64,000 bases of DNA, taken from assembly GCF_055900595.2 (NCBI RefSeq), contig NZ_CM148325.1. One strand, written 5' to 3'. The notes beneath the pieces were generated by a model, which made no database searches, was not told where the DNA came from, and was given only the letters and a program-made list of their open reading frames with translations. A program made the position numbers and the translations under genes. How positions within the stretch are numbered: the first letter of the stretch is position 1; the number at the start of each line of letters is the position of its first letter. This document shows positions 1 to 64,000 of the stretch, piece after piece.

Positions 1-159
1 TGCCCGCCTAACGCCTTTAATTCCGGCACCGATTTATTATTACTGGAACCAGGAAAAACGCATCGCCTGTTTTTTAATATTCACGGGCAGCACAATTAAT
101 TTCATTAAGAAAAAAACGAGATCATTGTTTAGGGTTGTATTTACACAACAGGAAATATT

Positions 160-1035
160 ATGGACTTTTTTACGTTATTTTCGCCAGATGGGGCCATGCT
201 GGAAACAAACGTGGTATGTATCGTTATCGCGTTGATGTTTCTTTATACCTTTGTGGGGATATGCGCGGGATTTGGTGGCGGTTTAACCACCATGCCACTC
301 GTCACGTTAATGCTCCCCGTAAAAATGGCAACACCACTTTCGGTAATTGTCGGCACCGCAACCGCCTTGTACGCCACCTGGCTATCACGCAAAGAAACGG
401 ATTGGCGCTCGGCAATGGTGCTGATTATTTTCTCATTTTTGGGAATACCCGTCGGTTTATATGCGCTGTCGTATTTACCCGACCATTTTATGAAAGTGGG
501 CTTAGGTGGATTTCTTATCCTCTACTCCTTTTACAGCATGTTTATTCCTCGCTTGCCGATTTATGACCGTAACTGGATCGCCGCACCTATCGGCGCAGTA
601 GCTGGCGCATTAGGCGCGGCGTTCTCAACCAACGGGCCGCCGATGGTTATCTACGGGATGCTACGTAACTTAGGTCCGGCGGCATTTCGCGGCACACTGA
701 ACGCCTTCTTCACCGCAAACAACATCGCGGTGATCGGCGGGCTGGCGACCAGCGGAATTTTGACTGTTTCTATCTTTAAACTGGTGCTGTTTTGTATTCC
801 CACCATGATCCTCGGTTCACTGATTGGACAATATGTGCATAAACGCATTTCGGTCAAAGTGTTTCGTGTGATGGTCTTTTTATTGTTGATTGCCTCCGGT
901 TCTATGTTGATAAAAGGTGCGTTGGGAATTCCCGCTGCTGCCGCACTTCTGCCTCCGTTTACCTTGTTAGTTATACTGCAACTGGCATTTGGTAAAAAAG
1001 TGGCGGCAATCCGCCGGGCTGAAGAAAGTAAATAA
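160..1035 (+). CDS. TauE/SafE (DUF81) family membrane anion exporter, sulfite/sulfonate-exporter-like
   Basis: 291-aa hydrophobic ORF with two internal halves, each carrying a Gly-rich helix motif (AGFGGG near the N-terminus; GAVAGALGAAFSTNGPP in the second half). AGGA lies 7 nt upstream of the ATG. An internal alternative start is possible. Confidence 0.6.
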   Translation: MDFFTLFSPDGAMLETNVVCIVIALMFLYTFVGICAGFGGGLTTMPLVTLMLPVKMATPLSVIVGTATALYATWLSRKETDWRSAMVLIIFSFLGIPVGLYALSYLPDHFMKVGLGGFLILYSFYSMFIPRLPIYDRNWIAAPIGAVAGALGAAFSTNGPPMVIYGMLRNLGPAAFRGTLNAFFTANNIAVIGGLATSGILTVSIFKLVLFCIPTMILGSLIGQYVHKRISVKVFRVMVFLLLIASGSMLIKGALGIPAAAALLPPFTLLVILQLAFGKKVAAIRRAEESK

Positions 1036-1141
1036 TCATTATGCGGGTTTTAATTTATACCTTCACACATTCTTTAATTAATGAAACCTGTAATAACAGG
1101 ATGGCATGAAATATTAGTTTTATACTCTATGGAGATTATTT

Positions 1142-3178
1142 ATGGATACGCCACGCCCACAGTTATTAGATTTTCAATTTCATCAGAATAACGACAGTTT
1201 TACTCTACGTTTTCAAGACCGTCTTATTTTAATCCATAGCAAAGATAATCCTTGCTTATCGATTGGCTCAGGTATAGCGGATATCGATATGTTCCGCGGT
1301 AATTTCAGCATTAAAGATAAATTGCAGGAGAAAATTGCGCTGACCGACGCCATCGTCAGCCAGTCACCGGATGGCTGGTTAATCCATTTCTGCCGTGGTT
1401 CTGACATTAGCGCCACGCTGCATATCTCTACTGACGAACAAGGCCGTTTAGTGCTGAAACTGCAAAACGATGATCGTCACCATAACCGCATCTGGCTGCG
1501 TCTCGCCGCACAACCAGAGGACCATATCTACGGCTGCGGCGAACAATTCTCCTACTTTGATCTGCGCGGCAAACCGTTCCCGCTATGGACCAGTGAACAA
1601 GGCGTTGGTCGCAACAAACAAACCTATGTCACCTGGCAGGCCGACTGCAAAGAGAACGCGGGCGGCGACTATTACTGGACTTTCTTCCCGCAGCCTACTT
1701 TTGTCAGCACGCAGAAGTATTACTGCCATGTCGATAACAGCTGCTATATGAACTTCGACTTCAGTGCTCCGGAATACCATGAACTGGCATTGTGGGAAGA
1801 CAATGCCACCCTGCGTTTTGAATGTGCGGACACATACATCTCCCTGTTGGAAAAATTAACCGCCCTGCTGGGACGTCAGCCAGAACTGCCCGACTGGATT
1901 TATGACGGGGTAACGCTAGGTATTCAGGGCGGGACAGATGTATGCCAGAAGAAACTGGACACCATGCGTAACGCGGGCGTGAAGGTCAACGGCATCTGGG
2001 CGCAGGACTGGTCCGGGATCCGTATGACCTCTTTTGGCAAACGTGTGATGTGGAACTGGAAGTGGAACAGTGAAAACTACCCACAGTTAGATTCCCGCAT
2101 CAAGCAATGGAAAGAAGAAGGCGTGCAGTTCCTCGCCTACATCAACCCGTATGTTGCCAGCGATAAAGATCTCTGCGAAGAAGCGGCGCAACATGGCTAT
2201 CTGGCAAAAGATGCCTCTGGCGGTGACTATCTGGTGGAATTTGGGGAGTTTTACGGCGGCGTTGTCGATTTGACCAATCCTGAAGCCTATTCCTGGTTTA
2301 AAGAGGTCATCAAGAAAAACATGATCGAATTGGGCTGCGGCGGCTGGATGGCAGATTTTGGCGAATATTTGCCGACCGATACGTATCTGCATAACGGCGT
2401 TAGCGCCGAAATTATGCATAACGCCTGGCCCGCACTGTGGGCGAAATGTAACTACGAAGCCCTTGAAGAAACGGGCAAGCTTGGCGAGATCCTTTTCTTT
2501 ATGCGCGCCGGTTCTACCGGTAGCCAGAAATACTCCACCATGATGTGGGCGGGCGACCAGAACGTCGACTGGAGTCTGGACGATGGCCTGGCGTCGGTTG
2601 TTCCGGCGGCGCTCTCGCTGGCGATGACCGGGCATGGCCTGCATCACAGTGACATTGGCGGTTACACCACCCTGTTTGAGATGAAGCGCAGCAAAGAGCT
2701 GCTGCTGCGCTGGTGCGATTTCAGCGCCTTCACGCCGATGATGCGCACCCACGAAGGTAACCGTCCTGGCGACAACTGGCAGTTTGACGGCGACGCGGAA
2801 ACCATCGCCCATTTTGCCCGTATGACCACCGTCTTCACCACCCTGAAACCTTACCTCAAAGACGCCGTCGCGCAGAACGCGAAGTCCGGTCTGCCCGTTA
2901 TGCGCCCGCTGTTCCTGCATTACGAAGACGATGCACACACCTACACCCTGAAATATCAGTACCTGCTGGGCCGCGACATTCTGGTCGCTCCGGTGCACGA
3001 GCAAGGTCGCAGCGACTGGACGCTCTATCTGCCAGAGGATAACTGGGTCCACACCTGGAGCGGAGAAACCTTCCACGGCGGAGAAGTCACCGTTGAAGCG
3101 CCCATCGGCAAACCGCCGGTCTTTTATCGCGCCGACAGCGAATGGGCTGCACTGTTCGCCTCGTTAAAAAGCATCTAA
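1142..3178 (+). CDS. yihQ: Sulfoquinovosidase (GH31 alpha-glucosidase family)
   Basis: 678-aa ORF matching my recollection of E. coli YihQ in length and sequence; GGAG precedes the ATG. Confidence 0.9.
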   Translation: MDTPRPQLLDFQFHQNNDSFTLRFQDRLILIHSKDNPCLSIGSGIADIDMFRGNFSIKDKLQEKIALTDAIVSQSPDGWLIHFCRGSDISATLHISTDEQGRLVLKLQNDDRHHNRIWLRLAAQPEDHIYGCGEQFSYFDLRGKPFPLWTSEQGVGRNKQTYVTWQADCKENAGGDYYWTFFPQPTFVSTQKYYCHVDNSCYMNFDFSAPEYHELALWEDNATLRFECADTYISLLEKLTALLGRQPELPDWIYDGVTLGIQGGTDVCQKKLDTMRNAGVKVNGIWAQDWSGIRMTSFGKRVMWNWKWNSENYPQLDSRIKQWKEEGVQFLAYINPYVASDKDLCEEAAQHGYLAKDASGGDYLVEFGEFYGGVVDLTNPEAYSWFKEVIKKNMIELGCGGWMADFGEYLPTDTYLHNGVSAEIMHNAWPALWAKCNYEALEETGKLGEILFFMRAGSTGSQKYSTMMWAGDQNVDWSLDDGLASVVPAALSLAMTGHGLHHSDIGGYTTLFEMKRSKELLLRWCDFSAFTPMMRTHEGNRPGDNWQFDGDAETIAHFARMTTVFTTLKPYLKDAVAQNAKSGLPVMRPLFLHYEDDAHTYTLKYQYLLGRDILVAPVHEQGRSDWTLYLPEDNWVHTWSGETFHGGEVTVEAPIGKPPVFYRADSEWAALFASLKSI

Positions 3179-3223
3179 TCACGTCCGCCCGTGGGGAAAC
3201 TCACGGGCACAGGGAGAACAACG

Positions 3224-4609
3224 ATGAGTCACATCACAACGGAAGATCCGGCTACTTTACGCCTGCCCTTTAAAGAGAAACTCTCTTACGGTATCGGCGA
3301 TCTGGCCTCTAACATCCTGCTGGATATCGGCACGCTTTATCTTTTGAAGTTTTATACCGACGTTCTGGGGCTGCCCGGTACCTATGGCGGCATTATCTTT
3401 TTGATTTCGAAGTTCTTTACTGCGTTTACCGATATGGGTACCGGCATCATGCTCGATTCCCGACGCAAGATCGGTCCAAAAGGTAAGTTCCGTCCTTTTA
3501 TTCTGTATGCGTCATTCCCGGTCACCTTACTGGCGATCGCCAACTTTGTCGGCACACCGTTTGATGTCACCGGTAAAACGGTGATGGCCACTATCCTGTT
3601 TATGCTCTACGGGCTGTTTTTCAGCATGATGAACTGCTCTTATGGCGCAATGGTCCCCGCTATTACCAAAAACCCCAACGAACGCGCATCACTGGCGGCA
3701 TGGCGTCAGGGTGGCGCTACATTGGGCCTGCTGCTTTGTACGGTGGGATTCGTGCCGGTTATGAATCTTATCGAGGGTAATCAGCAACTTGGCTATATCT
3801 TCGCCGCCACGCTGTTTTCACTGTTCGGCCTGCTGTTTATGTGGATCTGCTATTCGGGCGTGAAAGAGCGTTATGTCGAAACGCAACCTGCAAATCCGGC
3901 GCAAAAGCCAGGCTTGTTGCAGTCTTTCCGCGCAATTGCCGGTAACCGCCCGCTGTTCATTTTGTGCATTGCTAACCTCTGTACCTTAGGGGCATTTAAC
4001 GTCAAGCTCGCCATTCAGGTCTATTACACCCAGTACGTGCTTAACGATCCCATCCTGTTGTCATATATGGGATTTTTCAGCATGGGCTGTATTTTCATCG
4101 GCGTGTTCCTGATGCCTGGTGCAGTCAGACGTTTTGGTAAGAAGAAGGTCTATATCGGCGGCCTGCTGATTTGGGTGCTGGGCGATCTGCTCAACTATTT
4201 CTTCGGCGGCGGCTCGGTCAGTTTTGTGGCGTTCTCCTGCCTGGCATTCTTCGGCTCGGCGTTTGTTAACAGCCTGAACTGGGCACTGGTTTCCGACACC
4301 GTCGAGTACGGCGAGTGGCGCACCGGCGTTCGTTCGGAAGGTACGGTCTACACCGGCTTCACCTTCTTTCGCAAAGTATCTCAGGCGCTGGCAGGTTTCT
4401 TCCCAGGCTGGATGCTGACGCAAATCGGCTATGTGCCAAACGTGGCGCAGGCTGACCATACCATCGAAGGTTTACGCCAGCTGATCTTCATCTACCCAAG
4501 CGCACTGGCGGTAGTCACCATTGTTACGATGGGTTGCTTCTACAGTCTGAACGAGAAAATGTACGTCCGCATTGTTGAAGAAATAGAAGCCCGTAAACGC
4601 ACGGCATAA
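3224..4609 (+). CDS. yihP: GPH-family sugar:cation symporter (putative DHPS/sulfoquinovose transporter)
   Basis: Start placed at internal ATG (MSHITTEDP) preceded by GGGAG; 461 aa, multi-TM, paralogous to the next gene. Confidence 0.85.
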   Translation: MSHITTEDPATLRLPFKEKLSYGIGDLASNILLDIGTLYLLKFYTDVLGLPGTYGGIIFLISKFFTAFTDMGTGIMLDSRRKIGPKGKFRPFILYASFPVTLLAIANFVGTPFDVTGKTVMATILFMLYGLFFSMMNCSYGAMVPAITKNPNERASLAAWRQGGATLGLLLCTVGFVPVMNLIEGNQQLGYIFAATLFSLFGLLFMWICYSGVKERYVETQPANPAQKPGLLQSFRAIAGNRPLFILCIANLCTLGAFNVKLAIQVYYTQYVLNDPILLSYMGFFSMGCIFIGVFLMPGAVRRFGKKKVYIGGLLIWVLGDLLNYFFGGGSVSFVAFSCLAFFGSAFVNSLNWALVSDTVEYGEWRTGVRSEGTVYTGFTFFRKVSQALAGFFPGWMLTQIGYVPNVAQADHTIEGLRQLIFIYPSALAVVTIVTMGCFYSLNEKMYVRIVEEIEARKRTA

Positions 4610-4617
4610 ATAATAAA

Positions 4618-4636
4618 CAACGCCCTGCGGGGCGTT
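4618..4636 (+). terminator. Short GC stem-loop between yihP and yihO (weak terminator/attenuator)
   Basis: aacgccctgcggggcgtt inverted repeat immediately after the yihP stop; no strong T-tract follows. Confidence 0.3.
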
Positions 4637-4649
4637 ATAAGGAGTGATT

Positions 4650-6053
4650 ATGTCTGACCATAATCCACTGACATTAAAACTGAATCTGCGGGAAAAAATC
4701 GCTTATGGCATGGGCGACGTCGGTTCGAATTTAATGCTTAGCATCGGCACTCTGTATCTCCTCAAATTTTATACCGATGAATTAGGGATGCCTGCTTACT
4801 ATGGCGGGATTATCTTTCTGGTGGCAAAATTCTTTACCGCGTTTACCGATATGCTCACCGGATTTTTACTCGACTCGCGGAAAAATATTGGGCCTAAAGG
4901 CAAATTTCGTCCCTTTATTTTATATGCAGCGGTTCCGGCGGCGTTAATTGCAACGCTCCAGTTTATCGCCACCACTTTTAGTTTGCCGATTAAAACGACG
5001 ATTGCCACCGCGCTGTTTATGATGTTTGGACTTTCATACAGTCTGATGAACTGCTCGTATGGCGCGATGATTCCAGCAATTACCAAAAACCCCAATGAGC
5101 GCGCGCAGCTTGCGGCTTACCGCCAGGGTGGTGCAACCATAGGGCTATTGATTTGTACCGTAGCATTTATTCCACTGCAGTCGCTTTTTTCTGACTCCAC
5201 TGTCGGTTATGCCTGCGCGGCACTGATGTTCTCCATTGGTGGCTTTATTTTTATGATGCTGTGCTACAGAGGCGTCAAAGAGCATTATGTGGACACGACG
5301 CCAACCGGACATAAAGCCAGTATTCTCAAATTTTTTTGCGCGATATTTCGTAATCCGCCATTGCTGGTTTTATGCATTGCTAACCTGTGTACCCTGGCGG
5401 CATTTAATATCAAACTGGCAATTCAGGTCTATTACACCCAGTATGTGCTGAATGATATTAATTTATTGTCGTGGATGGGATTCTTCAGTATGGGATGCAT
5501 CCTCATCGGCGTATTGCTGGTGCCATTAACTGTAAAATGTTTTGGTAAAAAACAGGTTTATTTAGCTGGCATGGTGCTGTGGGCGGTGGGGGATATCCTG
5601 AATTATTTCTGGGGCAGTAACTCTTTCACTTTCGTCATGTTCTCTTGTGTCGCCTTTTTTGGTACGGCCTTTGTGAACAGCCTGAACTGGGCGTTAGTTC
5701 CTGACACCGTAGATTACGGTGAATGGAAAACCGGTATTCGTGCCGAAGGTTCTGTTTATACTGGTTATACCTTCTTTCGTAAAATTTCTGCCGCACTTGC
5801 TGGCTTCTTGCCAGGCATTATGCTGACGCAAATCGGTTATGTTCCCAACATCGCGCAAAGCGATGCAACATTACAGGGTTTGCGTCAGCTCATTTTTATT
5901 TGGCCTTGTGCGCTGGCGATAATTGCTGCATTGACGATGGGATTCTTTTACACGCTCAATGAAAAACGTTTTGCGTTAATTATTGAGGACATCAACCAAC
6001 GTAAAAATAAAGAGATTGAGACAAAAGAAAAAACTGCTTCCGTAACGTTATAA
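4650..6053 (+). CDS. yihO: GPH-family sulfoquinovose transporter
   Basis: 467 aa from ATG at 4650 (MSDHNPL) with AAGGAG 6 nt upstream; the ORF track begins at an in-frame GTG at 4644. Confidence 0.85.
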   Translation: MSDHNPLTLKLNLREKIAYGMGDVGSNLMLSIGTLYLLKFYTDELGMPAYYGGIIFLVAKFFTAFTDMLTGFLLDSRKNIGPKGKFRPFILYAAVPAALIATLQFIATTFSLPIKTTIATALFMMFGLSYSLMNCSYGAMIPAITKNPNERAQLAAYRQGGATIGLLICTVAFIPLQSLFSDSTVGYACAALMFSIGGFIFMMLCYRGVKEHYVDTTPTGHKASILKFFCAIFRNPPLLVLCIANLCTLAAFNIKLAIQVYYTQYVLNDINLLSWMGFFSMGCILIGVLLVPLTVKCFGKKQVYLAGMVLWAVGDILNYFWGSNSFTFVMFSCVAFFGTAFVNSLNWALVPDTVDYGEWKTGIRAEGSVYTGYTFFRKISAALAGFLPGIMLTQIGYVPNIAQSDATLQGLRQLIFIWPCALAIIAALTMGFFYTLNEKRFALIIEDINQRKNKEIETKEKTASVTL

Positions 6054-6120
6054 ATGTCAATAGCCGCTATTTCCATCCTGATGGGTGGCGGCCCCCCTAC
6101 GTTAAAAAAATGGACTTATT

Positions 6121-6813
6121 ATGAAAAAGATTAATGCAATAATTTTATTATCTTCTCTGACCTCTGCCTCGGTATTTGCTGGCGCATACGTCGAAAACAG
6201 GGAGGCATATAATCTCGCCTCCGATCAGGGCGAGGTTATGCTACGTGTGGGTTATAACTTCGATATGGGCGCGGGTATCATGTTAACCAATACCTACAAC
6301 TTTCAGCGCGAAGATGAACTAAAACATGGATATAACGAAATTGAAGGCTGGTATCCGTTATTTAAACCAACCGATAAATTAACCATCCAGCCCGGTGGAT
6401 TAATTAATGATAAGAGCGCCGGTTCCGGTGGTGCAGTATATCTGGACGTCAACTATAAATTTGTACCATGGTTTAATCTGACAGTGCGAAATCGCTATAA
6501 CCATAATAACTACAGTTCAACAGATTTGAACGGGGAGCTGGATAATAATGACACCTATGAAATTGGTACCTACTGGAATTTCAAAATCACCGATAAATTC
6601 TCCTATACATTTGAGCCACATTATTTTATACGCGTAAATGACTTTAATAGCAGCAATGGAAAAGATCATCATTGGGAAATCACTAATACCTTCCGTTACC
6701 GTATTAATGAACACTGGCTGCCTTATTTCGAATTACGCTGGTTAGACCGCAACGTCGAGCCGTATCACCGCGAGCAAAACCAGATTCGTATCGGAACGAA
6801 GTATTTCTTCTGA
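6121..6813 (+). CDS. ompL: Outer membrane porin L
   Basis: 230-aa ORF with N-terminal signal peptide (MKKINAIILLSSLTSASVFA) and C-terminal aromatic residue typical of beta-barrel proteins. Confidence 0.85.
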   Translation: MKKINAIILLSSLTSASVFAGAYVENREAYNLASDQGEVMLRVGYNFDMGAGIMLTNTYNFQREDELKHGYNEIEGWYPLFKPTDKLTIQPGGLINDKSAGSGGAVYLDVNYKFVPWFNLTVRNRYNHNNYSSTDLNGELDNNDTYEIGTYWNFKITDKFSYTFEPHYFIRVNDFNSSNGKDHHWEITNTFRYRINEHWLPYFELRWLDRNVEPYHREQNQIRIGTKYFF

Positions 6814-7025
6814 TGTGAAAATGTAAAAAGTCGCTGATATGGACTGCCCCCCATAAAGTTGGACAGTTCAGGTTAAGCGGCTTTTTACACAGATATTCAC
6901 AATATAAATAACTCCCCATAATTATATAACCACGTTGATTATAAAATATTCCTCGTCCTCTCTATCAAAGTCATTGACTACCAGGTAAGATCTTTTCCAC
7001 CGCAACACTCACAAGGAATGAGAAA

Positions 7026-7874
7026 ATGGAAAAGAAATTTTTTATGGATTGGGATAATGAAATCCCGCAAGAAGAGTTTATTAACAATATTTTAGCCGAT
7101 GAAGACCTGCCTAAAATCCGCTCTCTGATTATTGGTCGTTGGGGGGAGTGCTGGGATGAGGAAAGTTGCCAACCAATAATCGACATGTTTGTTGAACATG
7201 CCGAACGCTTTGCTCATCTCGAATCCCTATTTATCGGCGATATGGAAAGCGAAGAGTGTGAAATTTCGTGGATAAAACAAGGGGATTATTCTCGTCTGTA
7301 TGCTGCGCTGCCGAACCTCAAAAAGCTGACAATTAAAGGTACTCAGGGCCTGGAACTGGGAGAAATCGCCCATGACAAACTGGAGCATCTGGAAATTATC
7401 TCTGGCGGTACGCCGTGTGACGTGTTCGCCTCATTGCAAAATGCCCAACTGCCTGCGTTAAAAACACTTATCGTTTATATTGGCGTTGAGAATTATGGTT
7501 TTGATGCATCGCTGGATATCGTAATGAAGCTGGCGTCGAAATCCCTCTTCCCGAGCCTGACGCATCTTGGCCTGGTGAACAGCGAAGAGCAAAACGAAAT
7601 CGTCCGCCGCGTGCTGGAAAGCGACATTCTGCCGCAACTGGAAGTGCTGGCACTCTCCTGCGGTACGCTTACCGACGAAGGTGCAGAGCATCTTCTCAAA
7701 CATGCCGATCGCCTTAGCCATCTGAAACTGCTGGATTTGTACCATCATTACCTGACAGAAGAGATGCAGAAAAAACTGCAAAAAACACTGACATGTACTC
7801 TCGAATTATCAGAAGCGCTAACGCCTGAAGTCTATGATGACGAAATTTATATGCATGCGATGTATACCGAATAA
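7026..7874 (+). CDS. Leucine-rich-repeat-like acidic cytoplasmic protein (I recall the family being labelled STM4015-like)
   Basis: 282-aa ORF with no signal peptide; repeated L-P-x-L-K-x-L / L-x-x-L-x-L segments (LPNLKKLTIKG, LEHLEIISGG, LPALKTLIVYIG, FPSLTHLGLVNS, LPQLEVLALSCG, LSHLKLLDL); AAGGA 8 nt upstream of ATG. Confidence 0.7.
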   Translation: MEKKFFMDWDNEIPQEEFINNILADEDLPKIRSLIIGRWGECWDEESCQPIIDMFVEHAERFAHLESLFIGDMESEECEISWIKQGDYSRLYAALPNLKKLTIKGTQGLELGEIAHDKLEHLEIISGGTPCDVFASLQNAQLPALKTLIVYIGVENYGFDASLDIVMKLASKSLFPSLTHLGLVNSEEQNEIVRRVLESDILPQLEVLALSCGTLTDEGAEHLLKHADRLSHLKLLDLYHHYLTEEMQKKLQKTLTCTLELSEALTPEVYDDEIYMHAMYTE

Positions 7875-7934
7875 ATGACATTTATTGGGAGAGAGTCATC
7901 TCTCCCATTATTTATCACAGAAAAGGAATTCTTC

Positions 7935-8921
7935 GTGATTACGCTAATTGGTCATCCTGAAAGCAAACGCACATTTTATTTTTGCCAGGCAGCGTCACGC
8001 TTACAGGAACATATCAACGTAGTGAGCTATGATCAAGCACTTACCCTGCTCTTAAATAAAGGCATGGTAAAAATCGATCCCCCCTTACATCAGGAAACAG
8101 ATATTCGCTTAATTAATACGGTTAGCCAAAACTATATTACTTTTTTACAAAAAATGGCTACCAGAAGGGAGATCCGTTTTATTAACTCACCAGAAGGTAT
8201 TATTCATCTTCTGGATAAACGCCACTGTAAGCAACGATTAGTCGAACACGCGATCCCGACACCGCCAATATTAGCGGATGATATCCGTAGCTACGATCAA
8301 CTGATCGCCTGTATGCGCAGCGAAAAGGTTTATCGCGTGTTTATTAAGCCGAATTTCGGATCAGGGGCCGCCGGGGTGCTGGCTTTGAGTCTACATCCCG
8401 GCGATAACCGTCAGGTGCTTTATTGCGCCATCCAGGTTGCAGGTGACAGGCTGGTGAACAGTAAACATATTATCCGCTATGAAAACAGCGGTGATATTAC
8501 GTTGATTGTGAATGCTATTTTACAACAAGACAATATTATCGAACGCTGGCTGGCAAAAGCCAGAGTGGGCAATAAAAGCTACGATTTACGCATCGTGTAC
8601 GTTAATGGTGAAATCGTCTGGCGGGTTGTCAGAACATCATCACAGCCGATCACCAATTTACATTTACAAAATGAAGCTATCCGTTTTGCCGATCTTAATT
8701 TACCCGTAGAAAAAGTAGCTGAAATTGATACGCTTTGTCTCAACGCCATGACCCTCTATCCGGACGTACACATTGCCGGGCTTGACGTATTACTCACGCA
8801 AAATTTAACACCCTATATTATCGAAATTAACGGCCAGGGCGATCTTATTTATCAGGACACCTGCGAAAAAAACAAAATTTATCAACGCCAGATTCAGGTA
8901 ATGAGAGAACATCATGTATAA
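7935..8921 (+). CDS. ATP-grasp-like protein (I recall the family being labelled STM4014-like)
   Basis: ORF 7875-8921; start placed at in-frame GTG 7935 because AAGGA lies 7 nt upstream, but the ATG at 7875 immediately after the preceding stop is an alternative. The ATP-grasp assignment is by resemblance only. Confidence 0.55.
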   Translation: MITLIGHPESKRTFYFCQAASRLQEHINVVSYDQALTLLLNKGMVKIDPPLHQETDIRLINTVSQNYITFLQKMATRREIRFINSPEGIIHLLDKRHCKQRLVEHAIPTPPILADDIRSYDQLIACMRSEKVYRVFIKPNFGSGAAGVLALSLHPGDNRQVLYCAIQVAGDRLVNSKHIIRYENSGDITLIVNAILQQDNIIERWLAKARVGNKSYDLRIVYVNGEIVWRVVRTSSQPITNLHLQNEAIRFADLNLPVEKVAEIDTLCLNAMTLYPDVHIAGLDVLLTQNLTPYIIEINGQGDLIYQDTCEKNKIYQRQIQVMREHHV

Positions 8922-9786
8922 CGTAACAGACGAAGTACCGGAAAATACCCGCACGGCAATCCATTCCTGCGATGGCGAAATCAATCTGAATGATTTAATT
9001 GCCAGGGAAGCCAATATCCTGTTTGTGGTGCTTGATTCCCTGCGTTTTGATATTGCGTTTCAGGAACAAGAGGCGGGAAATACACCAAATATTAACCGCT
9101 ATGGTCGCTGGATAAAGTGTGAAGCCGCTGGCAATTTTACCTGGCCTTCGCATCATTCGATGTTCTCTGGTTTTATGCCTAAGCCGCTGGAAGCTGCACC
9201 TGGTCATTCAATGCTCTTTTTCCCGAAAGATATTGGTTTAGGTCGTTTAGGGCCAAAAAATGCGTTCGCGTTCAGCGAAGAGACGTGGATTAAAGGGCTG
9301 GAAAACAAAGGTTACCGCACTATCTGCGTGGGTGGCGTCTCCTTTTTTAATAACCGCTCAGGGATGGGAAAAGTGTTCCCGGCGATGTTTAAAGAGAGTT
9401 ACTGGTATCCTAATTTCTCCTGCACGGTGAAAGAGAGCATGGATAATCAGCTCACCTTAATTAACAAAAAGGTGAACGCTGAACAGCCGCTGATGATGTA
9501 TATCAATATCGACACCATTCATTATCCGAATCATTTTTATATTGAAAATGCCAAACCTGGCGATACGGTAGAAACTCACGCCGCTGCCCTGCATTATATT
9601 GATGCCAGAATCGAAAAACTTTTCGATATCTTTCGGCAAACCGGGCGGGAGACGTTAGTTATTCTCTGTTCCGATCATGGCACCTGCTACGGGGAAGACG
9701 GTAAATATTTCCACAGTTTTAACCATCCGATTGTGAATACCGTACCCTATTTTCACTTTGTGTTAGACGGCAAAGACCATGAATAA
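8914..9786 (+). CDS. Alkaline-phosphatase-superfamily metallo-hydrolase (phosphodiesterase/phosphomutase/sulfatase-like core)
   Basis: 290-aa ORF with N-terminal FVVLDSLRFD motif typical of AlkP-core metal-binding enzymes; start overlaps the upstream stop by 8 nt. Confidence 0.7.
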   Translation: MYNVTDEVPENTRTAIHSCDGEINLNDLIAREANILFVVLDSLRFDIAFQEQEAGNTPNINRYGRWIKCEAAGNFTWPSHHSMFSGFMPKPLEAAPGHSMLFFPKDIGLGRLGPKNAFAFSEETWIKGLENKGYRTICVGGVSFFNNRSGMGKVFPAMFKESYWYPNFSCTVKESMDNQLTLINKKVNAEQPLMMYINIDTIHYPNHFYIENAKPGDTVETHAAALHYIDARIEKLFDIFRQTGRETLVILCSDHGTCYGEDGKYFHSFNHPIVNTVPYFHFVLDGKDHE

Positions 9787-11017
9787 TGAATCGATTTATC
9801 AGCAATATATGTACAGTTACCCGCATAAGACCGCTTATCGGGAATTAAACAATATTGCTTTTGCGGATGTGAAATCGCGTATTTACGAGCATAAAACACA
9901 TCTCTATATTCATATGCCTTTTTGCCAGAGCCGCTGCGGGTTTTGTAATCTCTTTACCTGCACGGGGGCAGACAATGCCTTTATCGACAACTACATAGAA
10001 GCAATTATTATCCAGGCCCGGCAAATGCAACTTGCGCCTGTAGACTGGGCCAGTTTTACCATTGGCGGCGGTACGCCACTACTGCTTAATACCGGGCAAC
10101 TGTCACGGTTGTTTCGCGGGGTGTTTGACGAATTACAGGTCGATGCGCAGATTTTTAAGGCAATTGAAACATCGCCTTCCGATACCACCGCCGAAAAGGT
10201 CGCGTTATTGCGCCAGCTTGCGGTAAACCGCGTCAGTATTGGCATTCAGAGTTTTAACGATCTGGAACTTGCCACATTACACCGCCGCCATAGTGCGGAA
10301 AATGCCCATCGGGCGCTGGAGCTACTGCGCAGGGGTAATTTCCCGATAATCAATATTGATATTATTTACGGTATTCCTGGTCAAACAGCCGCAAGTTTAA
10401 TGGCGTCGCTTAATCAAGCATTAGATTATCAGCCTGACGAACTGTTTCTGTACCCGCTATATAACATGCCGCGTCAGCCGGATATGTATAGCCTCTATAT
10501 TGAAGCCCGCGATCGCTTATTGCATGAAGGTTATACGCAAACGTCAATGCGCCGTTTTGTGCGGGTGAATAATGATTCGGCGGCTGAAAGTTGTGGCTTT
10601 GAAAATTCGCTGGCGCTTGGCGCGGGCGGGCGCAGTTATCTTGGCAATTTACATTACTGCACGCCGTGGTCGCAAAACCAGCCCGCATCGCGGCAAATTG
10701 TCACGGATTTTATCGCCCGGCCAGATAAGACCCAGATTCACCACGGCTATGTACTTTCACAAGCAGAAATGAAGCGGCGTTTTATTATCAAGAATCTCTT
10801 TTTCTATAAGGGGCTTTCGTTACGGGATTATCAGCACCAGTTCTTCTCTGAGGTATTAAGCGATTTTCCCCTGCTGGGCGATTTCATCAAACAAGATTAC
10901 TGCCACCAGCAGGATAATCGTATTCTGCTCACCGCGCAGGGTTTAGCGCTTTCGGACCAGCTTGGCCCGCTGTTTATCTCCCCGGAAGTTCGCAGGCTGG
11001 AGACGCATAAACGATGA
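9779..11017 (+). CDS. HemN/HemW-like radical SAM protein
   Basis: 412-aa ORF with YIHMPFCQSRCGFC (C49-x3-C53-x2-C56) radical SAM motif in HemN-like context; start overlaps the upstream stop. Confidence 0.8.
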   Translation: MNNESIYQQYMYSYPHKTAYRELNNIAFADVKSRIYEHKTHLYIHMPFCQSRCGFCNLFTCTGADNAFIDNYIEAIIIQARQMQLAPVDWASFTIGGGTPLLLNTGQLSRLFRGVFDELQVDAQIFKAIETSPSDTTAEKVALLRQLAVNRVSIGIQSFNDLELATLHRRHSAENAHRALELLRRGNFPIINIDIIYGIPGQTAASLMASLNQALDYQPDELFLYPLYNMPRQPDMYSLYIEARDRLLHEGYTQTSMRRFVRVNNDSAAESCGFENSLALGAGGRSYLGNLHYCTPWSQNQPASRQIVTDFIARPDKTQIHHGYVLSQAEMKRRFIIKNLFFYKGLSLRDYQHQFFSEVLSDFPLLGDFIKQDYCHQQDNRILLTAQGLALSDQLGPLFISPEVRRLETHKR

Positions 11018-11871
11018 CGCTCAAGCAGATCCAGACGCTGATTTATCGCGGCGAGATAAAGTCGTGTAATTATCGCTGTGGTTATTGCCCTTTTCATAAA
11101 CAAGACCGCAATGATAAACAGCAGGATGAAGTGGCATTATGGCGCATGGTTGAACATTTACCGGCGCAGGGTTCACCATTAAATGTATTTATTACGCCCT
11201 ACGGCGAAGCATTGCGTTATCGTTATTATATGGCGGCGATGGCGGAAATCAGCCGCTATTCCCATGTGCAGGCGGTGGGTATTCAGACCAACGCCTCTTT
11301 TAATTTATCCACCTTAGTCGCGACTTTTCAGCACTCTCAGGGCGATTTAGCAAAGCTGCGGCTGTGGTGTTCGTTTCATCCTTCCCAGGCAAGTAAAGAA
11401 GTTTTCCTTAAACAGTTACTGGCAATTAAGGACACGGGGATTACCTGTTCTGTGGGGGCCGTCGCCAGCGTAGCCGACTATGACGAATTACAGTGGTTAC
11501 GCGCGCATCTTCCTCCCGATATCTATTTCTGGCTAAACGCCAATGAGCGCGATAAAAGGCCCACCAGCGACGAAAGAAATAGCCAGTTTCAGTTGCTGGA
11601 CCCGCTTTATTATCTGGAAACCAGCCTCTGGCCTGCCAATGTCGAGTTTTGTCTGGGCGGCAAAAAGAGCGTGTTTATGAATGCTGATGGCGATCTCTTC
11701 GCCTGTAATATCAGCAAAATTAAGATTGGCAATTTATATCAACAGCAACTTTCATCTCCGTCTTGTATGTCCAGGCACTGTCACTGTTATCTGGCTTATC
11801 ACCTGCGTGAGGATATTCCGGCCCTCTCACAATTTGATGCTGAACGCTGCTTTCGGATCTTCTCGTTATGA
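11014..11871 (+). CDS. Small radical SAM protein with C-terminal Cys/His cluster
   Basis: 285-aa ORF; CNYRCGYC (C18-x3-C22-x2-C25) near N-terminus; C231, C251, C256, C258 near C-terminus; ATGA overlap with upstream stop. Confidence 0.75.
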   Translation: MTLKQIQTLIYRGEIKSCNYRCGYCPFHKQDRNDKQQDEVALWRMVEHLPAQGSPLNVFITPYGEALRYRYYMAAMAEISRYSHVQAVGIQTNASFNLSTLVATFQHSQGDLAKLRLWCSFHPSQASKEVFLKQLLAIKDTGITCSVGAVASVADYDELQWLRAHLPPDIYFWLNANERDKRPTSDERNSQFQLLDPLYYLETSLWPANVEFCLGGKKSVFMNADGDLFACNISKIKIGNLYQQQLSSPSCMSRHCHCYLAYHLREDIPALSQFDAERCFRIFSL

Positions 11872-12563
11872 TCTGGCGGTTAATCGCGCTCGATTTAGAC
11901 GGCACATTGCTGAACAGCAAGAAGATGATTTCCCCTGCGTCTGTTTCGGCACTGCAAAGCGCACAACAGGCAGGTGTGAAAATTATCCTCGCCACCGGAC
12001 GTTCGCACAGCGAAGCCCTGCCTTATTACCAACAATTGCAGTTAACCGAGCCGATGATTTGCTGTAACGGCAGCTATCTTTATCATCCGCGCCAGCGGCA
12101 AATATTGCGTCCGCTGGCGCTTGATATCCACAAGGTGGAAAGGCTACGACTCTGGTTTTCACAACAAATATTGCAGCCAAATATTTATACGTACGATGAT
12201 TTTGTTTTGCAGATTAGCCTGATACACCGCAAGGCTTCGTTATTGCGCCAGACAGAGGAATTTGCCCGACAAGAATTATCGCTGGCCTGTAGCTGGTCCT
12301 GGCATCATCAACTGGATATTACACAGGTGGGGTGTGAGAAAGGCAAAAGTCTGGCCTGGTATGCCCGACAGCAAAATATCGTGCTGGATGAAATCATCGC
12401 CTTTGGCGATAACGATAATGATGCGGGGATGCTGCGGATGGTAGGCAAAGGGATTGCGATGGGCAATGGCAGTTCGCTGGCAAAAGTCAGTGCTGACCGC
12501 GTTATTGGTCACAACAACACAGATGCTATTGCGGATTTTCTTGATGCGCAGGGTTTCAGATGA
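11868..12563 (+). CDS. HAD-superfamily Cof-type phosphatase
   Basis: 231-aa ORF with N-terminal ALDLDGTLL motif (HAD motif I) and GDNDND near the C-terminus; ATGA overlap with upstream stop. Confidence 0.8.
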   Translation: MIWRLIALDLDGTLLNSKKMISPASVSALQSAQQAGVKIILATGRSHSEALPYYQQLQLTEPMICCNGSYLYHPRQRQILRPLALDIHKVERLRLWFSQQILQPNIYTYDDFVLQISLIHRKASLLRQTEEFARQELSLACSWSWHHQLDITQVGCEKGKSLAWYARQQNIVLDEIIAFGDNDNDAGMLRMVGKGIAMGNGSSLAKVSADRVIGHNNTDAIADFLDAQGFR

Positions 12564-12564
12564 C

Positions 12565-12600
12565 GCCTGATGCGATGCTGACGCATCTTATCAGGCCTAC
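12565..12600. repeat. REP (repetitive extragenic palindromic) element
   Basis: gcctgatgcgatgctgacgcatcttatcaggcctac, the typical enterobacterial REP palindrome. Confidence 0.75.
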
Positions 12601-12604
12601 AAAA

Positions 12605-12637
12605 GCAAAAAACCTGCCATCGCTGGCAGGTTTTTTA
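12605..12637. terminator. Bidirectional rho-independent terminator (typA and the upstream operon)
   Basis: A-tract, cctgccatcgctggcagg hairpin, then TTTTTT, between convergent genes. Confidence 0.8.
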
Positions 12638-12653
12638 TGACTAAAAAACGAAA

Positions 12654-14477
12654 TTAATCGTCTTTCGGTGCGCGGTTGGCGCGACGACGATCGTTTTCCG
12701 TCAGGTGACGTTTACGAATACGGATAGAGGTCGGAGTCACTTCTACCAGTTCGTCATCATCGATGAACTCCAGCGCTTGTTCCAGCGTCATGCGGATAGG
12801 CGGAACCAGAACAACGGCTTCGTCAGTACCGGAAGCACGCATGTTGGTCAGTTTCTTACCGGTCAGACAGTTTACAGTCAGGTCGTTAGAACGGCTGTGA
12901 ATACCGATAATCTGACCTTCGTAAACTTCTGCACCGTGACCGAGGAACAGCTTACCGCGATCCTGCAGACCGAACAGCGCGAACGCGACCGCTTTACCCT
13001 GACCGTTAGAGATCAGTACGCCGTTCTGACGCTGACCCACTTCACCCGGACGCACGTCGTCGTAGTGGCTGAAGGTGGAGTACAACAGACCCGTACCAGA
13101 GGTCATGGTCATGAACTCAGAACGGAAGCCAATCAGACCACGGCTTGGGATCACGTAGTCGAGACGTACGCGGCCTTTACCGTCTGGATTCATGTTTTTC
13201 AGGTCGCCTTTACGTTCGCCCAGCGCCTGCATCACAGAACCCTGATGCTGTTCTTCAACGTCCAGCGTCACGTTTTCATACGGCTCTTGTTTACGACCGT
13301 CGATTTCACGGAAGATAACTTTCGGACGGGATACCGCCAGTTCGAAACCTTCACGACGCATGTTTTCGATCAGAACAGACAGGTGCAGTTCGCCACGACC
13401 AGAAACGCGGAACGCATCGGCGTCTTCAGTTTCTTCTACGCGCAGCGCAACGTTGTGTACCAGTTCTTTGTTCAGACGATCCAGAATCTGACGAGACGTT
13501 ACGAACTTACCTTCTTTACCGCAGAACGGCGAGGTGTTAACGCAGAAGAACATAGAAACGGTCGGCTCATCAACGGAGAGTGCCGGCAGCGCTTCAACGT
13601 TTTGCGTGTCGCAAACGGTGTCAGAAATGTTCAGTTCGCCCAGGCCCGTGATCGCCACGATATCGCCAGCTTCCGCCAGATCGGTTTCGATACGTTCCAG
13701 ACCGAGGTGGCCCAGCACTTTACCGACTTTCGCGTTGCGGGTTTTGCCTTCGCTATCGATGATAGTAACTTGCTGGTTCGGCTTCACTTTACCGCGCTTG
13801 ATGCGGCCAATGCCGATAACGCCAACATAGCTGTTGTAATCGAGCTGAGAAATCTGCATCTGGAACGGACCGTCAAGGTCAACGTCCGGCGCAGGAACGT
13901 GGTCAACAATTGCCTGATACAGCGGGGTCATGTCTTCCGCCATATCTTCGTGGTCCAGACCGGCGATACCGTTCAGCGCAGAAGCGTAAACGATCGGGAA
14001 GTCCAGCTGCTCGTCGGTCGCGTCGAGGTTAACGAACAGGTCGAATACCTGATCCACAACCCAGTCAGGACGCGCGCCAGGGCGGTCAACTTTGTTGATA
14101 ACAACAATTGGCTTCAGGCCGTAAGCAAACGCTTTTTTGGTTACGAAGCGCGTTTGCGGCATCGGGCCGTCAAATGCGTCAACCACCAGCAGCACTGAGT
14201 CTACCATGGACATTACACGTTCAACTTCACCACCGAAGTCGGCGTGCCCCGGGGTATCAACGATGTTGATACGGTAATCATTCCATTTGATAGCGGTGTT
14301 TTTCGCGAGGATGGTAATCCCACGCTCTTTCTCCAAATCGTTGGAGTCCATCACGCGCTCTTGGGTTTCGGCACGAGAGTCGAACGTACCGGATTGTTGG
14401 AGCAGCTTGTCTACCAGGGTGGTTTTACCATGGTCTACGTGCGCGATGATGGCGATATTACGCAATTTTTCGATCAC
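12654..14477 (-). CDS. typA: Ribosome-associated translational GTPase BipA/TypA
   Basis: 607-aa ORF with G-domain motifs ([18 protein letters not shown]). Confidence 0.95.
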
Positions 14478-14626
14478 AACTTTGCCTCAGGCATTAGAAA
14501 TAGCGCGTTATTGTACACGGATTAATCGCACTACAAAACAGGATCACAAACATCCTCCGCAAACAAGTATTGCAGAGTCCCTTTGTGATCGCTTTCACGG
14601 AGCATAAAAAGGGTTATCCAAAGGTC

Positions 14627-14720
14627 ATTGCACCAATATGGTGCTTAATGTTTCCATTGAAGCACTATATTGGTGCAATATTCACATCGTGGTGCAGCCC
14701 TTTTGCACGATGGTGCGCAT
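14627..14720 (+). promoter_or_regulatory. NtrC (NRI) enhancer binding sites upstream of glnA
   Basis: Repeated TGCACC-N5-GGTGCA-like dyads (tgcaccaatatggtgc, gcactatattggtgca, ggtgcagcccttttgcac). Confidence 0.7.
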
Positions 14721-14749
14721 GATAACGCCTTTTAGGGGCAATTTAAAAG

Positions 14750-14766
14750 TTGGCACAGTTTTCGCT
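14750..14766 (+). promoter_or_regulatory. Sigma-54 promoter glnAp2
   Basis: tTGGCACagttttCGCt matches the -24 GG / -12 GC sigma-54 consensus about 85 bp upstream of glnA. Confidence 0.8.
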
Positions 14767-14849
14767 TTATCTTTTTTACGGCGACACGGCCAAAATAATT
14801 GCAGATTTCGTTACCACGACGACCATGACCAATCCAGGAGAGTTAAAGT

Positions 14850-16259
14850 ATGTCCGCTGAACACGTACTGACGATGCTGAACGAGCACGAAGTGAAGTTT
14901 GTTGATTTGCGCTTCACCGATACCAAAGGTAAAGAACAGCACGTCACTATCCCTGCTCATCAGGTGAATGCTGAATTCTTCGAAGAAGGCAAAATGTTTG
15001 ACGGCTCCTCGATTGGCGGCTGGAAAGGCATTAACGAATCCGACATGGTGCTGATGCCAGACGCATCCACCGCAGTGATTGACCCGTTCTTCGCGGACTC
15101 TACCCTGATTATCCGTTGCGATATCCTTGAACCAGGCACCCTGCAAGGCTATGACCGTGACCCGCGTTCCATCGCGAAGCGCGCTGAAGATTACCTGCGT
15201 TCTACTGGCATTGCCGACACCGTACTGTTCGGGCCAGAACCTGAATTCTTCCTGTTCGATGACATCCGTTTCGGCGCGTCTATCTCCGGTTCTCATGTTG
15301 CCATCGACGATATCGAAGGTGCATGGAACTCCTCCACCAAATATGAAGGTGGTAACAAAGGTCACCGTCCGGCAGTGAAAGGCGGTTACTTCCCGGTTCC
15401 GCCGGTAGACTCTGCTCAGGATATCCGTTCTGAAATGTGTCTGGTGATGGAACAGATGGGACTGGTAGTTGAAGCCCATCACCACGAAGTAGCGACTGCT
15501 GGTCAGAACGAAGTGGCTACCCGCTTCAATACCATGACCAAAAAAGCTGACGAAATTCAGATCTACAAATATGTTGTGCACAACGTAGCACACCGCTTCG
15601 GTAAAACCGCGACCTTTATGCCAAAACCGATGTTCGGTGATAACGGCTCCGGTATGCACTGCCACATGTCACTGTCTAAAAACGGCGTCAACCTGTTCGC
15701 TGGCGACAAATATGCAGGTCTGTCTGAGCAGGCGTTGTACTACATTGGCGGCGTAATCAAACACGCTAAAGCAATTAACGCCCTGGCAAACCCGACCACC
15801 AACTCTTACAAGCGTCTGGTCCCGGGCTACGAAGCACCGGTAATGCTGGCTTACTCTGCGCGCAACCGTTCTGCGTCTATCCGTATTCCAGTGGTTTCTT
15901 CTCCGAAAGCACGTCGTATCGAAGTCCGTTTCCCGGACCCAGCGGCTAACCCGTACCTGTGCTTTGCTGCCCTGCTGATGGCCGGTCTTGATGGTATCAA
16001 GAACAAGATCCACCCAGGCGAAGCCATGGACAAAAACCTGTATGACCTGCCGCCAGAAGAAGCGAAAGAGATCCCACAGGTTGCAGGCTCTCTGGAAGAA
16101 GCACTGAACGAACTGGATCTGGACCGCGAGTTCCTGAAAGCCGGTGGCGTGTTCACTGACGAAGCCATTGATGCGTACATCGCTCTGCGTCGCGAAGAAA
16201 ATGACCGCGTGCGTATGACTCCGCATCCGGTAGAGTTTGAGCTGTACTACAGCGTCTAA
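14850..16259 (+). CDS. glnA: Glutamine synthetase
   Basis: 469-aa ORF recognised as E. coli GlnA. Confidence 0.95.
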
Positions 16260-16320
16260 TAGTTGAAGTTGTACTACCCGGTGCTAAGAAGGCCGGGATT
16301 TAGTTGCCGTGGAAACTTTC

Positions 16321-16346
16321 AGCCCATCTCTGCATGGGCTTTTTTC
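16321..16346 (+). terminator. glnA rho-independent terminator
   Basis: agcccatctctgcatgggct hairpin followed by TTTTTT. Confidence 0.75.
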
Positions 16347-16390
16347 TCCGTAACTTCTTTGATGCTTCGCGCTTTTTATCCGTAAAAAGC

Positions 16391-16412
16391 TATAATGCAC
16401 TAAAATGGTGCA
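16391..16412 (+). promoter_or_regulatory. glnL promoter -10 with overlapping NtrC site
   Basis: TATAAT immediately followed by gcactaaaatggtgca dyad. Confidence 0.6.
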
Positions 16413-16433
16413 ACCTGTTCAGGAGACTGCTTT

Positions 16434-17483
16434 ATGGCAACAGGCACGCAGCCCGATGCTGGGCAGATCCTCAACTCGCTGATTAACAGTATTTTGTTAA
16501 TTGATGACAACCTGGCGATCCATTACGCCAACCCCGCCGCACAACAACTGCTCGCTCAAAGCTCCCGCAAATTGTTTGGTACACCGTTACCGGAACTGTT
16601 GAGCTACTTCTCATTAAATATCGAGCTGATGCAAGAAAGTCTTGAGGCGGGGCAAGGTTTTACCGATAACGAAGTGACGCTGGTCATCGACGGGCGCTCG
16701 CATATCCTTTCTGTGACGGCCCAGCGTATGCCGGACGGCATGATCCTGCTGGAGATGGCACCGATGGATAACCAGCGCCGCTTAAGTCAGGAACAGCTAC
16801 AGCACGCCCAGCAGGTTGCTGCCCGTGATTTAGTGCGCGGCCTGGCGCATGAGATTAAAAATCCGCTTGGCGGTTTACGTGGCGCGGCCCAGTTGCTCAG
16901 CAAAGCATTACCTGACCCGTCACTGCTCGAATATACCAAAGTGATTATCGAACAGGCGGACCGGCTGCGAAATCTGGTCGACCGTCTGTTGGGGCCGCAG
17001 CTGCCTGGTACGCGCGTTACCGAAAGTATTCACAAAGTGGCTGAACGCGTGGTGACGTTGGTGTCGATGGAACTGCCGGACAACGTGCGGTTGATTCGTG
17101 ATTACGACCCCAGCCTGCCGGAACTGGCGCACGACCCGGATCAAATTGAACAGGTATTGCTGAATATTGTGCGCAATGCACTTCAGGCGCTGGGGCCGGA
17201 AGGTGGTGAAATCATTCTGCGTACCCGCACCGCGTTTCAACTGACTTTACACGGCGAGCGCTATCGGCTGGCGGCGCGGATTGATGTGGAAGATAACGGG
17301 CCAGGCATTCCGCCTCATTTGCAGGATACGCTGTTTTACCCGATGGTCAGCGGCCGCGAAGGTGGCACCGGGCTTGGCTTATCCATCGCCCGTAATTTGA
17401 TTGATCAGCATTCAGGCAAAATTGAATTTACCAGTTGGCCAGGTCATACCGAGTTCTCGGTTTACCTGCCTATCAGGAAATAA
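16434..17483 (+). CDS. glnL: Nitrogen regulation sensor histidine kinase NtrB
   Basis: 349-aa ORF with H-box ([11 protein letters not shown]) and ATPase motifs. Confidence 0.95.
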
Positions 17484-17494
17484 AGGTGACGTTT

Positions 17495-18904
17495 ATGCAA
17501 CGAGGGATAGTCTGGGTAGTCGATGACGATAGTTCCATCCGTTGGGTGCTTGAACGTGCGCTCGCTGGAGCAGGTTTAACCTGTACGACGTTTGAGAACG
17601 GCGCGGAAGTGCTGGAGGCGCTGGCGAGCAAAACACCGGATGTACTGCTGTCGGATATCCGTATGCCGGGAATGGACGGGCTTGCGCTGCTCAAGCAGAT
17701 TAAACAGCGCCATCCGATGCTTCCGGTCATCATTATGACCGCACATTCCGATCTGGATGCTGCCGTCAGCGCCTATCAACAAGGGGCGTTTGATTATCTG
17801 CCTAAACCATTTGATATCGACGAAGCCGTGGCGCTGGTTGAGCGCGCCATCAGCCATTATCAGGAACAGCAGCAACCGCGTAATGTTCAGCTTAACGGCC
17901 CGACGACCGATATCATCGGCGAAGCGCCAGCCATGCAGGACGTGTTCCGGATTATCGGTCGGCTTTCACGTTCTTCTATTAGTGTGCTGATTAACGGCGA
18001 GTCCGGTACCGGTAAAGAATTGGTCGCTCATGCCCTGCATCGCCACAGTCCGCGAGCCAAAGCGCCGTTTATCGCGCTGAATATGGCGGCTATCCCGAAG
18101 GATTTGATCGAATCAGAACTGTTCGGTCACGAGAAAGGCGCGTTTACCGGCGCGAATACCATTCGTCAGGGGCGTTTTGAACAGGCCGATGGCGGCACGT
18201 TATTCCTCGATGAAATTGGCGATATGCCGCTCGATGTACAGACGCGTTTGCTGCGCGTGCTGGCAGACGGTCAGTTTTATCGCGTTGGCGGTTATGCGCC
18301 GGTGAAAGTGGATGTGCGGATTATCGCTGCGACCCACCAGAATCTCGAACAGCGGGTACAGGAAGGCAAGTTCCGTGAGGATTTGTTCCACCGCCTGAAC
18401 GTTATCCGCGTTCATCTGCCGCCATTGCGCGAGCGTCGGGAAGATATTCCCCGTCTGGCACGCCATTTTTTACAGGTTGCCGCGCGCGAACTGGGCGTAG
18501 AAGCGAAGTTGCTGCATCCGGAAACCGAAGCCGCGCTGACGCGTCTGGCATGGCCGGGTAACGTGCGCCAGCTGGAAAACACCTGCCGCTGGCTAACGGT
18601 GATGGCCGCCGGGCAGGAAGTGTTGATTCAGGATTTGCCAGGCGAACTGTTTGAATCAACCGTAGCGGAAAGCCCTTCGCAATTACAGCCGGACAGTTGG
18701 GCAACGCTGTTAGCGCAGTGGGCAGACAGAGCGCTACGTTCCGGTCATCAAAACCTGCTTTCCGAAGCGCAGCCTGAGCTTGAGCGGACATTACTGACAA
18801 CCGCGTTGCGACATACGCAGGGGCATAAACAGGAAGCGGCGCGGCTACTCGGCTGGGGGCGTAACACACTGACGCGGAAGTTAAAAGAGCTGGGGATGGA
18901 GTGA
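17495..18904 (+). CDS. glnG: Nitrogen regulation response regulator NtrC (sigma-54 activator)
   Basis: 469 aa from the [12 protein letters not shown] start; receiver domain, AAA+ [14 protein letters not shown] motif and C-terminal HTH. The ORF track's upstream extension is rejected. Confidence 0.95.
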
Positions 18905-18940
18905 TTCACGGCTTGTGTGTAAAGATTGATTATTGAGCGC

Positions 18941-18968
18941 AAATTGCTGGTATTTTGCGCTTTACTGT
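18941..18968 (+). terminator. Possible weak terminator after glnG
   Basis: agcgcaaattgctggtattttgcgct hairpin followed by a T-containing stretch. Confidence 0.35.
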
Positions 18969-19015
18969 TCCGATAAGTTCAGTATGATCTTGCCCGGAAA
19001 ACGGGGAGAGTCATT

Positions 19016-19126
19016 ATGCTGGAATCAATAATTAATCTCGTATCGAGTGGCGCAGTTGACAGCCACACACCACAAACTGCTGTTGCTGCTGTTCTGTGTG
19101 CCGCGATGATTGGGCTGTTTAGCTGA
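19016..19126 (+). CDS. yshB: Small hydrophobic protein (36 aa), YshB-like
   Basis: ATG preceded by GGGGAGAG; MLESIINLVSSGAVDSHTPQTAVAAVLCAAMIGLFS; I recall a small ORF of this kind between glnG and hemN. Confidence 0.55.
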   Translation: MLESIINLVSSGAVDSHTPQTAVAAVLCAAMIGLFS

Positions 19127-19140
19127 AGCTCGTTGTTTAT

Positions 19141-19244
19141 GCCGGATGCGGAGAAAGTCGTAGGCCTGATAAGACGCGACCAGCGTCGCATCAGGCATCA
19201 TGCTCAGATGCCGGATGCAGCGTAAACGCCTTATCCGGCCTACA
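19141..19244. repeat. REP/BIME cluster
   Basis: Several gccggatgcg...cgcatccggc / gcctgataagacgcg...cgtcgcatcaggc palindromic units. Confidence 0.75.
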
Positions 19245-19354
19245 AAAGCAATAATTTCAACAGGTTTTCTTAACCAGCGCATCAAGCAATCTTGTTCTCA
19301 GCACATTGATGGCGCTTTCGTTTTCTACTTTGTAAACGAAGCGCCATTCACCAT

Positions 19355-20728
19355 TTAAATCACCCGTGAGAACTGCTGCATCCGCGCTTTCTGGCGCAGA
19401 TAGGTATCAAAGCACATGCAAATGTTGCGGATCAGCAGGCGACCTTTCGCCGTTACCTGAATCCCCTTCTCATCCACATCCACCAGCCCATCTTTTGCTA
19501 ACGGGGCGAGCAGCTTGAGATCTTCTGCAAAGTAGTCAGCGAAGAGCAAATCCCACTGTTGCTCAATAGGGGCGTAATCCAGACGGAAGTTGCAGATGAG
19601 CGACTTAATCACATCGCGGCGAATACAGTCATCACGCGTTAGCGCAATACCACGCCACAGCGCATTGCCTTGTTCATCCACTTGCTGATAGTACTGCTTC
19701 AACTCTTTCTGGTTCTGCGCGTAGCAGTCGCCAATCATGCTGATGGCGGAAACGCCCATCCCCAGCAGATCGGTATCGCCCTGAGTGGTGTAGCCCTGGA
19801 AGTTACGATGCAGCACGCCTTCACGCTGGGCCACCGCCAGCTCGTCATCCGGACGGGCAAAGTGATCCATACCGATAAACTGATAGCCCGATTGTGTCAG
19901 GAAGGCGATGGTTTCCTGCAGGATATCGAGTTTTTGCTGCGGACTCGGCAGGTCAGCATCTTTGATTTTACGCTGAGCAGCAAAAATGGTCGGCAAATGC
20001 GCGTAGTTAAAGACACTCAGGCGATCGGGGTTAAGTTCCGCCACGCGTTTCAGGGTAAAGGCGAAACTCTCCGGCGTTTGTTTCGGCAGGCCGTAAATCA
20101 GGTCGATGTTGGTGGAGGTAAAGCCAATCTCACGCGCATGGTTAAGCAGTGCAAAGATGAACTCTTCATCCTGCTCGCGGTTAACCAGACGTTGCACTTC
20201 TTTGTTGAAGTCCTGCACGCCCATGCTCAGGCGATTAAAGCCTTCGGCGCGTAAATGATCGAGTACATCCAGTTCGATTTCCCGCGGATCGACTTCGATC
20301 GAGATCTCCGCATCGGCATTGAACTGGAAGTTTTCGCGCAGCAGCTTCATCAGACGGCTGATTTGCGCTTTATTCAGATACGTCGGCGTTCCTCCGCCCC
20401 AGTGCAATTGGCTGACGTGACGCCCGGCGAACAGCGGTGCACGATGGACGATTTCTTGCTCCAGCGCGTCCAGATACTGATCGGCCTTGTGCTGCTGGCG
20501 AGTAACAATCTTATTGCAACCGCAGAAGTAACAAAGCTTATGGCAGAACGGGATATGTACGTAGAGAGATAATGGACGCTCAGGATAGCGCGCCACGGCT
20601 TGTAAAAACGCCTGTTCGCCGAAGTCTTCTGAAAACTCCAGCGCGGTTGGGTACGAGGTGTATCGTGGCCCGGAATAGTTATATTTCTGGATCAGGGCCA
20701 GATCCCAGTCGATTTGCTGTACAGACAT
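19355..20728 (-). CDS. hemN: Oxygen-independent coproporphyrinogen III oxidase (radical SAM)
   Basis: 457 aa from MSVQQIDW; YVHIPFCHKLCYFCGC radical SAM motif including the fourth Cys. Confidence 0.95.
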   Translation of the reverse strand: MSVQQIDWDLALIQKYNYSGPRYTSYPTALEFSEDFGEQAFLQAVARYPERPLSLYVHIPFCHKLCYFCGCNKIVTRQQHKADQYLDALEQEIVHRAPLFAGRHVSQLHWGGGTPTYLNKAQISRLMKLLRENFQFNADAEISIEVDPREIELDVLDHLRAEGFNRLSMGVQDFNKEVQRLVNREQDEEFIFALLNHAREIGFTSTNIDLIYGLPKQTPESFAFTLKRVAELNPDRLSVFNYAHLPTIFAAQRKIKDADLPSPQQKLDILQETIAFLTQSGYQFIGMDHFARPDDELAVAQREGVLHRNFQGYTTQGDTDLLGMGVSAISMIGDCYAQNQKELKQYYQQVDEQGNALWRGIALTRDDCIRRDVIKSLICNFRLDYAPIEQQWDLLFADYFAEDLKLLAPLAKDGLVDVDEKGIQVTAKGRLLIRNICMCFDTYLRQKARMQQFSRVI

Positions 20729-20916
20729 GCTCACTCCTTCCGATGGCGTCTCTGGCGGCTACGGCGTACCGGCGGATGCCCGTTTCGGGTCATCAACCGG
20801 TTGCGCAGCCACTTTTGTCGCCGCGACAACCGCTGTAGTTTAACGAATAACCACACCAGATAACATATAACCGGAAGGGTTATCAGCAGAACGGGAAGGC
20901 CCACGGCGGCAATCCG

Positions 20917-21426
20917 TTAGTTGCCCCGCAGCAGACGCATCATGTCTTCTTGCTTCTCGTCTTCTTCCTCTTCTTCGTCATCGTCATAAGAGAGGCCGAG
21001 TTTCTGCATCAACTCATCAATACGATCCAGTTTGGCATCCACCCAGGATTGCTCTTCGGCGCTCAGGGTTTCGCCTGCCTCCAGACGTTCCAGCAGCGCA
21101 TCCAGACGCTCATCCGTTTCCAGTAACTCCAACTCCGCCTGCGGTGAAAGCATAGGTTTCTCACTCTTCGGTTTGTGCTGTTTGGTGACTTTTTCAGTCA
21201 CGCCCAATGGAATAGGGGTTTTACTGCCAATACGTGGATCTTTCGGTGCGTTCTGGCCTTTGCTGCCTGACGTGGTGTTACCGCCCGCTGCGCGGCTGCC
21301 CGGCGCATGACCACGACGTTTTTTCTGACGCTTACGGTCACGAGCTTCCTGATCCAGCTCCTCGCGTGTTTTTCGACGCGCTTTTGCATGACCTTTGCTG
21401 CGTGAGTTTGAAGATGATGGTTTCAT
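20917..21426 (-). CDS. yihI: Der GTPase-activating protein YihI
   Basis: 169 aa from [19 protein letters not shown]; basic N-terminus and acidic C-terminus. The ORF track's upstream extension overlaps csrC and is rejected. Confidence 0.9.
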
Positions 21427-21492
21427 AATGGTTCGTCTTTTAGCCGTTTTATTCAGTATAGATTTGCGGCGGAATCTAACAGAAAGCAAGCA

Positions 21493-21737
21493 AAGAAAAA
21501 AGGCGACAGATTACTCTGTCGCCTTTTTTCCTGACTCATAACCCTTAACGGGTCTTACAATCCTTGCAGGCCGCCAACACACCCTGTTTTTCCATTAGCC
21601 GGAACAATCCGTGTTGATTCCATTTCCGTTTAATTACGTCTCCGGACGTTTGTCTTCCTGACAATCCTCTGTCTTCGCCTCCTGGCGCTCCTGACCCTCA
21701 TCCTGAGTCATTGTTCCTGTTAGCGTCCTCGCTCTAT
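21493..21737 (-). ncRNA. csrC: CsrC small RNA (CsrA-sequestering)
   Basis: - strand begins ATAGAGCGAGGACGCTAACAGG, carries many GGA motifs (AGGATGAGGGTCAGGAGCGCCAGGAGG...) and ends in the ggcgacagagtaatctgtcgcc hairpin plus T-tract. Confidence 0.8.
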
Positions 21738-22007
21738 GGGTGCTACTTTACGCCTTTGCTTTAAACAAACAATCAACCGCCATCAGTATTTGCACATTTT
21801 CAGAGTTTTATATAAAAGCAATTAACTGATTTATATAGCTTATTTGACATGCATCGCAGAATTTTCTCTGCTATTTCGCATAAAGACTATCGGCAATGTC
21901 TCACAAAGCGTATGGCTTTTACTTACAACGCTCACGCCGAAAAATCCGCCTTTTATTATGGTTCAGGTATAATCACCGCAAAGCTTTGACTGACGGAGAC
22001 GACCGCT

Positions 22008-22640
22008 TTGACTAATTTGAATTATCAACAGACGCATTTTGTGATGAGTGCGCCTGATATTCGCCACCTACCTTCCGATACCGGAATTGAAGTGGCTTTT
22101 GCAGGCCGTTCCAACGCAGGTAAATCCAGCGCGCTGAACACGCTGACTAACCAGAAAAGCCTGGCGCGGACCTCAAAAACCCCAGGGCGCACCCAGCTTA
22201 TCAACCTGTTTGAAGTGGCTGACGGCAAGCGTCTGGTTGACCTGCCCGGCTATGGCTACGCGGAAGTCCCGGAAGAGATGAAGCGCAAATGGCAACGCGC
22301 GCTCGGCGAGTACCTCGAAAAACGTCAGAGCCTGCAAGGCCTGGTGGTACTCATGGATATTCGCCATCCGCTGAAAGATTTGGATCAGCAGATGATTGAG
22401 TGGGCGGTAGACAGTAATATCGCCGTACTGGTGCTGCTGACCAAAGCGGACAAACTGGCAAGCGGCGCACGTAAAGCACAATTGAATATGGTGCGTGAAG
22501 CAGTGCTGGCGTTTAACGGTGATGTGCAGGTTGAAACGTTCTCTTCGCTGAAGAAGCAAGGCGTGGACAAGCTGCGGCAGAAACTGGATACCTGGTTTAG
22601 CGAGATGCAGCCTGTAAAAGAAACGCAGGACGGCGAATAA
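22008..22640 (+). CDS. engB: Ribosome biogenesis GTP-binding protein EngB/YihA
   Basis: 210-aa ORF beginning at a TTG codon (MTNLNYQQ); G-motifs GRSNAGKSS and DLPGYG. Confidence 0.9.
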
Positions 22641-22650
22641 TTTTCTTGCC

Positions 22651-22740
22651 TTAATGCTTGTGCCGGATGTGGCGTATCCGGCCCGTAAATTCAATAGATT
22701 ACACTTCTACCGTTGGCCTGATAATCAGTGCGCATCAGGC
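22651..22740. repeat. REP elements
   Basis: gccggatgtggcgtatccggcc and ggcctgataatcagtgcgcatcaggc palindromes. Confidence 0.7.
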
Positions 22741-22765
22741 ATTACGGATCTTTTCTTTCGCCCAA

Positions 22766-22874
22766 TAAAAAACGCCCCAGTCATTACTGACTGGGGCGGC
22801 TAAAATATTCAGCCAAATCCGATTACGTGAAGTAAAAGGTCTGAAAGATAGAACATCTTACCTCTGTACCCTAC
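22766..22874 (-). ncRNA. spf: Spot 42 small RNA
   Basis: - strand reads GTAGGGTACAGAGGTAAGATGTTCTATCTTTCAGACC...GCCCCAGTCAGTAATGACTGGGGCGTTTTTTA, which I recognise as Spot 42 including its terminator. Confidence 0.9.
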
Positions 22875-23021
22875 GCGACTAACTTTACTCTTTTTTGTTC
22901 AGTTCAGAAAGCATTTTTTGTAATTTTTTTTCAGTTGTTGCATAGGAATTTCTAATAGCCATCACAAAACGTGACAGCTTATGTTGCTTACTTACGAAAA
23001 AAGGGCATGTTCAGGCGAATC

Positions 23022-25808
23022 TTAGTGCGCCTGATCCCAGTTTTCGCCACTCCCCACTTCCACCAGCAACGGCACATCCAGACGGGTACAGTTTTCCATC
23101 AGTTGATGAATCTGCTTCGCGACGGCATCGACATCATCTTTATGAACTTCAAATACCAGTTCATCGTGTACCTGCATAATCATACGCACACGCGGTTGCT
23201 CAGCTTGTAACCACGCATCAACGGCAATCATCGCTCGTTTGATAATGTCGGCGGCGGTTCCCTGCATTGGCGCGTTAATGGCTGCACGTTCAGCCGCTGC
23301 ACGACGAGCACCATTGCTGGATTTGATATCCGGCAGATACAGACGGCGTCCGTCCAGCGTTTCAACGTAGCCCTGTTCTTTCGCCTGCGCACGGGTGCGC
23401 TCCATATACTCCAGCACGCCTGGGTAGCGTTCGAAGTAAAGGTCCATGTACTTCTGCGCTTCTTTACGTGGAATGTTCAATTGTCGCGCCAGACCGAAAG
23501 CACTCATGCCATAAATCAGACCAAAGTTGATCGCTTTCGCGCTACGACGTTGCTCGCTGGTGACGGTTTCCAGTGGCAAACCAAACACTTCTGCCGCCGT
23601 AGCCCGGTGGATATCTTTTCCTTCCGCGAATGCGGTCAGCAAGCCTTTGTCACGCGAGAGATGCGCCATAATGCGCAGTTCAATCTGCGAGTAGTCCGCC
23701 GAGACAATCACATAATCCTCTGGCGCAATAAACGCCTGGCGGATACGACGACCTTCTTCGTTACGCACCGGAATGTTTTGCAGGTTAGGATCGGTTGACG
23801 ATAAACGTCCCGTTGCGGTTACTGCCTGGTGATAAGAGGTATGTACACGCCCGGTTTTCGGGTTGATCATCAGCGGCAGCTTGTCGGTGTAGGTCGATTT
23901 CAGCTTCGCCAGACCACGATACTCCAGAATCACTTTTGGCAACGGATAGTCCAGCGCCAGTTCTTCCAGTACCTCTTCCGACGTTGACGGCGCACCACCC
24001 GGCGTTTTCTTCAGCGGTTTAATGCCCTGTTTTTCAAACAGAATGGTTTGTAACTGCTTGGTGGAAGAAAGGTTAAATTCTTCACCTGCAATTTCATGCG
24101 CTTTCTTTTCCAGCTCAGCCAGACGTAGAGTGAGCTCTTCAGAATGATTATGAAGCACTTTCGGATCGATCTTCACACCGTTACGTTCAATGCGTGAAAG
24201 CACCGGCACCAGCGGCATTTCGATGTTCTCGAAGACGTTCAACGGCCCTTTGTGTTTTTGCAGATCCGGCCACATTTTCAGATGCAGCTGCAAGGTGACA
24301 TCGGCATCTTCGGCTGCGTAACGTCCGGCCTCTTCGAGGGCAATCTGGTTAAAGGTCAGTTGATTTTTGCCTTTACCGGCAATCTCTTCAAAAGTGATGG
24401 TTTTGTGCTTCAACCAACGTTCCGCGAGGCTGTCCATATCGTGACGCCCGGCAACGCTATTGAGAATGTAGGATTCAAGCATGGTATCAAACGCAATCCC
24501 ACGCAGCTCAATGCCGTAATTCGCCAGAATACCGCGATCGTATTTTAGGTTTTGCCCAACCTTCAGCGCCTTTTCATCTTCCAGCAGCGGTTTTAGCAAC
24601 TCGAGTGCACGCCCGCGAGAGATTTGATCGGGCGCATCAAGATAATCATGAGCAACCGGAATATATGCCGCTACGCCTGGCTCGATAGCAAAAGAAAGCC
24701 CGACCAGGTTGGCAGAGATGTTATCGAGGCTGTCGGTTTCGGTATCAAATGCAAATACCGGCGCTTTTTCCAGCTTCGCAATCCACGCTTTCAGTATTTC
24801 TTCATCAAGGATGGTGACGTAGTTGTCATAAGAAATCACCGTTGCCGTCACTTCTGGCGCTTCGTCTGCAACACTGGTTTCCTGCGGCCTGGCTGCGGGT
24901 TTCGCCCCTTTAGCCTGTAACCATTTGCCCGCTTCGACATCAGCAGTCCAGCGTTTGAACTCATACTTTTTGAACAGCCCCAACAACTCTTCCGCCGCCG
25001 GTTGCTGCACTTCCAGTTGTTCACAGGTCAGCTCCAGTTCAACGTCGGTTTTAATCGTCGCCAGCTGGTATGAGAGATAAGCAACTTCTTTGTTTTGCTC
25101 GAGCTTCGCTGCCATTGTTTTCGCGCCACGGAAGCTCAACCCAGCAATTTTTTCTGGCTCGGCATACAGCGTATCCAGCCCGCCAAGACCTTGCAGCAAT
25201 GCCTGCGCGGTTTTTTCACCGACGCCCGGTACGCCAGGGATGTTATCAGAGGAGTCACCCATCAGCGCCAGGAAGTCGATGATCAGTTCTGGCGGCACGC
25301 CGTACTTATTCACCACCTCTTCCGGGCCGAGGATGGTATTCGTCATGGTATTGATAAGCGTAATATTTGGCGTCACCAGCTGCGCCATATCTTTATCGCC
25401 AGTGCTGATCAGCACCGGACGCCCGGCTTTTTCGGCTTCGCGCGCCAGAGTACCGATAACGTCGTCCGCTTCTACGCCAGAAACCGCCAGCAGCGGCAGT
25501 CCCATCGCTTTGACCATCGCGTGCAGAGGTCCGATTTGTGCTCGCAGATCGTCCGGCATTGGCGGGCGATGTGATTTGTAATGTTCAAACAGTTCATCAC
25601 GAAAGGTTTTTCCCTTGGCGTCAAAGACCACCGCTGCATGCGTCGGTTTATATTGCATGATTAGACTGCGCAGCATGTTGAGGACACCATACATCGCACC
25701 GGTCGGCTCGCCTGCGCTGTTAGTCAGCGGGGGAAACGCGTGATATGCGCGATAAAGATAAGATGAACCATCTACAAGGATAAGTGGATTTTGGGGGATC
25801 TGAACCAT
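23022..25808 (-). CDS. polA: DNA polymerase I
   Basis: 928-aa ORF with 5'-3' exonuclease, 3'-5' exonuclease and polymerase domains. Confidence 0.95.
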
Positions 25809-25931
25809 AATGTCCGTGCCTGTTTATCAGATTATGGGTAAAGGATGCCACAGACAGGATGAAAACATGAGTTTTTCACCGCTTTTCGTGAAAATCTTTT
25901 GTAGATCTTCTGGATCGCTCGCAAATCGTCA

Positions 25932-25940
25932 TGTGGATAA
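25932..25940 (-). promoter_or_regulatory. DnaA box upstream of polA
   Basis: + strand tgtggataa is TTATCCACA on the polA strand, about 125 bp upstream of the polA start. Confidence 0.4.
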
Positions 25941-26171
25941 CTTTGTGCATAAATTATTTACATCACTTTTAATTTATTATCATGCTTTTTACAGCATGAT
26001 GTTTGTCTTTGCTTTTCATACAGTTAAATATAAAGCCATCCCTAATAATTGTGATAATGGGATTTTTTCTAATGTGGATAGATATGAATTATTTTTCTCC
26101 TTAAGGATCATCCGTTATTTGGGGCGTTTTCTGCTAAAATCGGCGCCTTGCGCTTCTTTAGCGCACTGTCT

Positions 26172-27104
26172 ATGGCTAACCTTTTGAATAAATTCATTAT
26201 GACGAGAATACTCGCTGCGATAACCCTTTTGCTGAGTATCGTATTGACCATTTTGGTCACTATTTTTTGCTCCGTCCCGATCATCATTGCCGGGATTGTA
26301 AAACTATTGCTACCTGTGCCAGTCATTTGGCGAAAGGTTTCGCGTTTTTGTGATTTTATGATGTATTGCTGGTGTGAAAGTCTGGCGGTATTACTGCATC
26401 TGAACCCACACCTGCAATGGGAAGTTCACGGGCTGGAAGGGTTAAGTAAGAAGAACTGGTATCTGCTTATTTGTAACCACCGTAGTTGGGCAGATATTGT
26501 CGTACTGTGCGTGCTGTTTCGTAAGCACATTCCGATGAATAAATATTTCCTCAAGCAGCAGCTTGCCTGGGTGCCATTTCTTGGCCTGGCATGCTGGGCG
26601 CTGGATATGCCGTTTATGAAGCGTTATTCCCGCGCTTATTTATTACGTCATCCGGAACGACGTGGTAAAGATGTTGAAACCACCCGGCGTTCTTGTGAAA
26701 AGTTTCGCCTGCACCCCACCACCATTGTCAATTTCGTTGAAGGCTCCCGTTTCACGCAAGAAAAACATCAGCAAACCCACTCCACTTTTCAAAACTTGTT
26801 GCCACCAAAGGCGGCAGGCATTGCGATGGCGCTAAATGTACTGGGTAAACAATTCGATAAACTGCTTAATGTTACGCTGTGTTATCCGGACAATAACCGT
26901 CAGCCGTTCTTCGATATGTTAAGCGGTAAACTGACGCGAATTGTCGTACATGTGGATTTGCAGCCTATTGCCGATGAGTTACATGGCGACTACATCAATG
27001 ACAAAAGCTTTAAGCGCCATTTTCAGCAATGGCTGAACTCACTGTGGCAGGAAAAAGACCGGCTTCTGACGTCGTTGATGTCATCACAGCGGCAGGACAA
27101 GTAA
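26172..27104 (+). CDS. yihG: Membrane acyltransferase (PlsC-like)
   Basis: 310 aa from MANLLNKF; HRSWAD acyltransferase motif. Confidence 0.85.
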
Positions 27105-27144
27105 ATTTTGCTCGCCTCTGAATGAGCAGAGGCGAGTGAGTATT

Positions 27145-28575
27145 TTAATGAACAAAACGTCCGGCACGAGACATAAATTCTTCTTCGCTCATCTCCTGTC
27201 CGTTAAAAACAACTTTACCCGGTGTATAACGCAGTTGCAGCGAGGCGGTATTGTTGTCAATCGTGATTAACTGAAACATCTGACCTAATGTCATCATCCC
27301 GCTGATTTGTTTATCAGCCTGCTTTTGCGCTTTTTCCGCATCCATGCCTTCAGATAAATTAAGCTGTTTTGCGGTTTCTGTGACAACATTAAGCGGTAAC
27401 TTCACGTCAAAATTGAGCGATTTAATATCTTTGTTTGTGGATGATGAAGATTTGGCTGGGTCGGCAATACTGATATCCAGATTGGCATTTAGTTCGCCGA
27501 GTGCGTTCTTCCATCTTACCGGTTGTTTAATGGTCGGCTCACTTTTTTGTAATAACGGTAAATACTCTTTGAACAATGCAGCATTCACTTCTTGCAGAGC
27601 AACTTCATCGTTTGCTAACTCAGGGTGTGCAGCAAGCTGCTTCTGCATCGCAATGTTATACTGAATGATAAATTGGCGCACCGCTGAGGGATCAATAGAT
27701 TCCGCAATCAAGGACCACTCACCACTACCGAGTTGCTGATTCCCTTTTGTTAACTTATCAAGTTCGTAGGTCAGATTGACATTGATATAATCTTTGTCTT
27801 TAACGCGATCCAGCCTGGTTTTTGCAACGAAAGCATCGATTTGGGCAACGTCTTCTCCCTGATTGATAATGTTAATCTGATTGAATTTCGACTCGCTTTC
27901 GCCAACCGGAAATTTCTTTTCTTCTAATCGCGTCAGAGAATCAATGGTAAAACTTTTCGCCGTTACTTTGTTCAATGGCGATAATTCCAGAACAATATCT
28001 TCGACTTTGCCTTCAATATCCAGGTTAGACAATGAGCTACCATCACCATTAAAAGTAAACTGGCCTTCACCAAAAGAAAACTTTCCATATTTTGCAGGGG
28101 CAACATCTAATGTCGTGGAGAATGAGCCACCAAACGCGAATCGCAATGTCGCTTCCACAGGAGATTTATTTTTTGCGGCGATAAATAGCGGTTGTGTCAG
28201 TTCATTATCCACTAATTTCACTTTTGCCGCTGCCAGTGCGGGGATGACATTACCACGCATTAACATTGTGATGGGTAACGGACCGTGCTCAACATCCACA
28301 TCAAACGCAACTTTCTGGCCAGGTTTGATATTGAGATCAGGTGCACCGTTATCAAATGTCATTTGCATTTGAAAACGAGAATTAAAAAAGCCTTTGTCAA
28401 AATTTTTATAACTTAACGTCATATCGTAGACATGTTCACCTTTCTTTTTAGCATCGTTAAAATCTTTAATAAACTTTTCGACACCAGGCTGAATTTGCGT
28501 ACCTGTGTACCATGTGCCACCACCCCAGATTACGGCTAACGCAACAATAACACCTGTAGCTGACTTACGTATCAT
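27145..28575 (-). CDS. yihF: DUF945-family periplasmic protein
   Basis: 476 aa from MIRKSATGVIVALAV with N-terminal signal anchor. Confidence 0.85.
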   Translation of the reverse strand: MIRKSATGVIVALAVIWGGGTWYTGTQIQPGVEKFIKDFNDAKKKGEHVYDMTLSYKNFDKGFFNSRFQMQMTFDNGAPDLNIKPGQKVAFDVDVEHGPLPITMLMRGNVIPALAAAKVKLVDNELTQPLFIAAKNKSPVEATLRFAFGGSFSTTLDVAPAKYGKFSFGEGQFTFNGDGSSLSNLDIEGKVEDIVLELSPLNKVTAKSFTIDSLTRLEEKKFPVGESESKFNQINIINQGEDVAQIDAFVAKTRLDRVKDKDYINVNLTYELDKLTKGNQQLGSGEWSLIAESIDPSAVRQFIIQYNIAMQKQLAAHPELANDEVALQEVNAALFKEYLPLLQKSEPTIKQPVRWKNALGELNANLDISIADPAKSSSSTNKDIKSLNFDVKLPLNVVTETAKQLNLSEGMDAEKAQKQADKQISGMMTLGQMFQLITIDNNTASLQLRYTPGKVVFNGQEMSEEEFMSRAGRFVH

Positions 28576-28682
28576 ATAAATATTCCCTGATAAAACAGCA
28601 AAACTTTGAATATCCACTTATGCTGAAATAATGTCCAGCGGCAGGACGCATTATCAGAATGTATTTATATTTATTAAATAAT

Positions 28683-28712
28683 AAAAAAGCCCGTGAATAT
28701 TCACGGGCTTTA
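28683..28712 (-). terminator. dsbA rho-independent terminator
   Basis: gcccgtgaatattcacgggc hairpin followed by a T-tract on the - strand. Confidence 0.8.
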
Positions 28713-28728
28713 TGTAATTTACATTGAA

Positions 28729-29355
28729 TTATTTTTTCTCGGACAGATATTTCACAGTATCAGCATACTGCTGAACAAAAACATCCATATTGCTGGTATC
28801 CATACCCTGCGGATTCAGCTGATATTTACCGTTAACAAACATCGCCGGAACGCCACGCAATTGCACGTCAGCTGCAGCTTTTTCCTGCTGAGCGACCAGG
28901 GATTTCACCACGAAGCTGTTCCACGCCGCGTCGTACTCTTCACCTTTAATACCTGCGTTGATAAATACATCGCGGATATCAGATGCTGAACGAATGGTCT
29001 GGGTTTTCTGTACGCCTTCAAACAGCGGAACAGTGACTTTGTCTTCCACGCCCAGTGCCATCGCCACTGCCCATGCCTGAGTCAGATCTTTGCCCAGGTC
29101 ACCCCCCATGAAGTTGACGTGGTATTTAGTCATCTTCACGCCTTCCGGCAGTTTTTTCTTCACGTTATCAGAAATATGCAGAACTTCTTCAAACTGATAG
29201 CAGTGCGGGCAGAAGAAAGAGAAAAACTCCAGCACTTGCGGCGCGCCAGCTACCGGTTTTTCCAGGGTAGTGTACTGTTTACCATCTTCATACTGCGCCG
29301 CCGATGCGCTAAACGCTAAAACTAAACCAGCCAGCGCCAGCCAAATCTTTTTCAT
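28729..29355 (-). CDS. dsbA: Periplasmic thiol:disulfide oxidoreductase
   Basis: 208-aa ORF with signal peptide and CPHC active site. Confidence 0.95.
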
Positions 29356-29371
29356 GATCTACTCTCTCCGA

Positions 29372-30358
29372 TTAATACATAGGTGTTAATTGCAAAGGGG
29401 GTTCTTGTAGAACTTTTGCCTGTTCTATAAAAGTCGCCGTCTGTCGCAGCCAGTAATCTTCCCCGGTTAACCACGGGAAATTTTTCGGGAACGCGGGATC
29501 AGCCCAACGCCGCATTAGCCAGGCAAGATAATAAACCAAACGCATGGCGCGTAAAGGTTCAATCAGTCCGATTTCAGCGGTGTCGAACTCGCTAAATTCT
29601 TCATAAGCTTCAATAATAGTTTCCAGTTGCATCCGCTGCTCGGCTTTATCGCCATTGAGCAACATCCACAAATCCTGAATAGCCGGACCATTACGTGCAT
29701 CATCCAGATCAACAAACATTGGACCATCGCGCCAGAGGATATTCCCGGCGTGGCAGTCTCCATGTAGCCGCAGAACGGTGAAATCTTCCCGCCAGTGTGC
29801 TGTAACGGCGGCGATCAGCTCATCTGTCGCTTTCAGGAATGCCGCTTTCAACCCGGAAGGTATCAGTGTGGCGTCCTCAAACAGCTTGCGTGGCTCAATG
29901 AGATATTCATTCAGACCGATGGTCGGGCGATGGATAAAAAGCTGTTTGCGCCCCGTCTGGTGCATACGCCCTAAATAACGCCCAACAGCTTCCATCTGAT
30001 CGATATTATCAGCTTCGAACTGGCGACCACCGACGCTTGGAAAAACAGCGAAATAAAATCCCTGATGATTCAATAAAGTCTGACCGTTAAAGGCCACAGG
30101 CGCTGCGACCGGAACTTCATCGTTAACCAGCTGCAACGCAAATTGATGTTCTTCGAGGATTTGATCGGCTGTCCAACGTTCAGGGCGATAAAATTTGACG
30201 ACAAAACGTCGACGATCTTCGTCCTGAAATTGATAGACACGGTTTTCATAGCTGTTAAGCGGGGTAAGACCGGAATCCACCCGGATCCCATGCTCAAACA
30301 GAGCGTCCATGATGGTATCCGGGTGTAGTGTCTGGAAAGTAAAAGCGCTGTTGTTCAT
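29372..30358 (-). CDS. srkA: Stress-response Ser/Thr protein kinase
   Basis: 328-aa ORF matching YihE/SrkA; directly upstream of dsbA on the same strand. Confidence 0.9.
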   Translation of the reverse strand: MNNSAFTFQTLHPDTIMDALFEHGIRVDSGLTPLNSYENRVYQFQDEDRRRFVVKFYRPERWTADQILEEHQFALQLVNDEVPVAAPVAFNGQTLLNHQGFYFAVFPSVGGRQFEADNIDQMEAVGRYLGRMHQTGRKQLFIHRPTIGLNEYLIEPRKLFEDATLIPSGLKAAFLKATDELIAAVTAHWREDFTVLRLHGDCHAGNILWRDGPMFVDLDDARNGPAIQDLWMLLNGDKAEQRMQLETIIEAYEEFSEFDTAEIGLIEPLRAMRLVYYLAWLMRRWADPAFPKNFPWLTGEDYWLRQTATFIEQAKVLQEPPLQLTPMY

Positions 30359-30434
30359 CCCATCATCCGGAAAACATTACGAATGATGAAGGATATCATT
30401 TCACGATGATTTTGGTGGCACCGCTTACAAGCTT

Positions 30435-30704
30435 TTACTCTTTAATTACGCCGCGAGCGCGTAACAGCGCCGTTTTGAAATCTTCTTCATAATCTTTCTG
30501 CAAACCCGGGATCACCGCATCTTTCGCGGAATCACGCATTTTCAGGTGATAGATCAGAATGTCATCCGTCAAATCCGCCAGTTCGCCGTCAAAACCTGAC
30601 TCTTTCGCCAGTTTCTGCAAAAATTGCAGCAGGTTAAGGTCTGGCTCTTTTTGCCAGGCTGGCTGGAGGAGTTCAATAACTTCATTCAGACGTTTACATT
30701 TCAT
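30435..30704 (-). CDS. yihD: DUF1040 protein YihD
   Basis: 89 aa from [14 protein letters not shown]. Confidence 0.85.
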
Positions 30705-30773
30705 AGTAATGCTCCTTACTCTTGAGACAGACACGTTAGCAGGGTCAATCCCACAATAAAAGAGGCGATATCG

Positions 30774-31358
30774 GTGAATCTGATGACGACGATAACAGGC
30801 GTTGTGCTGGCGGGCGGTAAAGCCAGACGAATGGGCGGCGTAGATAAAGGATTGCTTGAATTAAACGGCAAACCATTATGGCAACATGTCGCTGACGCGC
30901 TTATGACGCAGCTCTCTCACGTCGTGGTTAATGCTAATCGTCATCAGGAAATCTATCAGGCAAGCGGTCTGAAAGTGATTGAAGATACACTGGCGGATTA
31001 CCCAGGCCCTCTGGCAGGAATGCTTTCAGTAATGCAGCAGGAAGCGGGGGAGTGGTTTTTGTTTTGCCCATGCGATACGCCTTACATTCCCCCTGATTTA
31101 GCTGCCCGGCTTAATCATCAGCGCAAAGATGCGCCTGTCGTGTGGGTCCACGACGGTGAACGCGATCACCCGACTATTGCTCTGGTAAACCGCGCAATTG
31201 AGCCTTTATTACTGGAATATCTGCAAGCAGGAGAACGCCGGGTAATGGCATTTATGCGTCTGGCTGGCGGTCACGCGGTCGATTTCAGCGATCATAAAGA
31301 TGCATTTGTAAACGTGAATACGCCAGAGGAGCTTGCCCGATGGCAGGAAAAACGATGA
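30774..31358 (+). CDS. mobA: Molybdenum cofactor guanylyltransferase
   Basis: 194-aa ORF with GTG start; [11 protein letters not shown] motif. Confidence 0.9.
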
Positions 31359-31858
31359 TACCGTTACTCGCCTTTGCCGCGTGGAGCGGCACTGGAAAAA
31401 CTACGCTGCTGAAAAAACTGATCCCGGCATTATGCGCCAGAGGGATCCGTCCAGGGCTGATTAAGCATACGCACCATGATATGGATGTTGATAAACCGGG
31501 CAAAGATAGCTATGAGCTGCGCAAGGCTGGCGCGGCACAAACCATCGTTGCCAGCCAGCAGCGATGGGCCTTGATGACGGAAACACCAGACGAAGAAGAG
31601 CTGGATCTACATTTTCTCGCAAGTCGAATGGATACCTCAAAGCTGGATTTGATTCTGGTCGAAGGGTTTAAGCATGAAGAGATCGCAAAGATTGTGCTGT
31701 TTCGCGATGGAGCCGGACATCGACCGGAAGAATTAGTGATAGACAGACATGTTATTGCTGTAGCCAGTGATGTGCCGCTTAATCTTGATGTCGCGTTACT
31801 GGATATTAATGATGTTGAGGGGCTGGCTGATTTTGTGGTGGAGTGGATGCAAAAGTAG
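31340..31858 (+). CDS. mobB: Molybdopterin-guanine dinucleotide biosynthesis adapter protein
   Basis: P-loop GTGKTT; start at 31340 or 31355, both overlapping the mobA end. Confidence 0.85.
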
Positions 31859-31904
31859 GCTGGATAAGATGCGCCAGCGTCGCATCCGGCATGATTTTCT
31901 GCAC

Positions 31905-31940
31905 CAATGCAAAAAGGCCATCCGTCAGGATGGCCTTTCG
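31905..31940 (-). terminator. rRNA operon terminator
   Basis: aggccatcctgacggatggcct hairpin followed by TTTTT downstream of 5S rRNA. Confidence 0.8.
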
Positions 31941-31949
31941 CTTAATTTG

Positions 31950-32070
31950 ATGCCTGGCAGTTCCCTACTCTCGCATGGGGAGACCCCACACTACCATCGG
32001 CGCTACGGCGTTTCACTTCTGAGTTCGGCATGGGGTCAGGTGGGACCACCGCGCTAAGGCCGCCAGGCAA
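31950..32070 (-). rRNA. rrfA: 5S ribosomal RNA
   Basis: Reverse complement matches E. coli 5S rRNA (TGCCTGGCGGC...GGAACTGCCAGGCAT). Confidence 0.95.
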
Positions 32071-32162
32071 ATTCTGTTTCATCAGACCGCTTCTGCGTTC
32101 TGATTTAATCTGTATCAGGCTGAAAATCTTCTCTCAATCCGCCAAAACATCTTCGGCGTTGT

Positions 32163-35067
<2,905 letters not shown>

Positions 35068-35250
35068 TCACAACCCGAAGATGTTTCTTTCGATTCATCA
35101 TCGTGTTGCGAAAATTTGAGAGACTCACGAACAACTTTCGTTGTTCAGTGTTTCAATTTTCAGCTTGATCCAGATTTTTAAAGAGCAAAACTTCGCAGTG
35201 AACCTTTGCAGGTACACTCTGAAGTATTTTTTATTTAATCACTACAGAGA

Positions 35251-35326
35251 TGGTGGAGCTATGCGGGATCGAACCGCAGACCTCCTGCGTGCAAAGCAGG
35301 CGCTCTCCCAGCTGAGCTATAGCCCC
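35251..35326 (-). tRNA. alaT: tRNA-Ala (UGC)
   Basis: Reverse complement is GGGGCTATAGCTCAGCTGGGAGAGCGCCTGCTTTGCACGCAGGAGGTCTGCGGTTCGATCCCGCATAGCTCCACCA. Confidence 0.95.
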
Positions 35327-35368
35327 ATAACATGTAGTTAAAACCTCTTCAAATTTGCGGTGCAAATT

Positions 35369-35445
<77 letters not shown>

Positions 35446-35513
35446 GTAGAGGTTTTACTGCTCATTCTCATCAGACAATCTGTGTGAGCACTGCAAAGAA
35501 CAGTTCTTTCAGG

Positions 35514-37055
<1,542 letters not shown>

Positions 37056-37236
37056 AAAAGTTTGATGCTCAAAGAATTAAACTTCGTAATGAATTACATG
37101 TTCACTCTTGAGACTTGGTATTCATTTTTCGTCTTGCGACGTTAAGAATCCGTATCTTCGAGTGCCCACACAGATTGTCTGATAAATTGTTAAAGAGCAG
37201 TGCCGCTTCGCTTTTTCTCAGCGGCGCGGGGTGTGC

Positions 37237-37264
37237 ATAATACGCTTTCCCGCTTCAGAGTCAA
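37237..37264 (-). promoter_or_regulatory. rRNA operon promoter P2
   Basis: - strand TTGACT-N17-TATTAT followed by GC-rich discriminator. Confidence 0.8.
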
Positions 37265-37354
37265 GCATTTTTTTGCTTTTCTCTGTCGAGATTCTCAGGA
37301 GAATCTCGCTGACCCGGCGGCGTGTTTGCCGTTGTTCCGTGTCAGTGGTGGCGC

Positions 37355-37382
37355 ATTATAGGGAGTTATTCCGGCCTGACAA
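37355..37382 (-). promoter_or_regulatory. rRNA operon promoter P1
   Basis: - strand TTGTCA-N16-TATAAT with an AT-rich UP-element-like stretch immediately upstream (37383-37430). Confidence 0.8.
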
Positions 37383-37431
37383 GAGGAAATTTAAAATAAT
37401 TTTCCGACCGCGCATTTTTTACTCTTTATGC

Positions 37432-37977
37432 TTATTTCAGCGTCGGTTTGTCGGTTAAATGGGCGATTTCTCGGGCGAAATTCGCCACCTGCTGCCAATC
37501 GGTATAGACAACTTCTTTGCGCGTATCCGTTTCACCGCCTGACATCTTCATAATCAGCTTGATCATAAAGCGGTCGTACCAGCGGTAACGTGGATAACGT
37601 AGCGCCCCGGCAATGACGGCACAGCGATCGGGACGCCATTGTGAACTCATCAGAAACTTCCGCGCGTAGCTGTTGGTCTGTGGAGTACGCTTCTCCGGTT
37701 TACGCGCCACCAGGTTTACGGAGTAAAAGGCGCTCGGCATCGAATTCAGCCGCGTCGCATGCTTTTTGACAAATTCCTGGAACGCAGAGTGGTAGTGACC
37801 ATAGCGAATAGAAGCACCAATGACCACGCGATCGTAGTTTTCCCACTGGGGTTCTTCAATGCGATGCACATTAGCGACATCTGCCTGGATCCCCAGTTCT
37901 TTCAGTTCCGAAGCCAGGTAGGCGGCAATCTCGCGCGTTTGTCCGTCCCTTGTTGAGAAAAGAATTAATGTTTTCAC
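37432..37977 (-). CDS. hemG: Protoporphyrinogen oxidase (flavodoxin-like)
   Basis: 181-aa [17 protein letters not shown] flavodoxin fold. Confidence 0.9.
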
Positions 37978-37988
37978 GTATTACTCCA

Positions 37989-39440
37989 TCATTCACGCCA
38001 GAAAGTCGGGGTAAAGAGCACCAGCAATGTAAAGACCTCGAGACGACCAAACAGCATATTGGCAATCAGGATCCATTTAGCCACCGGGTTCATACTGGTA
38101 AAGTTATCAGCAACCACGCCAAGCCCTGGCCCCAGGTTATTCAATGTCGCAACAACCGAGGCAAAGGCAGAAAAGTCATCCACACCCGTGGCGATAATCG
38201 CCAGCATACTGACGATAAACACCAGGGCATAAGCGGAGAAAAATCCCCAAACAGCTTCGAGGATACGTTCCGGCAGTGCGCGATTCCCCAGCTTAATGCT
38301 GTAAACGGCGTTCGGATGCACCAGTCGTTTCAGCTCACGGTTCCCCTGCTTAAACAGCAGCAGAATGCGGATCACTTTCAGGCCACCGCCCGTAGACCCG
38401 GCGCAACCGCCAATAAATGCTGAACATAAAAGCAGTACCGGCAAAAAGAGCGGCCAGCGGGCAATGCTGTCAGTCGTAAACCCGGCGGTTGTCGCCATCG
38501 ACACCACCTGGAAAAACGCCTGGTTAATTGTCATCAGCGCCGAACTATAGACATTATGAAACCACAGCACGAGGGTACAAATAACCACCAGCGTAAACTG
38601 TACGCCGATAAACATGCGAAATTCCGGATCGCGCCAATAAACCTTCAGACTACGCCCACTTAACAGCGAAAAGTGCAGACCGTAGTTACAGCCGGAGATC
38701 AGCAGGAAGATAGCAATGATAGTGTTAATAGTCGGGCTGTCGAAATAACCGATACTGGCATCATGTGTCGAGAAGCCGCCAATAGCGATAGTCGCAAAGC
38801 TATGGCCGATGGCATCAAAGGCATCCATTCCGGCAAACCACAACGCCAGCGCACAGGCGACGGTCAGCAAGACATAAATCAACCACAGGGTTTTCGCCGT
38901 TTCCGCAATTCGCGGGCGCATTTTGTTATCTTTCAGCGGGCCGGGCATTTCCGCGCGATAGAGCTGCATCCCACCCACGCCGAGGATAGGCAGTATCGCA
39001 ACCGCCAACACGATGATCCCCATCCCGCCAAACCATTGCAGCATCTGGCGATAAAAGAGGATTGCGTGAGGAAGTGTATCCAGTCCCACCAGCGTAGTGG
39101 CCCCCGTGGTAGTCAGACCGGAGAAAGATTCAAAAAACGCATCGGTAATCGTGAGGTTTGGGCTTTCCGAAAAGATAAAAGGGAGCGCACCGACGCTACC
39201 CAACACGGTCCAGAACAGCACCACTATCAGAAACCCTTCACGGGATTTCAGTTCGCCCTTTTCTTTACGGTTCGGCCACCACAGCATAGAACCAATGGCA
39301 AGGGCGACAAAAAAGGTCTGGGTAAAGGCGCGGCCCGCACCATCCCGGTAGATGAGTGCTACCAGCCCAGGGATAATCATGGTCCCTGAAAATAAGATGA
39401 CCAGTAGTCCAACAATTCGGGTAATGGCGCGAAAATGCAT
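37989..39440 (-). CDS. trkH: Trk system potassium uptake protein
   Basis: 483-aa polytopic membrane ORF. Confidence 0.9.
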   Translation of the reverse strand: MHFRAITRIVGLLVILFSGTMIIPGLVALIYRDGAGRAFTQTFFVALAIGSMLWWPNRKEKGELKSREGFLIVVLFWTVLGSVGALPFIFSESPNLTITDAFFESFSGLTTTGATTLVGLDTLPHAILFYRQMLQWFGGMGIIVLAVAILPILGVGGMQLYRAEMPGPLKDNKMRPRIAETAKTLWLIYVLLTVACALALWFAGMDAFDAIGHSFATIAIGGFSTHDASIGYFDSPTINTIIAIFLLISGCNYGLHFSLLSGRSLKVYWRDPEFRMFIGVQFTLVVICTLVLWFHNVYSSALMTINQAFFQVVSMATTAGFTTDSIARWPLFLPVLLLCSAFIGGCAGSTGGGLKVIRILLLFKQGNRELKRLVHPNAVYSIKLGNRALPERILEAVWGFFSAYALVFIVSMLAIIATGVDDFSAFASVVATLNNLGPGLGVVADNFTSMNPVAKWILIANMLFGRLEVFTLLVLFTPTFWRE

Positions 39441-39478
39441 CTCTGCCGCTTCCTTAGTTCTGCAAAATGAAGTGGGGA

Positions 39479-40096
39479 TTATTCTTCAATCGCTAACAAT
39501 TGCAATGAACCACGGCTAAAATCCGCCAGTTTTGCGGAAAATTCAGCCACTTTCGCCGCCGGAAGCGCCACCCGCAGCAGAACGAATGTCTGATAATCAC
39601 TGTTGATAATTTTGCCGCCACACTGCCCCAGCAATGCTTCAATGCCGGTTAACTGACTATATTCACATTGCAAAGTATATTCGGTTAATGGCGTCTTGCG
39701 TTGGGTCGTTAGCTGGCGCAGTGCCTGATTCACGCCGCCGCCATACGCTTTCACTAACCCACCGGTGCCCAGCAATATGCCGCCGTAGTAGCGCACCACC
39801 ACGGCGGTAATTTCCCCGACGCCGCTGCCCATAAGTTGGGCGAGCATCGGTTTACCTGCCGTTCCCGCGGGTTCCCCGTCATCAGAGAAACCCAGTTGTT
39901 GAGAATCATCCGGTGCGCCAGCTACCCACGCCACGCAATGGTGGCGGGCATCAGGGTGTTCTGCCCGCACCGATTCAACAAACGCTTTCGCCGCCTCGAC
40001 GCCATCGGTATGCGCCAACAGCGTAATGAAGCGGCTTTTTTTGATCTCTTCAACAACCGTGACCGGTGCCGCAGGAATTAACCAGCTTTCCATCAC
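39479..40096 (-). CDS. yigZ: IMPACT-family protein
   Basis: 205-aa ORF whose start overlaps the pepQ stop by 4 nt. Confidence 0.85.
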
Positions 40097-41424
40097 GCCA
40101 GTTTCAGATCCCGGGTCATGTTTTCCACGTTGTTTTCGTGGATCACCACGTTGTCTTCGATACGAATACCGCCGAACGGTTTCAGTGCTTCAATTTTCTG
40201 CCAGTTGAAGTGTTTGCTGAACTGCCCTTCACGCCACGGTGCCAGCAGCGATTCGATGAAGTAGATACCCGGTTCGATGGTTAAGACCATGCCCGGCTGG
40301 AGAATACGGGTGCAGCGCAGGTACGGATATTTTGCCGGTGCCGCGAGGTGCGTACCGCTATCATCCTGCATAAAACCGGCCACGTCATGCACCTGCAGGC
40401 CCAGCGGATGGCCGATACCGTGCGGCATAAACGGTCCGGTAAGATCATTTTCGACCATCGCCTCTTCACTCATATCGGTGATGATTTGATGTTTACGCAG
40501 CAGTTTGGCGATACGCTGATGGAACTGGATGTGGTAATCCACATAGCTGACGCCTGCTTTCATGGTGGCGATCAGCGCCAGTTGTTCATCATTTACGTCT
40601 TTCACCAGCTGTGCATAGTCGTTGTCGCTTTTTGCCGACCAGGTACGAGTCAGGTCAGCCGCATAGCCGTTATATTCGGCCCCGGCATCCAGCAGGAAGC
40701 TGCGCATCTCTTCCGGTGCCTGATGGTCGAGTTTGGTGTAATGCAGTACCGCAGCGTGTTCGTTGAGCGCCACAATGTTGCTGTAAGGCACGTCGGTATC
40801 ACGATGACCGGTCGCGGTCAGATAGGCAATGTTGATATCGAACTCGCTCATGCCAGAACGGAACGCTTCTTCTGCCGCGCGATGACCGTTGACCGCCATT
40901 TTCTGCGCTTCACGCATACAGGCCAGTTCGTACTCGGTTTTGAAGGAGCGGTAGTAATGCAGGTAGTCGATCACCCCTTTCGGGTTGATATTGCTGGCCT
41001 CAATACCCAGTTGCAGCGCACGTTCCGGCACCGGACCGATATAACCGATATTGCCGCGCGCAGCTGGCAACAGGCTACCAATGCCATCGGCTTTCGGCAA
41101 CGCAATTACTTCCACGTCCTCAGTCCAGAAGGAGGTCGGCAGTGGTTCAACGTTGTGCCAGTAATCAACCGGCAGATAAAACCACAGTTTCGGCTTGTTC
41201 ACGCCATCTACCAGCAACCAGCAGTTTGGCACCTGGGTTACCGGCACCCACGCTTTGAATTGCGGGTTCACTTTAAAAGGATAGGGATGATCGTCGAGAA
41301 AAACGTTGAACAGTTCGCCGGAGTGAATAAGTAACGCATCCAGCTTGAAGCGCGCCAGCGCATCGCGAGTCCGTTCCTGTAAGGTAGCTATATGATTTTT
41401 ATAGAGCGAGGCCAGTGATTCCAT
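40093..41424 (-). CDS. pepQ: Xaa-Pro dipeptidase (prolidase)
   Basis: 443-aa ORF with M24 metallopeptidase motifs ([13 protein letters not shown]). Confidence 0.9.
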
Positions 41425-41570
41425 TTTTTACCCTTCTGTTTTTTGACCTTAAGTCTCCGCATCTTAGCACAACGTTAATACAGAGCGTGATTTCTGCCGA
41501 GCGTGATCAGATTGGCATTTCTTTAATCTTTTATTTGCATATTTTTAACACAAAATACACACTTCGTCTC

Positions 41571-41587
41571 ATCTGGTACGACCAGAT
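41571..41587 (+). promoter_or_regulatory. FadR operator in the fadB promoter
   Basis: atctggtacgaccagat palindrome about 25 bp upstream of the fadB start. Confidence 0.75.
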
Positions 41588-41612
41588 CACCTTGCGGATT
41601 CAGGAGACTGAC

Positions 41613-43802
41613 ATGCTTTACAAAGGCGACACCCTGTACCTTGACTGGCTGGAAGATGGCATTGCCGAACTGGTATTTGATGCCCCAGGTTCAGTTAATA
41701 AACTCGACACTGCGACCGTCGCCAGCCTCGGCGAGGCCATCGGCGTGCTGGAACAGCAATCAGATTTAAAAGGGCTGCTGCTGCGTTCGAATAAAGCAGC
41801 CTTTATCGTCGGTGCTGATATCACCGAATTCTTGTCCCTGTTCCTCGTTCCTGAAGAACAGTTAAGCCAGTGGCTGCATTTTGCCAATAGCGTGTTTAAT
41901 CGCCTGGAAGATCTGCCGGTGCCGACCATTGCTGCCGTCAACGGCTATGCGCTGGGCGGTGGCTGCGAATGTGTGCTGGCGACCGATTATCGTCTGGCGA
42001 CGCCAGATCTGCGCATCGGTCTGCCGGAAACCAAACTGGGCATCATGCCGGGCTTTGGCGGTTCTGTACGTATGCCACGTATGCTCGGTGCTGATAGTGC
42101 GCTGGAAATCATTGCTGCCGGTAAAGATGTCGGCGCGGATCAGGCGCTGAAAATCGGTCTGGTGGATGGCGTAGTCAAAGCAGAAAAACTGGTTGAAGGC
42201 GCGAAGGCGATTTTACGTCAGGCCATTAACGGCGACCTCGACTGGAAAGCGAAACGTCAGCCGAAGCTGGAACCGCTAAAACTGAGCAAGATTGAAGCCA
42301 CCATGAGCTTCACCATCGCTAAAGGAATGGTCGCACAAACAGCAGGGAAACATTACCCCGCGCCCATCACCGCAGTAAAAACCATTGAAGCGGCTGCCCG
42401 TTTTGGTCGTGAAGAAGCATTAAATCTGGAAAACAAAAGTTTTGTCCCGCTGGCGCATACCAACGAAGCTCGCGCACTGGTCGGCATTTTCCTTAACGAT
42501 CAATATGTAAAAGGCAAAGCGAAGAAACTCACCAAAGACGTTGAAACCCCAAAACAGGCCGCTGTGCTGGGCGCAGGCATTATGGGCGGCGGCATTGCTT
42601 ACCAGTCTGCGTGGAAAGGCGTGCCGGTTGTCATGAAAGATATCAATGACAAGTCGTTAACCCTCGGTATGACTGAAGCCGCAAAACTGCTGAACAAGCA
42701 GCTTGAGCGCGGCAAGATCGACGGTCTGAAACTGGCTGGCGTGATCTCCACGATTCATCCAACGCTCGACTACGCCGGGTTTGACCGCGTGGATGTTGTG
42801 GTAGAAGCGGTTGTCGAAAACCCGAAAGTGAAAAAAGCCGTACTGGCAGAAACCGAGCAGAAAGTACGCCCGGATACCGTGCTGGCGTCTAACACTTCAA
42901 CCATTCCTATCAGCGAACTGGCCAACGCGCTGGAACGTCCGGAAAACTTCTGCGGGATGCACTTCTTTAACCCGGTCCACCGGATGCCGTTGGTAGAAAT
43001 AATTCGCGGCGAGAAAAGCTCCGACGAAACCATCGCGAAAGTCGTCGCCTGGGCGAGCAAGATGGGCAAAACGCCGATTGTGGTTAACGACTGCCCCGGC
43101 TTCTTTGTTAACCGCGTGCTGTTCCCCTATTTCGCCGGTTTCAGCCAGCTGCTGCGCGACGGCGCGGATTTTCGCAAGATCGACAAAGTGATGGAAAAAC
43201 AGTTCGGCTGGCCGATGGGTCCGGCATACTTGCTGGATGTCGTGGGCATTGATACCGCGCATCACGCCCAGGCAGTGATGGCAGCAGGTTTCCCGCAGCG
43301 GATGCAGAAAGATTATCGCGATGCCATCGACGCACTGTTTGATGCCAACCGTTTTGGTCAGAAGAACGGCCTTGGTTTCTGGCGTTATAAAGAAGACAGC
43401 AAAGGTAAGCCGAAGAAAGAAGAAGATGCCGCCGTTGACGACCTGCTGGCAGAAGTCAGCCAGCCGAAGCGCGATTTCAGCGAAGAAGAGATTATCGCCC
43501 GCATGATGATCCCGATGGTCAACGAAGTGGTGCGTTGTCTGGAGGAAGGCATTATCGCCACTCCGGCAGAAGCCGATATGGCACTGGTCTACGGCCTGGG
43601 CTTCCCTCCGTTCCACGGCGGCGCGTTCCGCTGGCTGGACACCCTCGGTAGCGCAAAATACCTCGATATGGCACAACAATATCAGCACCTCGGCCCGCTG
43701 TATGAAGTGCCGGAAGGTCTGCGTAATAAAGCGCGTCATAACGAACCGTACTATCCCCTGGTTGAGCCAGCCCGTCCGGTTGGCGACCTGAAAACGGCTT
43801 AA
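41613..43802 (+). CDS. fadB: Fatty acid oxidation complex alpha subunit
   Basis: 729 aa from [12 protein letters not shown] with CAGGAG upstream. The ORF track's 66-codon upstream extension is rejected. Confidence 0.95.
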
Positions 43803-44975
<1,173 letters not shown>

Positions 44976-44980
44976 CCACT

Positions 44981-45097
44981 TGCCGGATGCGGCGTAAACG
45001 CCTTATCCGGTCTACCGATCCTGCGCCCATGTGGGCCTGATAAGACGCGCAAGCGTCGCATCAGGCATCGTGTGCCGAATGCCGGATGCGACATAGA
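44981..45097. repeat. REP/BIME cluster
   Basis: Three REP-like palindromes (tgccggatgcggcgtaaacgccttatccgg; gcctgataagacgcgcaagcgtcgcatcaggc; gccggatgcgac). Confidence 0.75.
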
Positions 45098-45127
45098 TCT
45101 AAATGCCACTGTATAAAGTTTTAGTTG

Positions 45128-45155
45128 CCGTTCTTCCCGCCTGTCAGGGGCGGGT
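45128..45155 (+). terminator. fadBA terminator
   Basis: cccgcctgtcaggggcggg hairpin followed by TTTTTT. Confidence 0.75.
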
Positions 45156-45165
45156 TTTTTATATC

Positions 45166-45867
45166 TCAGATAAATGCAAACGCATCGCCAAACAGGCGAT
45201 CTTCCCGCGCATTACGCTCACTGCAAAACAGGTCACGGGCAATTTTCGCCATCTCAAAACGTCCGGCAATATAGATATCATGCTCTGCCAGCGTGCCGTG
45301 ATCCTGCAATACCGCCGTTAACACGGTGCCAGTACGCCCACGCCAACCCGCTTCCGGTTGTTCAACCACCGGCACCACTTGCAGACCAGGATGCTTCAGC
45401 GAAAGCGCCTCAAGCTCGGAGAGATCATAAAGATGCTGCTCTTCACGCCCGCCCCAGTAAATGGTGATATCACGGTTTGGGTTACGCGCCAGCGCCGTCA
45501 GCAAAATCGAGCGCGCATAAGAGAACCCGGTGCCACCCGCAATCAAAATCATCGGACGTTCTTCATCATCGCGCAGCCACGCTTCTCCGTGGGGAATATC
45601 GACCACGATTTGATGATCTTTGAGAATACGGTCCATAACGGCTTTCGCGTAAAGGTTAATTTCAGAAGCGCCAATATGCAGCTCGATGAAACCTTTTTCA
45701 TCCGGCGTCGAGGCCATTGAAAACGGACGTTTGTCGCGCTCATCCATCACTACCATCAAATACTGACCAGCACGAAAAGAAAAGGCCGCGTCTGGTACGA
45801 TTCGGACACGGTATACGGTATCCGTGATAGCTTCTACCGAGGTCACTTTACAGCTTAAGGTTGTCAT
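45166..45867 (-). CDS. fre: NAD(P)H-flavin reductase
   Basis: 233 aa from [17 protein letters not shown]; RAGQYL flavin-binding motif. Confidence 0.9.
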
Positions 45868-45912
45868 GCGCTTTCTCTGTCGGATCGATAAATAGGGCAA
45901 AACAAACGCGCA

Positions 45913-47406
45913 TCAGGCGCTTTTACCGTTGTTAAAGATGGCCAGTTCATCCCAGATGGCGTCAATATGCGCGACAACATCCGGATCTTTTTTGATGGGA
46001 CGTCCCCATTCACGCTGGGTTTCCCCTGGCCATTTATTCGTGGCATCCAGCCCCATTTTTGAACCCAGCCCGGACACAGGCGAGGCAAAATCCAGATAAT
46101 CAATAGGCGTATTTTCTACCAGAACAGTATCCCGCGCCGGGTCCATACGGGTGGTAATCGCCCAAATCACATCGTTCCAGTCGCGTGCGTTGACGTCATC
46201 ATCGCAAACGATCACAAATTTAGTGTACATAAACTGGCGTAAGAACGACCAGACGCCCATCATGACGCGCTTCGCGTGTCCGGCGTACTGTTTTTTGATC
46301 GTCACTACCGCCAGGCGATAAGAGCAGCCTTCCGGCGGCAGGTAAAAATCGACAATTTCCGGGAACTGTTTTTGCAGAATCGGCACAAACACTTCGTTCA
46401 GTGCGACACCCAGCACCGCAGGTTCATCCGGCGGACGCCCGGTATAGGTGGAATGATAAATCGCATCTTCACGCTGGGTAATATGCGTCACAGTAAATAC
46501 CGGGAAACTATCGACTTCGTTATAGTAACCGGTGTGGTCGCCATACGGCCCTTCCGGCGCCGTTTCACCTTGTTCGATATACCCTTCCAGCACAATCTCC
46601 GCACTGGCGGGCACTTCAAGGTCATTGGAGATACACTTCACCACTTCGGTCTTGGTGCCGCGCAGCAATCCGGCAAACGCATATTCTGAAAGTGTATCCG
46701 GAACGGGCGTTACCGCACCGAGAATCGTGGCGGGATCAGCACCCAGCGCCACAGAAACCGGGAAACGTTCGCCCGGATGCGCCGCGCACCACTCCTGATA
46801 ATCCAGCGCGCCGCCGCGATGCGACAGCCAACGCATAATCAGTTTGTTTTTACCAATCAGCTGCTGGCGATAAATACCCAGATTCTGCCGTTCTTTATTC
46901 GGGCCGCGCGTTACGGTCAGCCCCCAGGTAATCAGCGGCGCGGCATCTTCCGGCCAGCAGGTCATAATGGGAATGCGGTTAAGATCGACGTCATCGCCAG
47001 AGACGATTTTTTGTTGGCAGGGCGCACCACGCAGTCGCTTTGTCGGCATGTTCAATACTTGTTTAAACTGCGGCAGTTTATCAAACAGGTCGCGGAAACC
47101 TTTTGGCGGCTCCGGCTCTTTCAGAAAAGCCAATAATTTACCCACTTCACGCAGCGCCGAAACATCTTCCTGCCCCATGCCCATCGCCACGCGCTTCGGC
47201 GTACCGAACAGGTTGCAAAGCACCGGCATTGAGTACCCTTTAGGGTTTTCGAATAACAGCGCAGGCCCACCGGCACGCAAAGTGCGGTCAGCAATTTCAG
47301 TGATTTCCAGATGCGGATCCACCGGGAGCGTGATACGTTTTAGCTCACCCTGCTGTTCAAGCAGCGTCAGGAAGTCGCGTAAATCGTTATATTTCATGGC
47401 ATCCAT
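45913..47406 (-). CDS. ubiD: 4-hydroxy-3-polyprenylbenzoate decarboxylase
   Basis: 497-aa ORF. Confidence 0.9.
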
Positions 47407-47527
47407 TGTAGCCTCTTAATCTGCGCCCATTATACGGCGTTCATCTTTGCGATGCTGTAAATTTGTTAAATTAGCGTGAACTCTGACGGTATAACGCAAA
47501 CCGGGGAATATAATTAACTTAGCGTAA

Positions 47528-48840
<1,313 letters not shown>

Positions 48841-48881
48841 CCTGTACTCCATATGACAACCGCCCTGACGGGCGGTTGAAT

Positions 48882-49658
48882 TTATTCTTCAGTTTTTTCG
48901 CTTTCTGCTTCAGCGTCGTTTTCCTCTTCCCGGTTTCGACCCTTACCAACGTAAAAGCGTGAGAAGAAGACACCGATTTCAAACAGGCAGTACATCGGGA
49001 TCGCCAGCAGCGTTTGCGAGAAGACATCCGGCGGCGTCAGCAGCATCCCGACAACAAATGCGCCAACCAGCACATACGGACGTTTTTTGCGTAAGTCTTC
49101 TGGCGAGGTAATTCCCATCCAGCACAGCAACACAATTGCCACCGGCACTTCAAAGGAGACACCAAACGCCATAAACAGCGCCATAACGAAGCTTAAATAG
49201 CTGGCGATGTCGGTGGATACCTGTACCCCTTCCGGCGCGGTATTGGCAAGGAAGCCAAATGCCAGAGGAAAGACCACAAAGTAGGCGAACGCCATGCCGA
49301 TATAAAACAGCAGAGAGCTGGAAACCAGCAGCGGCACCACCAGGCGACGTTCGTGCTTATACAATGCTGGGGCGATAAACGCCCACACCTGATAGAGAAT
49401 CACCGGCGCTGATAGAATCAGCGACACCATAAAGGTTAGCTTGATCGGCGTAAAGAACGGCGAGGCCACGTCAGTGGCGATCATCGTTGAGCCTTGCGGT
49501 AACTGCTTGATCAATGGCGCGGATACCAGGTGATAGATGTCATTGGCGAAATAGACCAGACACAGGAATATCACGATCACCGCGATAATGCAGTTCAGCA
49601 GACGCTTACGCAGCTCAATCAGATGCGTGATAAGCGGTTGAGTATCTTCTACAGACAT
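48882..49658 (-). CDS. tatC: Twin-arginine translocase subunit TatC
   Basis: 258-aa polytopic ORF. Confidence 0.95.
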
Positions 49659-49660
49659 GT

Positions 49661-50176
49661 TTACGGTTTATCACTCGACGAAGGGGAAGGTGCAGCGGTT
49701 TTCGGTTCAGCGTCCGCAGCAGGTTTTACCACCGGCTCTGGCGTGGTTTCTGGCTTCTGTTCTGGCGAACTGGCCTGCGTTTGTGCAGCGGCAGGCGTTA
49801 CGCCTTCATGCGCAGCTTCATTATCTTTCACCACCGGATTATGGATGGTGTGCGCTTCATCGCTCGCCTTTTCAGGATCGTTTGCAACGTAGGAACGCTT
49901 CATCGACTCCGCGGCCTGGCGTAGTTCATCCATCGACGCTTTCAGTTCGGGCGTCAGGTTAGTGAGGCTCGCCTTTTCAACCTTTTTCAGGCTGTCCTGA
50001 AACTCCTGGAGTTTTAACTCCTGGGTCAGTTCGTTCTGCACCGTTGTCGCCAGTGAACGCAACGCGCGAATCCAGCCCGCTACCGTTTTTACCGCCACAG
50101 GCAGTCGTTGCGGCCCCAGAACGACGAGGCCGATGATGAACACCAATAGCAGTTCGCTAAAACCGATATCAAACAC
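49661..50176 (-). CDS. tatB: Twin-arginine translocase subunit TatB
   Basis: 171-aa ORF beginning [26 protein letters not shown]. Confidence 0.95.
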
Positions 50177-50179
50177 GGA

Positions 50180-50449
50180 TTACACCTGCTCTTTATCGTG
50201 GCGCTTTGCGTCTTCTGTTTTAGCCTGTTCCTGATTCGTATCCGCCTGCTTATCGGCGATAGTTTTCGCAGTAAAATCAGCATCCTGACTGGTTTTATCC
50301 TGCTTTGGTTCATCATCGCTCATTGCTTTTTTAAAGCCTTTGATCGACGCACCAAGATCGGAACCGATGGAGCCGAGCTTTTTGGTGCCAAAAAGCAGTA
50401 CAACGATGACGGCAATAATCAATAACTGCCAAATACTGATACCACCCAT
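50180..50449 (-). CDS. tatA: Twin-arginine translocase subunit TatA
   Basis: 89 aa from [25 protein letters not shown]. Confidence 0.95.
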
Positions 50450-50527
50450 ACATGTTCCTCTGTGGTAGATGATGATTAAACAAGGCCGCATTATACGTTA
50501 CACGGCCCGCCTTGAGCGATGAAAAAA

Positions 50528-52770
<2,243 letters not shown>

Positions 52771-52783
52771 TTCCGGTCTCCTG

Positions 52784-53539
52784 TCAGAACTTATAACCAC
52801 GATGCAGCGCCACAACCCCTGCCGTCAGGTTGTAATAGTCGACACTTTCGAATCCAGCATCCTGCATCATAGCTTTCAGGGTGTCCTGATCGGGATGCAT
52901 GCGGATAGATTCAGCAAGATAACGGTAGCTGTCAGCGTCGTTCGCGACCAGTGAGCCAATACGCGGCAGCACATGGAAGGAGTAAGCGTCATAGGCCTTA
53001 CTTAACGGCTCGATAATCGGCTTCGAGAACTCAAGCACCAGCAGTCGGCCGCCAGGTTTCAGAACGCGATACATTGAACGCAGAGCTTTATCTTTGTCAG
53101 TGACGTTACGCAGACCAAACGAAATGGTGATGCAATCAAAGGTGTTATCCGGGAACGGCAGCGCCTCAGCGTTCGCCTGAACATACTCAACGTTGCCAAT
53201 CACACCAATATTACGCAGCTTCTCGCGGCCCATTTTGAGCATGGATTCATTGATATCAGCAAGGACCACTTTGCCAGTTTCACCCACCAGGCGGGAGAAT
53301 TTCGCTGTCAGGTCGCCAGTACCGCCTGCCAGATCCAGCACGGTCTGCCCACGGCGTACGCCGCTGCAATCAATCGTGAAGCGTTTCCACAAACGATGTA
53401 TGCCAAAAGACATCAAATCATTCATGACATCGTATTTCGATGCCACGGAATGGAAAACGTGAGCGACCATATCCGCTTTTTGTTCCTTCGCGACGGTCTG
53501 AAAACCAAAGTGCGTCGTTTCTTGTGACTTATCCACCAT
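52784..53539 (-). CDS. ubiE: Ubiquinone/menaquinone C-methyltransferase
   Basis: 251-aa ORF with SAM-binding LDLAGGTGD. Confidence 0.95.
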
Positions 53540-53633
53540 CTCAATGCCTGCTCATCAAAAAATTGTTCCAGAAGTGTAACAGATTGGGCGTCGATGCCCT
53601 AGATTTCTACCCGGCTTAACTACCCCCAATGGG

Positions 53634-55061
53634 CTAGCGCGACTGCTGATTATATTCATCATCGCGTTGATAAGCTTCATCATTCGGCTGCTCCGGAACC
53701 GACCGCAGTCGATACTCTTCATCCTGGCTCACCGCTTGTTCAGCCAAATCCGGATTAATCTCGCGTTTAATTTCTACCCCTAAACCGCGAAACGCTTCTG
53801 CTTGCGCCAGCACATTTCCGCGACCTGAAGAGAGTTTTTTCATTGCCTGACGATAGTTGTCCTGTGCTTTGTCCAGACTTTGACCAATCGCGGACATATC
53901 ATCGACAAACAAGCGCATTTTGTCGTACAACTTGCTGGCGCGATCGGCTATTTTCTGGGCGTTACGACTTTGATGCTCATAGCGCCAGAGGTTGGCGATA
54001 GTGCGCAGCGCCACCAGCAGCGTGGTCGGGCTAACCAGCATGATATTGTTTTTCAACGCTTCGGTGATCAGCTCCGGCTGGCGGTCAAGCGCCAGTAAAA
54101 AAGCGGGTTCAACGGGAATAAACATCAGCACGTAATCCAGGGTTCGCAGCCCCGGCAGCTGTTGATAATCTTTGCGTCCCAGCAAACGGATATGGTTACG
54201 CACCGACGCGATATGTTCCTGTAGCGCGCTTTCGCGGGTGTAGTCGTCTTCTGCGTTGAAATAGCGTTCATAGGCGACCAGCGTCATTTTTGCGTCGATC
54301 ACCACAACTTTGCCCTGCGGCAGCCGCACGATGACATCCGGCTGCATCCGCGAGCGGGCGTCATTTTCGATGCTGACCTGGGTTTCATATTCATACCCTT
54401 CACGCAGACCGGAAGCCTCCAGCACACGCGTCAATACTACCTCGCCCCAGTTGCCCTGGGTTTTATTGTCGCCTTTCAGCGCACGCGTCAGGTTGATCGC
54501 TTCCTGGGCCATTTGCGCGTTGAGCTGCTGGAGATTGCGTATTTCGTGAGTCAGGGTATGGCGTTCTTGTGCTTCTTTACCGAAACTGTCCTGAACCTGA
54601 CGACGAAAACCGTCCAGTTGTTCACGTAGTGGCGACAACAGGCTGTTCAGACTCTGACGGTTTTGCTCATCAACCCGGCGATTGCTGTGCTCGAAAATAC
54701 GGTTGGCGAGGTTTTCAAACTGCTCACTGAGGCGCTGTTCGCTGTTGATCATTTGGCGAATTTTATCGTCAGCATGTTGCTGTACGGCCTCCATTCGCGT
54801 GGTGACCTCACGCAGATCCGCCTCCAGCGAGGTGTTAATGCTTTGCAGACTGCGCACTTCATTATTGAGTAACTCGCACTCAGCACGCCAATGTTCGCTT
54901 TGGGTAATTTGTTGTTTTGCCGCACTTAACTCCGCGACCATCTCTTCACGTTCAGCGAATTGCTCGGCTTTTTGCTGCGCATGCTGATAACTGGCAATCA
55001 GCCAGCCAATCGCCACGCTCACCAACGCAATAACTGCGTAAACCATGATTGAGATATCCAC
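53634..55061 (-). CDS. rmuC: DNA recombination protein RmuC
   Basis: 475 aa from a GTG start preceded by GGAGG; N-terminal TM helix and coiled coil. Confidence 0.85.
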   Translation of the reverse strand: MDISIMVYAVIALVSVAIGWLIASYQHAQQKAEQFAEREEMVAELSAAKQQITQSEHWRAECELLNNEVRSLQSINTSLEADLREVTTRMEAVQQHADDKIRQMINSEQRLSEQFENLANRIFEHSNRRVDEQNRQSLNSLLSPLREQLDGFRRQVQDSFGKEAQERHTLTHEIRNLQQLNAQMAQEAINLTRALKGDNKTQGNWGEVVLTRVLEASGLREGYEYETQVSIENDARSRMQPDVIVRLPQGKVVVIDAKMTLVAYERYFNAEDDYTRESALQEHIASVRNHIRLLGRKDYQQLPGLRTLDYVLMFIPVEPAFLLALDRQPELITEALKNNIMLVSPTTLLVALRTIANLWRYEHQSRNAQKIADRASKLYDKMRLFVDDMSAIGQSLDKAQDNYRQAMKKLSSGRGNVLAQAEAFRGLGVEIKREINPDLAEQAVSQDEEYRLRSVPEQPNDEAYQRDDEYNQQSR

Positions 55062-55179
55062 AACGCCTCCAGCCTCATTACTTACCCGCACAAAATAGAA
55101 TTGTGCTGTACAAACGTCCAGTTTGAAAGAAGTTTCCTGCGAGGCGCTACGCAAAACGATCCTTAATTTTTATTATTTT

Positions 55180-55215
55180 ATCCCACAATATGAGACGTAG
55201 TTTATATTGTGGGAT
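55180..55215. promoter_or_regulatory. Perfect 12-bp inverted repeat (candidate IclR-type operator)
   Basis: atcccacaatat (55180-55191) and atattgtgggat (55204-55215) are exact reverse complements separated by 12 bp, about 60 bp upstream of the IclR-family gene. Confidence 0.5.
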
Positions 55216-55276
55216 ATATCACCTTTTCCCCACGTCATTATGTGGAACACTTCAGCAATATCATCAGGAGAAACGT

Positions 55277-56044
55277 ATGGCAGATACCTCTTCAACCACC
55301 GCTGGCGCACAAACGTTATTACGCGGGCTGGCGGTTCTTAATGCTGTTTATAACGGCTGCCATGACCTGAAAAGTATCGGCGAGTTCACCGGCACGACCC
55401 GGAGCACAACCCATCGTTTAGTCACCGTTCTGGTGGAACAACGCTACCTGCGCCACGTCCCAACGCAGGGCTACCAACTGGGCGCCAAACTGATCGAATT
55501 CGGTGCCAGAGCACTGGAAAGCACCTCGCTGTACGAAGTTGCGCTGCCCGTTTTGCAGCGTCTGGCCCGTTACACCCTGGACACCGTGCATCTGGGGATC
55601 GTTGAAGGCGGCGAAGTGCTGTATCTGGAGAAGATCAACAGTCAGCGTGGGCTGGAAATGCGCTCACGCCCAGGCCATCGCATGCCACTGGCAATCACCG
55701 GCATCGGCAAGGCATTGATCCTCAACCGAACAGAAGAAGAGTGGCGCACGCTGTTTAAGACCTGTGGTGATGAAACAAAACTGGGCACATTTATTCAGAA
55801 CATGCGTCGTTATGCCGCCAGTGGTTTTGCTTTTGATCTGGAAGAGAACGAGCCGACTATCCGTTGCGTTGCAGCGCCGGTTTACAACGCCCGGGATGAA
55901 ATTGTGGCGGCTATTTCTGTCGCCAGTACCACTACGTATATGTCACTGGCGCGTCTGGAAGAACTGGCACCTTACGTCAAATCCTGTGCAGAAGAGATAT
56001 CCGCTGAACTGGGCTGGGGTAAGCACGTCCACAAAAATAAATAA
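55277..56044 (+). CDS. IclR-family transcriptional regulator
   Basis: 255 aa from MADTSS with CAGGAG upstream; N-terminal HTH and C-terminal effector domain. Confidence 0.85.
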   Translation: MADTSSTTAGAQTLLRGLAVLNAVYNGCHDLKSIGEFTGTTRSTTHRLVTVLVEQRYLRHVPTQGYQLGAKLIEFGARALESTSLYEVALPVLQRLARYTLDTVHLGIVEGGEVLYLEKINSQRGLEMRSRPGHRMPLAITGIGKALILNRTEEEWRTLFKTCGDETKLGTFIQNMRRYAASGFAFDLEENEPTIRCVAAPVYNARDEIVAAISVASTTTYMSLARLEELAPYVKSCAEEISAELGWGKHVHKNK

Positions 56045-56067
56045 ACCATGACTAAAGGAAACGGCTA

Positions 56068-57072
56068 ATGTCGGGAAACACCTCATTTATTGCCCTGGAC
56101 TGGGGAACGTCATCGCTTCGGGCATGGCGTTTTGGCGACTCACCCAATCCACAAGAAAAACGTGAATTCCCGTGGGGGATCATGAAATTACCCTCCCAGG
56201 CAGCAACACGTGAGGACGCTTTCCACGATACGTTTTTACGTGTCTGCGGCGACTGGCTGGCACAATCCCAATGCCCGGTTCTGGCTTGCGGCATGATCGG
56301 CAGTGCGCAAGGGTGGCAACCCGCAGCTTATTTACCTTGCCCGGTCACTCTCGAGGGTCTGGCAAAGCAGTTGACGCCTGTTATCTACCAGCAGCAGACA
56401 ATGCTGCACATCATTCCCGGCGTGATTAAAGAAGGTGAAATGCCCGAAGTGATGCGTGGCGAAGAGACACAAATCTTCGGTGCTATCTCGATGGAACCGG
56501 CCCTGCAAAACGCGATCCGCCAGGGTATGCCTGTGCTGATTGGCTTACCTGGCACACATGCGAAATGGGCGGTAGTTGAAAACAACACCATTACCGATTT
56601 CCGAACCTTTATGACAGGCGAGTTATTTGATGTTTTATCCCGCCATTCGATTCTCGGTGCCACCATGCGTTCGGGAGATGAACCGCACTGGGATGCCTTC
56701 ACCCATGGGCTGAAATCAGCACAAGAGCATCATCAGACCGGATTATTATCGACGCTGTTTTCGACCCGTTCGCGCCTGCTGACCAGTAATCTTACGCCGT
56801 CCTCGCAGGGGGATTACCTTTCAGGATTACTGATAGGCCATGAATTATGCGGTCTGGCATCCAGTTTGCTACGTGATTTACCCGCCACAACACCGATCGC
56901 CTTAATCGGTAGCGCCACTCTGAACAGCCGCTATTCACAAGCATTCAGCCACGTTTTTCCCGACAGACAGCTACACGCCATTCCTAATGCCACTGAACAG
57001 GGGTTATGGCGAATCGCCCACGCTGCCGGGCTACTCTCCACCAACGCCAGGGAATGTACTCATGCCATTTAA
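56068..57072 (+). CDS. 2-dehydro-3-deoxygalactonokinase (DgoK)-like sugar-acid kinase
   Basis: 334-aa ORF; N-terminal FIALDWGTSSLRAW resembles the DgoK family start. Confidence 0.7.
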   Translation: MSGNTSFIALDWGTSSLRAWRFGDSPNPQEKREFPWGIMKLPSQAATREDAFHDTFLRVCGDWLAQSQCPVLACGMIGSAQGWQPAAYLPCPVTLEGLAKQLTPVIYQQQTMLHIIPGVIKEGEMPEVMRGEETQIFGAISMEPALQNAIRQGMPVLIGLPGTHAKWAVVENNTITDFRTFMTGELFDVLSRHSILGATMRSGDEPHWDAFTHGLKSAQEHHQTGLLSTLFSTRSRLLTSNLTPSSQGDYLSGLLIGHELCGLASSLLRDLPATTPIALIGSATLNSRYSQAFSHVFPDRQLHAIPNATEQGLWRIAHAAGLLSTNARECTHAI

Positions 57073-57691
57073 TACGCTTTTGCAAAAAACCGGGTTAGTC
57101 GCCATTTTACGCGGCGTGAAACCGGATGAGATTGTCGCCATCGGTGAAAAGCTGTATGCCGCTGGATTTCGCCTGATTGAGATTCCCATGAACTCGCCGG
57201 AGCCGTTGCAAAGTATCAGTTTACTGCGCGACGCCCTGCCTAAGGACTGCCTGGTCGGAGCCGGAACTGTGCTTTCGGTGGAGCAAGTCGTCGCGGTTAA
57301 AGAGGCTGGAGGCCAGATTATCGTAATGCCGCATTGCGATACTGCGGTGATCCGTCGTGCCCGTGCGCTGGGTATGTATTGTGCGCCTGGCGTCGCTACG
57401 CCCACCGAAGCTTTTGCTGCCATTGAACATGGCGCCAATGCCATCAAGCTGTTCCCGGCTGAACAAATTACGCCTGAAGTCACCAAAGCCTGGCGTGCGG
57501 TTATTCCACAATCCGTTCCGATGTTACCGGTTGGCGGTATCACTCCAGACACAATGGCGCGTTATCTGAGCCACGGCGCAAACGGCTTTGGCCTCGGTTC
57601 TGCGCTATATCGCCCCGGCATGACGCCAGAGCAAGTCTATGAAAATGCAGTACTGTTTATGAACGCATGGAACAATTTAAATAGCAAATAA
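57062..57691 (+). CDS. 2-dehydro-3-deoxy-6-phosphogalactonate/KDPG-type aldolase (DgoA/Eda-like)
   Basis: 209 aa from MPFNTLLQKTGLVAILRG; start overlaps the kinase gene stop. Confidence 0.75.
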   Translation: MPFNTLLQKTGLVAILRGVKPDEIVAIGEKLYAAGFRLIEIPMNSPEPLQSISLLRDALPKDCLVGAGTVLSVEQVVAVKEAGGQIIVMPHCDTAVIRRARALGMYCAPGVATPTEAFAAIEHGANAIKLFPAEQITPEVTKAWRAVIPQSVPMLPVGGITPDTMARYLSHGANGFGLGSALYRPGMTPEQVYENAVLFMNAWNNLNSK

Positions 57692-57715
57692 CTGATAAAT
57701 AAGGATATAAAAGCA

Positions 57716-58690
57716 ATGATAAAACATCTTACCTTACCGAAAAAAATGGCTGCAATGGTACTTCTTGCCGGCGCTGCCCTCAGCACTGCGCCTGTGCAGG
57801 CGGCCTCCTGGCCAACCAAACAGATCGAGTTAGTCGTACCCTACGCGGCCGGAGGCGGTACGGATCTGGTTGCCCGTGCCTTTGCTGATGCCGCCAAAAA
57901 CCATTTGCCCGTCAGCATCGGGGTTATCAATAAACCTGGCGGTGGCGGCGCTATCGGCCTGAGTGAAATCGCCGCTGCCCGCCCTAACGGTTACAAAATG
58001 GGTTTAGGCACGGTTGAACTGACCACCCTTCCCAGTCTCGGAATGGTGCGTTTTAAAACCAGCGACTTTAAACCCATTGCCCGTCTGAATGCGGATCCGG
58101 CTGCTATCACCGTCCGTGCCGATGCACCGTGGAATAGCTATGAAGAATTTATGACTTACGCCAAAGCGAATCCCGGAAAAGTACGCATTGGTAACTCAGG
58201 CACCGGAGCAATCTGGCATCTGGCGGCAGCTGCACTGGAAGACAAAACGGGCGTGAAGTTTTCTCATGTCCCATATGACGGCGCAGCCCCTGCCATTACA
58301 GGCCTGTTAGGCGGGCATATTGAAGCGGTTTCCGTAAGCCCAGGTGAAGTTATCAATCATGTGAAAGGCGGCAAGCTGAAGACACTGGTAGTGATGGCGG
58401 ATGAACATATGAAAACCATGCCTGACGTACCGACGTTAAAAGAGAAAGGCGTTGATCTCTCCATCGGCACCTGGCGCGGCCTGATTGTGTCGCAAAAAAC
58501 GCCGCAGGATGTGGTGGATGTTCTGGCAAAGGCAGCAAAAGAGACGGCTGAAGAGCCTGCATTCCAGGATGCGCTGCAAAAGTTGAATCTCAACTATGCA
58601 TGGCTTGATGGTGCCAGCTTCCAGACCCAAATCAACGAGCAGGAAAAGTACTTTGACGAGCTGCTGACTCGCCTGGGCCTGAAAAAATAA
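57716..58690 (+). CDS. Tripartite tricarboxylate transporter substrate-binding protein (TctC/Bug family)
   Basis: 324-aa ORF with signal peptide; Bug-family-like. Confidence 0.8.
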   Translation: MIKHLTLPKKMAAMVLLAGAALSTAPVQAASWPTKQIELVVPYAAGGGTDLVARAFADAAKNHLPVSIGVINKPGGGGAIGLSEIAAARPNGYKMGLGTVELTTLPSLGMVRFKTSDFKPIARLNADPAAITVRADAPWNSYEEFMTYAKANPGKVRIGNSGTGAIWHLAAAALEDKTGVKFSHVPYDGAAPAITGLLGGHIEAVSVSPGEVINHVKGGKLKTLVVMADEHMKTMPDVPTLKEKGVDLSIGTWRGLIVSQKTPQDVVDVLAKAAKETAEEPAFQDALQKLNLNYAWLDGASFQTQINEQEKYFDELLTRLGLKK

Positions 58691-58706
58691 TCCCGAGGTA
58701 CGGTCG

Positions 58707-59213
58707 ATGAACACAAAACAGTCTGTTGCTCAACTCGCCGTACCGCACCGCAAGCGCCTTTCATCCACTGTGGTGGTGGCGCTGTTACTTTGTGTGGTTG
58801 CTGGCGCGGTGATAATTAATGCCGCTGATTTTCCAGCAACTGCCATTGAAACGGATCCCGGTGCAAGTGCCTTCCCTACTTTCTATGCCTGCGCTCTGAT
58901 TGTGCTCGCTGTCTTACTTGTGATACGCGATCTTTTGCTGGCAAAACCAGTCCCTTGCGCCAACGCACAGGAAAAACCGGCATTCAGGAAAACGGCAACA
59001 GGAATTGCGGCAACCGCGTTTTATATCGTGGCAATGAGCTACTGCGGTTATCTCATTACTACTCCTGTTTTCCTCATCGTCATTATGGCATTGATGGGCT
59101 ACAGGCGATGGGTACTCACACCGGGTATTGCGCTGCTGTTAACGGCAATCCTCTGGTTGCTGTTTGTCGAAGCGTTACAGGTGCCATTGCCTGTCGGCAC
59201 ATTTTTCGAATAA
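58707..59213 (+). CDS. Tripartite tricarboxylate transporter small membrane subunit (TctB-like)
   Basis: 168-aa ORF with four predicted TM segments, positioned between TctC-like and TctA-like genes. Confidence 0.7.
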   Translation: MNTKQSVAQLAVPHRKRLSSTVVVALLLCVVAGAVIINAADFPATAIETDPGASAFPTFYACALIVLAVLLVIRDLLLAKPVPCANAQEKPAFRKTATGIAATAFYIVAMSYCGYLITTPVFLIVIMALMGYRRWVLTPGIALLLTAILWLLFVEALQVPLPVGTFFE

Positions 59214-59225
59214 CAGGGGCCTGCA

Positions 59226-60716
59226 ATGTTTGAAAGTGAACTTTTAACTCAGGGGTTTTCGACATTACTCAGTAATCCTCAGGCGCTGCTGTTTGCCACG
59301 TTTGGAGTGATGCTGGGTATTATGATTGGCGCTCTGCCTGGCCTGACAGCGACCATGGGTGTGGCGATTTTGCTGCCTTTCACCTACGGCATGGAGCCTG
59401 TTTCTGGCTTGTTGATGATTTGCGGTGTCTTTTTTGGTGGTGTGTATGGTGGTTCTATCACCGCAATTTTGCTCAAAATTCCCGGTACGCCTGCCGCCGC
59501 TGCCACCGCCATTGACGGATATGAGCTGACGAAGCAGGGAAAAGCCGGGCTGGCGTTAAGTGCCGCCACGTTCTCTTCTTTTAGCGGTGGAACGCTCAGC
59601 ATTATCGTATTGATGTTTCTCTCTCCGGTACTTGCCAGTTGGGCGTTGAAATTTAGTGCCTCGGAGTCCTTCGCCCTGGCAACCTTCGGACTGAGCATTA
59701 TTGCCAGTATTTCCGGTGAGTCACTGATTAAAGGGCTGATTGCCGGGGTTGGCGGATTGCTTATCGCAACGATAGGCCTTGATCCAATGGGCGGTTTTCC
59801 ACGCTTTACAGGTGGATTTGTGGAGCTGATGAATGTGCCATTTATCCCGGTGATGATTGGTTTATTTGCTGCTTCAGAAGCATTCCGCTCTATGGAGCAA
59901 AACCAGCAAATTCGTCAGGGGGCGAAGGTGGCTATCGGCAGTCTGTTACTGCCCTGGCAAACACTACGCCGCATCGCATTAACCATTTTGCGCTCATCAG
60001 GATTAGGGGTTTTTATCGGCATGATCCCCGGTGCGGGGGCAGATATTGCAGCTTTTGTTGCCTATAACGAAACTCGTCGTTTCAGTAAGACGCCTGAAAA
60101 CTTTGGTAAGGGTGAGATTAAGGCGGTGGCCTCCTGTGAGGCAGGCGCGAATGGCTGCACCGGTGGCGCATTGTTACCTATGCTGACGTTGGGGATCCCA
60201 GGCGATGCGGTAACTGCCATCATGCTGGGCGCGTTAACGTTACAAGGGATGCAGCCAGGCCCACTTATGTTTACCGACCACGGCGATATGGTTTATACGC
60301 TGTTTGTCGGCATGATCTTTTGTTACTTCATGCTGCTAGTTCTTGGACTGCTCTCTTTGAAAGTCATCGGTAACGTGGTGAAGATCCCCGGCAATATTCT
60401 CACGCCGATGATCCTCGCACTTTGTGTGGTCGGGACTTATGCGCTGAACAATAGCCTGTTTGATGTTGGCATTATGCTGATTGCAGGCGTGGTGGGCTAT
60501 TTCATGCAAAAAGGGGGGTATCCGGCATCACCCGTAGTGCTGGCATTGATTATGGGGCCAATGGCGGAAAGTAATTTTCGCCGTGCGCTGTCGCTTTCTG
60601 GTGGGTCACTCGACTTTCTGTATACCCGACCGATAACCCTGGCATTGCTGACACTGGCAGCCTTTACGCTACTGACGCCAATAATACGCAAAATTATGCG
60701 CTTACGGCGTCAGTAA
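59226..60716 (+). CDS. Tripartite tricarboxylate transporter large permease (TctA-like)
   Basis: 496-aa polytopic ORF. Confidence 0.8.
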   Translation: MFESELLTQGFSTLLSNPQALLFATFGVMLGIMIGALPGLTATMGVAILLPFTYGMEPVSGLLMICGVFFGGVYGGSITAILLKIPGTPAAAATAIDGYELTKQGKAGLALSAATFSSFSGGTLSIIVLMFLSPVLASWALKFSASESFALATFGLSIIASISGESLIKGLIAGVGGLLIATIGLDPMGGFPRFTGGFVELMNVPFIPVMIGLFAASEAFRSMEQNQQIRQGAKVAIGSLLLPWQTLRRIALTILRSSGLGVFIGMIPGAGADIAAFVAYNETRRFSKTPENFGKGEIKAVASCEAGANGCTGGALLPMLTLGIPGDAVTAIMLGALTLQGMQPGPLMFTDHGDMVYTLFVGMIFCYFMLLVLGLLSLKVIGNVVKIPGNILTPMILALCVVGTYALNNSLFDVGIMLIAGVVGYFMQKGGYPASPVVLALIMGPMAESNFRRALSLSGGSLDFLYTRPITLALLTLAAFTLLTPIIRKIMRLRRQ

Positions 60717-60770
60717 TTGATATCGCTCCCCGACGTTGGGGAGTATGAGACTGATGACAAACGCTAAATT

Positions 60771-60871
60771 GCCTGATGCGCTGCGCTTATCAGGCCTACC
60801 ACAGAAATGCAATATATTGAATTTGCATGCTTTTGTAGGCCGGATAAGGCGATCACGCCGCATCCGGCATG
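60771..60871. repeat. REP elements
   Basis: gcctgatgcgctgcgcttatcaggcctac and gtaggccggataaggcgatcacgccgcatccggcatg. Confidence 0.7.
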
Positions 60872-60901
60872 AACAAAGCACACGTTAACAACAATCGGAA
60901 T

Positions 60902-60928
60902 GCTCCCCTAAGCCAGGGAGCGTTTTTT
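60902..60928 (+). terminator. Rho-independent terminator, + strand orientation
   Basis: gctccc ... gggagc hairpin followed by TTTTTT; the T-tract overlaps the udp stop codon. Confidence 0.6.
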
Positions 60929-61691
60929 ATTTCAGCAGACGACGCGCCGCTTCCACCACGATTTTCACCGCATGGCTTTCGGTTTGTTTCATCGTCTCAG
61001 CATTCGGGATCTCTTGTTGGGTACGATTGACGATAACGCCCGCCACCATACCGGCACGAAGGCCCTGGCTTGCACACATGGTCAGCAGGGTTGCAGATTC
61101 CATTTCATAGTTCATTACGCCCATCGCCTGCCACTCTTCCATAGAACCTTTAAAGTGACGAACTACGCGACCAGAGTAAGTATCGTAACGTTCCTGACCT
61201 GGGTAGAAGGTATCAGAAGAAGCCGTCACGCCAACGTGAGTCGTCGCGCCGATGGATTTCGCAGCCTCAACCAGCGCGGTCGTACATTCGAAATCAGCGA
61301 CAGCCGGGAATTCCAGCGGTGCGAAGTGCAGGCTCGCGCCATCCAGACGAACAGACGCCGTGGTAACCAGGACATCGCCAACATTAATATGCGGCTGAAT
61401 AGCGCCCGTTGTACCGATACGCAGGAAGGTGCGAATGCCCAGCTGTGCCAGCTCTTCAACTGCAATAGAGGTAGACGGGCCGCCGATACCGGTAGAGCAG
61501 ACGATAACAGGTTTACCATCCAGCTCTGCACGCCAGGTGGTGAATTCGCGGTGAGATGCCAGCTTAACCGGCTTATCCATCAGCGCGGCGATCTTTTCCA
61601 CACGATCCGGGTCGCCAGGGACGATGGCAAGCGTAGCCCCTTGTAAATCGTTTTTAGTGAGGCCGAGATGAAAAACATCAGACTTGGACAT
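60927..61691 (-). CDS. udp: Uridine phosphorylase
   Basis: 253 aa from [28 protein letters not shown]. Confidence 0.95.
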
Positions 61692-61765
61692 ATACAACTC
61701 CTCTGTGAATCGGTTTAGTCAGAAGAAGCAAAAAGACACTTTACCGAAGGGTTTAACATTTTTTC

Positions 61766-61832
61766 GTGACACTCATCACCTTGATGCAAATGCGTTGCAT
61801 AAATTTACCCAGCAAAAGTGATGCGAATCACA
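61766..61832 (-). promoter_or_regulatory. udp promoter CRP-CytR-CRP array
   Basis: Two CRP-like sites (gtgacactcatcac at 61766-61779; gtgatgcgaatcaca at 61818-61832) flank a tgcaaatgcgttgca CytR-like repeat at 61784-61799. Confidence 0.65.
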
Positions 61833-61952
61833 TAAATCACTCTTCATTCTGCATGACTGCATAAAAGATGAGCCGATTCAGGCAATGTGATTTGTTGCAT
61901 GCTGACTATAGTTAACATTGCGCAACATTTTTATAAGGGTACGGAGAATACC

Positions 61953-62768
61953 ATGGCAACAACACAACAATCTGGATTTGCACCTGCTGCATCACCTCTC
62001 GCTTCGACCATCGTTCAGACCCCGGATGACGCGATTGTAGCAGGCATCACCTCTATCCCTTCACAAGGGGATAACATGCCTGCTTACCATGCCAGACCAA
62101 AGCAGAGCGATGGCCTACTACCAGTGGTCATTGTAGTGCAGGAAATTTTTGGCGTGCATGAACATATCCGCGATATTTGTCGCCGTCTGGCGCTGGAGGG
62201 GTATCTGGCTATCGCACCTGAACTTTACTTCCGCGAAGGCGATCCGAATGATTTTGCCGATATCCCTACGCTGCTTAGCGGTCTGGTAGCAAAAGTGCCT
62301 GACTCGCAGGTGCTGGCCGATCTCGATCATGTCGCCAGTTGGGCGTCACGCAACGGCGGCGATGTTCATCGCTTAATGATCACCGGATTTTGCTGGGGTG
62401 GGCGCATCACCTGGCTGTATGCTGCGCATAATCCACAACTGAAAGCAGCGGTGGCATGGTACGGCAAATTAACCGGCGATAAGACGCTGAATTCACCGAA
62501 ACAACCTGTTGATATCGCAACCGATCTTAACGCTCCGGTTCTCGGCTTATATGGCGGCCAGGATAACAGCATTCCGCAGGAGAGCGTTGAAACCATGCGC
62601 CAGGCGCTGCGGGCTGCTAATGCGAAAGCAGAGATTATCGTCTACCCGGATGCCGGGCATGCATTCAACGCCGATTATCGCCCGAGCTATCATGCCGAAT
62701 CTGCGAAAGATGGCTGGCAGCGAATGCTGGAGTGGTTCAGGCTGTATGGTGGGAAGAAGTCGCTGTAA
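61953..62768 (+). CDS. ysgA: Dienelactone hydrolase family protein
   Basis: 271 aa from MATTQQSG with GGAG upstream. The ORF track's upstream extension is rejected. Confidence 0.8.
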
Positions 62769-62775
62769 TGAGAAA

Positions 62776-62805
62776 AGACCGGGTGGTATTACCACCCGGT
62801 TTGGA
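62776..62805. terminator. Bidirectional terminator between ysgA and metE
   Basis: accgggtggtattaccacccggt hairpin flanked by A/T-rich stretches on both sides. Confidence 0.7.
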
Positions 62806-62807
62806 TT

Positions 62808-64000
62808 TTACCCCCGACGCAAATTCTGCGCCGCCTGCACCATGTTCGCCAGTGCCGCGCGGGTTTCTGGCCAGCCGCGCGTTTTCAGACCACAGTCCGG
62901 GTTGACCCACAGACGCTCTGCCGGAATGCGTTTTGCCGCTTTCTTCAGCAGGGACTCAATCCATTCCACGCTCGGTACGTTTGGCGAGTGAATGTCATAG
63001 ACGCCAGGACCGATTTCATTCGGATAATCAAACTCTTCAAACGACTCCAGCAACTCCATGTCGGAACGCGAGGTTTCGATTGTGATGACGTCAGCATCCA
63101 GCGCCGCAATCGAATCCATGATGTCGTTGAACTCGCAGTAACACATGTGAGTGTGGATTTGCGTGTCATCTTTCGCTACGGCAGCGTTGATACGGAAAGC
63201 CTCCACGCCCCACTGAAGATAGGCATCCCAGTCGCTGCGACGCAGCGGTAAACCTTCGCGTAGCGCCGGTTCATCAATCTGGATGATGCCAATTCCAGCC
63301 GCTTCCAGATCGGCCACTTCATCACGCAGCGCCAGCGCAATTTGTTTGGCGATGGTTTCACGGCTGACATCTTCACGCGGGAACGACCAGCAGAGAATGG
63401 TCACCGGACCAGTCAGCATCCCTTTCACCGGTTTGTCGGTCAGCGATTGCGCATACTTCGCCCACTCCACAGTAATCGGTGCCGGGCGGCTAACGTCACC
63501 AATGACAATCGGTGGCTTCACGCAGCGGGAACCGTAGCTCTGTACCCAACCGTTTTGCGTAAAGACAAAGCCATCCAGGTGCTCGCCAAAGTATTCCACC
63601 ATGTCATTACGCTCGGCCTCACCATGCACCAGCACATCCAGACCCAGACGTTCCTGCTCAACAATGGCCTGCTTGATATGTTCTGCAATGCCCGTACGAT
63701 AGTTGTTGGCGTCGAGATTACCCTTTTTGAAATCCAGACGCAGGGTACGGATTTCTGTGGTTTGCGGGAAAGAGCCAATCGTGGTGGTCGGCCAGGCTGG
63801 CAGTTTAAAACGCGCACGCTGGGCTTCAGCACGCACTTCATAAACGTTCGCACGCTGACTGTCCTGGGCGGTGATCGCCGACAGACGCTTTTCTACTGCC
63901 GGATTATGTACACGAGTAGAGTGACGACGCGCCTGAATCGGAGCGCTCCACCCTGCCAGAGCTGCCGTATCACCACTGTTCAGCGCATCGCGCAGCAATG
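62808..64000 (-). CDS. metE: Cobalamin-independent methionine synthase, C-terminal part (5' end beyond window)
   Basis: - strand frame ends ...[15 protein letters not shown]; the frame stays open to the window edge. Confidence 0.9.

What the first reader, a model, noticed from the sequence alone, without database searches (positions are those of the whole stretch)
8914..11871. Four consecutive start/stop overlaps imply translational coupling of the enzyme module
Each junction overlaps: 8914/8921 (ATG inside the preceding ...catcatgtataa end), 9779/9786, 11014/11017 (ATGA) and 11868/11871 (ATGA). Such serial coupling is typical of subunits of one complex or enzymes made in fixed ratio, and supports treating the five genes as one functional unit. 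The LRR-like gene has its own ribosome-binding site and may be expressed at a different level.
Basis: seen in the sequence. Interest (0 to 1): 0.55.

Follow-up and report, generated by a model that had tools for sequence, protein, structure and literature searches.

The report
Overlapping genes in STM4011–4015 cassette
The four start/stop overlaps are real but ordinary operon architecture. They lie inside a widespread, uncharacterised radical-SAM/ATP-grasp gene cassette whose leucine-rich-repeat protein always ends in a glutamate and may be the enzymes' target.

Summary
All four overlaps exist exactly as described (8, 8, 4 and 4 nt), and conserved N-termini leave no alternative start codons. 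The window is E. coli chromosome. The genes are the enterobacterial copy of the NCBIfam-defined STM4011–STM4015 cassette plus a Cof-type HAD phosphatase. It sits between ompL and typA in 157 of 5,426 complete E. coli genomes.

Overlaps of this kind are common: 24% of E. coli co-directional pairs lie at -8..+6 nt, and only about 30% of close pairs encode complex subunits. On their own they are weak evidence.

Comparative data are stronger. Eighty loci from other species keep the order 4015-4014-4013-4012-4011. The partners are fused in some genomes: 4013–4012 in 7 loci, 4014–4013 in 1, and 4011–HAD in about 46 of 67. No flanking gene is conserved. The overlaps themselves are conserved only at 4012→4011.

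It is a core member, is often ATGA-coupled in Clostridia, and always ends in …TE-COOH. Across the wider superfamily the end is [S/T/G/A]-E. I infer, without proof, that this tail is the substrate or handle of the ATP-grasp and radical SAM enzymes. The function is unknown and I found no literature on it.

The parts
7026..7874 (+). STM4015-family LRR protein (282 aa), ending …AMYTE-COOH. First gene of the operon and a core cassette member.
   Evidence: NF038076 scores 323 bits against a cutoff of 275. AF2 gives pLDDT 95. Foldseek matches PDB 2RA8 with TM 0.89, followed by COI1, TIR1 and NLR LRR domains. The C-terminal TE is invariant in 77/78 loci.
7886..7907 (+). GC-rich hairpin followed by a T-rich tail, in the 60-nt spacer after the STM4015 stop codon.
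   Evidence: Flagged as terminator-like by the scan. An 8-bp hairpin sits at the same place with a different sequence in Salmonella and Superficieibacter, but there it has no clean U-tract.
7935..8921 (+). STM4014-family ATP-grasp ligase (328 aa). The true start is GTG 7935, not ATG 7875.
   Evidence: NF038074 scores 337 bits against a cutoff of 175, and the model starts at residue 23 of the long ORF. PGAP uses the same start. The N-terminus MITLIG is conserved and preceded by an AAGGA Shine-Dalgarno site. Pfam gives ATPgrasp_YheCD at 1.6e-5.
8914..8921 (+). Junction 1: ATGTATAA, 8-nt overlap between STM4014 and STM4013.
   Evidence: The same -8 overlap occurs in Salmonella and Superficieibacter.
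8914..9786 (+). STM4013/SEN3800-family alkaline-phosphatase-superfamily metallo-hydrolase (290 aa).
   Evidence: NF038075 scores 351 bits against a cutoff of 250. D41, T76, P78, S79, H80, D254 and H255 are invariant. Similarity to solved sulfatases and NPPs is only distant.
9779..9786 (+). Junction 2: ATGAATAA, 8-nt overlap between STM4013 and STM4012.
   Evidence: This junction is +1 nt in Salmonella and Superficieibacter, and the two genes are fused in 7 clostridial loci.
9779..11017 (+). STM4012-family HemN-like radical SAM protein (412 aa).
   Evidence: NF006067 scores 492 bits against a cutoff of 380. The HemN, HemW and ChuW models all score below their cutoffs. The closest solved structures are HemN (1OLT) and the methyltransferase NocN.
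11014..11017 (+). Junction 3: ATGA overlap between STM4012 and STM4011.
   Evidence: This is the only junction conserved family-wide: the called start overlaps in 50 of 71 loci, and the median gap is -8 nt.
11014..11871 (+). STM4011-family radical SAM protein (285 aa).
   Evidence: NF038073 scores 300 bits against a cutoff of 200. It carries the CNYRCGYC motif. No solved relative was found by sequence.
11868..11871 (+). Junction 4: ATGA overlap between STM4011 and the HAD gene.
   Evidence: The overlap is -16 nt in Salmonella and Superficieibacter. The two proteins form a single polypeptide in about 46 of 67 clostridial loci.
11868..12563 (+). Cof-type HAD-IIB phosphatase (231 aa) with a short cap domain. 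Motifs I and IV are intact.
   Evidence: TIGR00099 scores 179 bits against a cutoff of 137. The Salmonella orthologue is 244 aa.
12606..12637 (.). Bidirectional intrinsic-terminator hairpin between the HAD gene and the convergent typA gene.
   Evidence: 14-bp stem with T-runs on both sides.

Best explanation
**What is shown.** The four overlaps are the internal junctions of a single six-gene, one-strand operon at 7026-12563:
- an LRR protein (STM4015 family);
- an ATP-grasp ligase (STM4014);
- an alkaline-phosphatase-fold hydrolase (STM4013);
- a HemN-like radical SAM enzyme (STM4012);
- a second radical SAM enzyme (STM4011);
- a Cof-type HAD phosphatase.

This is the enterobacterial copy of the self-contained STM4011–STM4015 cassette. 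The genes, the junctions, the family memberships, the conserved order and the fusions are all shown.

**What is inferred about expression.** One mRNA runs from upstream of STM4015 to the terminator at 12606-12637. The enzymes downstream of the ATP-grasp gene are translated largely by ribosomes that terminate at the upstream stop codon and reinitiate at the overlapping start. Three of the four overlapped starts have weak Shine-Dalgarno pairing, which fits this. The result would be roughly fixed enzyme ratios. The LRR gene has its own ribosome-binding site and a conserved hairpin after its stop codon, so it can be expressed at a different, probably higher, level.

**What is inferred about function, more weakly.** The LRR protein is not a bystander. 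Through its invariant C-terminal …T-E-COOH tail it is the substrate or scaffold on which the ATP-grasp ligase acts, and then the radical SAM enzymes and the phospho-hydrolases.
For: - **Overlaps and forced starts:**. PGAP makes the same calls.
- **Family membership:** all five family HMMs score above their curated cutoffs.
- **Promoters and terminators:** promoter-like sites are not in excess (16 found, against 14±3.8 in shuffles). No convincing plus-strand terminator lies inside 7935-12563.
- **Shine-Dalgarno pairing energies (kcal/mol):** 4013 -3.8, 4012 -2.0, HAD -3.3. By comparison 4015 is -5.4, 4014 is -5.6 and 4011 is -6.4.
- **Literature:** distances of -8..+10 nt are the range shown experimentally to permit termination-reinitiation, and such pairs are 4.5-fold enriched for complex subunits in E. 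coli (PMC10666635).
- **Breadth:** the cassette was found in 286 species genomes. 64 of 80 sampled loci keep the canonical order, and no flanking gene is conserved.
- **Fusions:** 4013-4012 in 7 loci with at least 3 linker architectures, and 4014-4013 in 1 locus. 4011 is fused to a Cof-type HAD domain in about 46 of 67 loci.
- **Enteric synteny:** Salmonella and Superficieibacter have the same order, with junctions of -8, +1, -4 and -16 nt.
- **LRR tail:** …[AP]M[LIYFM]TE in 77/78 loci, including tandem paralogues. 140 of the 150 top superfamily representatives end in [S/T/G/A]E. PDB 2RA8 ends in PMITE. 4 of 5 sampled contigs of the other tail type carry the same cassette.
- **ATP-grasp relatives:** the nearest characterised families all ligate onto a terminal glutamate carboxylate: MptN, RimK, LysX and CofF, at E 1e-10 to 1e-7. 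RimK, LysX and TTL bind acidic C-terminal tails (PMC10375531). The invariant R219 aligns with RimK R189.
Against: - No expression or translation data exist, so coupling is inferred from geometry only.
- The overlaps are not conserved across the family except at 4012→4011. Clostridial 4014→4013 and 4013→4012 junctions have median gaps of 24 and 27 nt with strong Shine-Dalgarno sites. Tight coupling is therefore not required for the cassette to work.
- About 70% of closely spaced E. coli pairs do not encode complexes.
- The substrate idea has no direct support. A single-chain AF2 model of STM4014-linker-STM4015 gave pTM 0.55 and a tail pLDDT below 50, meaning no confident docking.
- STM4014 scores far below the RimK and LysX cutoffs. 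It is only marginally similar to their solved structures, at E 0.08-0.14.
- In the monomer model the tail is mostly well packed rather than free.
- Two of the 80 loci lack an LRR gene nearby.
- The closest E. coli genome carries STM4015 as a frameshifted pseudogene.
Confidence: 0.7

Rival explanations
1. The five overlapping genes (ATP-grasp, hydrolase, two radical SAM enzymes, HAD) encode subunits of one stoichiometric multi-enzyme complex. The LRR protein is a separately expressed extra.
For: The overlaps fall in the range enriched 4.5-fold for complex subunits. Natural fusions of 4013-4012, 4014-4013 and 4011-HAD argue for physical proximity of at least those pairs.
Against: Only about 30% of such pairs encode complexes. 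The fusions are pairwise and lineage-specific. The HAD gene is absent from many cassettes, whereas the LRR gene is core and is ATGA-coupled in Clostridia. No interaction test among the five enzymes could be run.
Confidence: 0.3
2. Neutral compaction. The overlaps are by-products of stop- and start-codon drift in a compact, horizontally acquired operon. They have no selected role in setting protein ratios.
For: Junction geometry changes freely between close relatives: -8 against +1 nt at 4013→4012, and -4 against -16 nt at 4011→HAD. Geometry also differs between phyla. -4 and -8 are the commonest distances genome-wide. The island has 43-49% GC, against 53% in the flanking typA and glnA genes.
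Against: Three downstream starts have weak Shine-Dalgarno sites and would probably be poorly translated without coupling. The 4012→4011 overlap or near-abutment is retained across phyla. Even where overlaps are lost the genes stay within about 30 nt of each other or become fused.
Confidence: 0.25
3. The cassette makes or modifies a small molecule. The LRR protein serves only as a regulator, chaperone or scaffold, and its C-terminal glutamate has a structural or binding role rather than being the site of chemistry.
For: Two phospho-hydrolases (alkaline-phosphatase fold and HAD) suggest phosphorylated small-molecule intermediates. The LRR domain has its own highly conserved surface motif, GDMxxEECEVSWIxQGDYS. 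Long family members add TPR, LRR or KOW protein-binding domains. AF2 did not dock the tail into the ATP-grasp enzyme.
Against: No transporter, protease or regulator is conserved beside the cassette. The strict requirement that the chain end exactly at Glu, in thousands of clusters, is typical of a reactive or recognised terminus. Tandem LRR paralogues resemble multi-copy substrates.
Confidence: 0.3
4. The island is an anti-phage defence system or another mobile-element function.
For: It is an accessory island, present in only 157 of 5,426 E. coli genomes. LRR domains occur in immune sensors.
Against: PADLOC gave no hits apart from one weak generic radical-SAM match. The island has a fixed chromosomal position shared with Salmonella. 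No mobility genes flank it.
Confidence: 0.03

Closest known systems
STM4011–STM4015 conserved cassette (NCBIfam NF038073, NF006067, NF038075, NF038074, NF038076; named after Salmonella LT2 loci)
   Same: All five proteins score above the curated cutoffs. The gene order and the chromosomal position (ompL…typA) match Salmonella.
   Different: Nothing essential differs. E. coli has -8 instead of +1 nt at 4013→4012, and -4 instead of -16 nt at 4011→HAD. The families are 'hypothetical equivalogs': named but functionally uncharacterised. I found only two incidental literature mentions.
Translationally coupled overlapping gene pairs (termination-reinitiation; Huber et al. 2019, PMC6728339, listed but not read; and 2023, PMC10666635)
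   Same: ATGA and 8-nt overlaps, co-directional genes, and weak downstream Shine-Dalgarno sites.
   Different: Coupling has not been measured here. Four in a row is a longer run than usual, but about 9 such runs per genome are expected even under independence.
RimK–ribosomal protein S6, LysX–LysW (amino-group carrier protein) and tubulin tyrosine ligase: ATP-grasp ligases acting on an acidic C-terminal glutamate tail
   Same: An ATP-grasp enzyme is encoded next to a protein with an acidic tail ending in an invariant Glu. The nearest characterised HMM families are RimK, LysX, MptN and CofF. The conserved Arg aligns with RimK R189.
   Different: STM4014 is far below those families' cutoffs (for example 37.6 bits against 143.4 for RimK). 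The partner is a 280-aa LRR protein, not S6 or the 54-aa zinc-ribbon LysW (the LysW description is from my own knowledge). The accompanying enzymes are radical SAM and phospho-hydrolases, not the kinase, reductase, aminotransferase and peptidase of LysW pathways.
Radical-SAM maturation of precursor C-termini (mycofactocin MftA/MftC, PQQ PqqA/PqqE; comparison from my own knowledge)
   Same: Radical SAM enzymes are encoded beside a protein whose extreme C-terminal residues are invariant. The substrate-like gene is duplicated in tandem in some loci.
   Different: The 'precursor' is a folded 280-aa domain rather than a short peptide. No RRE/PqqD-like domain, SPASM maturase or peptidase is present.
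HemN / class C radical SAM methyltransferases (for example NocN)
   Same: STM4012 has the CX3CX2C and GGGTP motifs and a HemN_C domain. Its best solved relatives are 1OLT and 9P2U.
   Different: It scores below the HemN, HemW and ChuW cutoffs. A genuine hemN gene lies 8 kb away in the same window, so STM4012 is a paralogue with a different, unknown substrate.

Membership tests
STM4011–STM4015 cassette | Each of the five proteins scores above its NCBIfam curated cutoff | tested here: met
   Scores against cutoffs: 323/275, 337/175, 351/250, 492/380 and 300/200 bits.
STM4011–STM4015 cassette | Co-directional order 4015-4014-4013-4012-4011 | tested here: met
   Present in the window, in Salmonella and in 64 of 80 other loci.
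Translationally coupled (termination-reinitiation) gene pairs | Stop-to-start distance of -8 to about +10 nt on one strand | tested here: met
   The four junctions are -8, -8, -4 and -4 nt. The range comes from PMC10666635.
Translationally coupled (termination-reinitiation) gene pairs | Downstream translation depends on upstream translation reaching the junction | not testable with these tools
   This needs reporter fusions or ribosome profiling. The only indirect hint is the weak Shine-Dalgarno pairing at three starts.
Heteromeric enzyme complex | Physical interaction between the gene products | tested here: inconclusive
   Natural fusions of neighbouring genes suggest proximity. The one AF2 single-chain test, STM4014+STM4015, gave pTM 0.55. 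No multimer tool was available.
Sulfatase (formylglycine-dependent) | C/S-x-P-x-R formylglycine signature at the nucleophile position | tested here: not met
   The invariant motif is N-F-T-x-P-S-H-H. This has a Thr/Ser nucleophile context like phosphodiesterases (NPP motif recalled from memory). The sulfatase models score far below their cutoffs.
RimK-family alpha-L-glutamate ligase | Family HMM above cutoff | tested here: not met
   TIGR00768 scores 37.6 bits against a cutoff of 143.4, and LysX 31.1 against 275.6. Matches to the solved LysX and RimK-like structures have E 0.08-0.14.
RimK-family alpha-L-glutamate ligase | Conserved Arg that binds the substrate's C-terminal residue (RimK R189) | tested here: inconclusive
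   The invariant R219 aligns with R189, but at hhalign probability 4.9% and E 0.008, and the RimK sequence was recalled from memory. An Arg at this position is common in ATP-grasp enzymes.
HemN (coproporphyrinogen III dehydrogenase) | Equivalog HMM above cutoff | tested here: not met
   TIGR00538 scores 124 bits against a cutoff of 325. The true hemN gene is elsewhere in the window.
Cof-type HAD-IIB hydrolase | Subfamily HMM above cutoff, with motifs I and IV present | tested here: met
   TIGR00099 scores 179 bits against a cutoff of 137. The DLDGT and GDNDND motifs can be read in the sequence.
Leucine-rich-repeat fold | LRR solenoid structure | tested here: met
   The AF2 model has pLDDT 95. 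Foldseek matches 2RA8 with TM 0.89, followed by COI1, TIR1, NLRP3 and ribonuclease inhibitor. Pfam LRR models alone were not significant.
Amino-group carrier protein (LysW-type) | Small acidic zinc-ribbon protein with a C-terminal Glu used as the attachment point | tested here: not met
   The C-terminal Glu and acidic tail are present. The protein, however, is a 282-aa LRR domain with no LysW similarity. Attachment chemistry cannot be tested here.
RiPP precursor/maturase cluster | Short precursor peptide plus RRE, protease or exporter | tested here: not met
   No conserved small ORF, peptidase or transporter lies beside the cassette. The candidate substrate is a folded protein.
Known anti-phage defence systems (PADLOC) | Match to a PADLOC model set | tested here: not met
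   Five proteins gave no hit. One weak generic radical-SAM hit had E 9e-6.

The most novel reading that the evidence does not exclude
The cassette may be a self-contained protein C-terminus chemistry system of a kind not yet described. A folded LRR protein presents an invariant …[S/T/G/A]-Glu-COOH tail. A divergent ATP-grasp ligase activates or extends that tail. A HemN-like and a second radical SAM enzyme then remodel it, and an alkaline-phosphatase-fold phosphodiesterase (plus a HAD phosphatase in some lineages) trims it. The outcome would be either a new post-translational modification or cofactor on the LRR protein, or an LRR-based 'carrier protein' route to a small molecule. The system is widespread in gut Clostridia, Bacteroides, Salmonella and a minority of E. 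coli.
Probability: 0.35. Interest if true: 0.7.

Novelty: already known. Interest (0 to 1): 0.3.

Why it matters
**As stated, the finding matters little.** Serial ATGA and 8-nt overlaps are standard operon architecture, and the genes already carry curated family names in RefSeq.

**Practical value.** The whole stretch 7026-12563 should be treated as one unit that includes the LRR gene. The ATP-grasp start should be set at GTG 7935. STM4013 should not be called a sulfatase.

**Wider interest.** This named but uncharacterised cassette occurs in at least 286 species, including Salmonella and many gut Lachnospiraceae. It now has a concrete, testable handle: the invariant C-terminal glutamate of its LRR protein, together with the fusion pattern of its enzymes. 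If the tail proves to be the substrate, this would be a new radical-SAM/ATP-grasp protein-modification or carrier-protein system.

Tried and rejected
- **ATG 7875 as the ATP-grasp start.** This ATG directly abuts the LRR gene's TAA. I rejected it because the family model, PGAP and the conserved N-terminus all place the start at GTG 7935, and the hairpin lies inside the putative extension.
- **Decaying HAD gene.** The E. coli protein is 231 aa and has a gap relative to the Cof model. I rejected this because the Salmonella and Superficieibacter orthologues are similarly short and the catalytic motifs are intact.
- **HAD as an unrelated passenger.** BLAST found it only in enterics. I rejected this because the clostridial STM4011 proteins carry a fused Cof-type HAD domain. 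It is nevertheless absent from other lineages, so it is an accessory.
- **Internal promoters or terminators.** The consensus scan showed no excess and nothing convincing on the plus strand inside 7935-12563.
- **Conserved neighbours that might reveal function.** None is shared by more than 9 of 80 loci.
- **Defence-system models.** Negative.
- **Literature.** Searches on locus tags, the PDB code and keyword combinations returned only two incidental mentions: a σ54 ChIP site and a positive-selection table.
- **AF2 single-chain 'fusion' of STM4014 and STM4015 to test tail docking.** No confident interface: pTM 0.55 and tail pLDDT below 50. I consider this uninformative rather than negative, because the paired alignment had only 13 rows, no ligands were included and no PAE was returned.
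- **Profile search of the ATP-grasp family against solved structures.** Only marginal generic ATP-grasp hits.
- **C-terminal Glu as a side-effect of the GAATGA overlap.** Rejected. The Glu is retained where the next gene is 50-60 nt away or is a different gene.

Full report
**Observation.** Reading the sequence confirms every coordinate in the finding:
- ATG 8914 lies inside …CATCATGTATAA, with the TAA stop at 8919-8921.
- ATG 9779 lies in ATGAATAA, with the stop at 9784-9786.
- ATGA motifs occur at 11014-11017 and at 11868-11871.

The five ORFs are open and in three different frames. RefSeq/PGAP annotates identical junctions in a 99.9%-identical E. coli genome. The overlapping start codons are not a matter of choice. 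Each is the first start codon of its ORF, and conserved residues begin within a few codons of each start:
- the EVP motif at residues 7-9 of STM4013;
- family models beginning at residue 7 of STM4012 and residue 8 of STM4011;
- the HAD catalytic DxDGT motif at residues 9-13.

**Is it more than chance?** Locally, yes. In the 50 kb around the cassette only 2 of 20 co-directional pairs overlap, against 4 of 5 in the cassette (Fisher p=0.005). Genome-wide it is unremarkable. In E. coli, -4, -1 and -8 nt are the commonest intergenic distances, and 707 of 2,987 unidirectional pairs (24%) lie between -8 and +6 nt. Of pairs at -8..+10 nt, 30.4% encode subunits of heteromeric complexes, against 6.8% of distant pairs (PMC10666635). 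Even assuming independence, about nine runs of four would be expected per genome. The overlaps are therefore compatible with termination-reinitiation coupling, but on their own they are weak evidence for a complex.

**What the genes are.** The window is E. coli chromosome: yihQ-yihP-yihO-ompL … typA-glnALG-hemN. The region 7026-12563 encodes the following proteins, all above their curated NCBIfam cutoffs:

| Gene | Product |
|---|---|
| STM4015 | LRR protein |
| STM4014 | ATP-grasp protein |
| STM4013/SEN3800 | alkaline-phosphatase-superfamily hydrolase |
| STM4012 | HemN-like radical SAM protein |
| STM4011 | radical SAM protein |
| HAD | Cof-type HAD-IIB hydrolase |

- **Distribution.** The island is present in 157 of 5,426 complete E. 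coli genomes. It occupies the place where most strains carry yihL-yihM-yihN. Salmonella has it at the same position.
- **ATP-grasp start.** The ATP-grasp gene starts at GTG 7935, not at the ATG that abuts the LRR stop codon.
- **STM4013 is not a formylglycine sulfatase.** Its invariant motif is NFTxPSHH, with D41, D254 and H255 as likely metal ligands.
- **STM4012.** Its closest solved relatives are HemN and the methyltransferase NocN, but it scores below every characterised family cutoff.
- **STM4015.** It is confidently an LRR solenoid: AF2 pLDDT 95, and Foldseek TM 0.89 to the structural-genomics entry 2RA8 from Bacteroides fragilis.
- **Other searches.** PADLOC finds nothing. The open literature contains only incidental mentions.

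**Comparative evidence for one functional unit.** A pattern scan with an STM4013 alignment found relatives in 286 species-representative genomes, mostly Lachnospiraceae and other Clostridia.
- Among the 80 loci retrieved, 64 have all five core genes in the order 4015-4014-4013-4012-4011 on one strand. Most exceptions are truncated contigs, a swapped 4014/4015 order, or 1-kb insertions.
- No flanking gene family is shared by more than 9 loci, so the cassette is self-contained.
- Neighbouring genes are fused in some genomes. STM4013-STM4012 is fused in seven loci with at least three linker architectures, and STM4014-STM4013 in one.
- About 46 of 67 complete clostridial STM4011 proteins are roughly 500 aa long. 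Their C-terminal 200 aa form a Cof-type HAD-IIB domain.
- The ATGA-coupled STM4011 and HAD pair of E. coli is thus the split form of a protein that is a single chain elsewhere.

**The overlaps themselves are not conserved.** The stop-to-start distances in the three enteric genera are:

| Junction | E. coli | Salmonella and Superficieibacter |
|---|---|---|
| 4015→4014 | +60 | about +51/52 |
| 4014→4013 | -8 | -8 |
| 4013→4012 | -8 | +1 |
| 4012→4011 | -4 | -4 |
| 4011→HAD | -4 | -16 |

Start calling in the 80 loci used my own Shine-Dalgarno-plus-codon score and is approximate. With that caveat, only 4012→4011 is usually overlapping (50 of 71 loci, median gap -8 nt). The 4014→4013 and 4013→4012 junctions have median gaps of 24 and 27 nt, with strong Shine-Dalgarno sites. 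The 4015→4014 junction frequently has an ATGA (56 of 70 loci have a start codon within -8..+10 nt). In E. coli the starts of 4013, 4012 and HAD pair weakly with the anti-Shine-Dalgarno sequence (-3.8, -2.0 and -3.3 kcal/mol), whereas 4015, 4014 and 4011 pair better (-5.4, -5.6 and -6.4). This fits reliance on coupling in the enteric version. The consensus scan shows no excess of promoter-like sites and no convincing plus-strand terminator between 7935 and 12563. The operon ends at a bidirectional hairpin at 12606-12637, shared with the convergent typA gene.

**The LRR gene belongs to the unit.** It is present in nearly all loci. In the three enteric genera, an 8-bp GC-rich hairpin follows its stop codon at the same place but with different sequence. 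Only the E. coli version has a T-rich tail, so it may attenuate read-through or stabilise the upstream message.

More striking is the protein's end. 77 of 78 homologues terminate in …[A/P]-M-[L/I/Y/F/M]-T-E, including three tandem paralogues in one locus and two in another, and the crystallised B. fragilis protein. A profile search of 1.84 billion representatives found 4,551 clusters (870 at E≤1e-30). Of the 150 best, 140 end in [S/T/G/A]-E, preceded by an acidic, Tyr-containing stretch. There are two tail types: YPMxTE and RY[VI]AV[SG]E. Four of five sampled contigs of the second type carry the same ATP-grasp, hydrolase and two-radical-SAM cassette, without HAD. Longer members add TPR, LRR, KOW or a second STM4015 domain at the N-terminus, never at the C-terminus. 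The Glu is retained where the next gene is 50-60 nt away or is a different gene, so it is not a by-product of the GAATGA overlap.

**Mechanistic inference.** The characterised families nearest to STM4014 are MptN, RimK, LysX and CofF (E 1e-10 to 1e-7, all below cutoff). All of them ligate an amine to a terminal glutamate carboxylate. RimK, LysX and tubulin tyrosine ligase bind acidic C-terminal tails through a conserved Arg (PMC10375531). The invariant R219 of STM4014 aligns with RimK R189, but at low confidence and using a RimK sequence recalled from memory. I therefore consider it most likely (about 35-40%) that the ATP-grasp enzyme acts on the C-terminal Glu of the LRR protein, and that the two radical SAM enzymes and the phospho-hydrolases process what is attached or the tail itself.

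This is inference only. A single-chain AF2 model of STM4014-(GGGGS)6-STM4015 with 13 paired rows gave pTM 0.55 and a tail pLDDT below 50. Profile matches of STM4014 to solved LysX and RimK-like structures are marginal. In the monomer model most of the tail is packed. The rival view, that the LRR protein is a scaffold or regulator for small-molecule chemistry, is about equally tenable.

**Verdict.**
The genes are one translationally compact unit, and several neighbours are physically fused elsewhere. However, the overlaps are ordinary and labile, a five-subunit complex is unproven, and the LRR gene is a core member rather than an outsider.
- As a finding about translational coupling it is routine, and the cassette is already named in NCBIfam and RefSeq.
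- The residual interest lies in the uncharacterised chemistry of this widespread cassette, and in the invariant C-terminal glutamate, which gives a direct experimental entry point.

Noticed in passing
window 7872-7937: An ATG at 7875 directly abuts the STM4015 TAA stop (TAAATG) and opens a 348-aa ORF, but it is a decoy. The family model, PGAP and the conserved N-terminus MITLIG place the ATP-grasp start at GTG 7935, behind an AAGGA Shine-Dalgarno site.
   Followed up: yes
window 7886-7907; L086 about 4975-5000; L002 about 6978-7000: An 8-bp GC-rich hairpin lies immediately after the LRR gene's stop codon. It is conserved in position and structure, but not in sequence, in E. coli, Salmonella and Superficieibacter. 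Only the E. coli copy has a T-rich tail.
   Followed up: partly
L001 3227-4074 (NZ_CP098223.1): The closest complete E. coli genome (99.9% identical) carries STM4015 as a frameshifted pseudogene, whereas the window copy is intact. The cassette may be decaying in some strains.
   Followed up: no
L003, L008, L023, L043, L058, L065 (C-terminal halves of STM4011 homologues): Clostridial STM4011 proteins carry a fused Cof-type HAD domain. In some, catalytic motif I is degenerate (DIEGT or DIAGI instead of DxDGT), which suggests a non-catalytic HAD domain in those lineages.
   Followed up: partly
L017 1104-3753; L024 81-2063: There are three (L017) and two (L024) tandem STM4015 paralogues. All end in PM[IL]TE, reminiscent of multi-copy precursor genes.
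   Followed up: partly
window 19355-20734 (-): A genuine hemN gene (oxygen-independent coproporphyrinogen III oxidase) lies about 8 kb from the HemN-like STM4012 paralogue in the same window.
   Followed up: partly
window 160-1035 (+): A 291-aa ORF between yihR and yihQ in the sulfoquinovose-catabolism cluster is annotated as a TauE/SafE-family sulfite exporter in the near-identical genome. I did not check whether K-12-type strains have it.
   Followed up: no
window 7026-7874 (residues about 69-90 of STM4015): The LRR protein has a near-invariant acidic/Cys/Trp surface motif, FIGDMxxEECE[VI]SWIxQGDYS. It looks like a binding or active site independent of the C-terminal tail.
   Followed up: no
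Salmonella LT2 STM4013 (literature): A σ54 ChIP-chip site, oriented antisense to the gene, was reported within STM4013 (PMC3844500). Its relevance to cassette expression is unknown.
   Followed up: no
L010 and L014 between 4014 and 4013; L072 between 4013 and 4012: Insertions of about 1-1.3 kb interrupt otherwise canonical cassettes in three Lachnospiraceae/Eubacterium MAGs. Their content was not examined.
   Followed up: no

What the first reader, a model, noticed from the sequence alone, without database searches (positions are those of the whole stretch)
9779..11017. HemN-like radical SAM paralog lacking the fourth cysteine of the true HemN 8 kb away
The housekeeping hemN (19355-20728) has YVHIPFCHKLCYFCGC, with the extra Cys after the CX3CX2C motif. 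The operon paralog has YIHMPFCQSRCGFCNLF, where that position is Asn. HemN-like proteins without the fourth Cys are generally not coproporphyrinogen oxidases but carry out other radical reactions (heme handling, methylation, ring modification). So this enzyme is likely not redundant with hemN.
Basis: partly seen in the sequence, partly recalled or inferred. Interest (0 to 1): 0.6.

Follow-up and report, generated by a model that had tools for sequence, protein, structure and literature searches.

The report
HemN-like enzyme in conserved tail-protein cassette
The gene is a real relative of the haem enzyme HemN but almost certainly not a second copy of it: it belongs to the catalogued, functionally unknown 'STM4012' radical SAM family, and it nearly always travels with four partner genes, one encoding a leucine-rich-repeat protein whose invariant C-terminal glutamate tail looks like the enzymes' working substrate.

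Summary
ORF 9779-11017(+) encodes a 412-aa HemN-like radical SAM protein with CQSRCGFCNLF, and true hemN (19355-20728, -) has CHKLCYFCGC. One correction: the fourth-Cys column is Leu58; Asn57 aligns with HemN Gly70.

The interpretation (not a redundant coproporphyrinogen oxidase) is supported. The protein passes only the NCBIfam 'STM4012 family' model. It fails the HemN, HemW, ChuW/HutW and HemZ cut-offs and lacks the HemW HNxxYW motif. RefSeq already gives it this family name, so the family is known but its function is not.

It is the fourth gene of a translationally coupled operon (7026-12563):
- STM4015, a leucine-rich-repeat protein
- STM4014, an ATP-grasp enzyme
- STM4013, an alkaline-phosphatase-superfamily enzyme with a Thr nucleophile
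- STM4012
- STM4011, a radical SAM/SPASM-like enzyme
- a Cof-type HAD phosphatase

The cassette recurs in the same order in Salmonella, Lachnospiraceae and Oxalobacteraceae.

STM4015 relatives end in an eight-residue conserved tail with an invariant terminal Glu. The STM4014 model is closest to ArgX/LysX-LysW and RimK, which act on protein C-terminal Glu.

Best hypothesis (about 0.45): the two radical SAM enzymes modify this tail or a group ligated to it. The specific chemistry remains unknown, and a fused-chain AlphaFold test gave no confident complex.

The parts
7026..7874 (+). STM4015 family protein, 282 aa: a leucine-rich-repeat-like solenoid, then an acidic linker, then a conserved C-terminal tail. 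It is the proposed substrate or carrier of the cassette.
   Evidence: NF038076 scores 323 bits against a cut-off of 275. Pfam LRR hits to the window protein are weak, and relatives carry precomputed LRR_6/LRR_4 hits. In the fused AF2 model this part has repeated strand-helix units at pLDDT about 90.
7848..7871 (+). Codons for the last eight residues of STM4015, YMHAMYTE-COOH. This is the conserved tail with an invariant terminal Glu.
   Evidence: Essentially all full-length close relatives end in [YW]x[NYH][AP]M[LFYI]TE. Of 147 representatives of 50%-identity clusters, 140 end in Glu. The last 8 positions carry 1.5-3.6 bits each, against 0.2-1.2 bits in the linker.
7875..8921 (+). STM4014 family ATP-grasp enzyme. 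The ORF is 348 aa from the ATG at 7875. RefSeq starts the identical gene 60 nt downstream, which corresponds to a GTG at 7935.
8914..9786 (+). STM4013/SEN3800 family enzyme, 290 aa: a minimal alkaline-phosphatase/sulfatase-superfamily core with a Thr nucleophile.
   Evidence: NF038075 scores 351 bits. T76-W-P-S-H80 aligns with the sulfatase C-x-P-S-R motif. D41, R44, D46, T76, P78, H80, H203, D254 and H255 are invariant in 68 sequences.
9779..11017 (+). The finding: STM4012 family HemN-like radical SAM protein, 412 aa.
   Evidence: NF006067 scores 491.8 bits against a cut-off of 380. Pfam gives Radical_SAM at 9.6e-20 and HemN_C at 2.2e-3. The closest solved structures are HemN 1OLT (1.3e-26) and NocN 9p2u (7.1e-23).
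9923..9952 (+). Codons for C49-x3-C53-x2-C56-N57-L58: the cluster-binding motif, with Leu in the column of HemN Cys71.
   Evidence: Alignments; CxxxCxxC-NLF is present in 120 of 120 family members.
11014..11871 (+). STM4011 family radical SAM protein, 285 aa, with an N-terminal CX3CX2C motif (C18/C22/C25) and a Cys-rich SPASM/twitch-like C-terminus.
   Evidence: NF038073 scores 299.5 bits. Pfam gives weak Radical_SAM (8e-4) and SPASM (4e-3, residues 213-247) hits. C213, G226, C231, C251, C256 and C258 are invariant.
11868..12563 (+). Cof-type HAD-IIB phosphatase, 231 aa, the last gene of the operon.
   Evidence: TIGR00099 scores 179 bits against a cut-off of 137. In Firmicutes a HAD (Hydrolase_3) domain is fused to the C-terminus of STM4011, giving 497-514 aa products. 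It is 51% identical to the separate HAD of Superficieibacter.
12606..12637 (.). GC-rich hairpin with T/A runs on both sides, lying between the convergent HAD gene and typA. It is a likely bidirectional terminator.
   Evidence: Consensus scan only.
19355..20728 (-). Housekeeping hemN, used as the comparison. It is not part of the cassette.
   Evidence: TIGR00538 scores 804.6 bits. It is annotated as hemN in the near-identical RefSeq genome.

Best explanation
The ORF encodes a catalytically competent HemN-like radical SAM enzyme of the STM4012 family. It is not a coproporphyrinogen oxidase. It is one dedicated step of a horizontally mobile five- to six-gene cassette: STM4015, STM4014, STM4013, STM4012, STM4011 and usually a HAD phosphatase.

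Proposed working model (inferred, not shown):
- The leucine-rich-repeat protein STM4015 presents a flexible acidic linker and an eight-residue tail that ends in an invariant glutamate.
- The RimK/LysX-type ATP-grasp enzyme STM4014 activates that terminal Glu carboxylate. It then ligates an amino acid or amine to it, as RimK does on ribosomal protein S6 and LysX/ArgX do on LysW.
- The two radical SAM enzymes, HemN-like STM4012 and SPASM-like STM4011, then perform radical chemistry on the tail or on the tethered group.
- For STM4012 the likely chemistry is either a class-C-type one-carbon transfer or a HemN-type oxidative decarboxylation of a carboxyethyl (Glu-like) side chain.
- The Thr-nucleophile alkaline-phosphatase-family enzyme STM4013 and the HAD phosphatase handle phosphoester intermediates.

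Shown here: family membership, intact catalytic motifs, cassette conservation in both search directions, the conserved terminal-Glu tail, and the structural affinity of the ATP-grasp enzyme. Inferred: that the tail is the substrate, and every chemical step.
For: Not HemN, HemW, ChuW or HemZ, but STM4012 family: model scores. HNxxYW is absent in 0 of 121 sequences and CNLF is invariant. SAM-binding residues are conserved.

Operon: the genes have overlapping stops and starts.

Cassette conservation: the same gene order occurs in 56 of 80 species-level loci found through STM4015. Of 38 informative metagenome loci found independently through STM4011, 36 carry all five families. The cassette also occurs in a Janthinobacterium-type locus with all five families above cut-off.

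Tail: 140 of 147 cluster representatives end in Glu. The last 8 positions carry 1.5-3.6 bits each, against 0.2-1.2 bits in the linker. In six of eight multi-domain relatives the STM4015 match runs to the last residue of the protein; the other two are cut short near the end. Tandem copies with near-identical tails occur in L077 and on the P0355 contig.

Pairing: seven Eubacterium MAG loci appear to carry only the STM4015 and STM4014 pair; in the two checked by family search (L021, L028) unrelated genes follow.

Phosphatase link: the HAD domain is fused to STM4011 in Firmicutes and is a separate, translationally coupled gene in Enterobacteria.
Against: - There is no experimental data of any kind.
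- A fused-chain AlphaFold2 run (STM4014, a GS linker, then STM4015, with a 22-row paired alignment) gave pTM 0.53 and tail pLDDT 50-60. That is no confident complex.
- No release peptidase or amidase is encoded in the cassette.
- Cap-containing Cof-type HAD enzymes usually act on small molecules. This fits a soluble metabolite at least as well as a protein-tethered one.
- Two loci lack STM4015 nearby (L129, L164).
- The tail could be only a docking motif.
Confidence: 0.45

Rival explanations
1. The cassette is a small-molecule pathway. STM4014 forms an amide bond in, or adds glutamate to, a soluble metabolite or cofactor, as MptN, CofF, glutathione synthetase and DcsG do. STM4012 and STM4011 tailor that molecule, for example by C-methylation. 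STM4013 and the HAD enzyme remove or transfer phosphate. STM4015 is only a scaffold, regulator or sensor whose tail docks onto the enzymes.
Against: This does not explain why an LRR protein co-occurs with the enzymes in 36 of 38 loci found through STM4011. It does not explain why the terminal Glu is invariant and always at the true C-terminus. It does not explain tandem multiplication of the LRR gene. It does not explain the loci with only STM4015 plus STM4014.
Confidence: 0.3
2. STM4012 has a haem-related but non-oxidase role. It would be a HemW-like haem chaperone or a ChuW/HutW-like anaerobic haem-degrading methyltransferase, with the cassette serving haem or tetrapyrrole handling.
For: It has a HemN-like fold with a C-terminal HemN_C domain. 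The N-terminal motif YxYSYPHKTAY resembles the HemN N-terminal segment YNYSGPRYTSYP. E. coli HemN scores 208 bits on the STM4012 model, higher than on the HemW (168) or ChuW (188) models.
Against: It falls below the HemW and ChuW/HutW cut-offs. None of 121 sequences has the HemW HNxxYW motif. No haem uptake, degradation or biosynthesis genes occur in any of the cassette loci examined. The partner proteins have no known tetrapyrrole connection.
Confidence: 0.08
3. STM4012 is a redundant or back-up oxygen-independent coproporphyrinogen III oxidase, a HemN/HemZ-type paralogue.
For: Older database names call relatives 'coproporphyrinogen III oxidase'. It shares about 30% identity with HemN over the catalytic core.
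Against: It scores 124 bits against a cut-off of 325 on the HemN model and 118 against 321 on HemZ. The fourth Cys is replaced by an invariant Leu. It is fixed in a non-haem cassette. Only 157 of 5426 complete E. coli genomes carry the cassette, which marks an accessory function.
Confidence: 0.03

Closest known systems
HemN (CgdH), E. coli oxygen-independent coproporphyrinogen III oxidase, PDB 1OLT
   Same: It is the best solved-structure match (E 1.3e-26). It has the same three-part layout: an N-terminal segment, a radical SAM core and a HemN_C domain. Y56, H58, CX3CX2C, GGGTP, E145, Q172, R184 and D209 are all conserved.
   Different: Cys71 is replaced by an invariant Leu. The protein scores 124 bits against the 325-bit family cut-off. 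The genomic context has no haem genes.
HemW (YggW), radical SAM haem chaperone
   Same: It is HemN-like and lacks the fourth Cys. It gives the highest-scoring characterised-family model (137 bits).
   Different: The score is below the cut-off of 205.4. The HNxxYW haem-binding motif is absent in 0 of 121 sequences. STM4012 keeps an N-terminal extension homologous to that of HemN, which HemW lacks according to my own knowledge of Haskamp et al. 2018; that paper was not readable here.
Class C radical SAM methyltransferases (NocN/NosN, TbtI, ChuW/HutW, Jaw5, C10P, MenK/MqnK)
   Same: It is a HemN-like non-oxidase. NocN is the second-best solved structure (E 7.1e-23). Residues that in HemN contact the two SAM molecules are conserved, so a SAM-derived methylene-radical mechanism is possible (PMC10114718).
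   Different: It belongs to no characterised clade; the ChuW/HutW model gives 124 bits against a cut-off of 400. No substrate is known. The partner set (LRR protein, ATP-grasp, AP-family enzyme, SPASM-like radical SAM, HAD) has not been described for any class C enzyme in the literature searched.
LysW/LysX-ArgX amino-group carrier system, and RimK with ribosomal protein S6
   Same: The ATP-grasp partner STM4014 is structurally closest to ArgX-LysW, LysX/ArgX-LysW and RimK. The co-encoded protein ends in a Glu preceded by an acidic stretch, as LysW and S6 do.
   Different: The putative carrier is a roughly 280-aa LRR protein, not a 54-aa zinc-ribbon protein. STM4014 falls far below the RimK and LysX family cut-offs. 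The downstream enzymes are radical SAM enzymes and phosphoesterases, not a kinase, reductase, aminotransferase and M20 hydrolase. No release enzyme is encoded.
RiPP and cofactor maturation by radical SAM/SPASM enzymes on C-terminal residues (PqqE-PqqA, MftC-MftA)
   Same: There is a conserved short C-terminal core with Tyr/Trp and Glu. A SPASM-like radical SAM enzyme (STM4011) is present. Tandem multiplied 'precursor' genes occur in some loci.
Sulfatase with an anaerobic sulfatase-maturing enzyme (anSME)
   Same: A PF00884-family protein (STM4013) is encoded near a SPASM-type radical SAM enzyme (STM4011).
   Different: STM4013 has T-x-P-x-H in place of the C/S-x-P-x-R formylglycine motif. The Thr is invariant in 68 of 68 sequences. 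It resembles phosphodiesterase or phosphotransferase members of the superfamily, not sulfatases.

Membership tests
Radical SAM superfamily | CX3CX2C cluster motif together with SAM-binding elements | tested here: met
   C49/C53/C56, GGGTP, E130, Q157, R170 and D193 are conserved. Pfam Radical_SAM hits at 9.6e-20.
STM4012 family radical SAM protein (NCBIfam NF006067) | Whole-protein score at or above the curated cut-off of 380 bits | tested here: met
   491.8 bits, E 1.7e-147, with full-length alignment 7-409 to profile positions 2-424 of 427. RefSeq annotates the same gene this way.
STM4012 family radical SAM protein (NCBIfam NF006067) | Occurrence in the cassette with STM4011, STM4013, STM4014 and STM4015 | tested here: met
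   All four partners lie in the window above their cut-offs. The same cassette occurs in 56 of 80 genome loci and in 36 of 38 informative metagenome loci.
HemN / CgdH coproporphyrinogen III oxidase (TIGR00538) | Score at or above 324.95 bits | tested here: not met
   124.4 bits, with only residues 12-231 aligned.
HemN / CgdH coproporphyrinogen III oxidase (TIGR00538) | CX3CX2CXC motif with the fourth Cys (E. coli Cys71) | tested here: not met
   Leu58 occupies that column, and it is invariant in 120 of 120 members.
HemN / CgdH coproporphyrinogen III oxidase (TIGR00538) | Coproporphyrinogen III decarboxylase activity, or hemN complementation | not testable with these tools
   This needs an anaerobic enzyme assay or genetics.
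HemW haem chaperone (TIGR00539) | Score at or above 205.4 bits, and the HNxxYW motif | tested here: not met
   137 bits. HNxxYW is absent from all 121 sequences.
ChuW/HutW (TIGR04107) and HemZ (TIGR03994) | Score at or above 400 bits (ChuW/HutW) or 321.4 bits (HemZ) | tested here: not met
   124.1 and 118.3 bits respectively.
Class C radical SAM methyltransferases (a functional class) | Binding of two SAM molecules, with transfer of a SAM-derived C1 unit to the substrate | not testable with these tools
   Only the conservation of HemN-type SAM-contact residues could be seen. Product analysis (5'-dAdo plus SAH, and a methylated product) is required.
RimK / LysX-ArgX C-terminal-Glu ligase systems (for the cassette) | The ATP-grasp enzyme belongs to the RimK/LysX clade | tested here: inconclusive
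RimK / LysX-ArgX C-terminal-Glu ligase systems (for the cassette) | A co-encoded acceptor protein with an acidic tail ending in Glu | tested here: met
   140 of 147 representatives end in Glu after a Asp/Glu-rich linker. The acceptor is not homologous to LysW or S6.
RimK / LysX-ArgX C-terminal-Glu ligase systems (for the cassette) | A physical or catalytic interaction between the ligase and the tail | tested here: inconclusive
   The fused-chain AF2 model gave pTM 0.53 and tail pLDDT 50-60. Coordinates and PAE were not available.
Sulfatase / anSME pair | C/S-x-P-x-R formylglycine motif in the sulfatase-family protein | tested here: not met
   The motif is T76-W-P-S-H80, with the Thr and His invariant.

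The most novel reading that the evidence does not exclude
The STM4011-4015 cassette is a previously undescribed kind of protein-templated pathway. A folded leucine-rich-repeat protein serves as carrier or precursor through its invariant C-terminal glutamate. A RimK/LysX-like ligase loads or extends that glutamate. A HemN-like and a SPASM-like radical SAM enzyme then remodel the tail or the tethered group. The HemN-like enzyme might, for example, perform HemN-type oxidative decarboxylation of a glutamyl carboxyethyl side chain, or a C1 transfer to the conserved aromatic residue. This would give the first protein or peptide-tail substrate for the HemN branch outside thiopeptide side-ring chemistry, and a new post-translational modification present in Salmonella, some E. 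coli and many gut Lachnospiraceae.
Probability: 0.35. Interest if true: 0.8.

Novelty: new variant of a known kind. Interest (0 to 1): 0.55.

Why it matters
HemN-like proteins are widely mis-annotated as coproporphyrinogen oxidases, and only a handful of their clades have a known reaction (PMC10114718). This clade is present in Salmonella enterica, in about 3% of complete E. coli genomes, and in hundreds of gut Clostridia and soil Betaproteobacteria. No function has been published in the literature searched here.

The analysis turns 'unknown paralogue' into a concrete, cheap experiment: does the C-terminal ...TE tail of STM4015 change mass when the cassette is expressed?

If the carrier model is right, it would add three things. 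It would give a new type of protein C-terminal modification or protein-templated biosynthesis. It would give a new substrate class for HemN-like chemistry. It would also assign a function to a large family of bacterial LRR proteins: 2,296 clusters at 50% identity that share the terminal-Glu tail.

If the model is wrong, the gene remains an ordinary member of an already catalogued family of unknown function.

Tried and rejected
1. Redundant HemN, HemW, ChuW or HemZ: rejected on the curated model cut-offs and motifs.
2. Sulfatase plus anSME reading of STM4013 and STM4011: rejected, because the nucleophile motif is T-x-P-x-H, not C/S-x-P-x-R.
3. Anti-phage defence system: PADLOC gave nothing for five proteins and one marginal hit for STM4012 (9e-6, PDC-M51A). 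Not pursued.
5. Fused-chain AlphaFold2 of STM4014 and STM4015 with a paired alignment, to see whether the tail docks: pTM 0.53 and a low-confidence tail. This is uninformative, and coordinates and PAE are not exposed by the tool.
6. Literature: five targeted full-text searches found no functional study. There were only a positive-selection table entry for STM4015 and a sigma-54 ChIP site inside STM4013, on the opposite strand. Haskamp et al. 2018 could not be read, so the statement that HemW lacks the fourth Cys and the N-terminal segment rests on my own knowledge.
7. 'Minimal' loci with only STM4015 and STM4014 were checked for divergent downstream homologues. The downstream genes are unrelated (HMP-P kinase, pyruvate kinase, dipicolinate synthase, response regulator). 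The missing genes could still lie elsewhere in those genomes.
8. The promoter scan is at the level expected by chance (12 found, 12.0 expected) and was not used.
Full report
**Observation.** The window is E. coli chromosome: the cassette interval tested (window 6900-12650) is 99.9% identical to several complete genomes. ORF 9779-11017 (+) encodes 412 aa containing LYIHMPFCQSRCGFCNLFTC. hemN lies at 19355-20728 (-) and contains LYVHIPFCHKLCYFCGCNK. This hemN scores 804.6 bits on TIGR00538. In ungapped alignments, HemN C62/C66/C69/G70/C71 pair with C49/C53/C56/N57/L58. The fourth-Cys column is therefore Leu, not Asn, which is a one-residue slip that does not change the point. C-x3-C-x2-C-N-L-F is found in 120 of 120 relatives. 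Cys61 of the window protein is not conserved.

**What the protein is.** Only one curated family model is passed: NF006067, 'STM4012 family radical SAM protein', at 491.8 bits against a cut-off of 380. The models for HemW (137 vs 205), HemN (124 vs 325), ChuW/HutW (124 vs 400) and HemZ (118 vs 321) are all failed. Pfam sees Radical_SAM (9.6e-20) and a weak HemN_C domain. The nearest solved structures are HemN 1OLT and the class C methylase NocN. The HemW haem-binding motif HNxxYW is absent from all 121 sequences examined. The residues that in HemN hold the cluster and SAM are conserved: Y56, H58, GGGTP, E145, Q172, R184 and D209. So is an N-terminal YxYSYPHKTAY segment homologous to the HemN N-terminus. 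The protein therefore looks like an active radical SAM enzyme of the HemN branch that is none of the characterised types. RefSeq already labels it 'STM4012 family radical SAM protein'. Full-text searches found no functional work. A 2022 perspective on HemN-like proteins notes several uncharacterised bacterial subclades (PMC10114718).

**Surroundings.** The gene is the fourth of six ORFs with overlapping stops and starts on the + strand (7026-12563). They lie between ompL and the convergent typA and are followed by a hairpin terminator. All partners pass their own NCBIfam models: STM4015, STM4014, STM4013/SEN3800, STM4011 and a Cof-type HAD-IIB phosphatase. G+C in this interval is 0.42-0.49, against about 0.50-0.55 for most of the window. 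K-12 carries yihL-yihM-yihN in the same interval. Only 157 of 5426 complete E. coli genomes hold the cassette, and the other matches are just the typA terminator. STM4012 relatives drop from 95% identity (E. coli) and 70% (Salmonella, Superficieibacter) straight to 48% or less in Lachnospiraceae, Hungatella and Eubacterium. This pattern fits horizontal acquisition.

**Conservation of the cassette.**
- Firmicute loci have the same order. There STM4011 is fused to a HAD (Hydrolase_3) domain, giving 497-514 aa products. This ties the sixth E. coli gene to the system.
- A scan of 100,044 species genomes with an STM4015 profile found 424 places. Of the 80 fetched (plus five earlier loci), 56 show all five families in the order 15-14-13-12-11. 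Most of the rest are cut by contig ends.
- An independent metagenome scan seeded with STM4011 gave 38 loci with at least 4.6 kb upstream. Of these, 36 contain all five families: 33 in the canonical order and 3 with STM4014 and STM4015 swapped. The exceptions are L129 (only STM4012 and STM4011) and L164 (no STM4015).
- A Janthinobacterium-type locus has all five families above cut-off but no HAD.

**The partners.**
- STM4013 is a 290-aa alkaline-phosphatase/sulfatase-superfamily core. Its invariant T76-x-P-x-H80 aligns with the sulfatase C-x-P-S-R motif. D41, R44, D46, H203, D254 and H255 are also invariant. This indicates a Thr-nucleophile phosphoesterase or phosphotransferase, not a sulfatase.
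- STM4011 has an N-terminal CX3CX2C motif and a Cys-rich C-terminus with a weak SPASM hit.

**The tail.**
- STM4015 is an LRR-like solenoid: relatives have LRR Pfam hits, and the model shows repeated strand-helix units at pLDDT about 90. An acidic linker follows, and then a tail.
- Every full-length close relative ends in [YW]x[NYH][AP]M[LFYI]TE.
- An exhaustive search found 2,296 clusters at 50% identity. Of the 147 representatives listed, 140 end in Glu, with tails such as RYVAVSE, RYVAVGE or YPMLTE.
- The last eight positions carry 1.5-3.6 bits each, against 0.2-1.2 bits in the linker.
- In multi-domain relatives with N-terminal LRR, TPR, KOW or WGR domains, the STM4015 module is the C-terminal domain. 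In six of the eight checked, the match runs to the last residue.
- Some loci carry two or three tandem copies with near-identical tails.
- Seven Eubacterium MAG loci appear to have only STM4015 and STM4014. In the two checked by family search (L021, L028), unrelated genes follow.

**Mechanism.** The best-supported reading is that STM4015 is the substrate or carrier. STM4014 would act on its terminal Glu as RimK and LysX do. STM4012 and STM4011 would then carry out radical chemistry on the tail or on a group tethered to it. STM4013 and the HAD enzyme would process phosphoesters. For STM4012 itself the family precedent allows two options. One is class-C C1 transfer through a SAM-derived methylene radical (PMC10114718). 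The other is HemN-type oxidative decarboxylation of a carboxyethyl side chain, which a glutamyl residue offers. These steps are inference. A fused-chain AF2 test of STM4014 with STM4015 gave pTM 0.53 and tail pLDDT 50-60. That is no support and no refutation.

The main rival is a small-molecule pathway in which STM4015 only docks or regulates. The cap-type HAD, the cofactor-ligase relatives of STM4014 and the missing release enzyme favour this rival. The strict co-occurrence, the invariant true-C-terminal Glu and the tandem copies argue against it. Haem-related roles and redundancy with hemN are unlikely, for the reasons given above.

**Verdict.** The gene is a member of a known but uncharacterised family. 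The new content lies in the cassette logic and the terminal-Glu tail, which make a specific and testable hypothesis.

Noticed in passing
window 7026-7874; L006 3127-3974: In the nearest complete genome (NZ_CP098223, 99.9% identical) the STM4015 gene is annotated as frameshifted, whereas it is intact in the window. The protein database also holds truncated E. coli and Salmonella STM4015 variants, and a 319-aa Salmonella Typhi protein that ends differently (P0139-P0149). This suggests recurrent decay of this gene in enterobacteria.
   Followed up: partly
STM4015 relatives P0131-P0137 (E. coli): E. coli alleles differ in the length of a poly-Asp run in the linker just before the tail (for example DDDDDDDDDMYPMFTE). 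The tail itself stays constant.
   Followed up: no
L044 1157-3064: A single 635-aa ORF in a Hungatella MAG matches both STM4014 and STM4013. It is either a genuine fusion of the ATP-grasp and AP-family enzymes or an assembly artefact.
   Followed up: no
L077 1116-3756; contig of P0355: There are three tandem STM4015 paralogues with near-identical tails (…MYPMITE or …MWPMITE) ahead of the enzyme genes, reminiscent of multiplied RiPP precursor genes.
   Followed up: partly
P0251, P0311, P0277, P0307, P0186: Multi-domain relatives place internalin-like LRR, TPR, NusG/KOW-like or WGR-containing N-terminal regions in front of the STM4015 module. The module is always the last domain.
   Followed up: partly
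L129 (20.5 kb) and L164: These are two metagenome loci where STM4012 and STM4011 occur without a detectable STM4015. L129 also lacks STM4014 and STM4013 within 8 kb upstream.
   Followed up: no
window 7875-7935: The start of STM4014 is uncertain. The ORF begins at the ATG at 7875, directly after the STM4015 stop. RefSeq starts the gene 60 nt later, at a GTG. The first 20 residues have low pLDDT (51-66) and no counterpart in the family consensus.
   Followed up: partly
Salmonella LT2 STM4013 (PMC3844500): A sigma-54 ChIP-chip binding site (TGGCATAAAACCTGAAAA) was reported inside STM4013, in the orientation opposite to the gene. Its relevance to cassette expression is unknown.
   Followed up: no
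window about 31,900-38,000 and 55,000-60,700 (mapped from L089; approximate): The window also carries hemG next to an rrn operon. Further on it carries an apparently accessory block: a tctABC-type tricarboxylate transporter, 2-dehydro-3-deoxygalactonokinase and aldolase homologues, and an IclR regulator. This block lies between udp and rmuC.
   Followed up: no

What the first reader, a model, noticed from the sequence alone, without database searches (positions are those of the whole stretch)
11014..11871. Compact radical SAM protein with an N-terminal CX3CX2C and a C-terminal four-Cys cluster
The 285-aa protein has C18-x3-C22-x2-C25 very close to the N-terminus and a second group C231, C251, C256, C258 (CMSRHCHC, codons at about 11704-11787). 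This looks like an auxiliary Fe-S or metal site in an unusually short radical SAM scaffold, which may indicate a peptide- or protein-modifying enzyme or a second redox cluster.
Basis: seen in the sequence. Interest (0 to 1): 0.6.

Follow-up and report, generated by a model that had tools for sequence, protein, structure and literature searches.

The report
STM4011-family twitch-type radical SAM enzyme
This gene encodes a member of an already catalogued but functionally unstudied radical SAM family, whose C-terminal cysteines match the known "twitch" auxiliary iron-sulfur site and which belongs to a five-gene cassette found in hundreds of bacterial species.

Summary
Those cysteines are conserved well beyond chance. 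The protein is not a new kind of enzyme. It scores 299.5 bits (cut-off 200) on NCBIfam NF038073, "STM4011 family radical SAM protein". RefSeq already gives that name to a copy differing by one residue.

The invariant C-terminal set is C213, C231, C256 and C258; C251 is 93% conserved. The spacing C213-x12-G226-x4-C231 ... C251-x4-C256-x-C258 aligns cysteine for cysteine with the twitch domain of SkfB. The predicted fold (pLDDT 95.5) is closest to the radical SAM enzymes BlsE, SkfB, MoaA and BtrN. One auxiliary Fe-S cluster is therefore likely. At 285 aa the scaffold is not unusually short, and there is no peptide-recognition domain.

The gene is the last radical SAM gene of a colinear operon, STM4015-4014-4013-4012-4011. 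This operon is present in most of 80 sampled loci from Firmicutes, Bacteroides, Planctomycetes and Proteobacteria. In 50 of the 80 loci the protein is fused to a Cof-type HAD phosphatase, and once to STM4012. The substrate is unknown.

An unexpected lead concerns the partner protein STM4015, a leucine-rich-repeat protein. It always ends in glutamate and sits next to a RimK/LysX-like ligase, which suggests carrier-protein chemistry.

The parts
11014..11871 (+). STM4011-family radical SAM gene (285 aa), the finding
   Evidence: ORF. NCBIfam NF038073 at 299.5 bits against a cut-off of 200. RefSeq gives this name to a copy differing by one residue.
11065..11088 (+). Codons of C18-x3-C22-x2-C25, the site for the SAM-cleaving [4Fe-4S] cluster
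   Evidence: Invariant in 120/120 representatives, with Y24 also invariant. Pfam Radical_SAM matches residues 17-95.
11626..11799 (+). Twitch-like C-terminal module (about residues 205-262): C213, beta-hairpin, G226, C231, C251, C256, C258
   Evidence: Conservation. Modelled hairpin strands 219-222 and 227-229. Partial Pfam SPASM match at 213-247. Cysteine-for-cysteine alignment with the SkfB twitch domain.
9779..11017 (+). STM4012-family HemN-like radical SAM gene; its stop overlaps the STM4011 start
   Evidence: NF006067 at 491.8 bits against a cut-off of 380. Adjacent to STM4011 in nearly all loci. Fused to STM4011 in P0023.
8914..9786 (+). STM4013/SEN3800 hydrolase of the alkaline-phosphatase/sulfatase superfamily
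   Evidence: NF038075 at 351 bits. Sulfatase-family PDB matches. Invariant F75-T76-[YW]-P-S-H80 at the formylglycine-motif position.
7875..8921 (+). STM4014 ATP-grasp ligase, RimK/LysX/MptN/CofF-like
   Evidence: NF038074 at 336.6 bits. Sub-threshold hits to MptN (2.8e-10), RimK (1.5e-9), LysX (1.2e-7) and CofF (2.2e-7). Weak ATP-grasp PDB hits.
7026..7874 (+). STM4015 leucine-rich-repeat protein; the invariant C-terminal Glu codon is at 7869-7871
   Evidence: NF038076 at 323 bits. PDB 2RA8 is a family member (3.5e-112), with ribonuclease-inhibitor-type LRR matches. All 71 homologues end in Glu.
11868..12563 (+). Cof-type HAD-IIB phosphatase gene; its start overlaps the STM4011 stop
   Evidence: TIGR00099 at 179 bits against a cut-off of 137. 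The same domain is fused to the C-terminus of STM4011 in 50/80 loci and 74/119 representatives.

Best explanation
The gene encodes a twitch-type radical SAM enzyme of the catalogued but uncharacterised STM4011 family.

Shown here: C18/C22/C25 sit on a predicted (beta/alpha)6 core with a P62-x-G64-E65 motif. A C-terminal module carries the conserved cysteines. Its first two, C213 and C231, flank a beta-hairpin, and the others form C251-x4-C256-x-C258.

Inferred: the core binds the SAM-cleaving [4Fe-4S] cluster and makes the 5'-deoxyadenosyl radical, which abstracts a hydrogen atom from the substrate. The C-terminal module holds one auxiliary Fe-S cluster. Its ligands are most likely C213, C231, C256 and C258, with C251 as a spare ligand or a catalytic thiol. 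That cluster either takes the second electron of an oxidative step, as proposed for BtrN and SuiB, or anchors the substrate through an open iron site, as in MoaA.

Shown here: the enzyme works within a self-contained operon, STM4015-4014-4013-4012-4011 plus a HAD phosphatase.

Inferred: it acts together with the HemN-like STM4012, on a cassette-specific intermediate that most likely carries a phosphate ester, such as a nucleotide or sugar-phosphate-like small molecule. The phosphate would be removed by the fused or adjacent HAD domain. The substrate and product are unknown.
For: Family membership: NF038073 at 299.5 bits against a cut-off of 200, and the RefSeq name.

Conserved cysteines and other motifs across 120 representatives.

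The AF2 model has pLDDT 95.5, six beta/alpha units and a C-terminal hairpin.

A profile search of PDB sequences finds SkfB, BtrN and MoaA first, and aligns all five C-terminal cysteines and the glycine with those of SkfB. The SkfB ligands are known from the crystal structure.

Members lacking C251 keep the other four cysteines.

The five genes are colinear in most of the 80 loci, across four phyla. No other neighbour is conserved.

The HAD domain is fused in 50/80 loci with an intact DxDGT motif. One STM4012-STM4011 fusion exists. Most top structural neighbours act on nucleotides or sugar derivatives.
Against: There is no biochemical data for any family member.

Cysteine-to-cysteine distances could not be measured, because model coordinates are not exposed.

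The canonical twitch helix between the hairpin and the later cysteines is missing or very short in this protein's model.

The Pfam Radical_SAM (8e-4) and SPASM (4e-3, partial) matches are weak.

Structural similarity is distant (TM about 0.5, 11-16% identity).

The HAD domain is absent within 10 kb in 27/80 loci, and some fused copies have degenerate catalytic motifs. The phosphate-ester inference is therefore not universal.
Confidence: 0.72

Rival explanations
1. Rival at the substrate level: carrier-protein or protein-tail chemistry. The ATP-grasp enzyme STM4014 activates the invariant C-terminal glutamate of the LRR protein STM4015. It then attaches an amine-bearing building block or further residues, as LysX does with LysW or RimK does with ribosomal protein S6. 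STM4011 and STM4012 then carry out radical chemistry on the tethered group or on the tail itself.
For: All 71 STM4015 homologues end in Glu, preceded by an acidic stretch of the E-Y-D-G-E type. The best sub-threshold matches of STM4014 are MptN, RimK, LysX and CofF. From established knowledge, all four add an amino acid to a terminal glutamate-like carboxylate. The two genes are adjacent in nearly all loci. Amino-group carrier proteins use the gamma-carboxylate of a C-terminal Glu together with acidic residues (PMC9303977). The last two residues of the STM4015 model are flexible.
Against: STM4015 is a 280-aa LRR solenoid, not a small zinc-finger carrier. No release peptidase lies in the cassette. 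STM4011 has no recognition domain. STM4011-HAD, alone or with STM4012, occurs without STM4014 or STM4015 within 10 kb in a few loci: L021, L024, L035, L037 and L080. The two phospho-hydrolases have no obvious role in this scheme.
Confidence: 0.28
2. The C-terminal cysteines form a structural zinc site or a redox disulfide or thiol set rather than an Fe-S cluster. The enzyme would then be a single-cluster radical SAM protein.
For: The sequence cannot distinguish Zn from Fe-S. The twitch helix is abbreviated. The Pfam SPASM match is weak and partial. BlsE, the top structural hit, is a relative that, from memory, needs only one cluster.
Against: The alignment with the SkfB cluster ligands is cysteine for cysteine, and the CX9-15GX4C signature glycine is conserved. 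The cysteines are invariant over very distant phyla.
Confidence: 0.1
3. It is a full SPASM enzyme with two auxiliary clusters.
For: The Pfam SPASM model is the only C-terminal domain hit.
Against: Only five conserved C-terminal cysteines exist and there is no CX2CX5CX3C block. The Pfam match covers only model positions 1-40 of 67.
Confidence: 0.03
4. It is an anSME-like maturase that oxidises the nucleophile residue of the neighbouring sulfatase-superfamily protein STM4013.
Against: At the formylglycine motif position STM4013 has an invariant T76-[YW]-P-S-H instead of C/S-x-P-x-R. That is the threonine-nucleophile arrangement of phosphoryl-transfer members of the superfamily (established knowledge), and it needs no oxidation.
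Confidence: 0.03

Closest known systems
SkfB (B. subtilis sactisynthase, PDB 6EFN), a twitch-domain radical SAM enzyme
   Same: It is the best sequence-profile hit in the PDB and the second-best fold match. It has the same C-terminal pattern: a Cys before the hairpin, a conserved Gly, a Cys after the hairpin, then CX4CXC. It carries one auxiliary cluster site.
   Different: SkfB has an N-terminal peptide-recognition domain and a precursor peptide gene. It has helices between the hairpin and the CXC, and 33 rather than 24 residues between the post-hairpin Cys and the CXC. Identity is 11-12%. STM4011 has none of the RiPP context.
BtrN (2-deoxy-scyllo-inosamine dehydrogenase, PDB 4M7T) and MoaA (GTP 3',8-cyclase)
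   Same: Both are compact radical SAM enzymes with a twitch domain and a small-molecule substrate. Both are among the top sequence and fold hits. BtrN shows that about 250-270 residues suffice for two clusters.
   Different: Neither has a CXC motif. The cores differ in detail. Neither shares the gene context. Identity is 14-16%.
BlsE (cytosylglucuronate decarboxylase, PDB 7VOB)
   Different: Identity is 16% and TM is 0.56. It has a different gene cluster. The conserved STM4011 cysteine set was not compared residue by residue.
NikJ/PolH plus the phosphatase PolJ in peptidyl-nucleoside biosynthesis (recalled from memory, not tested here)
   Same: The logic is the same: a radical SAM enzyme acts on a nucleotide and a dedicated phosphatase then removes the phosphate, with an ATP-grasp ligase later in the pathway.
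   Different: No homology was tested. That pathway has no LRR protein and no HemN-like partner.
LysW/LysX amino-group carrier system, and RimK with ribosomal protein S6
   Same: For the cassette partners only: a protein with an acidic tail ending in Glu sits next to a RimK/LysX-family ATP-grasp ligase.
   Different: The carrier is an LRR solenoid of about 280 aa rather than a protein of about 54 aa. There is no kinase, reductase, aminotransferase or release peptidase. Two radical SAM enzymes and two phospho-hydrolases take their place.

Membership tests
Radical SAM superfamily | CX3CX2C motif providing three ligands to the SAM-binding [4Fe-4S] cluster | tested here: met
   C18, C22 and C25 are present and invariant in 120/120 representatives.
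Radical SAM superfamily | [quoted passage not shown] | tested here: met
Radical SAM superfamily | Reductive cleavage of SAM to the 5'-deoxyadenosyl radical | not testable with these tools
   Needs anaerobic enzymology.
NCBIfam NF038073, STM4011 family radical SAM protein | Whole-protein score above the curated cut-off | tested here: met
   299.5 bits against a cut-off of 200, covering profile positions 2-277 of 278.
NCBIfam NF038073, STM4011 family radical SAM protein | Gene neighbourhood with the STM4012, STM4013, STM4014 and STM4015 families | tested here: met
   All four pass their curated cut-offs in the window. The order is conserved in most of the 80 loci.
Twitch-domain radical SAM subclass | C-terminal beta-hairpin flanked by cysteines, with the CX9-15GX4C signature | tested here: met
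   C213-x12-G226-x4-C231. Modelled strands lie at 219-222 and 227-229. The motif definition comes from PMC6231123.
Twitch-domain radical SAM subclass | Helix alpha2' after the hairpin, followed by the remaining cysteine ligands | tested here: inconclusive
   The later cysteines are present and align with SkfB C380, C385 and C387. The model shows no helix between residues 231 and 258. Other family members have a longer segment there.
Twitch-domain radical SAM subclass | A single auxiliary cluster, with the second half of the SPASM seven-cysteine motif absent | tested here: met
   There are five conserved C-terminal cysteines and no CX2CX5CX3C. This holds at the sequence level only.
Twitch-domain radical SAM subclass | The auxiliary Fe-S cluster is actually bound | not testable with these tools
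   Needs Fe/S quantitation with EPR or Mossbauer spectroscopy. Cysteine distances in the model could not be read.
SPASM-domain radical SAM subclass | Seven-cysteine motif CX9-15GX4C-gap-CX2CX5CX3C-gap-C binding two auxiliary clusters | tested here: not met
   Only the first part is present. The Pfam SPASM match covers model positions 1-40 of 67 at E 0.004.
RiPP-maturing radical SAM enzymes (sactisynthase type) | RiPP recognition element and an adjacent precursor peptide gene | tested here: not met
   The cluster motif starts at residue 18, so there is no N-terminal domain. No conserved extra gene lies in the flanks of the 80 loci.
anSME-type sulfatase maturase | Partner sulfatase with a C/S-x-P-x-R formylglycine motif | tested here: not met
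   STM4013 has an invariant T76-[YW]-P-S-H.
Amino-group carrier protein system (LysW/LysX type), considered for the cassette | Carrier ending in Glu after acidic residues, next to a RimK/LysX-family ATP-grasp ligase | tested here: met
   71/71 homologues end in Glu. STM4014 hits RimK at 1.5e-9 and LysX at 1.2e-7, both below their family cut-offs.
Amino-group carrier protein system (LysW/LysX type), considered for the cassette | Small globular carrier and a hydrolase that releases the product | tested here: not met
   The carrier candidate is a 282-aa LRR protein. No peptidase is present in or near the cassette.

The most novel reading that the evidence does not exclude
The five-gene cassette may be a new kind of carrier-protein pathway. 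In this reading a ribonuclease-inhibitor-type LRR protein (STM4015) presents its invariant C-terminal glutamate. A RimK/LysX-like ATP-grasp ligase (STM4014) loads a building block onto it. Two physically coupled radical SAM enzymes, the HemN-like STM4012 and the twitch-type STM4011, then tailor the tethered group. Two phospho-hydrolases complete the pathway. The product would be an unknown metabolite or protein modification, made by many gut Firmicutes, Bacteroides, Salmonella and a minority of E. coli.
Probability: 0.25. Interest if true: 0.75.

Novelty: already known. Interest (0 to 1): 0.35.

Why it matters
The cysteine pattern itself is ordinary. It is the expected signature of a twitch-type radical SAM enzyme in a family that NCBI already curates.

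What is worth noting is that the whole STM4011-4015 cassette has no assigned function. It is nevertheless strictly colinear across at least four phyla, with relatives in at least 591 species genomes, including Salmonella and common gut commensals. The recurrent fusions (STM4011-HAD, STM4012-STM4011) and the invariant C-terminal glutamate of STM4015 give concrete, cheap experiments for finding its product.

Tried and rejected
- A single-sequence search of PDB sequences found nothing. A profile was needed.
- PADLOC defence models gave no meaningful hit. There was only a weak radical SAM match for STM4012, so a known anti-phage system was rejected.
- Rfam found no riboswitch or leader near the cassette, in the window or in seven diverse loci. 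There is therefore no ligand clue.
- Literature searches for STM4011-4015 and SEN3798-3802 returned only gene lists: expression tables, a sigma-54 ChIP table and a selection scan. A keyword search for the domain combination found nothing.
- The look-up of encoding contigs on two representatives gave only contigs of 1.7-2.6 kb.
- Clustering the flanking ORFs found no sixth conserved partner. The best families occur in 10 of 80 loci and are generic regulators or an efflux pump.
- The idea that the window's HAD gene carries a large internal deletion was dropped. It is only about 13 residues shorter than the Superficieibacter orthologue, with a divergent cap.
- The promoter and terminator scan gave only chance-level promoter matches. 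The one strong terminator (12637-12606, minus strand) belongs to typA.
Full report
**1. Observation**

The ORF at 11014..11871 (+) is real. It starts with ATG and encodes 285 aa. Its start overlaps the stop of the upstream gene (ATGA), and its own stop overlaps the start of the downstream gene. This is typical of translationally coupled operon genes.

The protein has eleven cysteines, at 18, 22, 25, 119, 145, 213, 231, 251, 256, 258 and 279.

**2. Is it more than chance?**

A full HMMER scan of 1.84 billion cluster representatives found 408 relatives at E <= 1e-3, of which 133 were at E <= 1e-30. Among 120 full-length sequences:
- C18, C22, C25, C256 and C258 are 100% conserved.
- C213 and C231 are 99% conserved.
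- C251 and G226 are 93% conserved.
- C119, C145 and C279 are not conserved.

Eight representatives lack C251 but keep C213, C231, C256 and C258. The conserved C-terminal set is therefore five cysteines with a four-cysteine invariant core.

**3. What it is**

The protein scores 299.5 bits on NCBIfam NF038073, "STM4011 family radical SAM protein", against a curated cut-off of 200. The window is Escherichia coli. The 5.5-kb region matches 157 of 5,426 complete E. coli genomes. In a 99.9%-identical genome RefSeq already uses this name for a protein that differs by one residue.

Pfam sees only a weak Radical_SAM match (residues 17-95, E 8e-4) and a partial SPASM match (residues 213-247, model positions 1-40 of 67, E 4e-3).

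**4. Structure**

An AlphaFold2 model built from a 98-sequence alignment has mean pLDDT 95.5. It shows six strand-helix units, the radical SAM partial barrel. After these come a beta-hairpin (219-222 and 227-229) bracketed by C213 and C231, a third strand (237-240), the C251/C256/C258 loop and two helices.

A family profile searched against PDB sequences finds SkfB, BtrN and MoaA first. All three are twitch-domain enzymes. The profile aligns C213/G226/C231/C251/C256/C258 with SkfB C333/G346/C351/C380/C385/C387, after correcting the chain's two-residue numbering offset.

In the SkfB crystal structure C351, C385 and C387 ligate the auxiliary cluster. C333 is the expected fourth ligand but lies 12 A away. 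C380, the CX4CXC cysteine, is not a ligand (PMC6231123). The pattern C213-x12-G-x4-C231 fits the CX9-15GX4C signature quoted there.

The inference is one auxiliary cluster, most probably on C213, C231, C256 and C258. C251 would be a spare ligand or a catalytic thiol.

Three caveats apply:
- The canonical helix between the hairpin and the later cysteines is missing in this protein's model.
- Other family members carry a longer insert at that point.
- I could not read coordinates, so the cysteine distances remain unmeasured.

The scaffold is not unusually short. BtrN, which holds two clusters, was crystallised as chains of 269-270 residues.

**5. Context**

The window carries a tight operon. Each product passes its NCBIfam cut-off:

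| Window coordinates | Gene | Product |
|---|---|---|
| 7026-7874 | STM4015 | leucine-rich-repeat protein |
| 7875-8921 | STM4014 | ATP-grasp ligase |
| 8914-9786 | STM4013 | alkaline-phosphatase/sulfatase-fold hydrolase |
| 9779-11017 | STM4012 | HemN-like radical SAM protein |
| 11014-11871 | STM4011 | the finding |
| 11868-12563 | Cof-type HAD | phosphatase |

In the best 80 loci the five genes are colinear in the great majority. These loci come from Lachnospiraceae and other Clostridia, Bacteroides/Phocaeicola, Planctomycetes and Proteobacteria. No further neighbour is conserved.

Fusions point to physical partners:
- 74 of 119 full-length representatives and 50 of 80 loci carry a Cof-type HAD domain on the C-terminus of STM4011.
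- One representative, P0023, is an STM4012-STM4011 fusion.
- The HAD domain is absent within 10 kb in 27 loci, so it is a frequent but not obligatory partner.

**6. What the partners say**

STM4013 aligns with sulfatases. At the formylglycine motif it has an invariant F75-T76-[YW]-P-S-H80. By established knowledge of the alkaline-phosphatase superfamily, this is the threonine-nucleophile arrangement of phosphoryl-transfer enzymes. This removes the idea that STM4011 is an anSME-like maturase for it.

STM4014 is closest, below family cut-offs, to MptN, RimK, LysX and CofF. From established knowledge, all four extend a terminal glutamate-type carboxylate.

STM4015 is a ribonuclease-inhibitor-type LRR protein. 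One uncharacterised family member has a solved structure, PDB 2RA8. Every one of 71 homologues ends in glutamate (...MLTE...SE...GE), after an acidic stretch.

This resembles amino-group carrier proteins, which use a C-terminal Glu activated by an ATP-grasp enzyme (PMC9303977). However, the carrier here is large, and no release peptidase is present.

**7. Mechanism: shown versus inferred**

Shown:
- family membership;
- the conserved motifs;
- the predicted fold;
- the twitch-type cysteine pattern;
- the operon and the fusions.

Inferred:
- SAM cleavage at the C18/C22/C25 cluster, followed by hydrogen abstraction from the substrate.
- An auxiliary cluster that accepts an electron in an oxidative step, or anchors the substrate.
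- Joint action with STM4012.
- A phosphate-bearing substrate or product, handed to the HAD domain.

Most of the nearest folds (BlsE, BtrN, MoaA, viperins, DesII) act on nucleotides or sugar derivatives. This fits the two phospho-hydrolases in the cassette. I rate a small phosphorylated substrate as somewhat more likely than a substrate tethered to STM4015. The two are not mutually exclusive.

**8. Known or new**

No paper in the searchable library assigns a function to this family. The hits are gene lists only. No defence-system model or riboswitch applies.

The finding as stated is therefore a correctly spotted but already catalogued twitch-type radical SAM enzyme. The open question, and the interesting part, is the chemistry of the whole cassette.

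Noticed in passing
window 7026-7874 (C-terminal Glu codon 7869-7871); loci L004-L083: All 71 STM4015-family LRR proteins examined end in an invariant glutamate (..MLTE, ..SE or ..GE) after an acidic stretch. They sit next to a RimK/LysX-like ATP-grasp gene. PDB 2RA8 is an uncharacterised member of the family.
   Followed up: partly
window about 7141-7146: A run of six G lies inside the STM4015 gene. A 99.9%-identical E. coli genome (NZ_CM128605.1) has five G there, and RefSeq flags its gene as frameshifted. This is either a slippage-prone tract or a sequencing error.
   Followed up: partly
window 8914-9786 (residues 75-80): The sulfatase-fold protein STM4013 has an invariant F-T-[YW]-P-S-H where sulfatases carry the C/S-x-P-x-R formylglycine motif. 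This points to a threonine nucleophile and phosphoryl transfer rather than sulfatase chemistry.
   Followed up: partly
window 7026-12563: The cassette is present in only 157 of 5,426 complete E. coli genomes. It falls into two identity classes relative to this window: 8 genomes at >=99% and 148 at 90-95%. It lies between ompL and typA, next to the sulfoquinovose genes yihO, yihP and yihQ.
   Followed up: no
window 14559-14666 (-) and 12601-12669 (-): Rfam finds ES222 sRNA (133 bits, gathering score 62) between typA and glnA. It also finds STnc370 at 53.2 bits, just under its gathering score of 54, at the 3' end of typA. The latter coincides with the typA terminator hairpin.
   Followed up: no
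loci L021, L024, L035, L037, L080: A few genomes carry STM4011-HAD alone, or only STM4012 plus STM4011, with no STM4013, STM4014 or STM4015 within 10 kb. The two radical SAM genes with or without HAD may therefore be a separable core module.
   Followed up: partly
representatives P0078 and P0088 (fused HAD domains): Some fused HAD domains have degenerate catalytic motifs, for example DLCGT instead of DxDGT, or the motif lost altogether. In those lineages the domain may be non-catalytic.
   Followed up: no

What the first reader, a model, noticed from the sequence alone, without database searches (positions are those of the whole stretch)
16260..16346. glnA 3' untranslated region ending in a strong terminator may yield a 3'UTR-derived small RNA
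The 60 nt between the glnA stop and its terminator hairpin form a structured, conserved-looking segment. I recall reports of a glnA 3'UTR-derived sRNA (GlnZ) in enterobacteria, which would map here.
Basis: partly seen in the sequence, partly recalled or inferred. Interest (0 to 1): 0.3.

Follow-up and report, generated by a model that had tools for sequence, protein, structure and literature searches.

The report
GlnZ small RNA in glnA 3'UTR

Summary
glnA ends at 16259, and an 86-nt 3'UTR runs from 16260 to an intrinsic terminator (stem 16321-16340, U-run 16340-16345).

The published GlnZ seed, 5'-UUGCCGUGGAAA-3', sits at 16304-16315, directly before that terminator. This is the short "O157-type / Class I" GlnZ, first published as EsrF.

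- **Within E. coli:** 2857 of 5426 complete genomes carry this short form.
- **Across species:** 35 of 41 Enterobacterales have the seed downstream of glnA with at most one mismatch, while the rest of the UTR is unalignable. None of 39 other gammaproteobacteria has it.
- **Targets:** the seed segment pairs with the published sites in sucA, glnP and aceE. Those sites are intact in a genome identical to the window at this locus.

Two caveats apply. The "structured" claim is weak, because the whole UTR folds no better than shuffles. Conservation covers only the seed and terminator.

The only local peculiarity is a rare allele, present in 13 of 5426 genomes. It has four clustered changes that weaken the upstream hairpin.

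Verdict: a real feature, correctly identified, already known and of low interest. Expression, RNase E processing and Hfq dependence are inferred from the literature and were not tested here.

The parts
14850..16259 (+). glnA (glutamine synthetase) coding sequence. This is the parental mRNA from whose 3' end the sRNA is released.
   Evidence: A 469-aa ORF. It is annotated as glnA in the identical strain Z0117EC0005 and in 5425 E. coli genomes.
14751..14766 (+). Sigma-54 promoter motif of glnA (glnAp2-like, TGGCACAGTTTTCGCT). It is the nitrogen-limitation input to glnA and therefore to GlnZ.
   Evidence: Pattern match with 1 mismatch. Assigning it to glnAp2 rests on established knowledge of the glnALG operon and. 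The motif alone is not significant in the window: 4 matches found against 3.1 expected.
14629..14677 (+). Two NtrC-type palindromes (TGCACCAATATGGTGCT and AGCACTATATTGGTGCA) upstream of glnA.
   Evidence: 1 and 2 mismatches to TGCACC-N4-TGGTGCA. Their function is inferred from the known glnA enhancer.
16260..16345 (+). Full glnA 3'UTR, the full-length Class I / O157-type GlnZ (EsrF). It is 86 nt here against 85 nt in O157, because of a 1-nt insertion in the hairpin loop.
   Evidence: Alignment with O157, O111-type and K-12 loci. The EsrF 5' end was mapped by RACE to the T right after the glnA stop, with a length of 85 nt.
16277..16297 (+). Upstream hairpin (CCCGGU / GCCGGG stem, 9-nt loop GCUAAGAAG), carried here as a rare allele. 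The common E. coli form is CCCGGCG-CAACAA-CGCCGGG.
   Evidence: Folds: -10.6 kcal/mol here against -14.9 for the O157 allele. Alignment. Allele frequency is 13 identical genomes of 5426.
16295..16303 (+). GGGAUUUAG, the motif that Jia et al. 2021 reported as essential for EsrF binding to the flhB 5'UTR. It also contains a candidate RNase E site, GA|UUU, at 16298/16299.
   Evidence: Motif quoted and present in the sequence. The flhB complement CTAAATCCC lies at -93 in K-12. The RNase E site is my inference from the RN|WUU consensus cited.
16304..16315 (+). GlnZ seed, 5'-UUGCCGUGGAAA-3'.
   Evidence: Exact and unique in the window. Published as the seed. Invariant or 1 mismatch in 35 of 41 Enterobacterales glnA 3'UTRs. 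It pairs with the sucA, glnP and aceE sites.
16321..16345 (+). Rho-independent terminator of glnA and 3' end of GlnZ (AGCCCAU-CUCUGC-AUGGGCU followed by a U-run). It is the presumed Hfq-binding 3' module.
   Evidence: Terminator scan. The helix is 98.6% paired in 35 species, with 5 of 8 pairs invariant and 2 pairs showing double changes. Hfq binding is inferred from the literature.
16391..16412 (+). glnL promoter -10 (TATAAT) overlapping an NtrC palindrome (TGCACTAAAATGGTGCA). It marks the downstream boundary of the sRNA locus and is not part of the sRNA.
   Evidence: Sequence and palindrome with 1 mismatch. It is conserved across species while the intervening spacer is not.

Best explanation
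The segment 16260-16345 is the E. coli GlnZ small RNA in its short Class I / O157-type form, which is the same RNA published as EsrF.

**Proposed mechanism**
1. Under nitrogen limitation, NtrC and sigma-54 activate glnAp2, and glnA is transcribed through to the intrinsic terminator at 16321-16345.
2. RNase E, helped by Hfq, cuts around the stop codon and releases the roughly 86-nt 3'UTR. A further cut just 5' of the seed probably gives a species of about 47 nt.
3. The single-stranded seed UUGCCGUGGAAA (16304-16315), together with the flanking UUUAG, pairs with three mRNAs: the sucA 5'UTR (about -48 to -33), the glnP ribosome-binding region (-22 to -11) and the aceE 5'UTR (-105 to -91).
4. Pairing lowers 2-oxoglutarate dehydrogenase, glutamine transporter and pyruvate dehydrogenase E1 expression. 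This preserves 2-oxoglutarate for ammonium assimilation.

**Shown here:** the anatomy, seed identity, cross-species conservation, target complementarity and promoter motifs.

**Taken from the literature, not shown here:** transcription, RNase E and Hfq dependence, and repression.

**My inference:** the internal cleavage at 16298/16299.
For: - **Seed:** it is exact and unique in the window and identical to the published seed.
- **Architecture:** it matches the 85-nt O157 type / Class I, with the seed directly before the terminator.
- **E. coli population:** 2857 of 5426 complete genomes carry the short form over at least 80% of its length. About 1000 more match only the seed-plus-terminator half, which fits the O111-type insertion.
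- **K-12 annotation:** RefSeq annotates ncRNA glnZ b4836 at the homologous site.
- **Unbiased survey of 80 glnA loci:** the seed is present with at most 1 mismatch in 35 of 41 Enterobacterales. It lies 9 to 320 nt after the stop, with the terminator's T-run about 35 nt after the seed start in all but the two seed-near-stop (Class III-like) loci. No match with 2 or fewer mismatches occurs in 39 non-Enterobacterales.
- **K-12 targets:** the best duplexes of the seed segment fall on the published sites. These are sucA at -20.4 kcal/mol (12 of 1000 shuffles as good), aceE at -20.7 (1 of 1000) and glnP at -18.4 (19 of 1000).
- **Own-strain targets:** the same sites are unchanged in strain Z0117EC0005, which is identical to the window at this locus.
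- **aceE pairing:** U at the position equivalent to O157 U41 (16301), which is needed for aceE pairing, is retained.
- **Promoter elements:** a sigma-54 motif and NtrC palindromes lie upstream of glnA.
- **Published experiments on the O157-type RNA:** induction by nitrogen limitation, and repression of glnP, sucA and aceE with compensatory mutants. RNase E and Hfq dependence were shown for the K-12 and Salmonella forms.
Against: - No expression data exist for this strain or for this allele.
- The whole-UTR fold is not better than shuffles (z -0.69).
- In the predicted fold of the full-length form, the first 3 of the seed's 12 nt are paired with GUACUA upstream of the hairpin. The unprocessed form may therefore be less active.
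- The upstream hairpin is 4.3 kcal/mol weaker than in the common allele, with unknown effect on stability.
- No Rfam family reaches its gathering score here. The best is Ysr49 at 28.8 bits against a threshold of 95.
- Duplex energies against shuffled targets are good but not overwhelming for sucA and glnP: 12 to 29 of 1000 shuffles do as well.
- One paper (Jia 2021) reports opposite regulation and a different target.
Confidence: 0.9

Rival explanations
1. The EsrF model of Jia et al. 2021. In this view the 85-nt RNA is a primary transcript from its own promoter inside the glnA 3' end. It is repressed by NtrC and therefore higher in high ammonium. It acts through GGGAUUUAG to bind the flhB 5'UTR and raise flagellar gene expression, motility and virulence.
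For: - The GGGAUUUAG motif is intact at 16295-16303.
- Its complement, CTAAATCCC, lies at -93 of flhB in K-12.
- The predicted duplex with the flhB leader is not weakened by the window's allele: -25.6 against -21.7 kcal/mol for O157.
- Jia et al. reported RACE, TEX, REMSA and mutant data.
- dRNA-seq in K-12 hinted at a weak internal promoter.
Against: - No sigma-70-like promoter was found on the + strand anywhere in 14400-16700.
- Two independent groups found EsrF/GlnZ of O157 induced by low, not high, nitrogen.
- Those groups also found GlnZ lost when the glnA promoter is deleted, and a PglnZ-lacZ fusion nearly silent.
- GGGAUUUAG is half buried in the stem of the upstream hairpin.
- That motif is not conserved outside Escherichia (columns 1-8).
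- flhB regulation could still be an additional, strain-specific activity.
Confidence: 0.07
2. The region is only cis-acting. It would be a 3'UTR plus terminator that stabilises glnA mRNA and sets the ratio of glnA to glnLG read-through, with no trans-acting RNA function.
For: - The terminator is real.
- Deleting it in K-12 slightly lowers GlnA.
- The UTR as a whole folds no better than chance.
Against: - A purely cis role does not explain a 12-nt single-stranded block held invariant across families of Enterobacterales while everything between it and the stop codon varies from 9 to 320 nt.
- It does not explain the block's complementarity to three metabolic mRNAs.
- It does not explain the published compensatory-mutation results.
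- Swapping UTR types did not change GlnA or NtrC levels.
Confidence: 0.02
3. The region encodes a small protein. The candidates are the mechanical ORFs 16263-16385 (40 aa, TTG start) and 16304-16486 (60 aa, TTG start).
For: Both ORFs are listed.
Against: - Both have TTG starts with no evident ribosome-binding site.
- Both run straight through the terminator.
- Within E. coli the frame is interrupted by the 98-nt (O111-type) and REP (K-12-type) insertions and by a 1-nt indel.
- Conservation across species is at the nucleotide level and confined to the seed and terminator.
Confidence: 0.01

Closest known systems
GlnZ of E. coli O157 type (Miyakoshi 2022) = Class I GlnZ (Walling 2022) = EsrF (Jia 2021)
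   Same: - The locus is the same: the 3'UTR of glnA, ending at its terminator.
- The length is 85 against 86 nt.
- The seed, terminator, 5' 17 nt and GGGAUUUAG motif are all identical.
- Identity is 95.7% over 94 nt.
   Different: Four clustered changes lie in the upstream hairpin (C>U, +U, C>G, C>G). The stem drops from 7 to 6 pairs and the loop grows from 6 to 9 nt, a loss of 4.3 kcal/mol. The allele is found in only 13 of 5426 complete genomes.
GlnZ of E. coli K-12 (b4836, 194 nt; Class III)
   Same: It has the same seed, the same terminator, the same parental gene and the same targets.
   Different: In K-12 the seed sits 9 nt after the stop. A REP-derived long stem-loop separates it from the terminator, which makes the RNA an RNase III substrate. 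Here the seed abuts the terminator and there is no REP insertion.
Salmonella GlnZ1 (185 nt) and GlnZ2 (about 50 nt) (Class II)
   Same: The seed lies directly before the terminator. A short species of about 50 nt is made by RNase E, and sucA and glnP are repressed.
   Different: - Salmonella has about 140 nt of unrelated sequence between the stop and the seed.
- It has an extra G next to the seed, which abolishes aceE pairing and adds deoD as a target.
- The window has U at that position, as in other E. coli.
Rfam RF02766 Ysr49 (Yersinia sRNA 49)
   Same: The 3' half of the model is the GlnZ seed plus terminator. It hits glnA 3'UTRs in Escherichia, Citrobacter, Pectobacterium, Pantoea, Hafnia and Yersinia.
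   Different: All of these hits, including the window at 28.8 bits, fall below the gathering score of 95. The 5' half of the model does not align.
Other RNase E-released 3'UTR sRNAs of enterobacteria (SdhX, CpxQ, SroC)
   Same: The mRNA 3' end doubles as an Hfq-dependent trans-acting sRNA that shares the parental terminator.
   Different: They have different parental genes, seeds and regulons.

Membership tests
GlnZ (glnA 3'UTR-derived sRNA) | [quoted passage not shown] | tested here: met
   glnA is 14850-16259, the terminator 16321-16345 and glnL starts at 16434.
GlnZ (glnA 3'UTR-derived sRNA) | Contains the conserved seed 5'-UUGCCGUGGAAA-3'. | tested here: met
   Exact match at 16304-16315, the only one in the window. 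The seed is as published.
GlnZ (glnA 3'UTR-derived sRNA) | Has the conserved terminator (GCCCAU...AUGGGC followed by a U-run) shared across Enterobacterales. | tested here: met
   Alignment of 35 species and pair counts of 98.6% paired.
GlnZ (glnA 3'UTR-derived sRNA) | The seed is complementary to the sucA 5'UTR and the glnP translation-initiation region (and to aceE in E. coli). | tested here: met
   The best duplexes fall on the published sites in K-12. They do the same in strain Z0117EC0005, which is identical to the window at this locus. This is in silico only.
GlnZ (glnA 3'UTR-derived sRNA) | Made from the NtrC/sigma-54-dependent glnA transcript and induced by nitrogen limitation. | not testable with these tools
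   The promoter and enhancer motifs are present. Expression was shown only in the literature, for O157, O111 and K-12 strains.
GlnZ (glnA 3'UTR-derived sRNA) | Released by RNase E and dependent on Hfq. | not testable with these tools
   Shown in the literature for K-12 and Salmonella, with Hfq dependence of EsrF. The candidate cleavage contexts here are inference only.
Class I / O157-type GlnZ | A short UTR of about 85 nt, with the seed directly upstream of the terminator and no REP or 98-nt insertion. | tested here: met
   The UTR is 86 nt. It aligns end to end with O157:H7 with a single 1-nt indel, whereas the K-12 and O111-type loci carry insertions.
EsrF as defined by Jia et al. 2021 | An 85-nt RNA starting at the T after the glnA stop, with the GGGAUUUAG motif complementary to the flhB 5'UTR. 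| tested here: met
   The sequence features are present. The claimed independent promoter was looked for and no sigma-70-like site was found. The claimed regulation is contradicted.
Rfam RF02766 Ysr49 | Score at or above the curated gathering threshold of 95 bits. | tested here: not met
   28.8 bits, E 0.0079, at 16240-16345.

The most novel reading that the evidence does not exclude
The rare hairpin allele is found in 13 of 5426 genomes and has four clustered changes at 16282-16292. It may be functionally different from the common O157-type GlnZ.

The weaker stem and the loop change from CAACAA to GCUAAGAAG could alter RNase E processing, half-life or Hfq contact. The change keeps an A-A-N periodicity (AAC AAC becomes AAG AAG). 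That would shift how strongly nitrogen limitation represses sucA, glnP and aceE in this lineage.
Probability: 0.1. Interest if true: 0.2.

Novelty: already known. Interest (0 to 1): 0.1.

Why it matters
GlnZ links nitrogen status to carbon flux. The same transcript that makes glutamine synthetase releases an RNA that throttles 2-oxoglutarate dehydrogenase, pyruvate dehydrogenase and glutamine import.

That biology is published (2021-2023), and the gene is annotated in K-12. Recognising it here therefore adds nothing conceptually.

The practical value is for annotation. NCBI's automatic annotation of the genome identical to the window lists no RNA gene between glnA and glnL. No Rfam family reaches its threshold on this short form. 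As a result, the most common E. coli form of GlnZ (2857 of 5426 genomes) is currently invisible to standard pipelines.

Tried and rejected
- **Whole-length RNAduplex** of the 87-nt RNA against target leaders gave meaningless end-to-end duplexes no better than shuffles. I replaced it with the single-stranded segment 16299-16320.
- **Thermodynamic support for 'structured'** was rejected for the whole UTR (z -0.53 and -0.69).
- **Covariation support for the terminator** is weak because the helix is almost invariant in sequence. Five of 8 pairs never vary and only 2 cells show double changes. That speaks neither for nor against the fold.
- **Rfam at gathering thresholds** found nothing at the locus. 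The Ysr49 hit falls short of its threshold.
- **An internal sigma-70 promoter** for an independent esrF transcript was not found. The scan is crude, though, and also misses the known glnL promoter.
- **Small-ORF reading** was rejected (see rivals).
- **A link between the window's hairpin allele and the O111-type lineage** (L010, which shares the post-terminator changes) was checked and rejected, because L010 has the common hairpin.

Full report
**What is in the sequence**

The window is E. coli. Positions 16100-16440 are 100% identical to strain Z0117EC0005 and match 5425 of 5426 complete E. coli genomes at the glnA-glnL junction.

- glnA is the 469-codon ORF 14850-16259, with stop TAA at 16257-16259, and glnL starts at 16434.
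- The 174-nt gap holds one terminator-like site on the + strand. Its stem is 16321-16340 (7 pairs, 6-nt loop), followed by six T. By direct reading, the T-run is 16340-16345 and 16346 is a C.

**Checking 'structured, conserved-looking'**

The 87-nt stretch folds at -24.0 kcal/mol against -21.7 for dinucleotide shuffles (z -0.69; 42 of 200 shuffles fold as well) (one search gives a similar result). As a whole it is not unusually structured.

It contains two hairpins and a connecting segment.

- An upstream hairpin pairs 16277-16282 with 16292-16297 (-10.6 kcal/mol, z -1.77).
- The terminator forms the second hairpin.
- The segment 16298-16320 between them is predicted to be largely single-stranded. 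In the full-length form, the first three seed bases can pair with GUACUA upstream of the hairpin.

**Identity**

Miyakoshi et al. (PMC9731577) define the GlnZ seed as 5'-UUGCCGUGGAAA-3'. That 12-mer occurs exactly once in the 64-kb window, at 16304-16315, five bases before the terminator stem.

They classify E. coli glnA 3'UTRs into three types:

- K-12 type, 197 nt;
- O157 type, 85 nt;
- O111 type, 230 nt, which is the O157 type plus a 98-nt insertion.

Walling et al. call the short form Class I and equate it with EsrF of EHEC.

An alignment of the window with O157:H7, an O111-type strain and K-12 shows end-to-end colinearity with O157 apart from a 1-nt indel. The other two carry their insertions. 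K-12 RefSeq annotates the homologous RNA as glnZ, b4836, 194 nt, starting 3 nt after the glnA stop.

**Frequency in E. coli**

- With the 94-nt query, 2857 of 5426 genomes match over at least 80% of the length, which is the short form.
- About 1000 more match only from position 43 onward, that is, the seed plus terminator. This fits the O111-type insertion.
- The remainder (K-12 type) fall below threshold.

**Conservation beyond E. coli**

I took glnA itself as the anchor, so the seed did not bias the sample. This gave 80 gammaproteobacterial loci, one per species.

- Downstream of the stop codon, the seed is exact in 29 and has one mismatch in 6 of 41 Enterobacterales. The families covered are Enterobacteriaceae, Yersiniaceae, Hafniaceae, Erwiniaceae and Pectobacteriaceae.
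- Two Rosenbergiella species have a degenerate seed with the same terminator.
- Four Enterobacterales have none.
- None of the 39 Orbales, Vibrio, Aeromonas or Alteromonadales loci has a match with 2 or fewer mismatches.
- The distance from stop to seed ranges from 9 to 320 nt and is unalignable.
- From the seed start to the T-run the distance is about 35 nt in all but the two Class III-like loci.
- The module aligns at 85% mean column identity.
- The terminator helix is 98.6% paired, but 5 of its 8 pairs never vary. It is conserved as sequence, and covariation evidence is minimal.

**Targets**

The single-stranded segment 16299-16320 was tested against K-12 leaders, and its best duplexes fall on the published sites.

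| Target | Position relative to start | Energy (kcal/mol) | Shuffled targets as good |
|---|---|---|---|
| sucA | -48 to -33 | -20.4 | 12 of 1000 |
| aceE | -105 to -91 | -20.7 | 1 of 1000 |
| glnP | -22 to -11 | -18.4 | 19 of 1000 |

The aceE site covers the published C-99 position.

I then located sucA, glnP and aceE in strain Z0117EC0005. The three sites are unchanged there and give the same duplexes. The sucA and glnP leader regions are present in at least 5420 of 5426 genomes at 95% identity or better. The U next to the seed that Miyakoshi et al. found necessary for aceE regulation (O157 U41) is retained at 16301.

**Mechanism: what is shown and what is inferred**

Shown here:

- the anatomy, seed and terminator;
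- target complementarity;
- a sigma-54 motif at 14751-14766 and NtrC palindromes at 14629-14677 upstream of glnA.

From the literature:

- GlnZ is lost when the glnA promoter or ntrC is deleted, and a putative internal promoter is nearly silent.
- RNase E and Hfq are required for release. Release is needed for sucA repression.
- O157 and O111 strains make RNAs of the size of their 3'UTRs, plus processed species, on glutamine.
- EHEC EsrF is induced by nitrogen deprivation and represses glnP, sucA and aceE through the seed.
- Salmonella makes a GlnZ2 of about 50 nt by RNase E cleavage.

My inference: GA|UUU at 16298/16299 fits the RN|WUU consensus. Cleavage there would give a roughly 47-nt species with a fully free seed. 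In most other species a U-run occupies this position.

**The rival**

Jia et al. 2021 (PMC8092317) described the same RNA as EsrF. Their account has five parts:

- an 85-nt RNA with its 5' end at the T after the stop;
- independent transcription;
- repression by NtrC;
- higher levels in high ammonium;
- activation of flhB through GGGAUUUAG.

The motif is intact at 16295-16303, and its complement is present in the flhB leader. However, I found no sigma-70-like promoter on the + strand. Two groups also contradict the reported regulation. I keep this as a possible additional, strain-specific activity at low confidence.

**What is particular to this window**

The upstream hairpin differs from the common allele at four clustered positions: CCCGGCGCAACAACGCCGGG becomes CCCGGTGCTAAGAAGGCCGGG. 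This weakens it from -14.9 to -10.6 kcal/mol.

The exact 94-nt sequence occurs in 13 of 5426 complete genomes, and four more are at 98.9% identity. Nothing suggests a change of function. The seed, the terminator, the U next to the seed and the flhB motif are all untouched.

**Databases**

- No Rfam family reaches its gathering score at the locus.
- The best sub-threshold hit is Ysr49 (RF02766). The 3' half of that model is the GlnZ seed plus terminator, and it hits glnA 3'UTRs in six other genera, also below threshold.
- The PGAP annotation of the identical strain lists no RNA gene there.

**Verdict**

The feature is the already known GlnZ/EsrF in its most common E. coli form, carried here as a rare and probably neutral allele. 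Interest is low.

Noticed in passing
window 14559-14666 (- strand): An Rfam ES222 sRNA match well above threshold (133 bits against 62). It lies antisense in the typA-glnA intergenic region and overlaps the NtrC palindromes upstream of glnA. A weaker ES222 match lies upstream of glnA in Citrobacter werkmanii (L012:704-812, 82 bits).
   Followed up: no
window 16346-16349, and alignment A2 columns 51-54: The four bases CUCC right after the terminator U-run are conserved in almost all 35 Enterobacterales. The next 40 nt or so are not, and conservation returns only at the glnL promoter and NtrC operator. The papers I read did not mention this, and its meaning is unknown.
   Followed up: partly
window 16282-16292: A rare hairpin allele of GlnZ with four clustered changes. 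It is identical in only 13 of 5426 complete E. coli genomes. The loop changes from AAC-AAC to AAG-AAG, which keeps an A-A-N periodicity.
   Followed up: partly
window 16350-16361: There are three further substitutions just after the terminator, GTAACTTCTTTG against GTCAATTCTCTG in O157 and K-12. Two of the three are shared with E. coli SCPM-O-B-8794 (L010), which nevertheless has the common hairpin and the O111-type insertion.
   Followed up: partly
window about 7027-12563 (+ strand): Between typA and ompL the matching genome carries a six-gene cluster: a Cof-type HAD hydrolase, STM4011 and STM4012 radical SAM proteins, an STM4013 hydrolase, STM4014, and a frameshifted STM4015. The coordinates were mapped from the annotation of NZ_CP098223.1.
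   Followed up: no
window 16391-16412: The glnL promoter -10 (TATAAT) directly abuts a near-perfect NtrC palindrome, TGCACTAAAATGGTGCA. Both are conserved across Enterobacterales.
   Followed up: partly
L005 (E. coli AMSHJX01, NZ_CP030939.1): In this one genome the match starts only after the terminator. glnL is preceded by frameshifted clsB and ybhP fragments instead of glnA, and glnL itself is frameshifted. This is either a rearrangement or a poor assembly. Separately, two of the 5425 matches to the glnA-glnL junction are on records typed as plasmids.
   Followed up: no
window 19163-19240, 21484-21737, 22766-22884, 31952-37055, 52165-52416 (all - strand): Other Rfam matches above threshold: naRNA4, CsrC, Spot 42, a complete rRNA operon with two tRNAs and StyR-44, and Erse.
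   Followed up: no
L023, L044, L047, L051: Four Enterobacterales have no recognisable GlnZ seed within 450 nt of the glnA stop. They are Enterobacter sp. BIGb0383, Budvicia diplopodorum, a Pantoea symbiont of Nezara, and an uncultured MAG. These are possible losses.
   Followed up: no

What the first reader, a model, noticed from the sequence alone, without database searches (positions are those of the whole stretch)
19016..19126. Small 36-codon ORF with ribosome-binding site between glnG and hemN
An ATG preceded by GGGGAGAG encodes MLESIINLVSSGAVDSHTPQTAVAAVLCAAMIGLFS, with a hydrophobic C-terminal half resembling a small membrane protein. It is below the 60-aa cutoff of the ORF track and easy to miss.
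Basis: partly seen in the sequence, partly recalled or inferred. Interest (0 to 1): 0.3.

Follow-up and report, generated by a model that had tools for sequence, protein, structure and literature searches.

The report
yshB, a known small-protein gene
The 36-codon ORF is real, but it is the already annotated E. coli gene yshB, a conserved small membrane protein first described in 2008, so the finding is correct and not new.

Summary
The ORF is exactly as described: ATG at 19016, 36 codons, TGA at 19124-19126, with GGGGAGAG at 19003-19010. It is yshB (b4686 in K-12). RefSeq annotates it as "YshB family small membrane protein", and 5425 of 5426 complete E. coli genomes match the ORF stretch. It scores 72.1 bits against the NCBIfam equivalog NF033841, whose cut-off is 34.

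I compared glnG-downstream regions from 80 species. In 40 Enterobacterales species the same ORF follows glnG, always with an ATG start, in-frame indels and a conserved promoter (TTTAC[T/A], 16 nt, TATGAT). Codon-position entropy is 0.86/0.41/1.47 and median dN/dS is 0.24. All 11 variable sites among five Escherichia sequences are synonymous.

- ribosome-profiling-based copy number;
- the native protein seen by top-down mass spectrometry;
- cleavage of tagged YshB constructs by the intramembrane protease RseP;
- a Salmonella virulence phenotype.

The protein most likely consists of an N-terminal amphipathic helix and a C-terminal membrane anchor. Its molecular partner is unknown. Verdict: observation confirmed, interpretation supported, already known, low interest.

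The parts
18935..18962 (+). Hairpin just after the glnG stop codon (GAGCGCAAA...UUUGCGCUU followed by UUUACUGUU). It is probably the glnG terminator, and its 3' side overlaps the yshB -35 element.
   Evidence: -11.4 kcal/mol, z = -1.85 (weak). The terminator scan did not call it. Its role as terminator is inferred.
18961..18988 (+). yshB promoter: -35 TTTACT (18961-18966), 16-nt spacer, -10 TATGAT (18983-18988). The predicted transcription start is near 18995, giving a leader of about 20 nt.
   Evidence: It is the only sigma-70-like site found in 18800-19450. A loose version of the motif (-35-like hexamer, 16-18 nt, TA[TA][GCT]AT) is found in 41 of 41 yshB loci, as TTTACT or TTTACA in 37, TATGAT in 32 and a 16-nt spacer in 40. 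[quoted passage not shown]
19003..19010 (+). Shine-Dalgarno region GGGGAGAG, with its GGAG core 7 nt before the ATG.
   Evidence: A purine-rich GGAG, GAGG or GGGG element sits at the same place in the orthologous loci: 28 of 41 contain a canonical GGAG, GAGG or AGGA tetramer and the others contain GGGG or GGGA runs.
19016..19126 (+). yshB coding sequence: 36 codons plus TGA. The product is YshB, MLESIINLVSSGAVDSHTPQTAVAAVLCAAMIGLFS.
   Evidence: ORF. (annotated yshB/b4686; identical protein WP_000893994.1). (NF033841, 72.1 bits against a cut-off of 34). (conservation, dN/dS 0.24, all within-Escherichia changes synonymous).
19139..19245 (.). Cluster of REP (BIME-type) palindromic elements filling the space after yshB. 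They probably form the structured 3' end of the yshB transcript in this strain. They are not part of the gene in other genera.
   Evidence: Inverted and direct repeats. Rfam naRNA4 (RF02564) at 19163-19240, 81.2 bits. Strong fold, -50.6 kcal/mol, z = -3.82. Copy number differs among E. coli strains and E. albertii. Other genera have a plain intrinsic terminator here instead.
19308..19348 (.). Conserved hairpin directly after the hemN stop codon, between the convergent genes yshB and hemN. It is probably the hemN terminator and possibly works in both directions.
   Evidence: -20.5 kcal/mol (z = -4.55) on the + strand and -19.7 kcal/mol (z = -3.60) on the - strand. It is conserved, with a few substitutions only in E. 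albertii, among five Escherichia sequences. It has no clear T-run on either strand and was not called by the terminator scan, so the function is inferred.

Best explanation
This is yshB, an independent one-gene transcription unit lying between the convergent genes glnG and hemN. It encodes the 36-residue protein YshB.

Shown here:
- A conserved sigma-70-type promoter (TTTACT, 16 nt, TATGAT) lies about 27 nt upstream of the ATG, followed by a short leader with a GGAG Shine-Dalgarno sequence.
- The reading frame is maintained by purifying selection across Enterobacterales.
- The gene ends in a terminator in most genera and in a REP cluster in E. coli.

Shown by others for the identical E. coli K-12 protein:
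- It is translated at high rate.
- The native protein is detectable.
- N-terminally tagged versions are cut by the inner-membrane intramembrane protease RseP.
- The Salmonella orthologue promotes intracellular replication and virulence.

Inferred mechanism: YshB folds into an N-terminal amphipathic helix (residues 2-13), a short polar linker, and a C-terminal hydrophobic helix (residues 19-35). The C-terminal helix anchors the protein in the inner membrane, N-terminus in the cytoplasm and C-terminus at the periplasmic face. The nearly invariant small-residue face of this helix (P19, Q20, A24, A25, C28, A29) suggests tight helix-helix packing. That packing could be with itself or, like other bacterial small membrane proteins, with a larger membrane protein whose activity or stability it modulates. 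RseP would limit its abundance. The partner and the cellular process in E. coli are unknown.
For: Identity:
- The product is identical to annotated yshB (WP_000893994.1, and b4686 in MG1655).
- NCBIfam NF033841 equivalog: 72.1 bits against a cut-off of 34, E = 2.4e-20.
- 5425 of 5426 complete E. coli genomes match the ORF stretch once, over at least 80% of its length.

Coding selection:
- 41 orthologous loci (40 further species plus the identical E. coli record L001), sampled through glnG and therefore without regard to yshB, carry the ORF 98-177 nt after glnG.
- All start with ATG, and lengths of 35-41 aa differ only by in-frame indels.
- Codon-position entropy is 0.86/0.41/1.47 bits. Median pairwise dN/dS is 0.24, and 99.7% of pairs are below 1.
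- All 11 variable sites within the ORF among five Escherichia sequences are synonymous third positions.

Transcription unit:
- The promoter motif is present in 41 of 41 loci with a 16-nt spacer in 40.
- Intrinsic terminators follow the stop codon in many genera.
- Where yshB is absent, the glnG-hemN gap shrinks from 244-454 nt to 36-97 nt in most such species, so promoter, ORF and terminator come and go as one cassette.

Not a structural RNA:
- The mRNA folds no better than shuffled sequence (z = -0.17).
- No Rfam family covers the ORF.

Protein architecture:
- AlphaFold2 with 37 sequences gives helices 2-13 and 19-35, mean pLDDT 72.7 and 84 over the C-terminal half.
- The most hydrophobic 15-residue stretch is 21-35 (Kyte-Doolittle 2.37).
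- The N-terminal 11 residues have a high helical moment.
- M1, A24 and C28 are invariant. S4, P19, Q20, A25 and A29 are at least 90% conserved.

Literature:
- RseP cleavage in four assays, class I substrate (PMC10470546).
- Top-down mass spectrometry detection (PMC12529367).
- More than 11,000 copies estimated from ribosome profiling (PMC7549839 and PMC10502375).
- Own promoter, not induced by nitrogen limitation, and the Salmonella role (PMC9731577).
Against: Nothing argues against the gene identity. Several points weaken the mechanistic part.

- The hydrophobic stretch is only about 16-17 residues, shorter than a typical transmembrane helix.
- It has no flanking residues on the C-terminal side.
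- The protein has no Lys or Arg, so the positive-inside rule gives no topology.
- The RseP experiments used N-terminally tagged constructs (HA-MBP, 3xFLAG, HA-Met6), not the authentic protein. The authors themselves say cleavage of the authentic form remains to be established.
- His-tagged YshB could not be detected after plasmid expression in one study.
- The mass spectrometry paper lists YshB separately from 'small membrane proteins'.
- No partner protein is known.
- The AlphaFold2 model has only moderate confidence.
- I could not read Hemm et al. 2008 or Bomjan et al. 2019 directly. Their content is taken from papers that cite them.
Confidence: 0.96

Rival explanations
1. It is a chance ORF in an intergenic region, not translated and without function.
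For: Small ORFs are abundant: 63 ORFs of at least 20 aa overlap 17000-21500, and the window holds 169 ATG ORFs of 30-50 aa.
Against: The ORF is intact with an ATG start in 41 loci from many genera. Indels are in frame, variation is dominated by third positions, and dN/dS is 0.24. All 11 variable sites within Escherichia are synonymous. The promoter and Shine-Dalgarno region are conserved. Published ribosome profiling and mass spectrometry detect the product.
Confidence: 0.01
2. The roughly 150-250 nt yshB transcript acts mainly, or additionally, as a regulatory RNA (a dual-function small RNA), and the peptide is secondary.
For: The transcript is of small-RNA size. It has its own promoter, a very short leader and, in most genera, an intrinsic terminator right after the stop codon. 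The corresponding position after ntrBC in Pseudomonas holds a small RNA, NrsZ (PMC9731577). From memory, and not checked here, the Salmonella study came out of a small-RNA screen.
Against: The substitution pattern is that of a protein: third-position variation, and conserved amino acids with changing codons. The mRNA has no excess secondary structure (z = -0.17). No Rfam family matches. The most conserved nucleotides track the conserved residues of the hydrophobic helix rather than a candidate seed. An additional RNA role is not excluded by any of this.
Confidence: 0.05
3. YshB is a real protein but not an integral transmembrane protein. It would be a soluble or peripherally membrane-associated two-helix peptide.
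For: The hydrophobic stretch is only about 16 residues at the very C-terminus. The summed Wimley-White octanol energy for residues 21-36 is only -2.6 kcal/mol. There are no positive charges, and the N-terminal helix is strongly amphipathic. PMC12529367 names it apart from the 'small membrane proteins'.
Against: RseP, an intramembrane protease that cleaves within membrane-spanning segments, cuts YshB fusions in vivo at chromosomal enzyme level and in vitro with purified enzyme. In addition, further RseP-independent cleavage, which the authors place on the periplasmic side, was seen, implying that part of the fusion crosses the membrane. TMHMM or TOPCONS predicted one membrane span for all proteins chosen in that study. 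NCBI curators name the family a small membrane protein.
Confidence: 0.12

Closest known systems
YshB of E. coli K-12 (b4686, YP_002791260.1; NCBIfam NF033841 'YshB family small membrane protein'), first reported by Hemm et al. 2008
   Same: The amino-acid sequence is identical. The position between glnG and hemN, the promoter and the Shine-Dalgarno sequence are the same.
   Different: Relative to K-12 there are six synonymous nucleotide differences in the ORF, and one base differs in the upstream region (G18957 here, A in K-12). Only 8 of 5425 E. coli genomes are at least 99% identical to the window over this stretch.
Salmonella YshB (Bomjan, Zhang and Zhou 2019, J Bacteriol 201:e00314-19)
   Same: It is the orthologue at the corresponding locus, and it is reported to promote intracellular replication and virulence (cited in PMC9731577 and PMC10470546).
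   Different: The phenotype was shown in Salmonella inside host cells. No equivalent role is known for E. coli. I could not read the primary paper.
Small single-helix inner-membrane regulators of enterobacteria, such as MgrB (PhoQ inhibitor), CydX (cytochrome bd subunit) and Blr
   Same: They are similar in size, encoded by short independent genes, predicted to have a single hydrophobic helix, and were screened together as RseP substrates. This is the basis for the proposed way of working, modulation of a larger membrane protein.
   Different: There is no sequence relationship: no Pfam match and no match to any solved structure. YshB has no known partner, lacks positive charges entirely and has an unusually short hydrophobic segment.

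Membership tests
YshB family small membrane protein (NCBIfam NF033841, equivalog) | Whole-protein score above the curated cut-off of the family model | tested here: met
   72.1 bits against a cut-off of 34, E = 2.4e-20, covering residues 1-36 and profile positions 1-40 of 40.
YshB family small membrane protein (NCBIfam NF033841, equivalog) | Sequence identity with the reference E. coli K-12 YshB (b4686) | tested here: met
   RefSeq annotates the identical protein WP_000893994.1 at this locus. MG1655 has b4686 at the same place, and its DNA differs from the window only at synonymous sites.
YshB family small membrane protein (NCBIfam NF033841, equivalog) | Genomic position: same strand as and just downstream of glnG (ntrC), convergent with hemN | tested here: met
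   glnG is at 17495-18904 (+), yshB at 19016-19126 (+) and hemN at 19355-20728 (-). The same order holds in 36 of the 41 yshB loci; in five no hemN was found in the stretch fetched.
YshB family small membrane protein (NCBIfam NF033841, equivalog) | Conserved residues of the family (start M-L-E/D-S; H-T/S-P-Q-T-A; A-A-V-L-C-A in the hydrophobic helix) | tested here: met
   The window protein carries all of them. M1, A24 and C28 are invariant, and S4, P19, Q20, A25 and A29 are at least 90% conserved in 37 sequences.
YshB family small membrane protein (NCBIfam NF033841, equivalog) | The protein is actually made | not testable with these tools
   Literature on the identical K-12 protein: top-down mass spectrometry detection (PMC12529367) and a ribosome-profiling-based copy number (PMC7549839). 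The purifying selection measured here is indirect support.
YshB family small membrane protein (NCBIfam NF033841, equivalog) | Integration into the inner membrane | tested here: inconclusive
   Hydropathy and AlphaFold2 give a C-terminal hydrophobic helix (residues 19-35), but only about 16 residues are strongly hydrophobic and there are no flanking charges. Literature: RseP intramembrane cleavage of tagged constructs.
Small membrane-protein regulators that bind a larger membrane protein (MgrB- or CydX-like; a functional class, not a sequence family) | A defined larger membrane-protein partner | not testable with these tools
   No partner is reported in any of the papers found with the term 'yshB'. 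The conserved small-residue helix face is only suggestive.

The most novel reading that the evidence does not exclude
The gene is known, but its molecular function is not. The most novel reading not excluded by my evidence concerns its fixed position in 41 loci. That position, between the nitrogen regulator genes glnLG and the anaerobic haem-synthesis gene hemN, might be functional rather than inherited. YshB, with its invariant membrane-embedded Cys28 and conserved His/Gln17, would then act on a membrane step linked to one of these neighbours. Examples would be handing a tetrapyrrole intermediate from HemN to the membrane-bound downstream enzyme, or binding a metal or haem ligand. A possible 42-aa counterpart at the same position in a Photobacterium (L073 3332-3460) would extend such a link beyond Enterobacterales.
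Probability: 0.04. Interest if true: 0.5.

Novelty: already known. Interest (0 to 1): 0.08.

Why it matters
As a discovery it does not matter. yshB has been annotated in E. coli K-12 since 2008, has a curated NCBI family model, and its translation has been shown by others.

It is useful as a positive control for the scan. A reader working from raw sequence alone recovered a genuine 36-codon gene that an ORF-length cut-off hides.

The residual scientific interest is that YshB is abundant, conserved in many but not all Enterobacterales and required for Salmonella virulence. Even so, it still has no known molecular partner or mechanism.

Tried and rejected
I anchored on the C-terminal 182 aa of GlnG instead. 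This had the advantage of sampling loci without regard to whether yshB is present.
- The Pfam search found no family.
- A profile search of the Protein Data Bank found nothing at E up to 1.
- Rfam, at gathering threshold and at E up to 1, found no RNA family over the ORF, only the REP-derived naRNA4 match downstream.
- Folding the mRNA showed no excess structure, so I rejected a structured-RNA reading.
- The terminator scan found no canonical terminator in 18800-19450. The hairpins listed under parts are therefore only inferred terminators.
- I could not open Hemm et al. 2008, Hemm et al. 2010, Fontaine et al. 2011 or Bomjan et al. 2019. Their findings are quoted only through papers that cite them.
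- A whole-library phmmer search gave only 15 cluster representatives at E up to 1e-3, with no annotation attached. I did not pursue these.
- I looked for degraded yshB remnants in species that lack it but have a longer glnG-hemN gap (Erwinia psidii, Pantoea sp. 1.19, Yersinia thracica, Moellerella). I found no promoter motif or recognisable frame.
- I did not run a structural similarity search, because a 36-residue two-helix model would give meaningless matches.

Full report
**1. The observation.** The window sequence at 19016-19126 on the + strand reads ATG CTG GAA ... TTT AGC TGA. GGGGAGAG occupies 19003-19010, and its GGAG core ends 7 nt before the ATG. The neighbours are glnG and hemN. Transferring RefSeq coordinates from a 100% identical E. 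coli record puts glnG at 17495-18904 (+) and hemN at 19355-20728 (-).

An ORF of this length is unremarkable on its own. The window holds 169 ATG-started ORFs of 30-50 aa on both strands. Only 8 have an SD-like tetramer 5-16 nt upstream, only 3 contain a 15-residue stretch with mean Kyte-Doolittle hydropathy of at least 2.0, and only one has both, which by its SD and hydrophobic stretch should be this ORF, although the script printed only the counts.

**2. What it is.** A megablast of the region against all complete RefSeq E. coli genomes shows the ORF annotated as "yshB: YshB family small membrane protein". All but one genome (5425 of 5426) match the ORF stretch once, over at least 80% of its length. 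The product is WP_000893994.1 in records that differ from the window by 3.5-5% at the DNA level. In K-12 MG1655 it is b4686, YP_002791260.1. The protein scores 72.1 bits (E = 2.4e-20) against the NCBIfam equivalog NF033841 "small_YshB", whose cut-off is 34 bits. Pfam has no family for it, and no solved structure is related to it.

**3. Independent test of coding potential.** The peptide is too short for the homology tools. I therefore fetched 80 loci from 80 species using the C-terminal 182 residues of GlnG as bait. This samples loci without regard to yshB.

- A tblastn search and then a profile search of all small ORFs downstream of glnG found a YshB orthologue in 40 of these species.
- The genera include Escherichia, Citrobacter, Enterobacter, Kluyvera, Phytobacter, Siccibacter, Mangrovibacter, Shimwellia, Pluralibacter, Serratia, Pectobacterium, Dickeya, Hafnia, Edwardsiella, Budvicia, Mixta and some Pantoea and Erwinia.
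- The ORF always lies on the glnG strand, 98-177 nt after its stop codon, and always starts with ATG.
- Lengths are 35-41 aa, and all length differences are in-frame indels in the linker between the two halves.
- Across 41 distinct coding sequences, the mean column entropy at codon positions 1, 2 and 3 is 0.86, 0.41 and 1.47 bits.
- Median Nei-Gojobori dN/dS is 0.24 (interquartile range 0.17-0.35), and 99.7% of the 354 informative pairs are below 1.
- Within Escherichia (the window, K-12, two other E. coli strains and E. albertii), all 11 variable sites inside the ORF are synonymous third positions.

This is the signature of a translated gene under purifying selection, not of a conserved RNA or a chance ORF.

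**4. Anatomy of the transcription unit.**

- *Promoter.* The only sigma-70-like site between 18800 and 19450 is TTTACT (18961-18966), a 16-nt spacer, and TATGAT (18983-18988). A loose version of this motif is present in 41 of 41 orthologous loci. It reads TTTACT or TTTACA in 37, TATGAT in 32, with a 16-nt spacer in 40 and the -10 hexamer ending 25-29 nt before the ATG in 38. [quoted passage not shown]
- *Upstream hairpin.* The -35 element overlaps the 3' side of a modest hairpin after glnG, presumably the glnG terminator.
- *Downstream region.* Most genera have an obvious intrinsic terminator directly after the stop codon. In E. coli this space is occupied by REP palindromes (19139-19245). They match the REP-derived Rfam family naRNA4, and their number differs among strains.
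- *Presence or absence.* In Enterobacterales species without yshB, the glnG-hemN gap is mostly only 36-97 nt, against 244-454 nt in most species that have it. These species include Yersinia, Rahnella, Pseudocitrobacter, Pseudescherichia, Cedecea neteri, Rosenbergiella and some Pantoea, Erwinia and Klebsiella. Promoter, ORF and terminator are therefore present or absent as one cassette.
- *RNA structure.* The coding RNA folds no better than shuffled controls (z = -0.17).

**5. The protein.** YshB has no Lys or Arg, two acidic residues and one His. Its most hydrophobic 15-residue stretch is 21-35 (Kyte-Doolittle 2.37), and residues 1-11 have a high helical hydrophobic moment. AlphaFold2 with a 37-sequence alignment gives helices at 2-13 and 19-35, with mean pLDDT 72.7 overall and 84 over the C-terminal half. 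M1, A24 and C28 are invariant. S4, P19, Q20, A25 and A29 are at least 90% conserved. The conserved small residues lie one turn apart (A24/A25, C28/A29), which is typical of a helix-packing face. That reading is inference.

**6. What others have shown.**

- PMC10470546: YshB with N-terminal HA-MBP, 3xFLAG or HA-Met6 tags is cleaved by the S2P intramembrane protease RseP. This holds with overproduced enzyme, with chromosomally encoded enzyme and with purified enzyme (class I substrate). It is also clipped by an unidentified protease, which the authors place in the periplasm.
- PMC12529367: native YshB was detected by top-down proteomics.
- PMC7549839 and PMC10502375 cite Li et al. 2014 for a ribosome-profiling-based estimate of more than 11,000 copies per cell. 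The former also reports that His-tagged YshB was not detectable by western blot.
- PMC9731577 and PMC10470546 cite Hemm et al. 2008 for the discovery, and Bomjan et al. 2019 for a role of the Salmonella orthologue in intracellular replication and virulence. I could not open these primary papers.
- No paper in the library reports a molecular partner.

**7. Most likely mechanism.**

- *Shown:* yshB is an independently transcribed, translated and selected small gene.
- *Inferred:* the product is tail-anchored in the inner membrane through residues 19-36, with the amphipathic N-terminal helix on the cytoplasmic side. It acts through helix-helix contacts with itself or with a larger membrane protein, and RseP limits its level.
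- *Weak points:* the hydrophobic segment is short, there are no topogenic charges, and the RseP data come from tagged constructs. I give about 12% to the alternative that it is only peripherally associated with the membrane. I give about 5% to a significant RNA-level function of the transcript.

**8. Comparison with known systems and novelty.** The ORF passes every membership test for the YshB family that could be run here: model score, identity with the reference protein, synteny and conserved residues. It works like the class of small inner-membrane modulators (MgrB, CydX, Blr) but has no sequence relationship to them. The finding is already known.

**9. Verdict.** Interest is low (0.08). 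The only open question is YshB's molecular function, on which the present analysis adds descriptive points only: an almost invariant promoter architecture, cassette-like presence or absence, a conserved small-residue helix face, and a complete lack of basic residues.

Noticed in passing
L073 3332-3460 (+), Photobacterium pectinilyticum, between glnG and hemN: A 42-aa ORF, MLESLFSFSVAMPAVSEIAANGPGHFAAGILALIAAVNMFHG, followed by a clear terminator. It sits where yshB sits in Enterobacterales, and has the same MLESL start and a C-terminal hydrophobic helix. The YshB profile scores it at only E = 1.8. It may be a distant Vibrionaceae homologue or a coincidence.
   Followed up: partly
Loci L014-L018, L024, L029-L031, L035, L041, L043, L044, L050, L052, L057, L058 (glnG-hemN gap): yshB is patchily distributed within Enterobacterales. 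It is absent from Yersinia, Rahnella, Pseudocitrobacter, Pseudescherichia, Cedecea neteri, Rosenbergiella and some Pantoea, Erwinia, Enterobacter and Klebsiella. In those the glnG-hemN gap is only 36-97 nt, so the whole cassette is missing. I could not test whether it has moved elsewhere in those genomes.
   Followed up: partly
window 19139-19245: A REP/BIME cluster lies after yshB and matches Rfam naRNA4 (RF02564, 81.2 bits on the - strand). The number of REP units at this spot differs among E. coli strains and E. albertii.
   Followed up: partly
window 18990-19130: The window's yshB allele is rare. Only 8 of 5425 E. coli genomes are at least 99% identical over this 141-nt stretch, and most are 90-96.5% identical. 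Yet the protein is identical, because every difference in the ORF is synonymous. That is unusually high silent divergence for an E. coli core locus.
   Followed up: partly
window 19016-19126 (protein): YshB has no lysine or arginine at all, and its hydrophobic segment ends at the C-terminal residue. This is unusual for a small membrane protein, because topology cannot follow the positive-inside rule. Orthologues fall into a 35-38-aa class and a 40-41-aa class that differ by an indel in the inter-helix linker.
   Followed up: partly
window 19308-19348: A strong conserved hairpin lies directly after the hemN stop codon (z = -4.55 on the + strand, -3.60 on the - strand). It has no T-run on either strand and was not called by the terminator scan. 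It is possibly a bidirectional terminator for the convergent genes yshB and hemN.
   Followed up: partly
window 21484-21737 (-), 22766-22884 (-), 14559-14666 (-), 52165-52416 (-): Known small RNAs found by Rfam at gathering threshold: CsrC, Spot 42, ES222 and Erse.
   Followed up: no
window 31952-37055 (-): A complete rRNA operon (16S, two spacer tRNAs, 23S, 5S), plus a StyR-44 match at 35075-35183 in the spacer just upstream of the 23S gene.
   Followed up: no
window 17435-18904 (+) and 19355-20734 (-): The mechanical ORF list starts glnG at TTG 17435 and hemN at GTG 20734. RefSeq annotation of an identical locus starts them at ATG 17495 and ATG 20728.
   Followed up: yes

Follow-up and report, generated by a model that had tools for sequence, protein, structure and literature searches.

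With near certainty, the 64,000-nucleotide stretch of DNA analyzed here (the window) is a segment of the E. coli chromosome that carries the hemN-yihI-csrC-engB (yihA)-spf-polA locus, reversed relative to K-12, in which csrC and spf are independent regulatory RNA genes located in the gaps beside engB. Both RNAs are already known, they are near-identical to the K-12 copies, and nothing about them is biologically new; no evidence contrary to the identity of csrC or of Spot 42 was found. For the two genes, the identity, boundaries, structural motifs, terminators, gene order, UvrY site, and intact SpfP frame were established directly, and the functional account of CsrC and Spot 42 is the one published for the K-12 RNAs, which are identical or nearly so. 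The three genes at the center of the locus are as follows.

21493..21737, minus strand: csrC, a 245-nt sRNA predicted to sequester CsrA (Rfam RF00084), with its +1 at 21737.
22008..22640, plus strand: engB (yihA), encoding a ribosome-biogenesis GTPase of 210 amino acids with a TTG start (from the list of open reading frames; named yihA in the annotations of K-12 and strain AST85), flanked by both sRNAs and part of neither.
22766..22874, minus strand: spf, encoding the 109-nt Spot 42 sRNA (Rfam RF00021), with its +1 at 22874.

The order hemN, yihI, csrC, engB/yihA, spf, polA is the mirror image of the K-12 MG1655 annotation, which lists polA, spf (as an ncRNA, with spfP inside), yihA, csrC (as an ncRNA), yihI, and hemN. 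An initial annotation of the window had placed csrC upstream and spf downstream of engB, and the positions obtained here agree with that arrangement: csrC and engB are divergent, and spf and engB converge. According to the open reading frames and the K-12 and AST85 annotations, csrC sits between yihA (engB) and yihI, which is the enterobacterial gene order, and spf lies downstream of polA (23022-25808, minus strand) on the same strand. On the csrC strand, yihI begins only 66 nt downstream of csrC.

A scan with Rfam covariance models, which was the check proposed in the initial annotation, was run with a permissive E-value over positions 19000-26000 and at gathering thresholds over the whole window, and both families were returned each time; the absence of significant matches at these coordinates, which the initial annotation had named as the refuting outcome, was thus not observed. 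The CsrC model (RF00084) matched 21484-21737 on the minus strand with 277.9 bits (gathering score, 61; E = 1.3e-88) over model positions 1-255 of 255, untruncated, and the Spot_42 model (RF00021) matched 22766-22884 on the minus strand with 122.8 bits (gathering score, 80; E = 4e-25) over model positions 1-115 of 115. Both spans are longer than the mature RNAs, because the CsrC model extends 9 nt past the terminator, whereas that for Spot 42 takes in 10 nt ahead of the +1. In a base-by-base alignment, 21493-21737 corresponded to K-12 4051036-4051280, with 244 of 245 bases the same (99.6% identity), and 22766-22874 corresponded to K-12 4049899-4050007, with 109 of 109 bases the same. The ends proposed initially for csrC and spf, on the strands that Rfam also returned, map base for base onto the K-12 genes and therefore delimit the classical 245-nt and 109-nt RNAs. 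These identities, together with the matching gene order, bear out the earlier description of both as known elements and of spf as recognizable from end to end. The RefSeq K-12 features end slightly further 3', by 1 nt for csrC (equivalent to window 21492) and by 2 nt for spf (22764).

K-12 CsrC (csrC, b4457; RF00084, clan CL00106 CsrB/RsmB) shares with the RNA described here the +1, the terminator, the neighbors yihA and yihI, the set of GGA motifs, and the UvrY inverted repeat with its half-site, and differs from it at one base only, RNA position 144, which is A in K-12 and U here. The paralogous CsrA decoy CsrB (RF00018) has in common with CsrC the loop GGA repeats that sequester CsrA, UvrY-dependent activation, and membership of the same Rfam clan. 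CsrB is longer than CsrC, at about 369 nt with about 18-22 GGA sites, and is encoded elsewhere on the chromosome. At the csrC position, the top retained match from the CsrB/RsmB clan was full-length CsrC and not CsrB.

The numerous GGA motifs and the terminator hairpin that had been noted in csrC were both recovered. The RNA strand carries 14 GGA motifs versus 2 on the antisense strand. Across 245-nt stretches of the minus strand of the window, the mean count was 3.2 (sd 1.9), and the maximum of 14 was that of csrC itself, with the next-richest stretch containing 11. Owing to the high G and A content of the RNA, composition-matched mononucleotide shuffles of csrC already contained 7.7 GGA motifs (sd 2.2), so that the count in csrC exceeds what composition alone would give by a modest margin, about 2.8 sd. 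The 14-to-2 strand asymmetry, the placement of the motifs in loops, and the contrast with the rest of the window are stronger signals than this excess. Over the whole window, GGA was not enriched and was in fact slightly rarer than expected (1581 found versus 1725 in shuffles). When mapped onto the Rfam consensus structure, six of the csrC motifs occupied hairpin loops, five occupied single-stranded linkers, and the remaining three overlapped stems or bulges in part or entirely, which is the architecture expected of a CsrA decoy. The predicted fold of the RNA had a free energy of -87.4 kcal/mol, compared with -58.7 kcal/mol (sd 4.2) for shuffled sequences (z = -6.8), and none of 200 shuffles was as stable. 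The RNA ends in the following element.

21493..21532, minus strand: csrC intrinsic terminator, an 18-bp stem with a 4-nt loop followed by a U run, found by a terminator scan and as a consensus stem of the Rfam model (model positions 209-244).

This hairpin, whose stem runs from 21532 to 21493 ahead of the T run, was also present in the minimum free energy (MFE) fold. It looks terminator-like on the plus strand too, because a 5' A run pairs with the U run and extends the stem; the near-symmetric element also gave a weak plus-strand CsrC match at 21486-21530 (42.9 bits).

Both RNA genes are strongly conserved in E. coli. Of 5426 complete E. coli genomes, 5425 contained a match to the 1.6-kb stretch from 21400 to 23000; several strains were 100% identical, and identity of at least 99% over this stretch was reached in only 26 of the 5425. 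Full-length csrC and full-length spf were each present in 5424 of the 5426 genomes, with at least 99% identity in 5424 of 5424 for spf and in 5359 for csrC. The protein-coding genes are less similar to their K-12 counterparts (engB, 96.4%; polA, 97.9%; yihI and hemN, 98.4%) than are the sRNAs (99.6-100%). The 96.4% DNA identity of engB corresponds to 23 differences, among which third-position changes are clustered at 22242-22259; a single residue of the protein is altered, K204 being E in K-12. The divergence of engB between two conserved sRNAs may be due to a recombination tract, or engB here may be a rare allele.

The sole mismatch of csrC to K-12 lies at window position 21594 (RNA position 144). 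Within the long central hairpin, this base immediately precedes a GGA motif, and AAGGA in K-12 becomes AUGGA. The U144 form of csrC was found 100% identical in O157:H7 and ST69 strains and is therefore a common natural variant, and the change is unlikely to matter for csrC. It is conceivable, although we consider it very unlikely, that U144 measurably alters the occupancy of the adjoining GGA by CsrA, and hence the strength of the decoy, in many lineages including O157:H7 and ST69.

The initial annotation had drawn attention to the locus on the grounds that gene-level annotation would leave the surroundings of engB looking empty. Among approximately 10 RefSeq records that we inspected, this description held and was, if anything, slightly understated: spf mostly had no feature (7 of 8 evenly spaced genome rows sampled), and csrC was given a pseudo-CDS. 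In the RefSeq/PGAP records of AST85, O157:H7 PV15-279, and PSJ-36, the csrC locus carries no csrC ncRNA feature and is annotated as "hypothetical protein; frameshifted; internal stop"; a "hypothetical protein" was likewise assigned at csrC in 8 of 8 of the sampled rows. The reason for flagging the locus was therefore justified. The feature in question lies inside csrC.

21545-21711, minus strand: pseudo-CDS on csrC in RefSeq/PGAP records, corresponding to RNA positions 27-193.

Taken at face value, these records would make the csrC region a decayed protein-coding gene and not an RNA gene. The presence of the pseudo-CDS at positions corresponding to 21545-21711, on the same strand as csrC, in all three named genomes, as well as its recurrence in every sampled row, is what speaks for such a reading, to which we nevertheless attach a negligible probability. 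The pseudo-CDS is itself flagged as frameshifted and as containing an internal stop, it has no protein accession attached, and the longest open reading frame within csrC on the RNA strand is 39 amino acids. Moreover, the same locus in K-12 is annotated as the ncRNA csrC, the covariance model was matched over its full length, the GGA motifs are exposed in loops, and identity of at least 99% in 5359 genomes is unlike that of a decaying pseudogene. A decayed protein gene was thus rejected on the basis of the short open reading frame, the pseudo flags, and the covariance-model match. Because no frame exceeds 39 amino acids, the pseudo-CDS on the csrC RNA gene looks like a systematic annotation artifact, and it most likely arises from a spurious protein in the reference set; the idea that the "frameshifted hypothetical protein" is the trace of a real ancestral small open reading frame is a weaker alternative even than an effect of U144 on CsrA occupancy.

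The spf gene contains, in addition to the RNA itself, an intact small reading frame that had not been mentioned in the initial annotation. The elements in and near spf are as follows.

22773..22798, minus strand: spf intrinsic terminator, whose 11-bp stem contains 8 G-C pairs and precedes TTTTTT, found by the terminator scan, as an Rfam consensus stem, and in the MFE fold.
22809..22856, minus strand: spfP, a 15-codon frame within Spot 42 whose AUG is at RNA nt 19, translated as MFYLSDLLLHVIGFG and followed by a stop codon.
22951..22966, minus strand: CRP-like site TGTGATGGCTATTAGA, with 2 mismatches to TGTGA-N6-TCACA, centered at -84.5 from the spf +1 and found by pattern search.

Both the MFE and the centroid predictions fold Spot 42 into a long 5' hairpin, an unpaired segment at nt 49-60, a short hairpin, and the terminator hairpin, with a predicted free energy of -40.6 kcal/mol (z = -5.1; 0 of 200 shuffles as stable). 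K-12 Spot 42 (spf, b3864; RF00021; SpfP, b4837) shares the RNA, the fold, the terminator, the position between polA and yihA, and the 15-amino-acid SpfP frame, with no difference within the RNA. In the spf-polA spacer, two changes distinguish K-12 from the window, one at 22914 and the other a 1-nt indel at 23003, and the promoter region otherwise matches. AST85, which has an identical genome, and K-12 both carry the annotation "small protein SpfP" in the equivalent place. Aoyama et al. (2022; PMC8916003) demonstrated experimentally that Spot 42 is a dual-function RNA that encodes the 15-amino-acid SpfP.

Upstream of csrC, the window contains the regulatory site described for this gene in E. 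coli. The elements in this region are the following.

21888..21905, minus strand: inverted repeat for UvrY (of the BarA-UvrY system), TGTGAGACATTGCCGATA, spanning -168 to -151 from the csrC +1, the same 18-mer as published.
21922..21927, minus strand: TGTAAG half-site, on the upstream side of the UvrY repeat at a distance of 16 bp, in the position reported in PMC4682653.
21738..21775, minus strand: probable csrC core promoter, assigned by eye, with TAAAGT as putative -10, 7 nt ahead of the +1, and TTGTTT as possible -35, separated from the -10 by a 16-nt spacer.

Zere et al. (2015; PMC4682653) reported this inverted repeat and half-site in E. coli csrC, within a UvrY ChIP-exo region extending from -223 to -143. 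In a sigma-70 consensus scan, no promoter was reported for csrC, spf, or engB, and the promoters given here were picked out by eye, with the K-12 +1 positions as reference. A second CRP-like site (TTTGACATGCATCGCA, 2 mismatches) lies at 21843-21858 in the csrC-engB spacer, about 114 bp upstream of the csrC +1. CRP-like matches with 2 mismatches were not enriched in the window (18 found versus 25 expected in shuffles), and since they were no commoner than chance would give, neither the site near spf nor that near csrC was counted as evidence.

An alternative reading is that csrC, spf, and engB form one unit, in which engB would be controlled, for example, by cis-antisense action or transcriptional interference from the convergent spf or the divergent csrC, instead of being three independent neighbors. 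The csrC-engB-spf arrangement is found in essentially all E. coli genomes (in 5414, coverage of the 1.6-kb stretch is 80% or more), spf is convergent on engB across a spacer of only 125 bp, and csrC and engB have a 270-bp divergent control region in common, with the UvrY site inside it. A conserved order within one species is, however, expected from vertical descent and is uninformative on functional coupling. Neither csrC nor spf overlaps the engB coding sequence, and both stop at strong terminators, so that no read-through into or against engB is to be expected; furthermore, the engB-spf spacer also contains REP-like palindromes, and the published targets of CsrC and Spot 42 are acted on in trans. 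We found no evidence for cis action of csrC or spf on engB, there being no coding overlap and both RNAs having strong terminators, and we regard control of engB as one unit with its neighbors as highly improbable. The three genes are thus treated here as independent neighbors.

The spacer between engB and spf (22660-22745) contains, as judged by eye, two REP-like palindromes with 7-bp arms: GCCGGAT..ATCCGGC at approximately 22664-22683 and GCCTGAT..ATCAGGC at approximately 22717-22741. An inverted-repeat search of this spacer with a minimum length of 8 found nothing, the arms of these palindromes being 7 bp. Three of the four differences from K-12 in the spacer sit in the second palindrome.

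Several other elements were identified elsewhere in the window. Just downstream of hemN, a REP/BIME-type palindromic element at 19163-19240 matched the Rfam model naRNA4 (RF02564) with 81.2 bits on the minus strand and 46.4 bits on the plus strand. A complete rRNA operon occupies 31952-37055 on the minus strand and comprises the 16S (35514-37055), 23S (32163-35067), and 5S (31952-32067) genes, two tRNA genes (35254-35326 and 35372-35445), and a StyR-44 match (35075-35183). Matches above the gathering score were also obtained for Erse (RF02757) at 52165-52416 (minus strand, 307.1 bits) and ES222 (RF02755) at 14559-14666 (minus strand, 133 bits); within the ES222 match, positions 14584-14599 agree with the CRP consensus apart from 1 mismatch.

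By analogy with the K-12 RNA, CsrC would act as a decoy: its GGA motifs in loops and single-stranded linkers would bind CsrA dimers and titrate CsrA off its mRNA targets, which would relieve glycogen synthesis, biofilm formation, motility, and central carbon flux of control by CsrA. Given the near-identity of the sequence, CsrC in this genome probably binds and sequesters CsrA and would be turned over through CsrD and RNase E. The BarA-UvrY system activates csrC transcription (PMC4682653), and phosphorylated UvrY would be expected to do so here via the inverted repeat located about 160 bp upstream. Spot 42, as an Hfq-dependent sRNA, would pair through its single-stranded regions with galK, srlA, fucI, nanC, and other mRNAs and repress them; from the 100% identity to the K-12 RNA, we infer that Hfq-dependent pairing with these targets is retained. 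As in K-12, the targets would be transcripts involved in the use of non-preferred carbon sources. In K-12, cAMP-CRP represses spf, and SpfP binds CRP, which strengthens the feed-forward loop in catabolite repression (PMC8916003) that CRP and Spot 42 form by virtue of the repression of spf transcription by cAMP-CRP.

CsrC, a CsrA decoy, and Spot 42, a catabolite-repression sRNA with a CRP-binding small protein, are textbook regulators of E. coli. The practical value of identifying them here lies in annotation, in that a reading of this locus at the gene level would overlook or misdescribe two global regulators.
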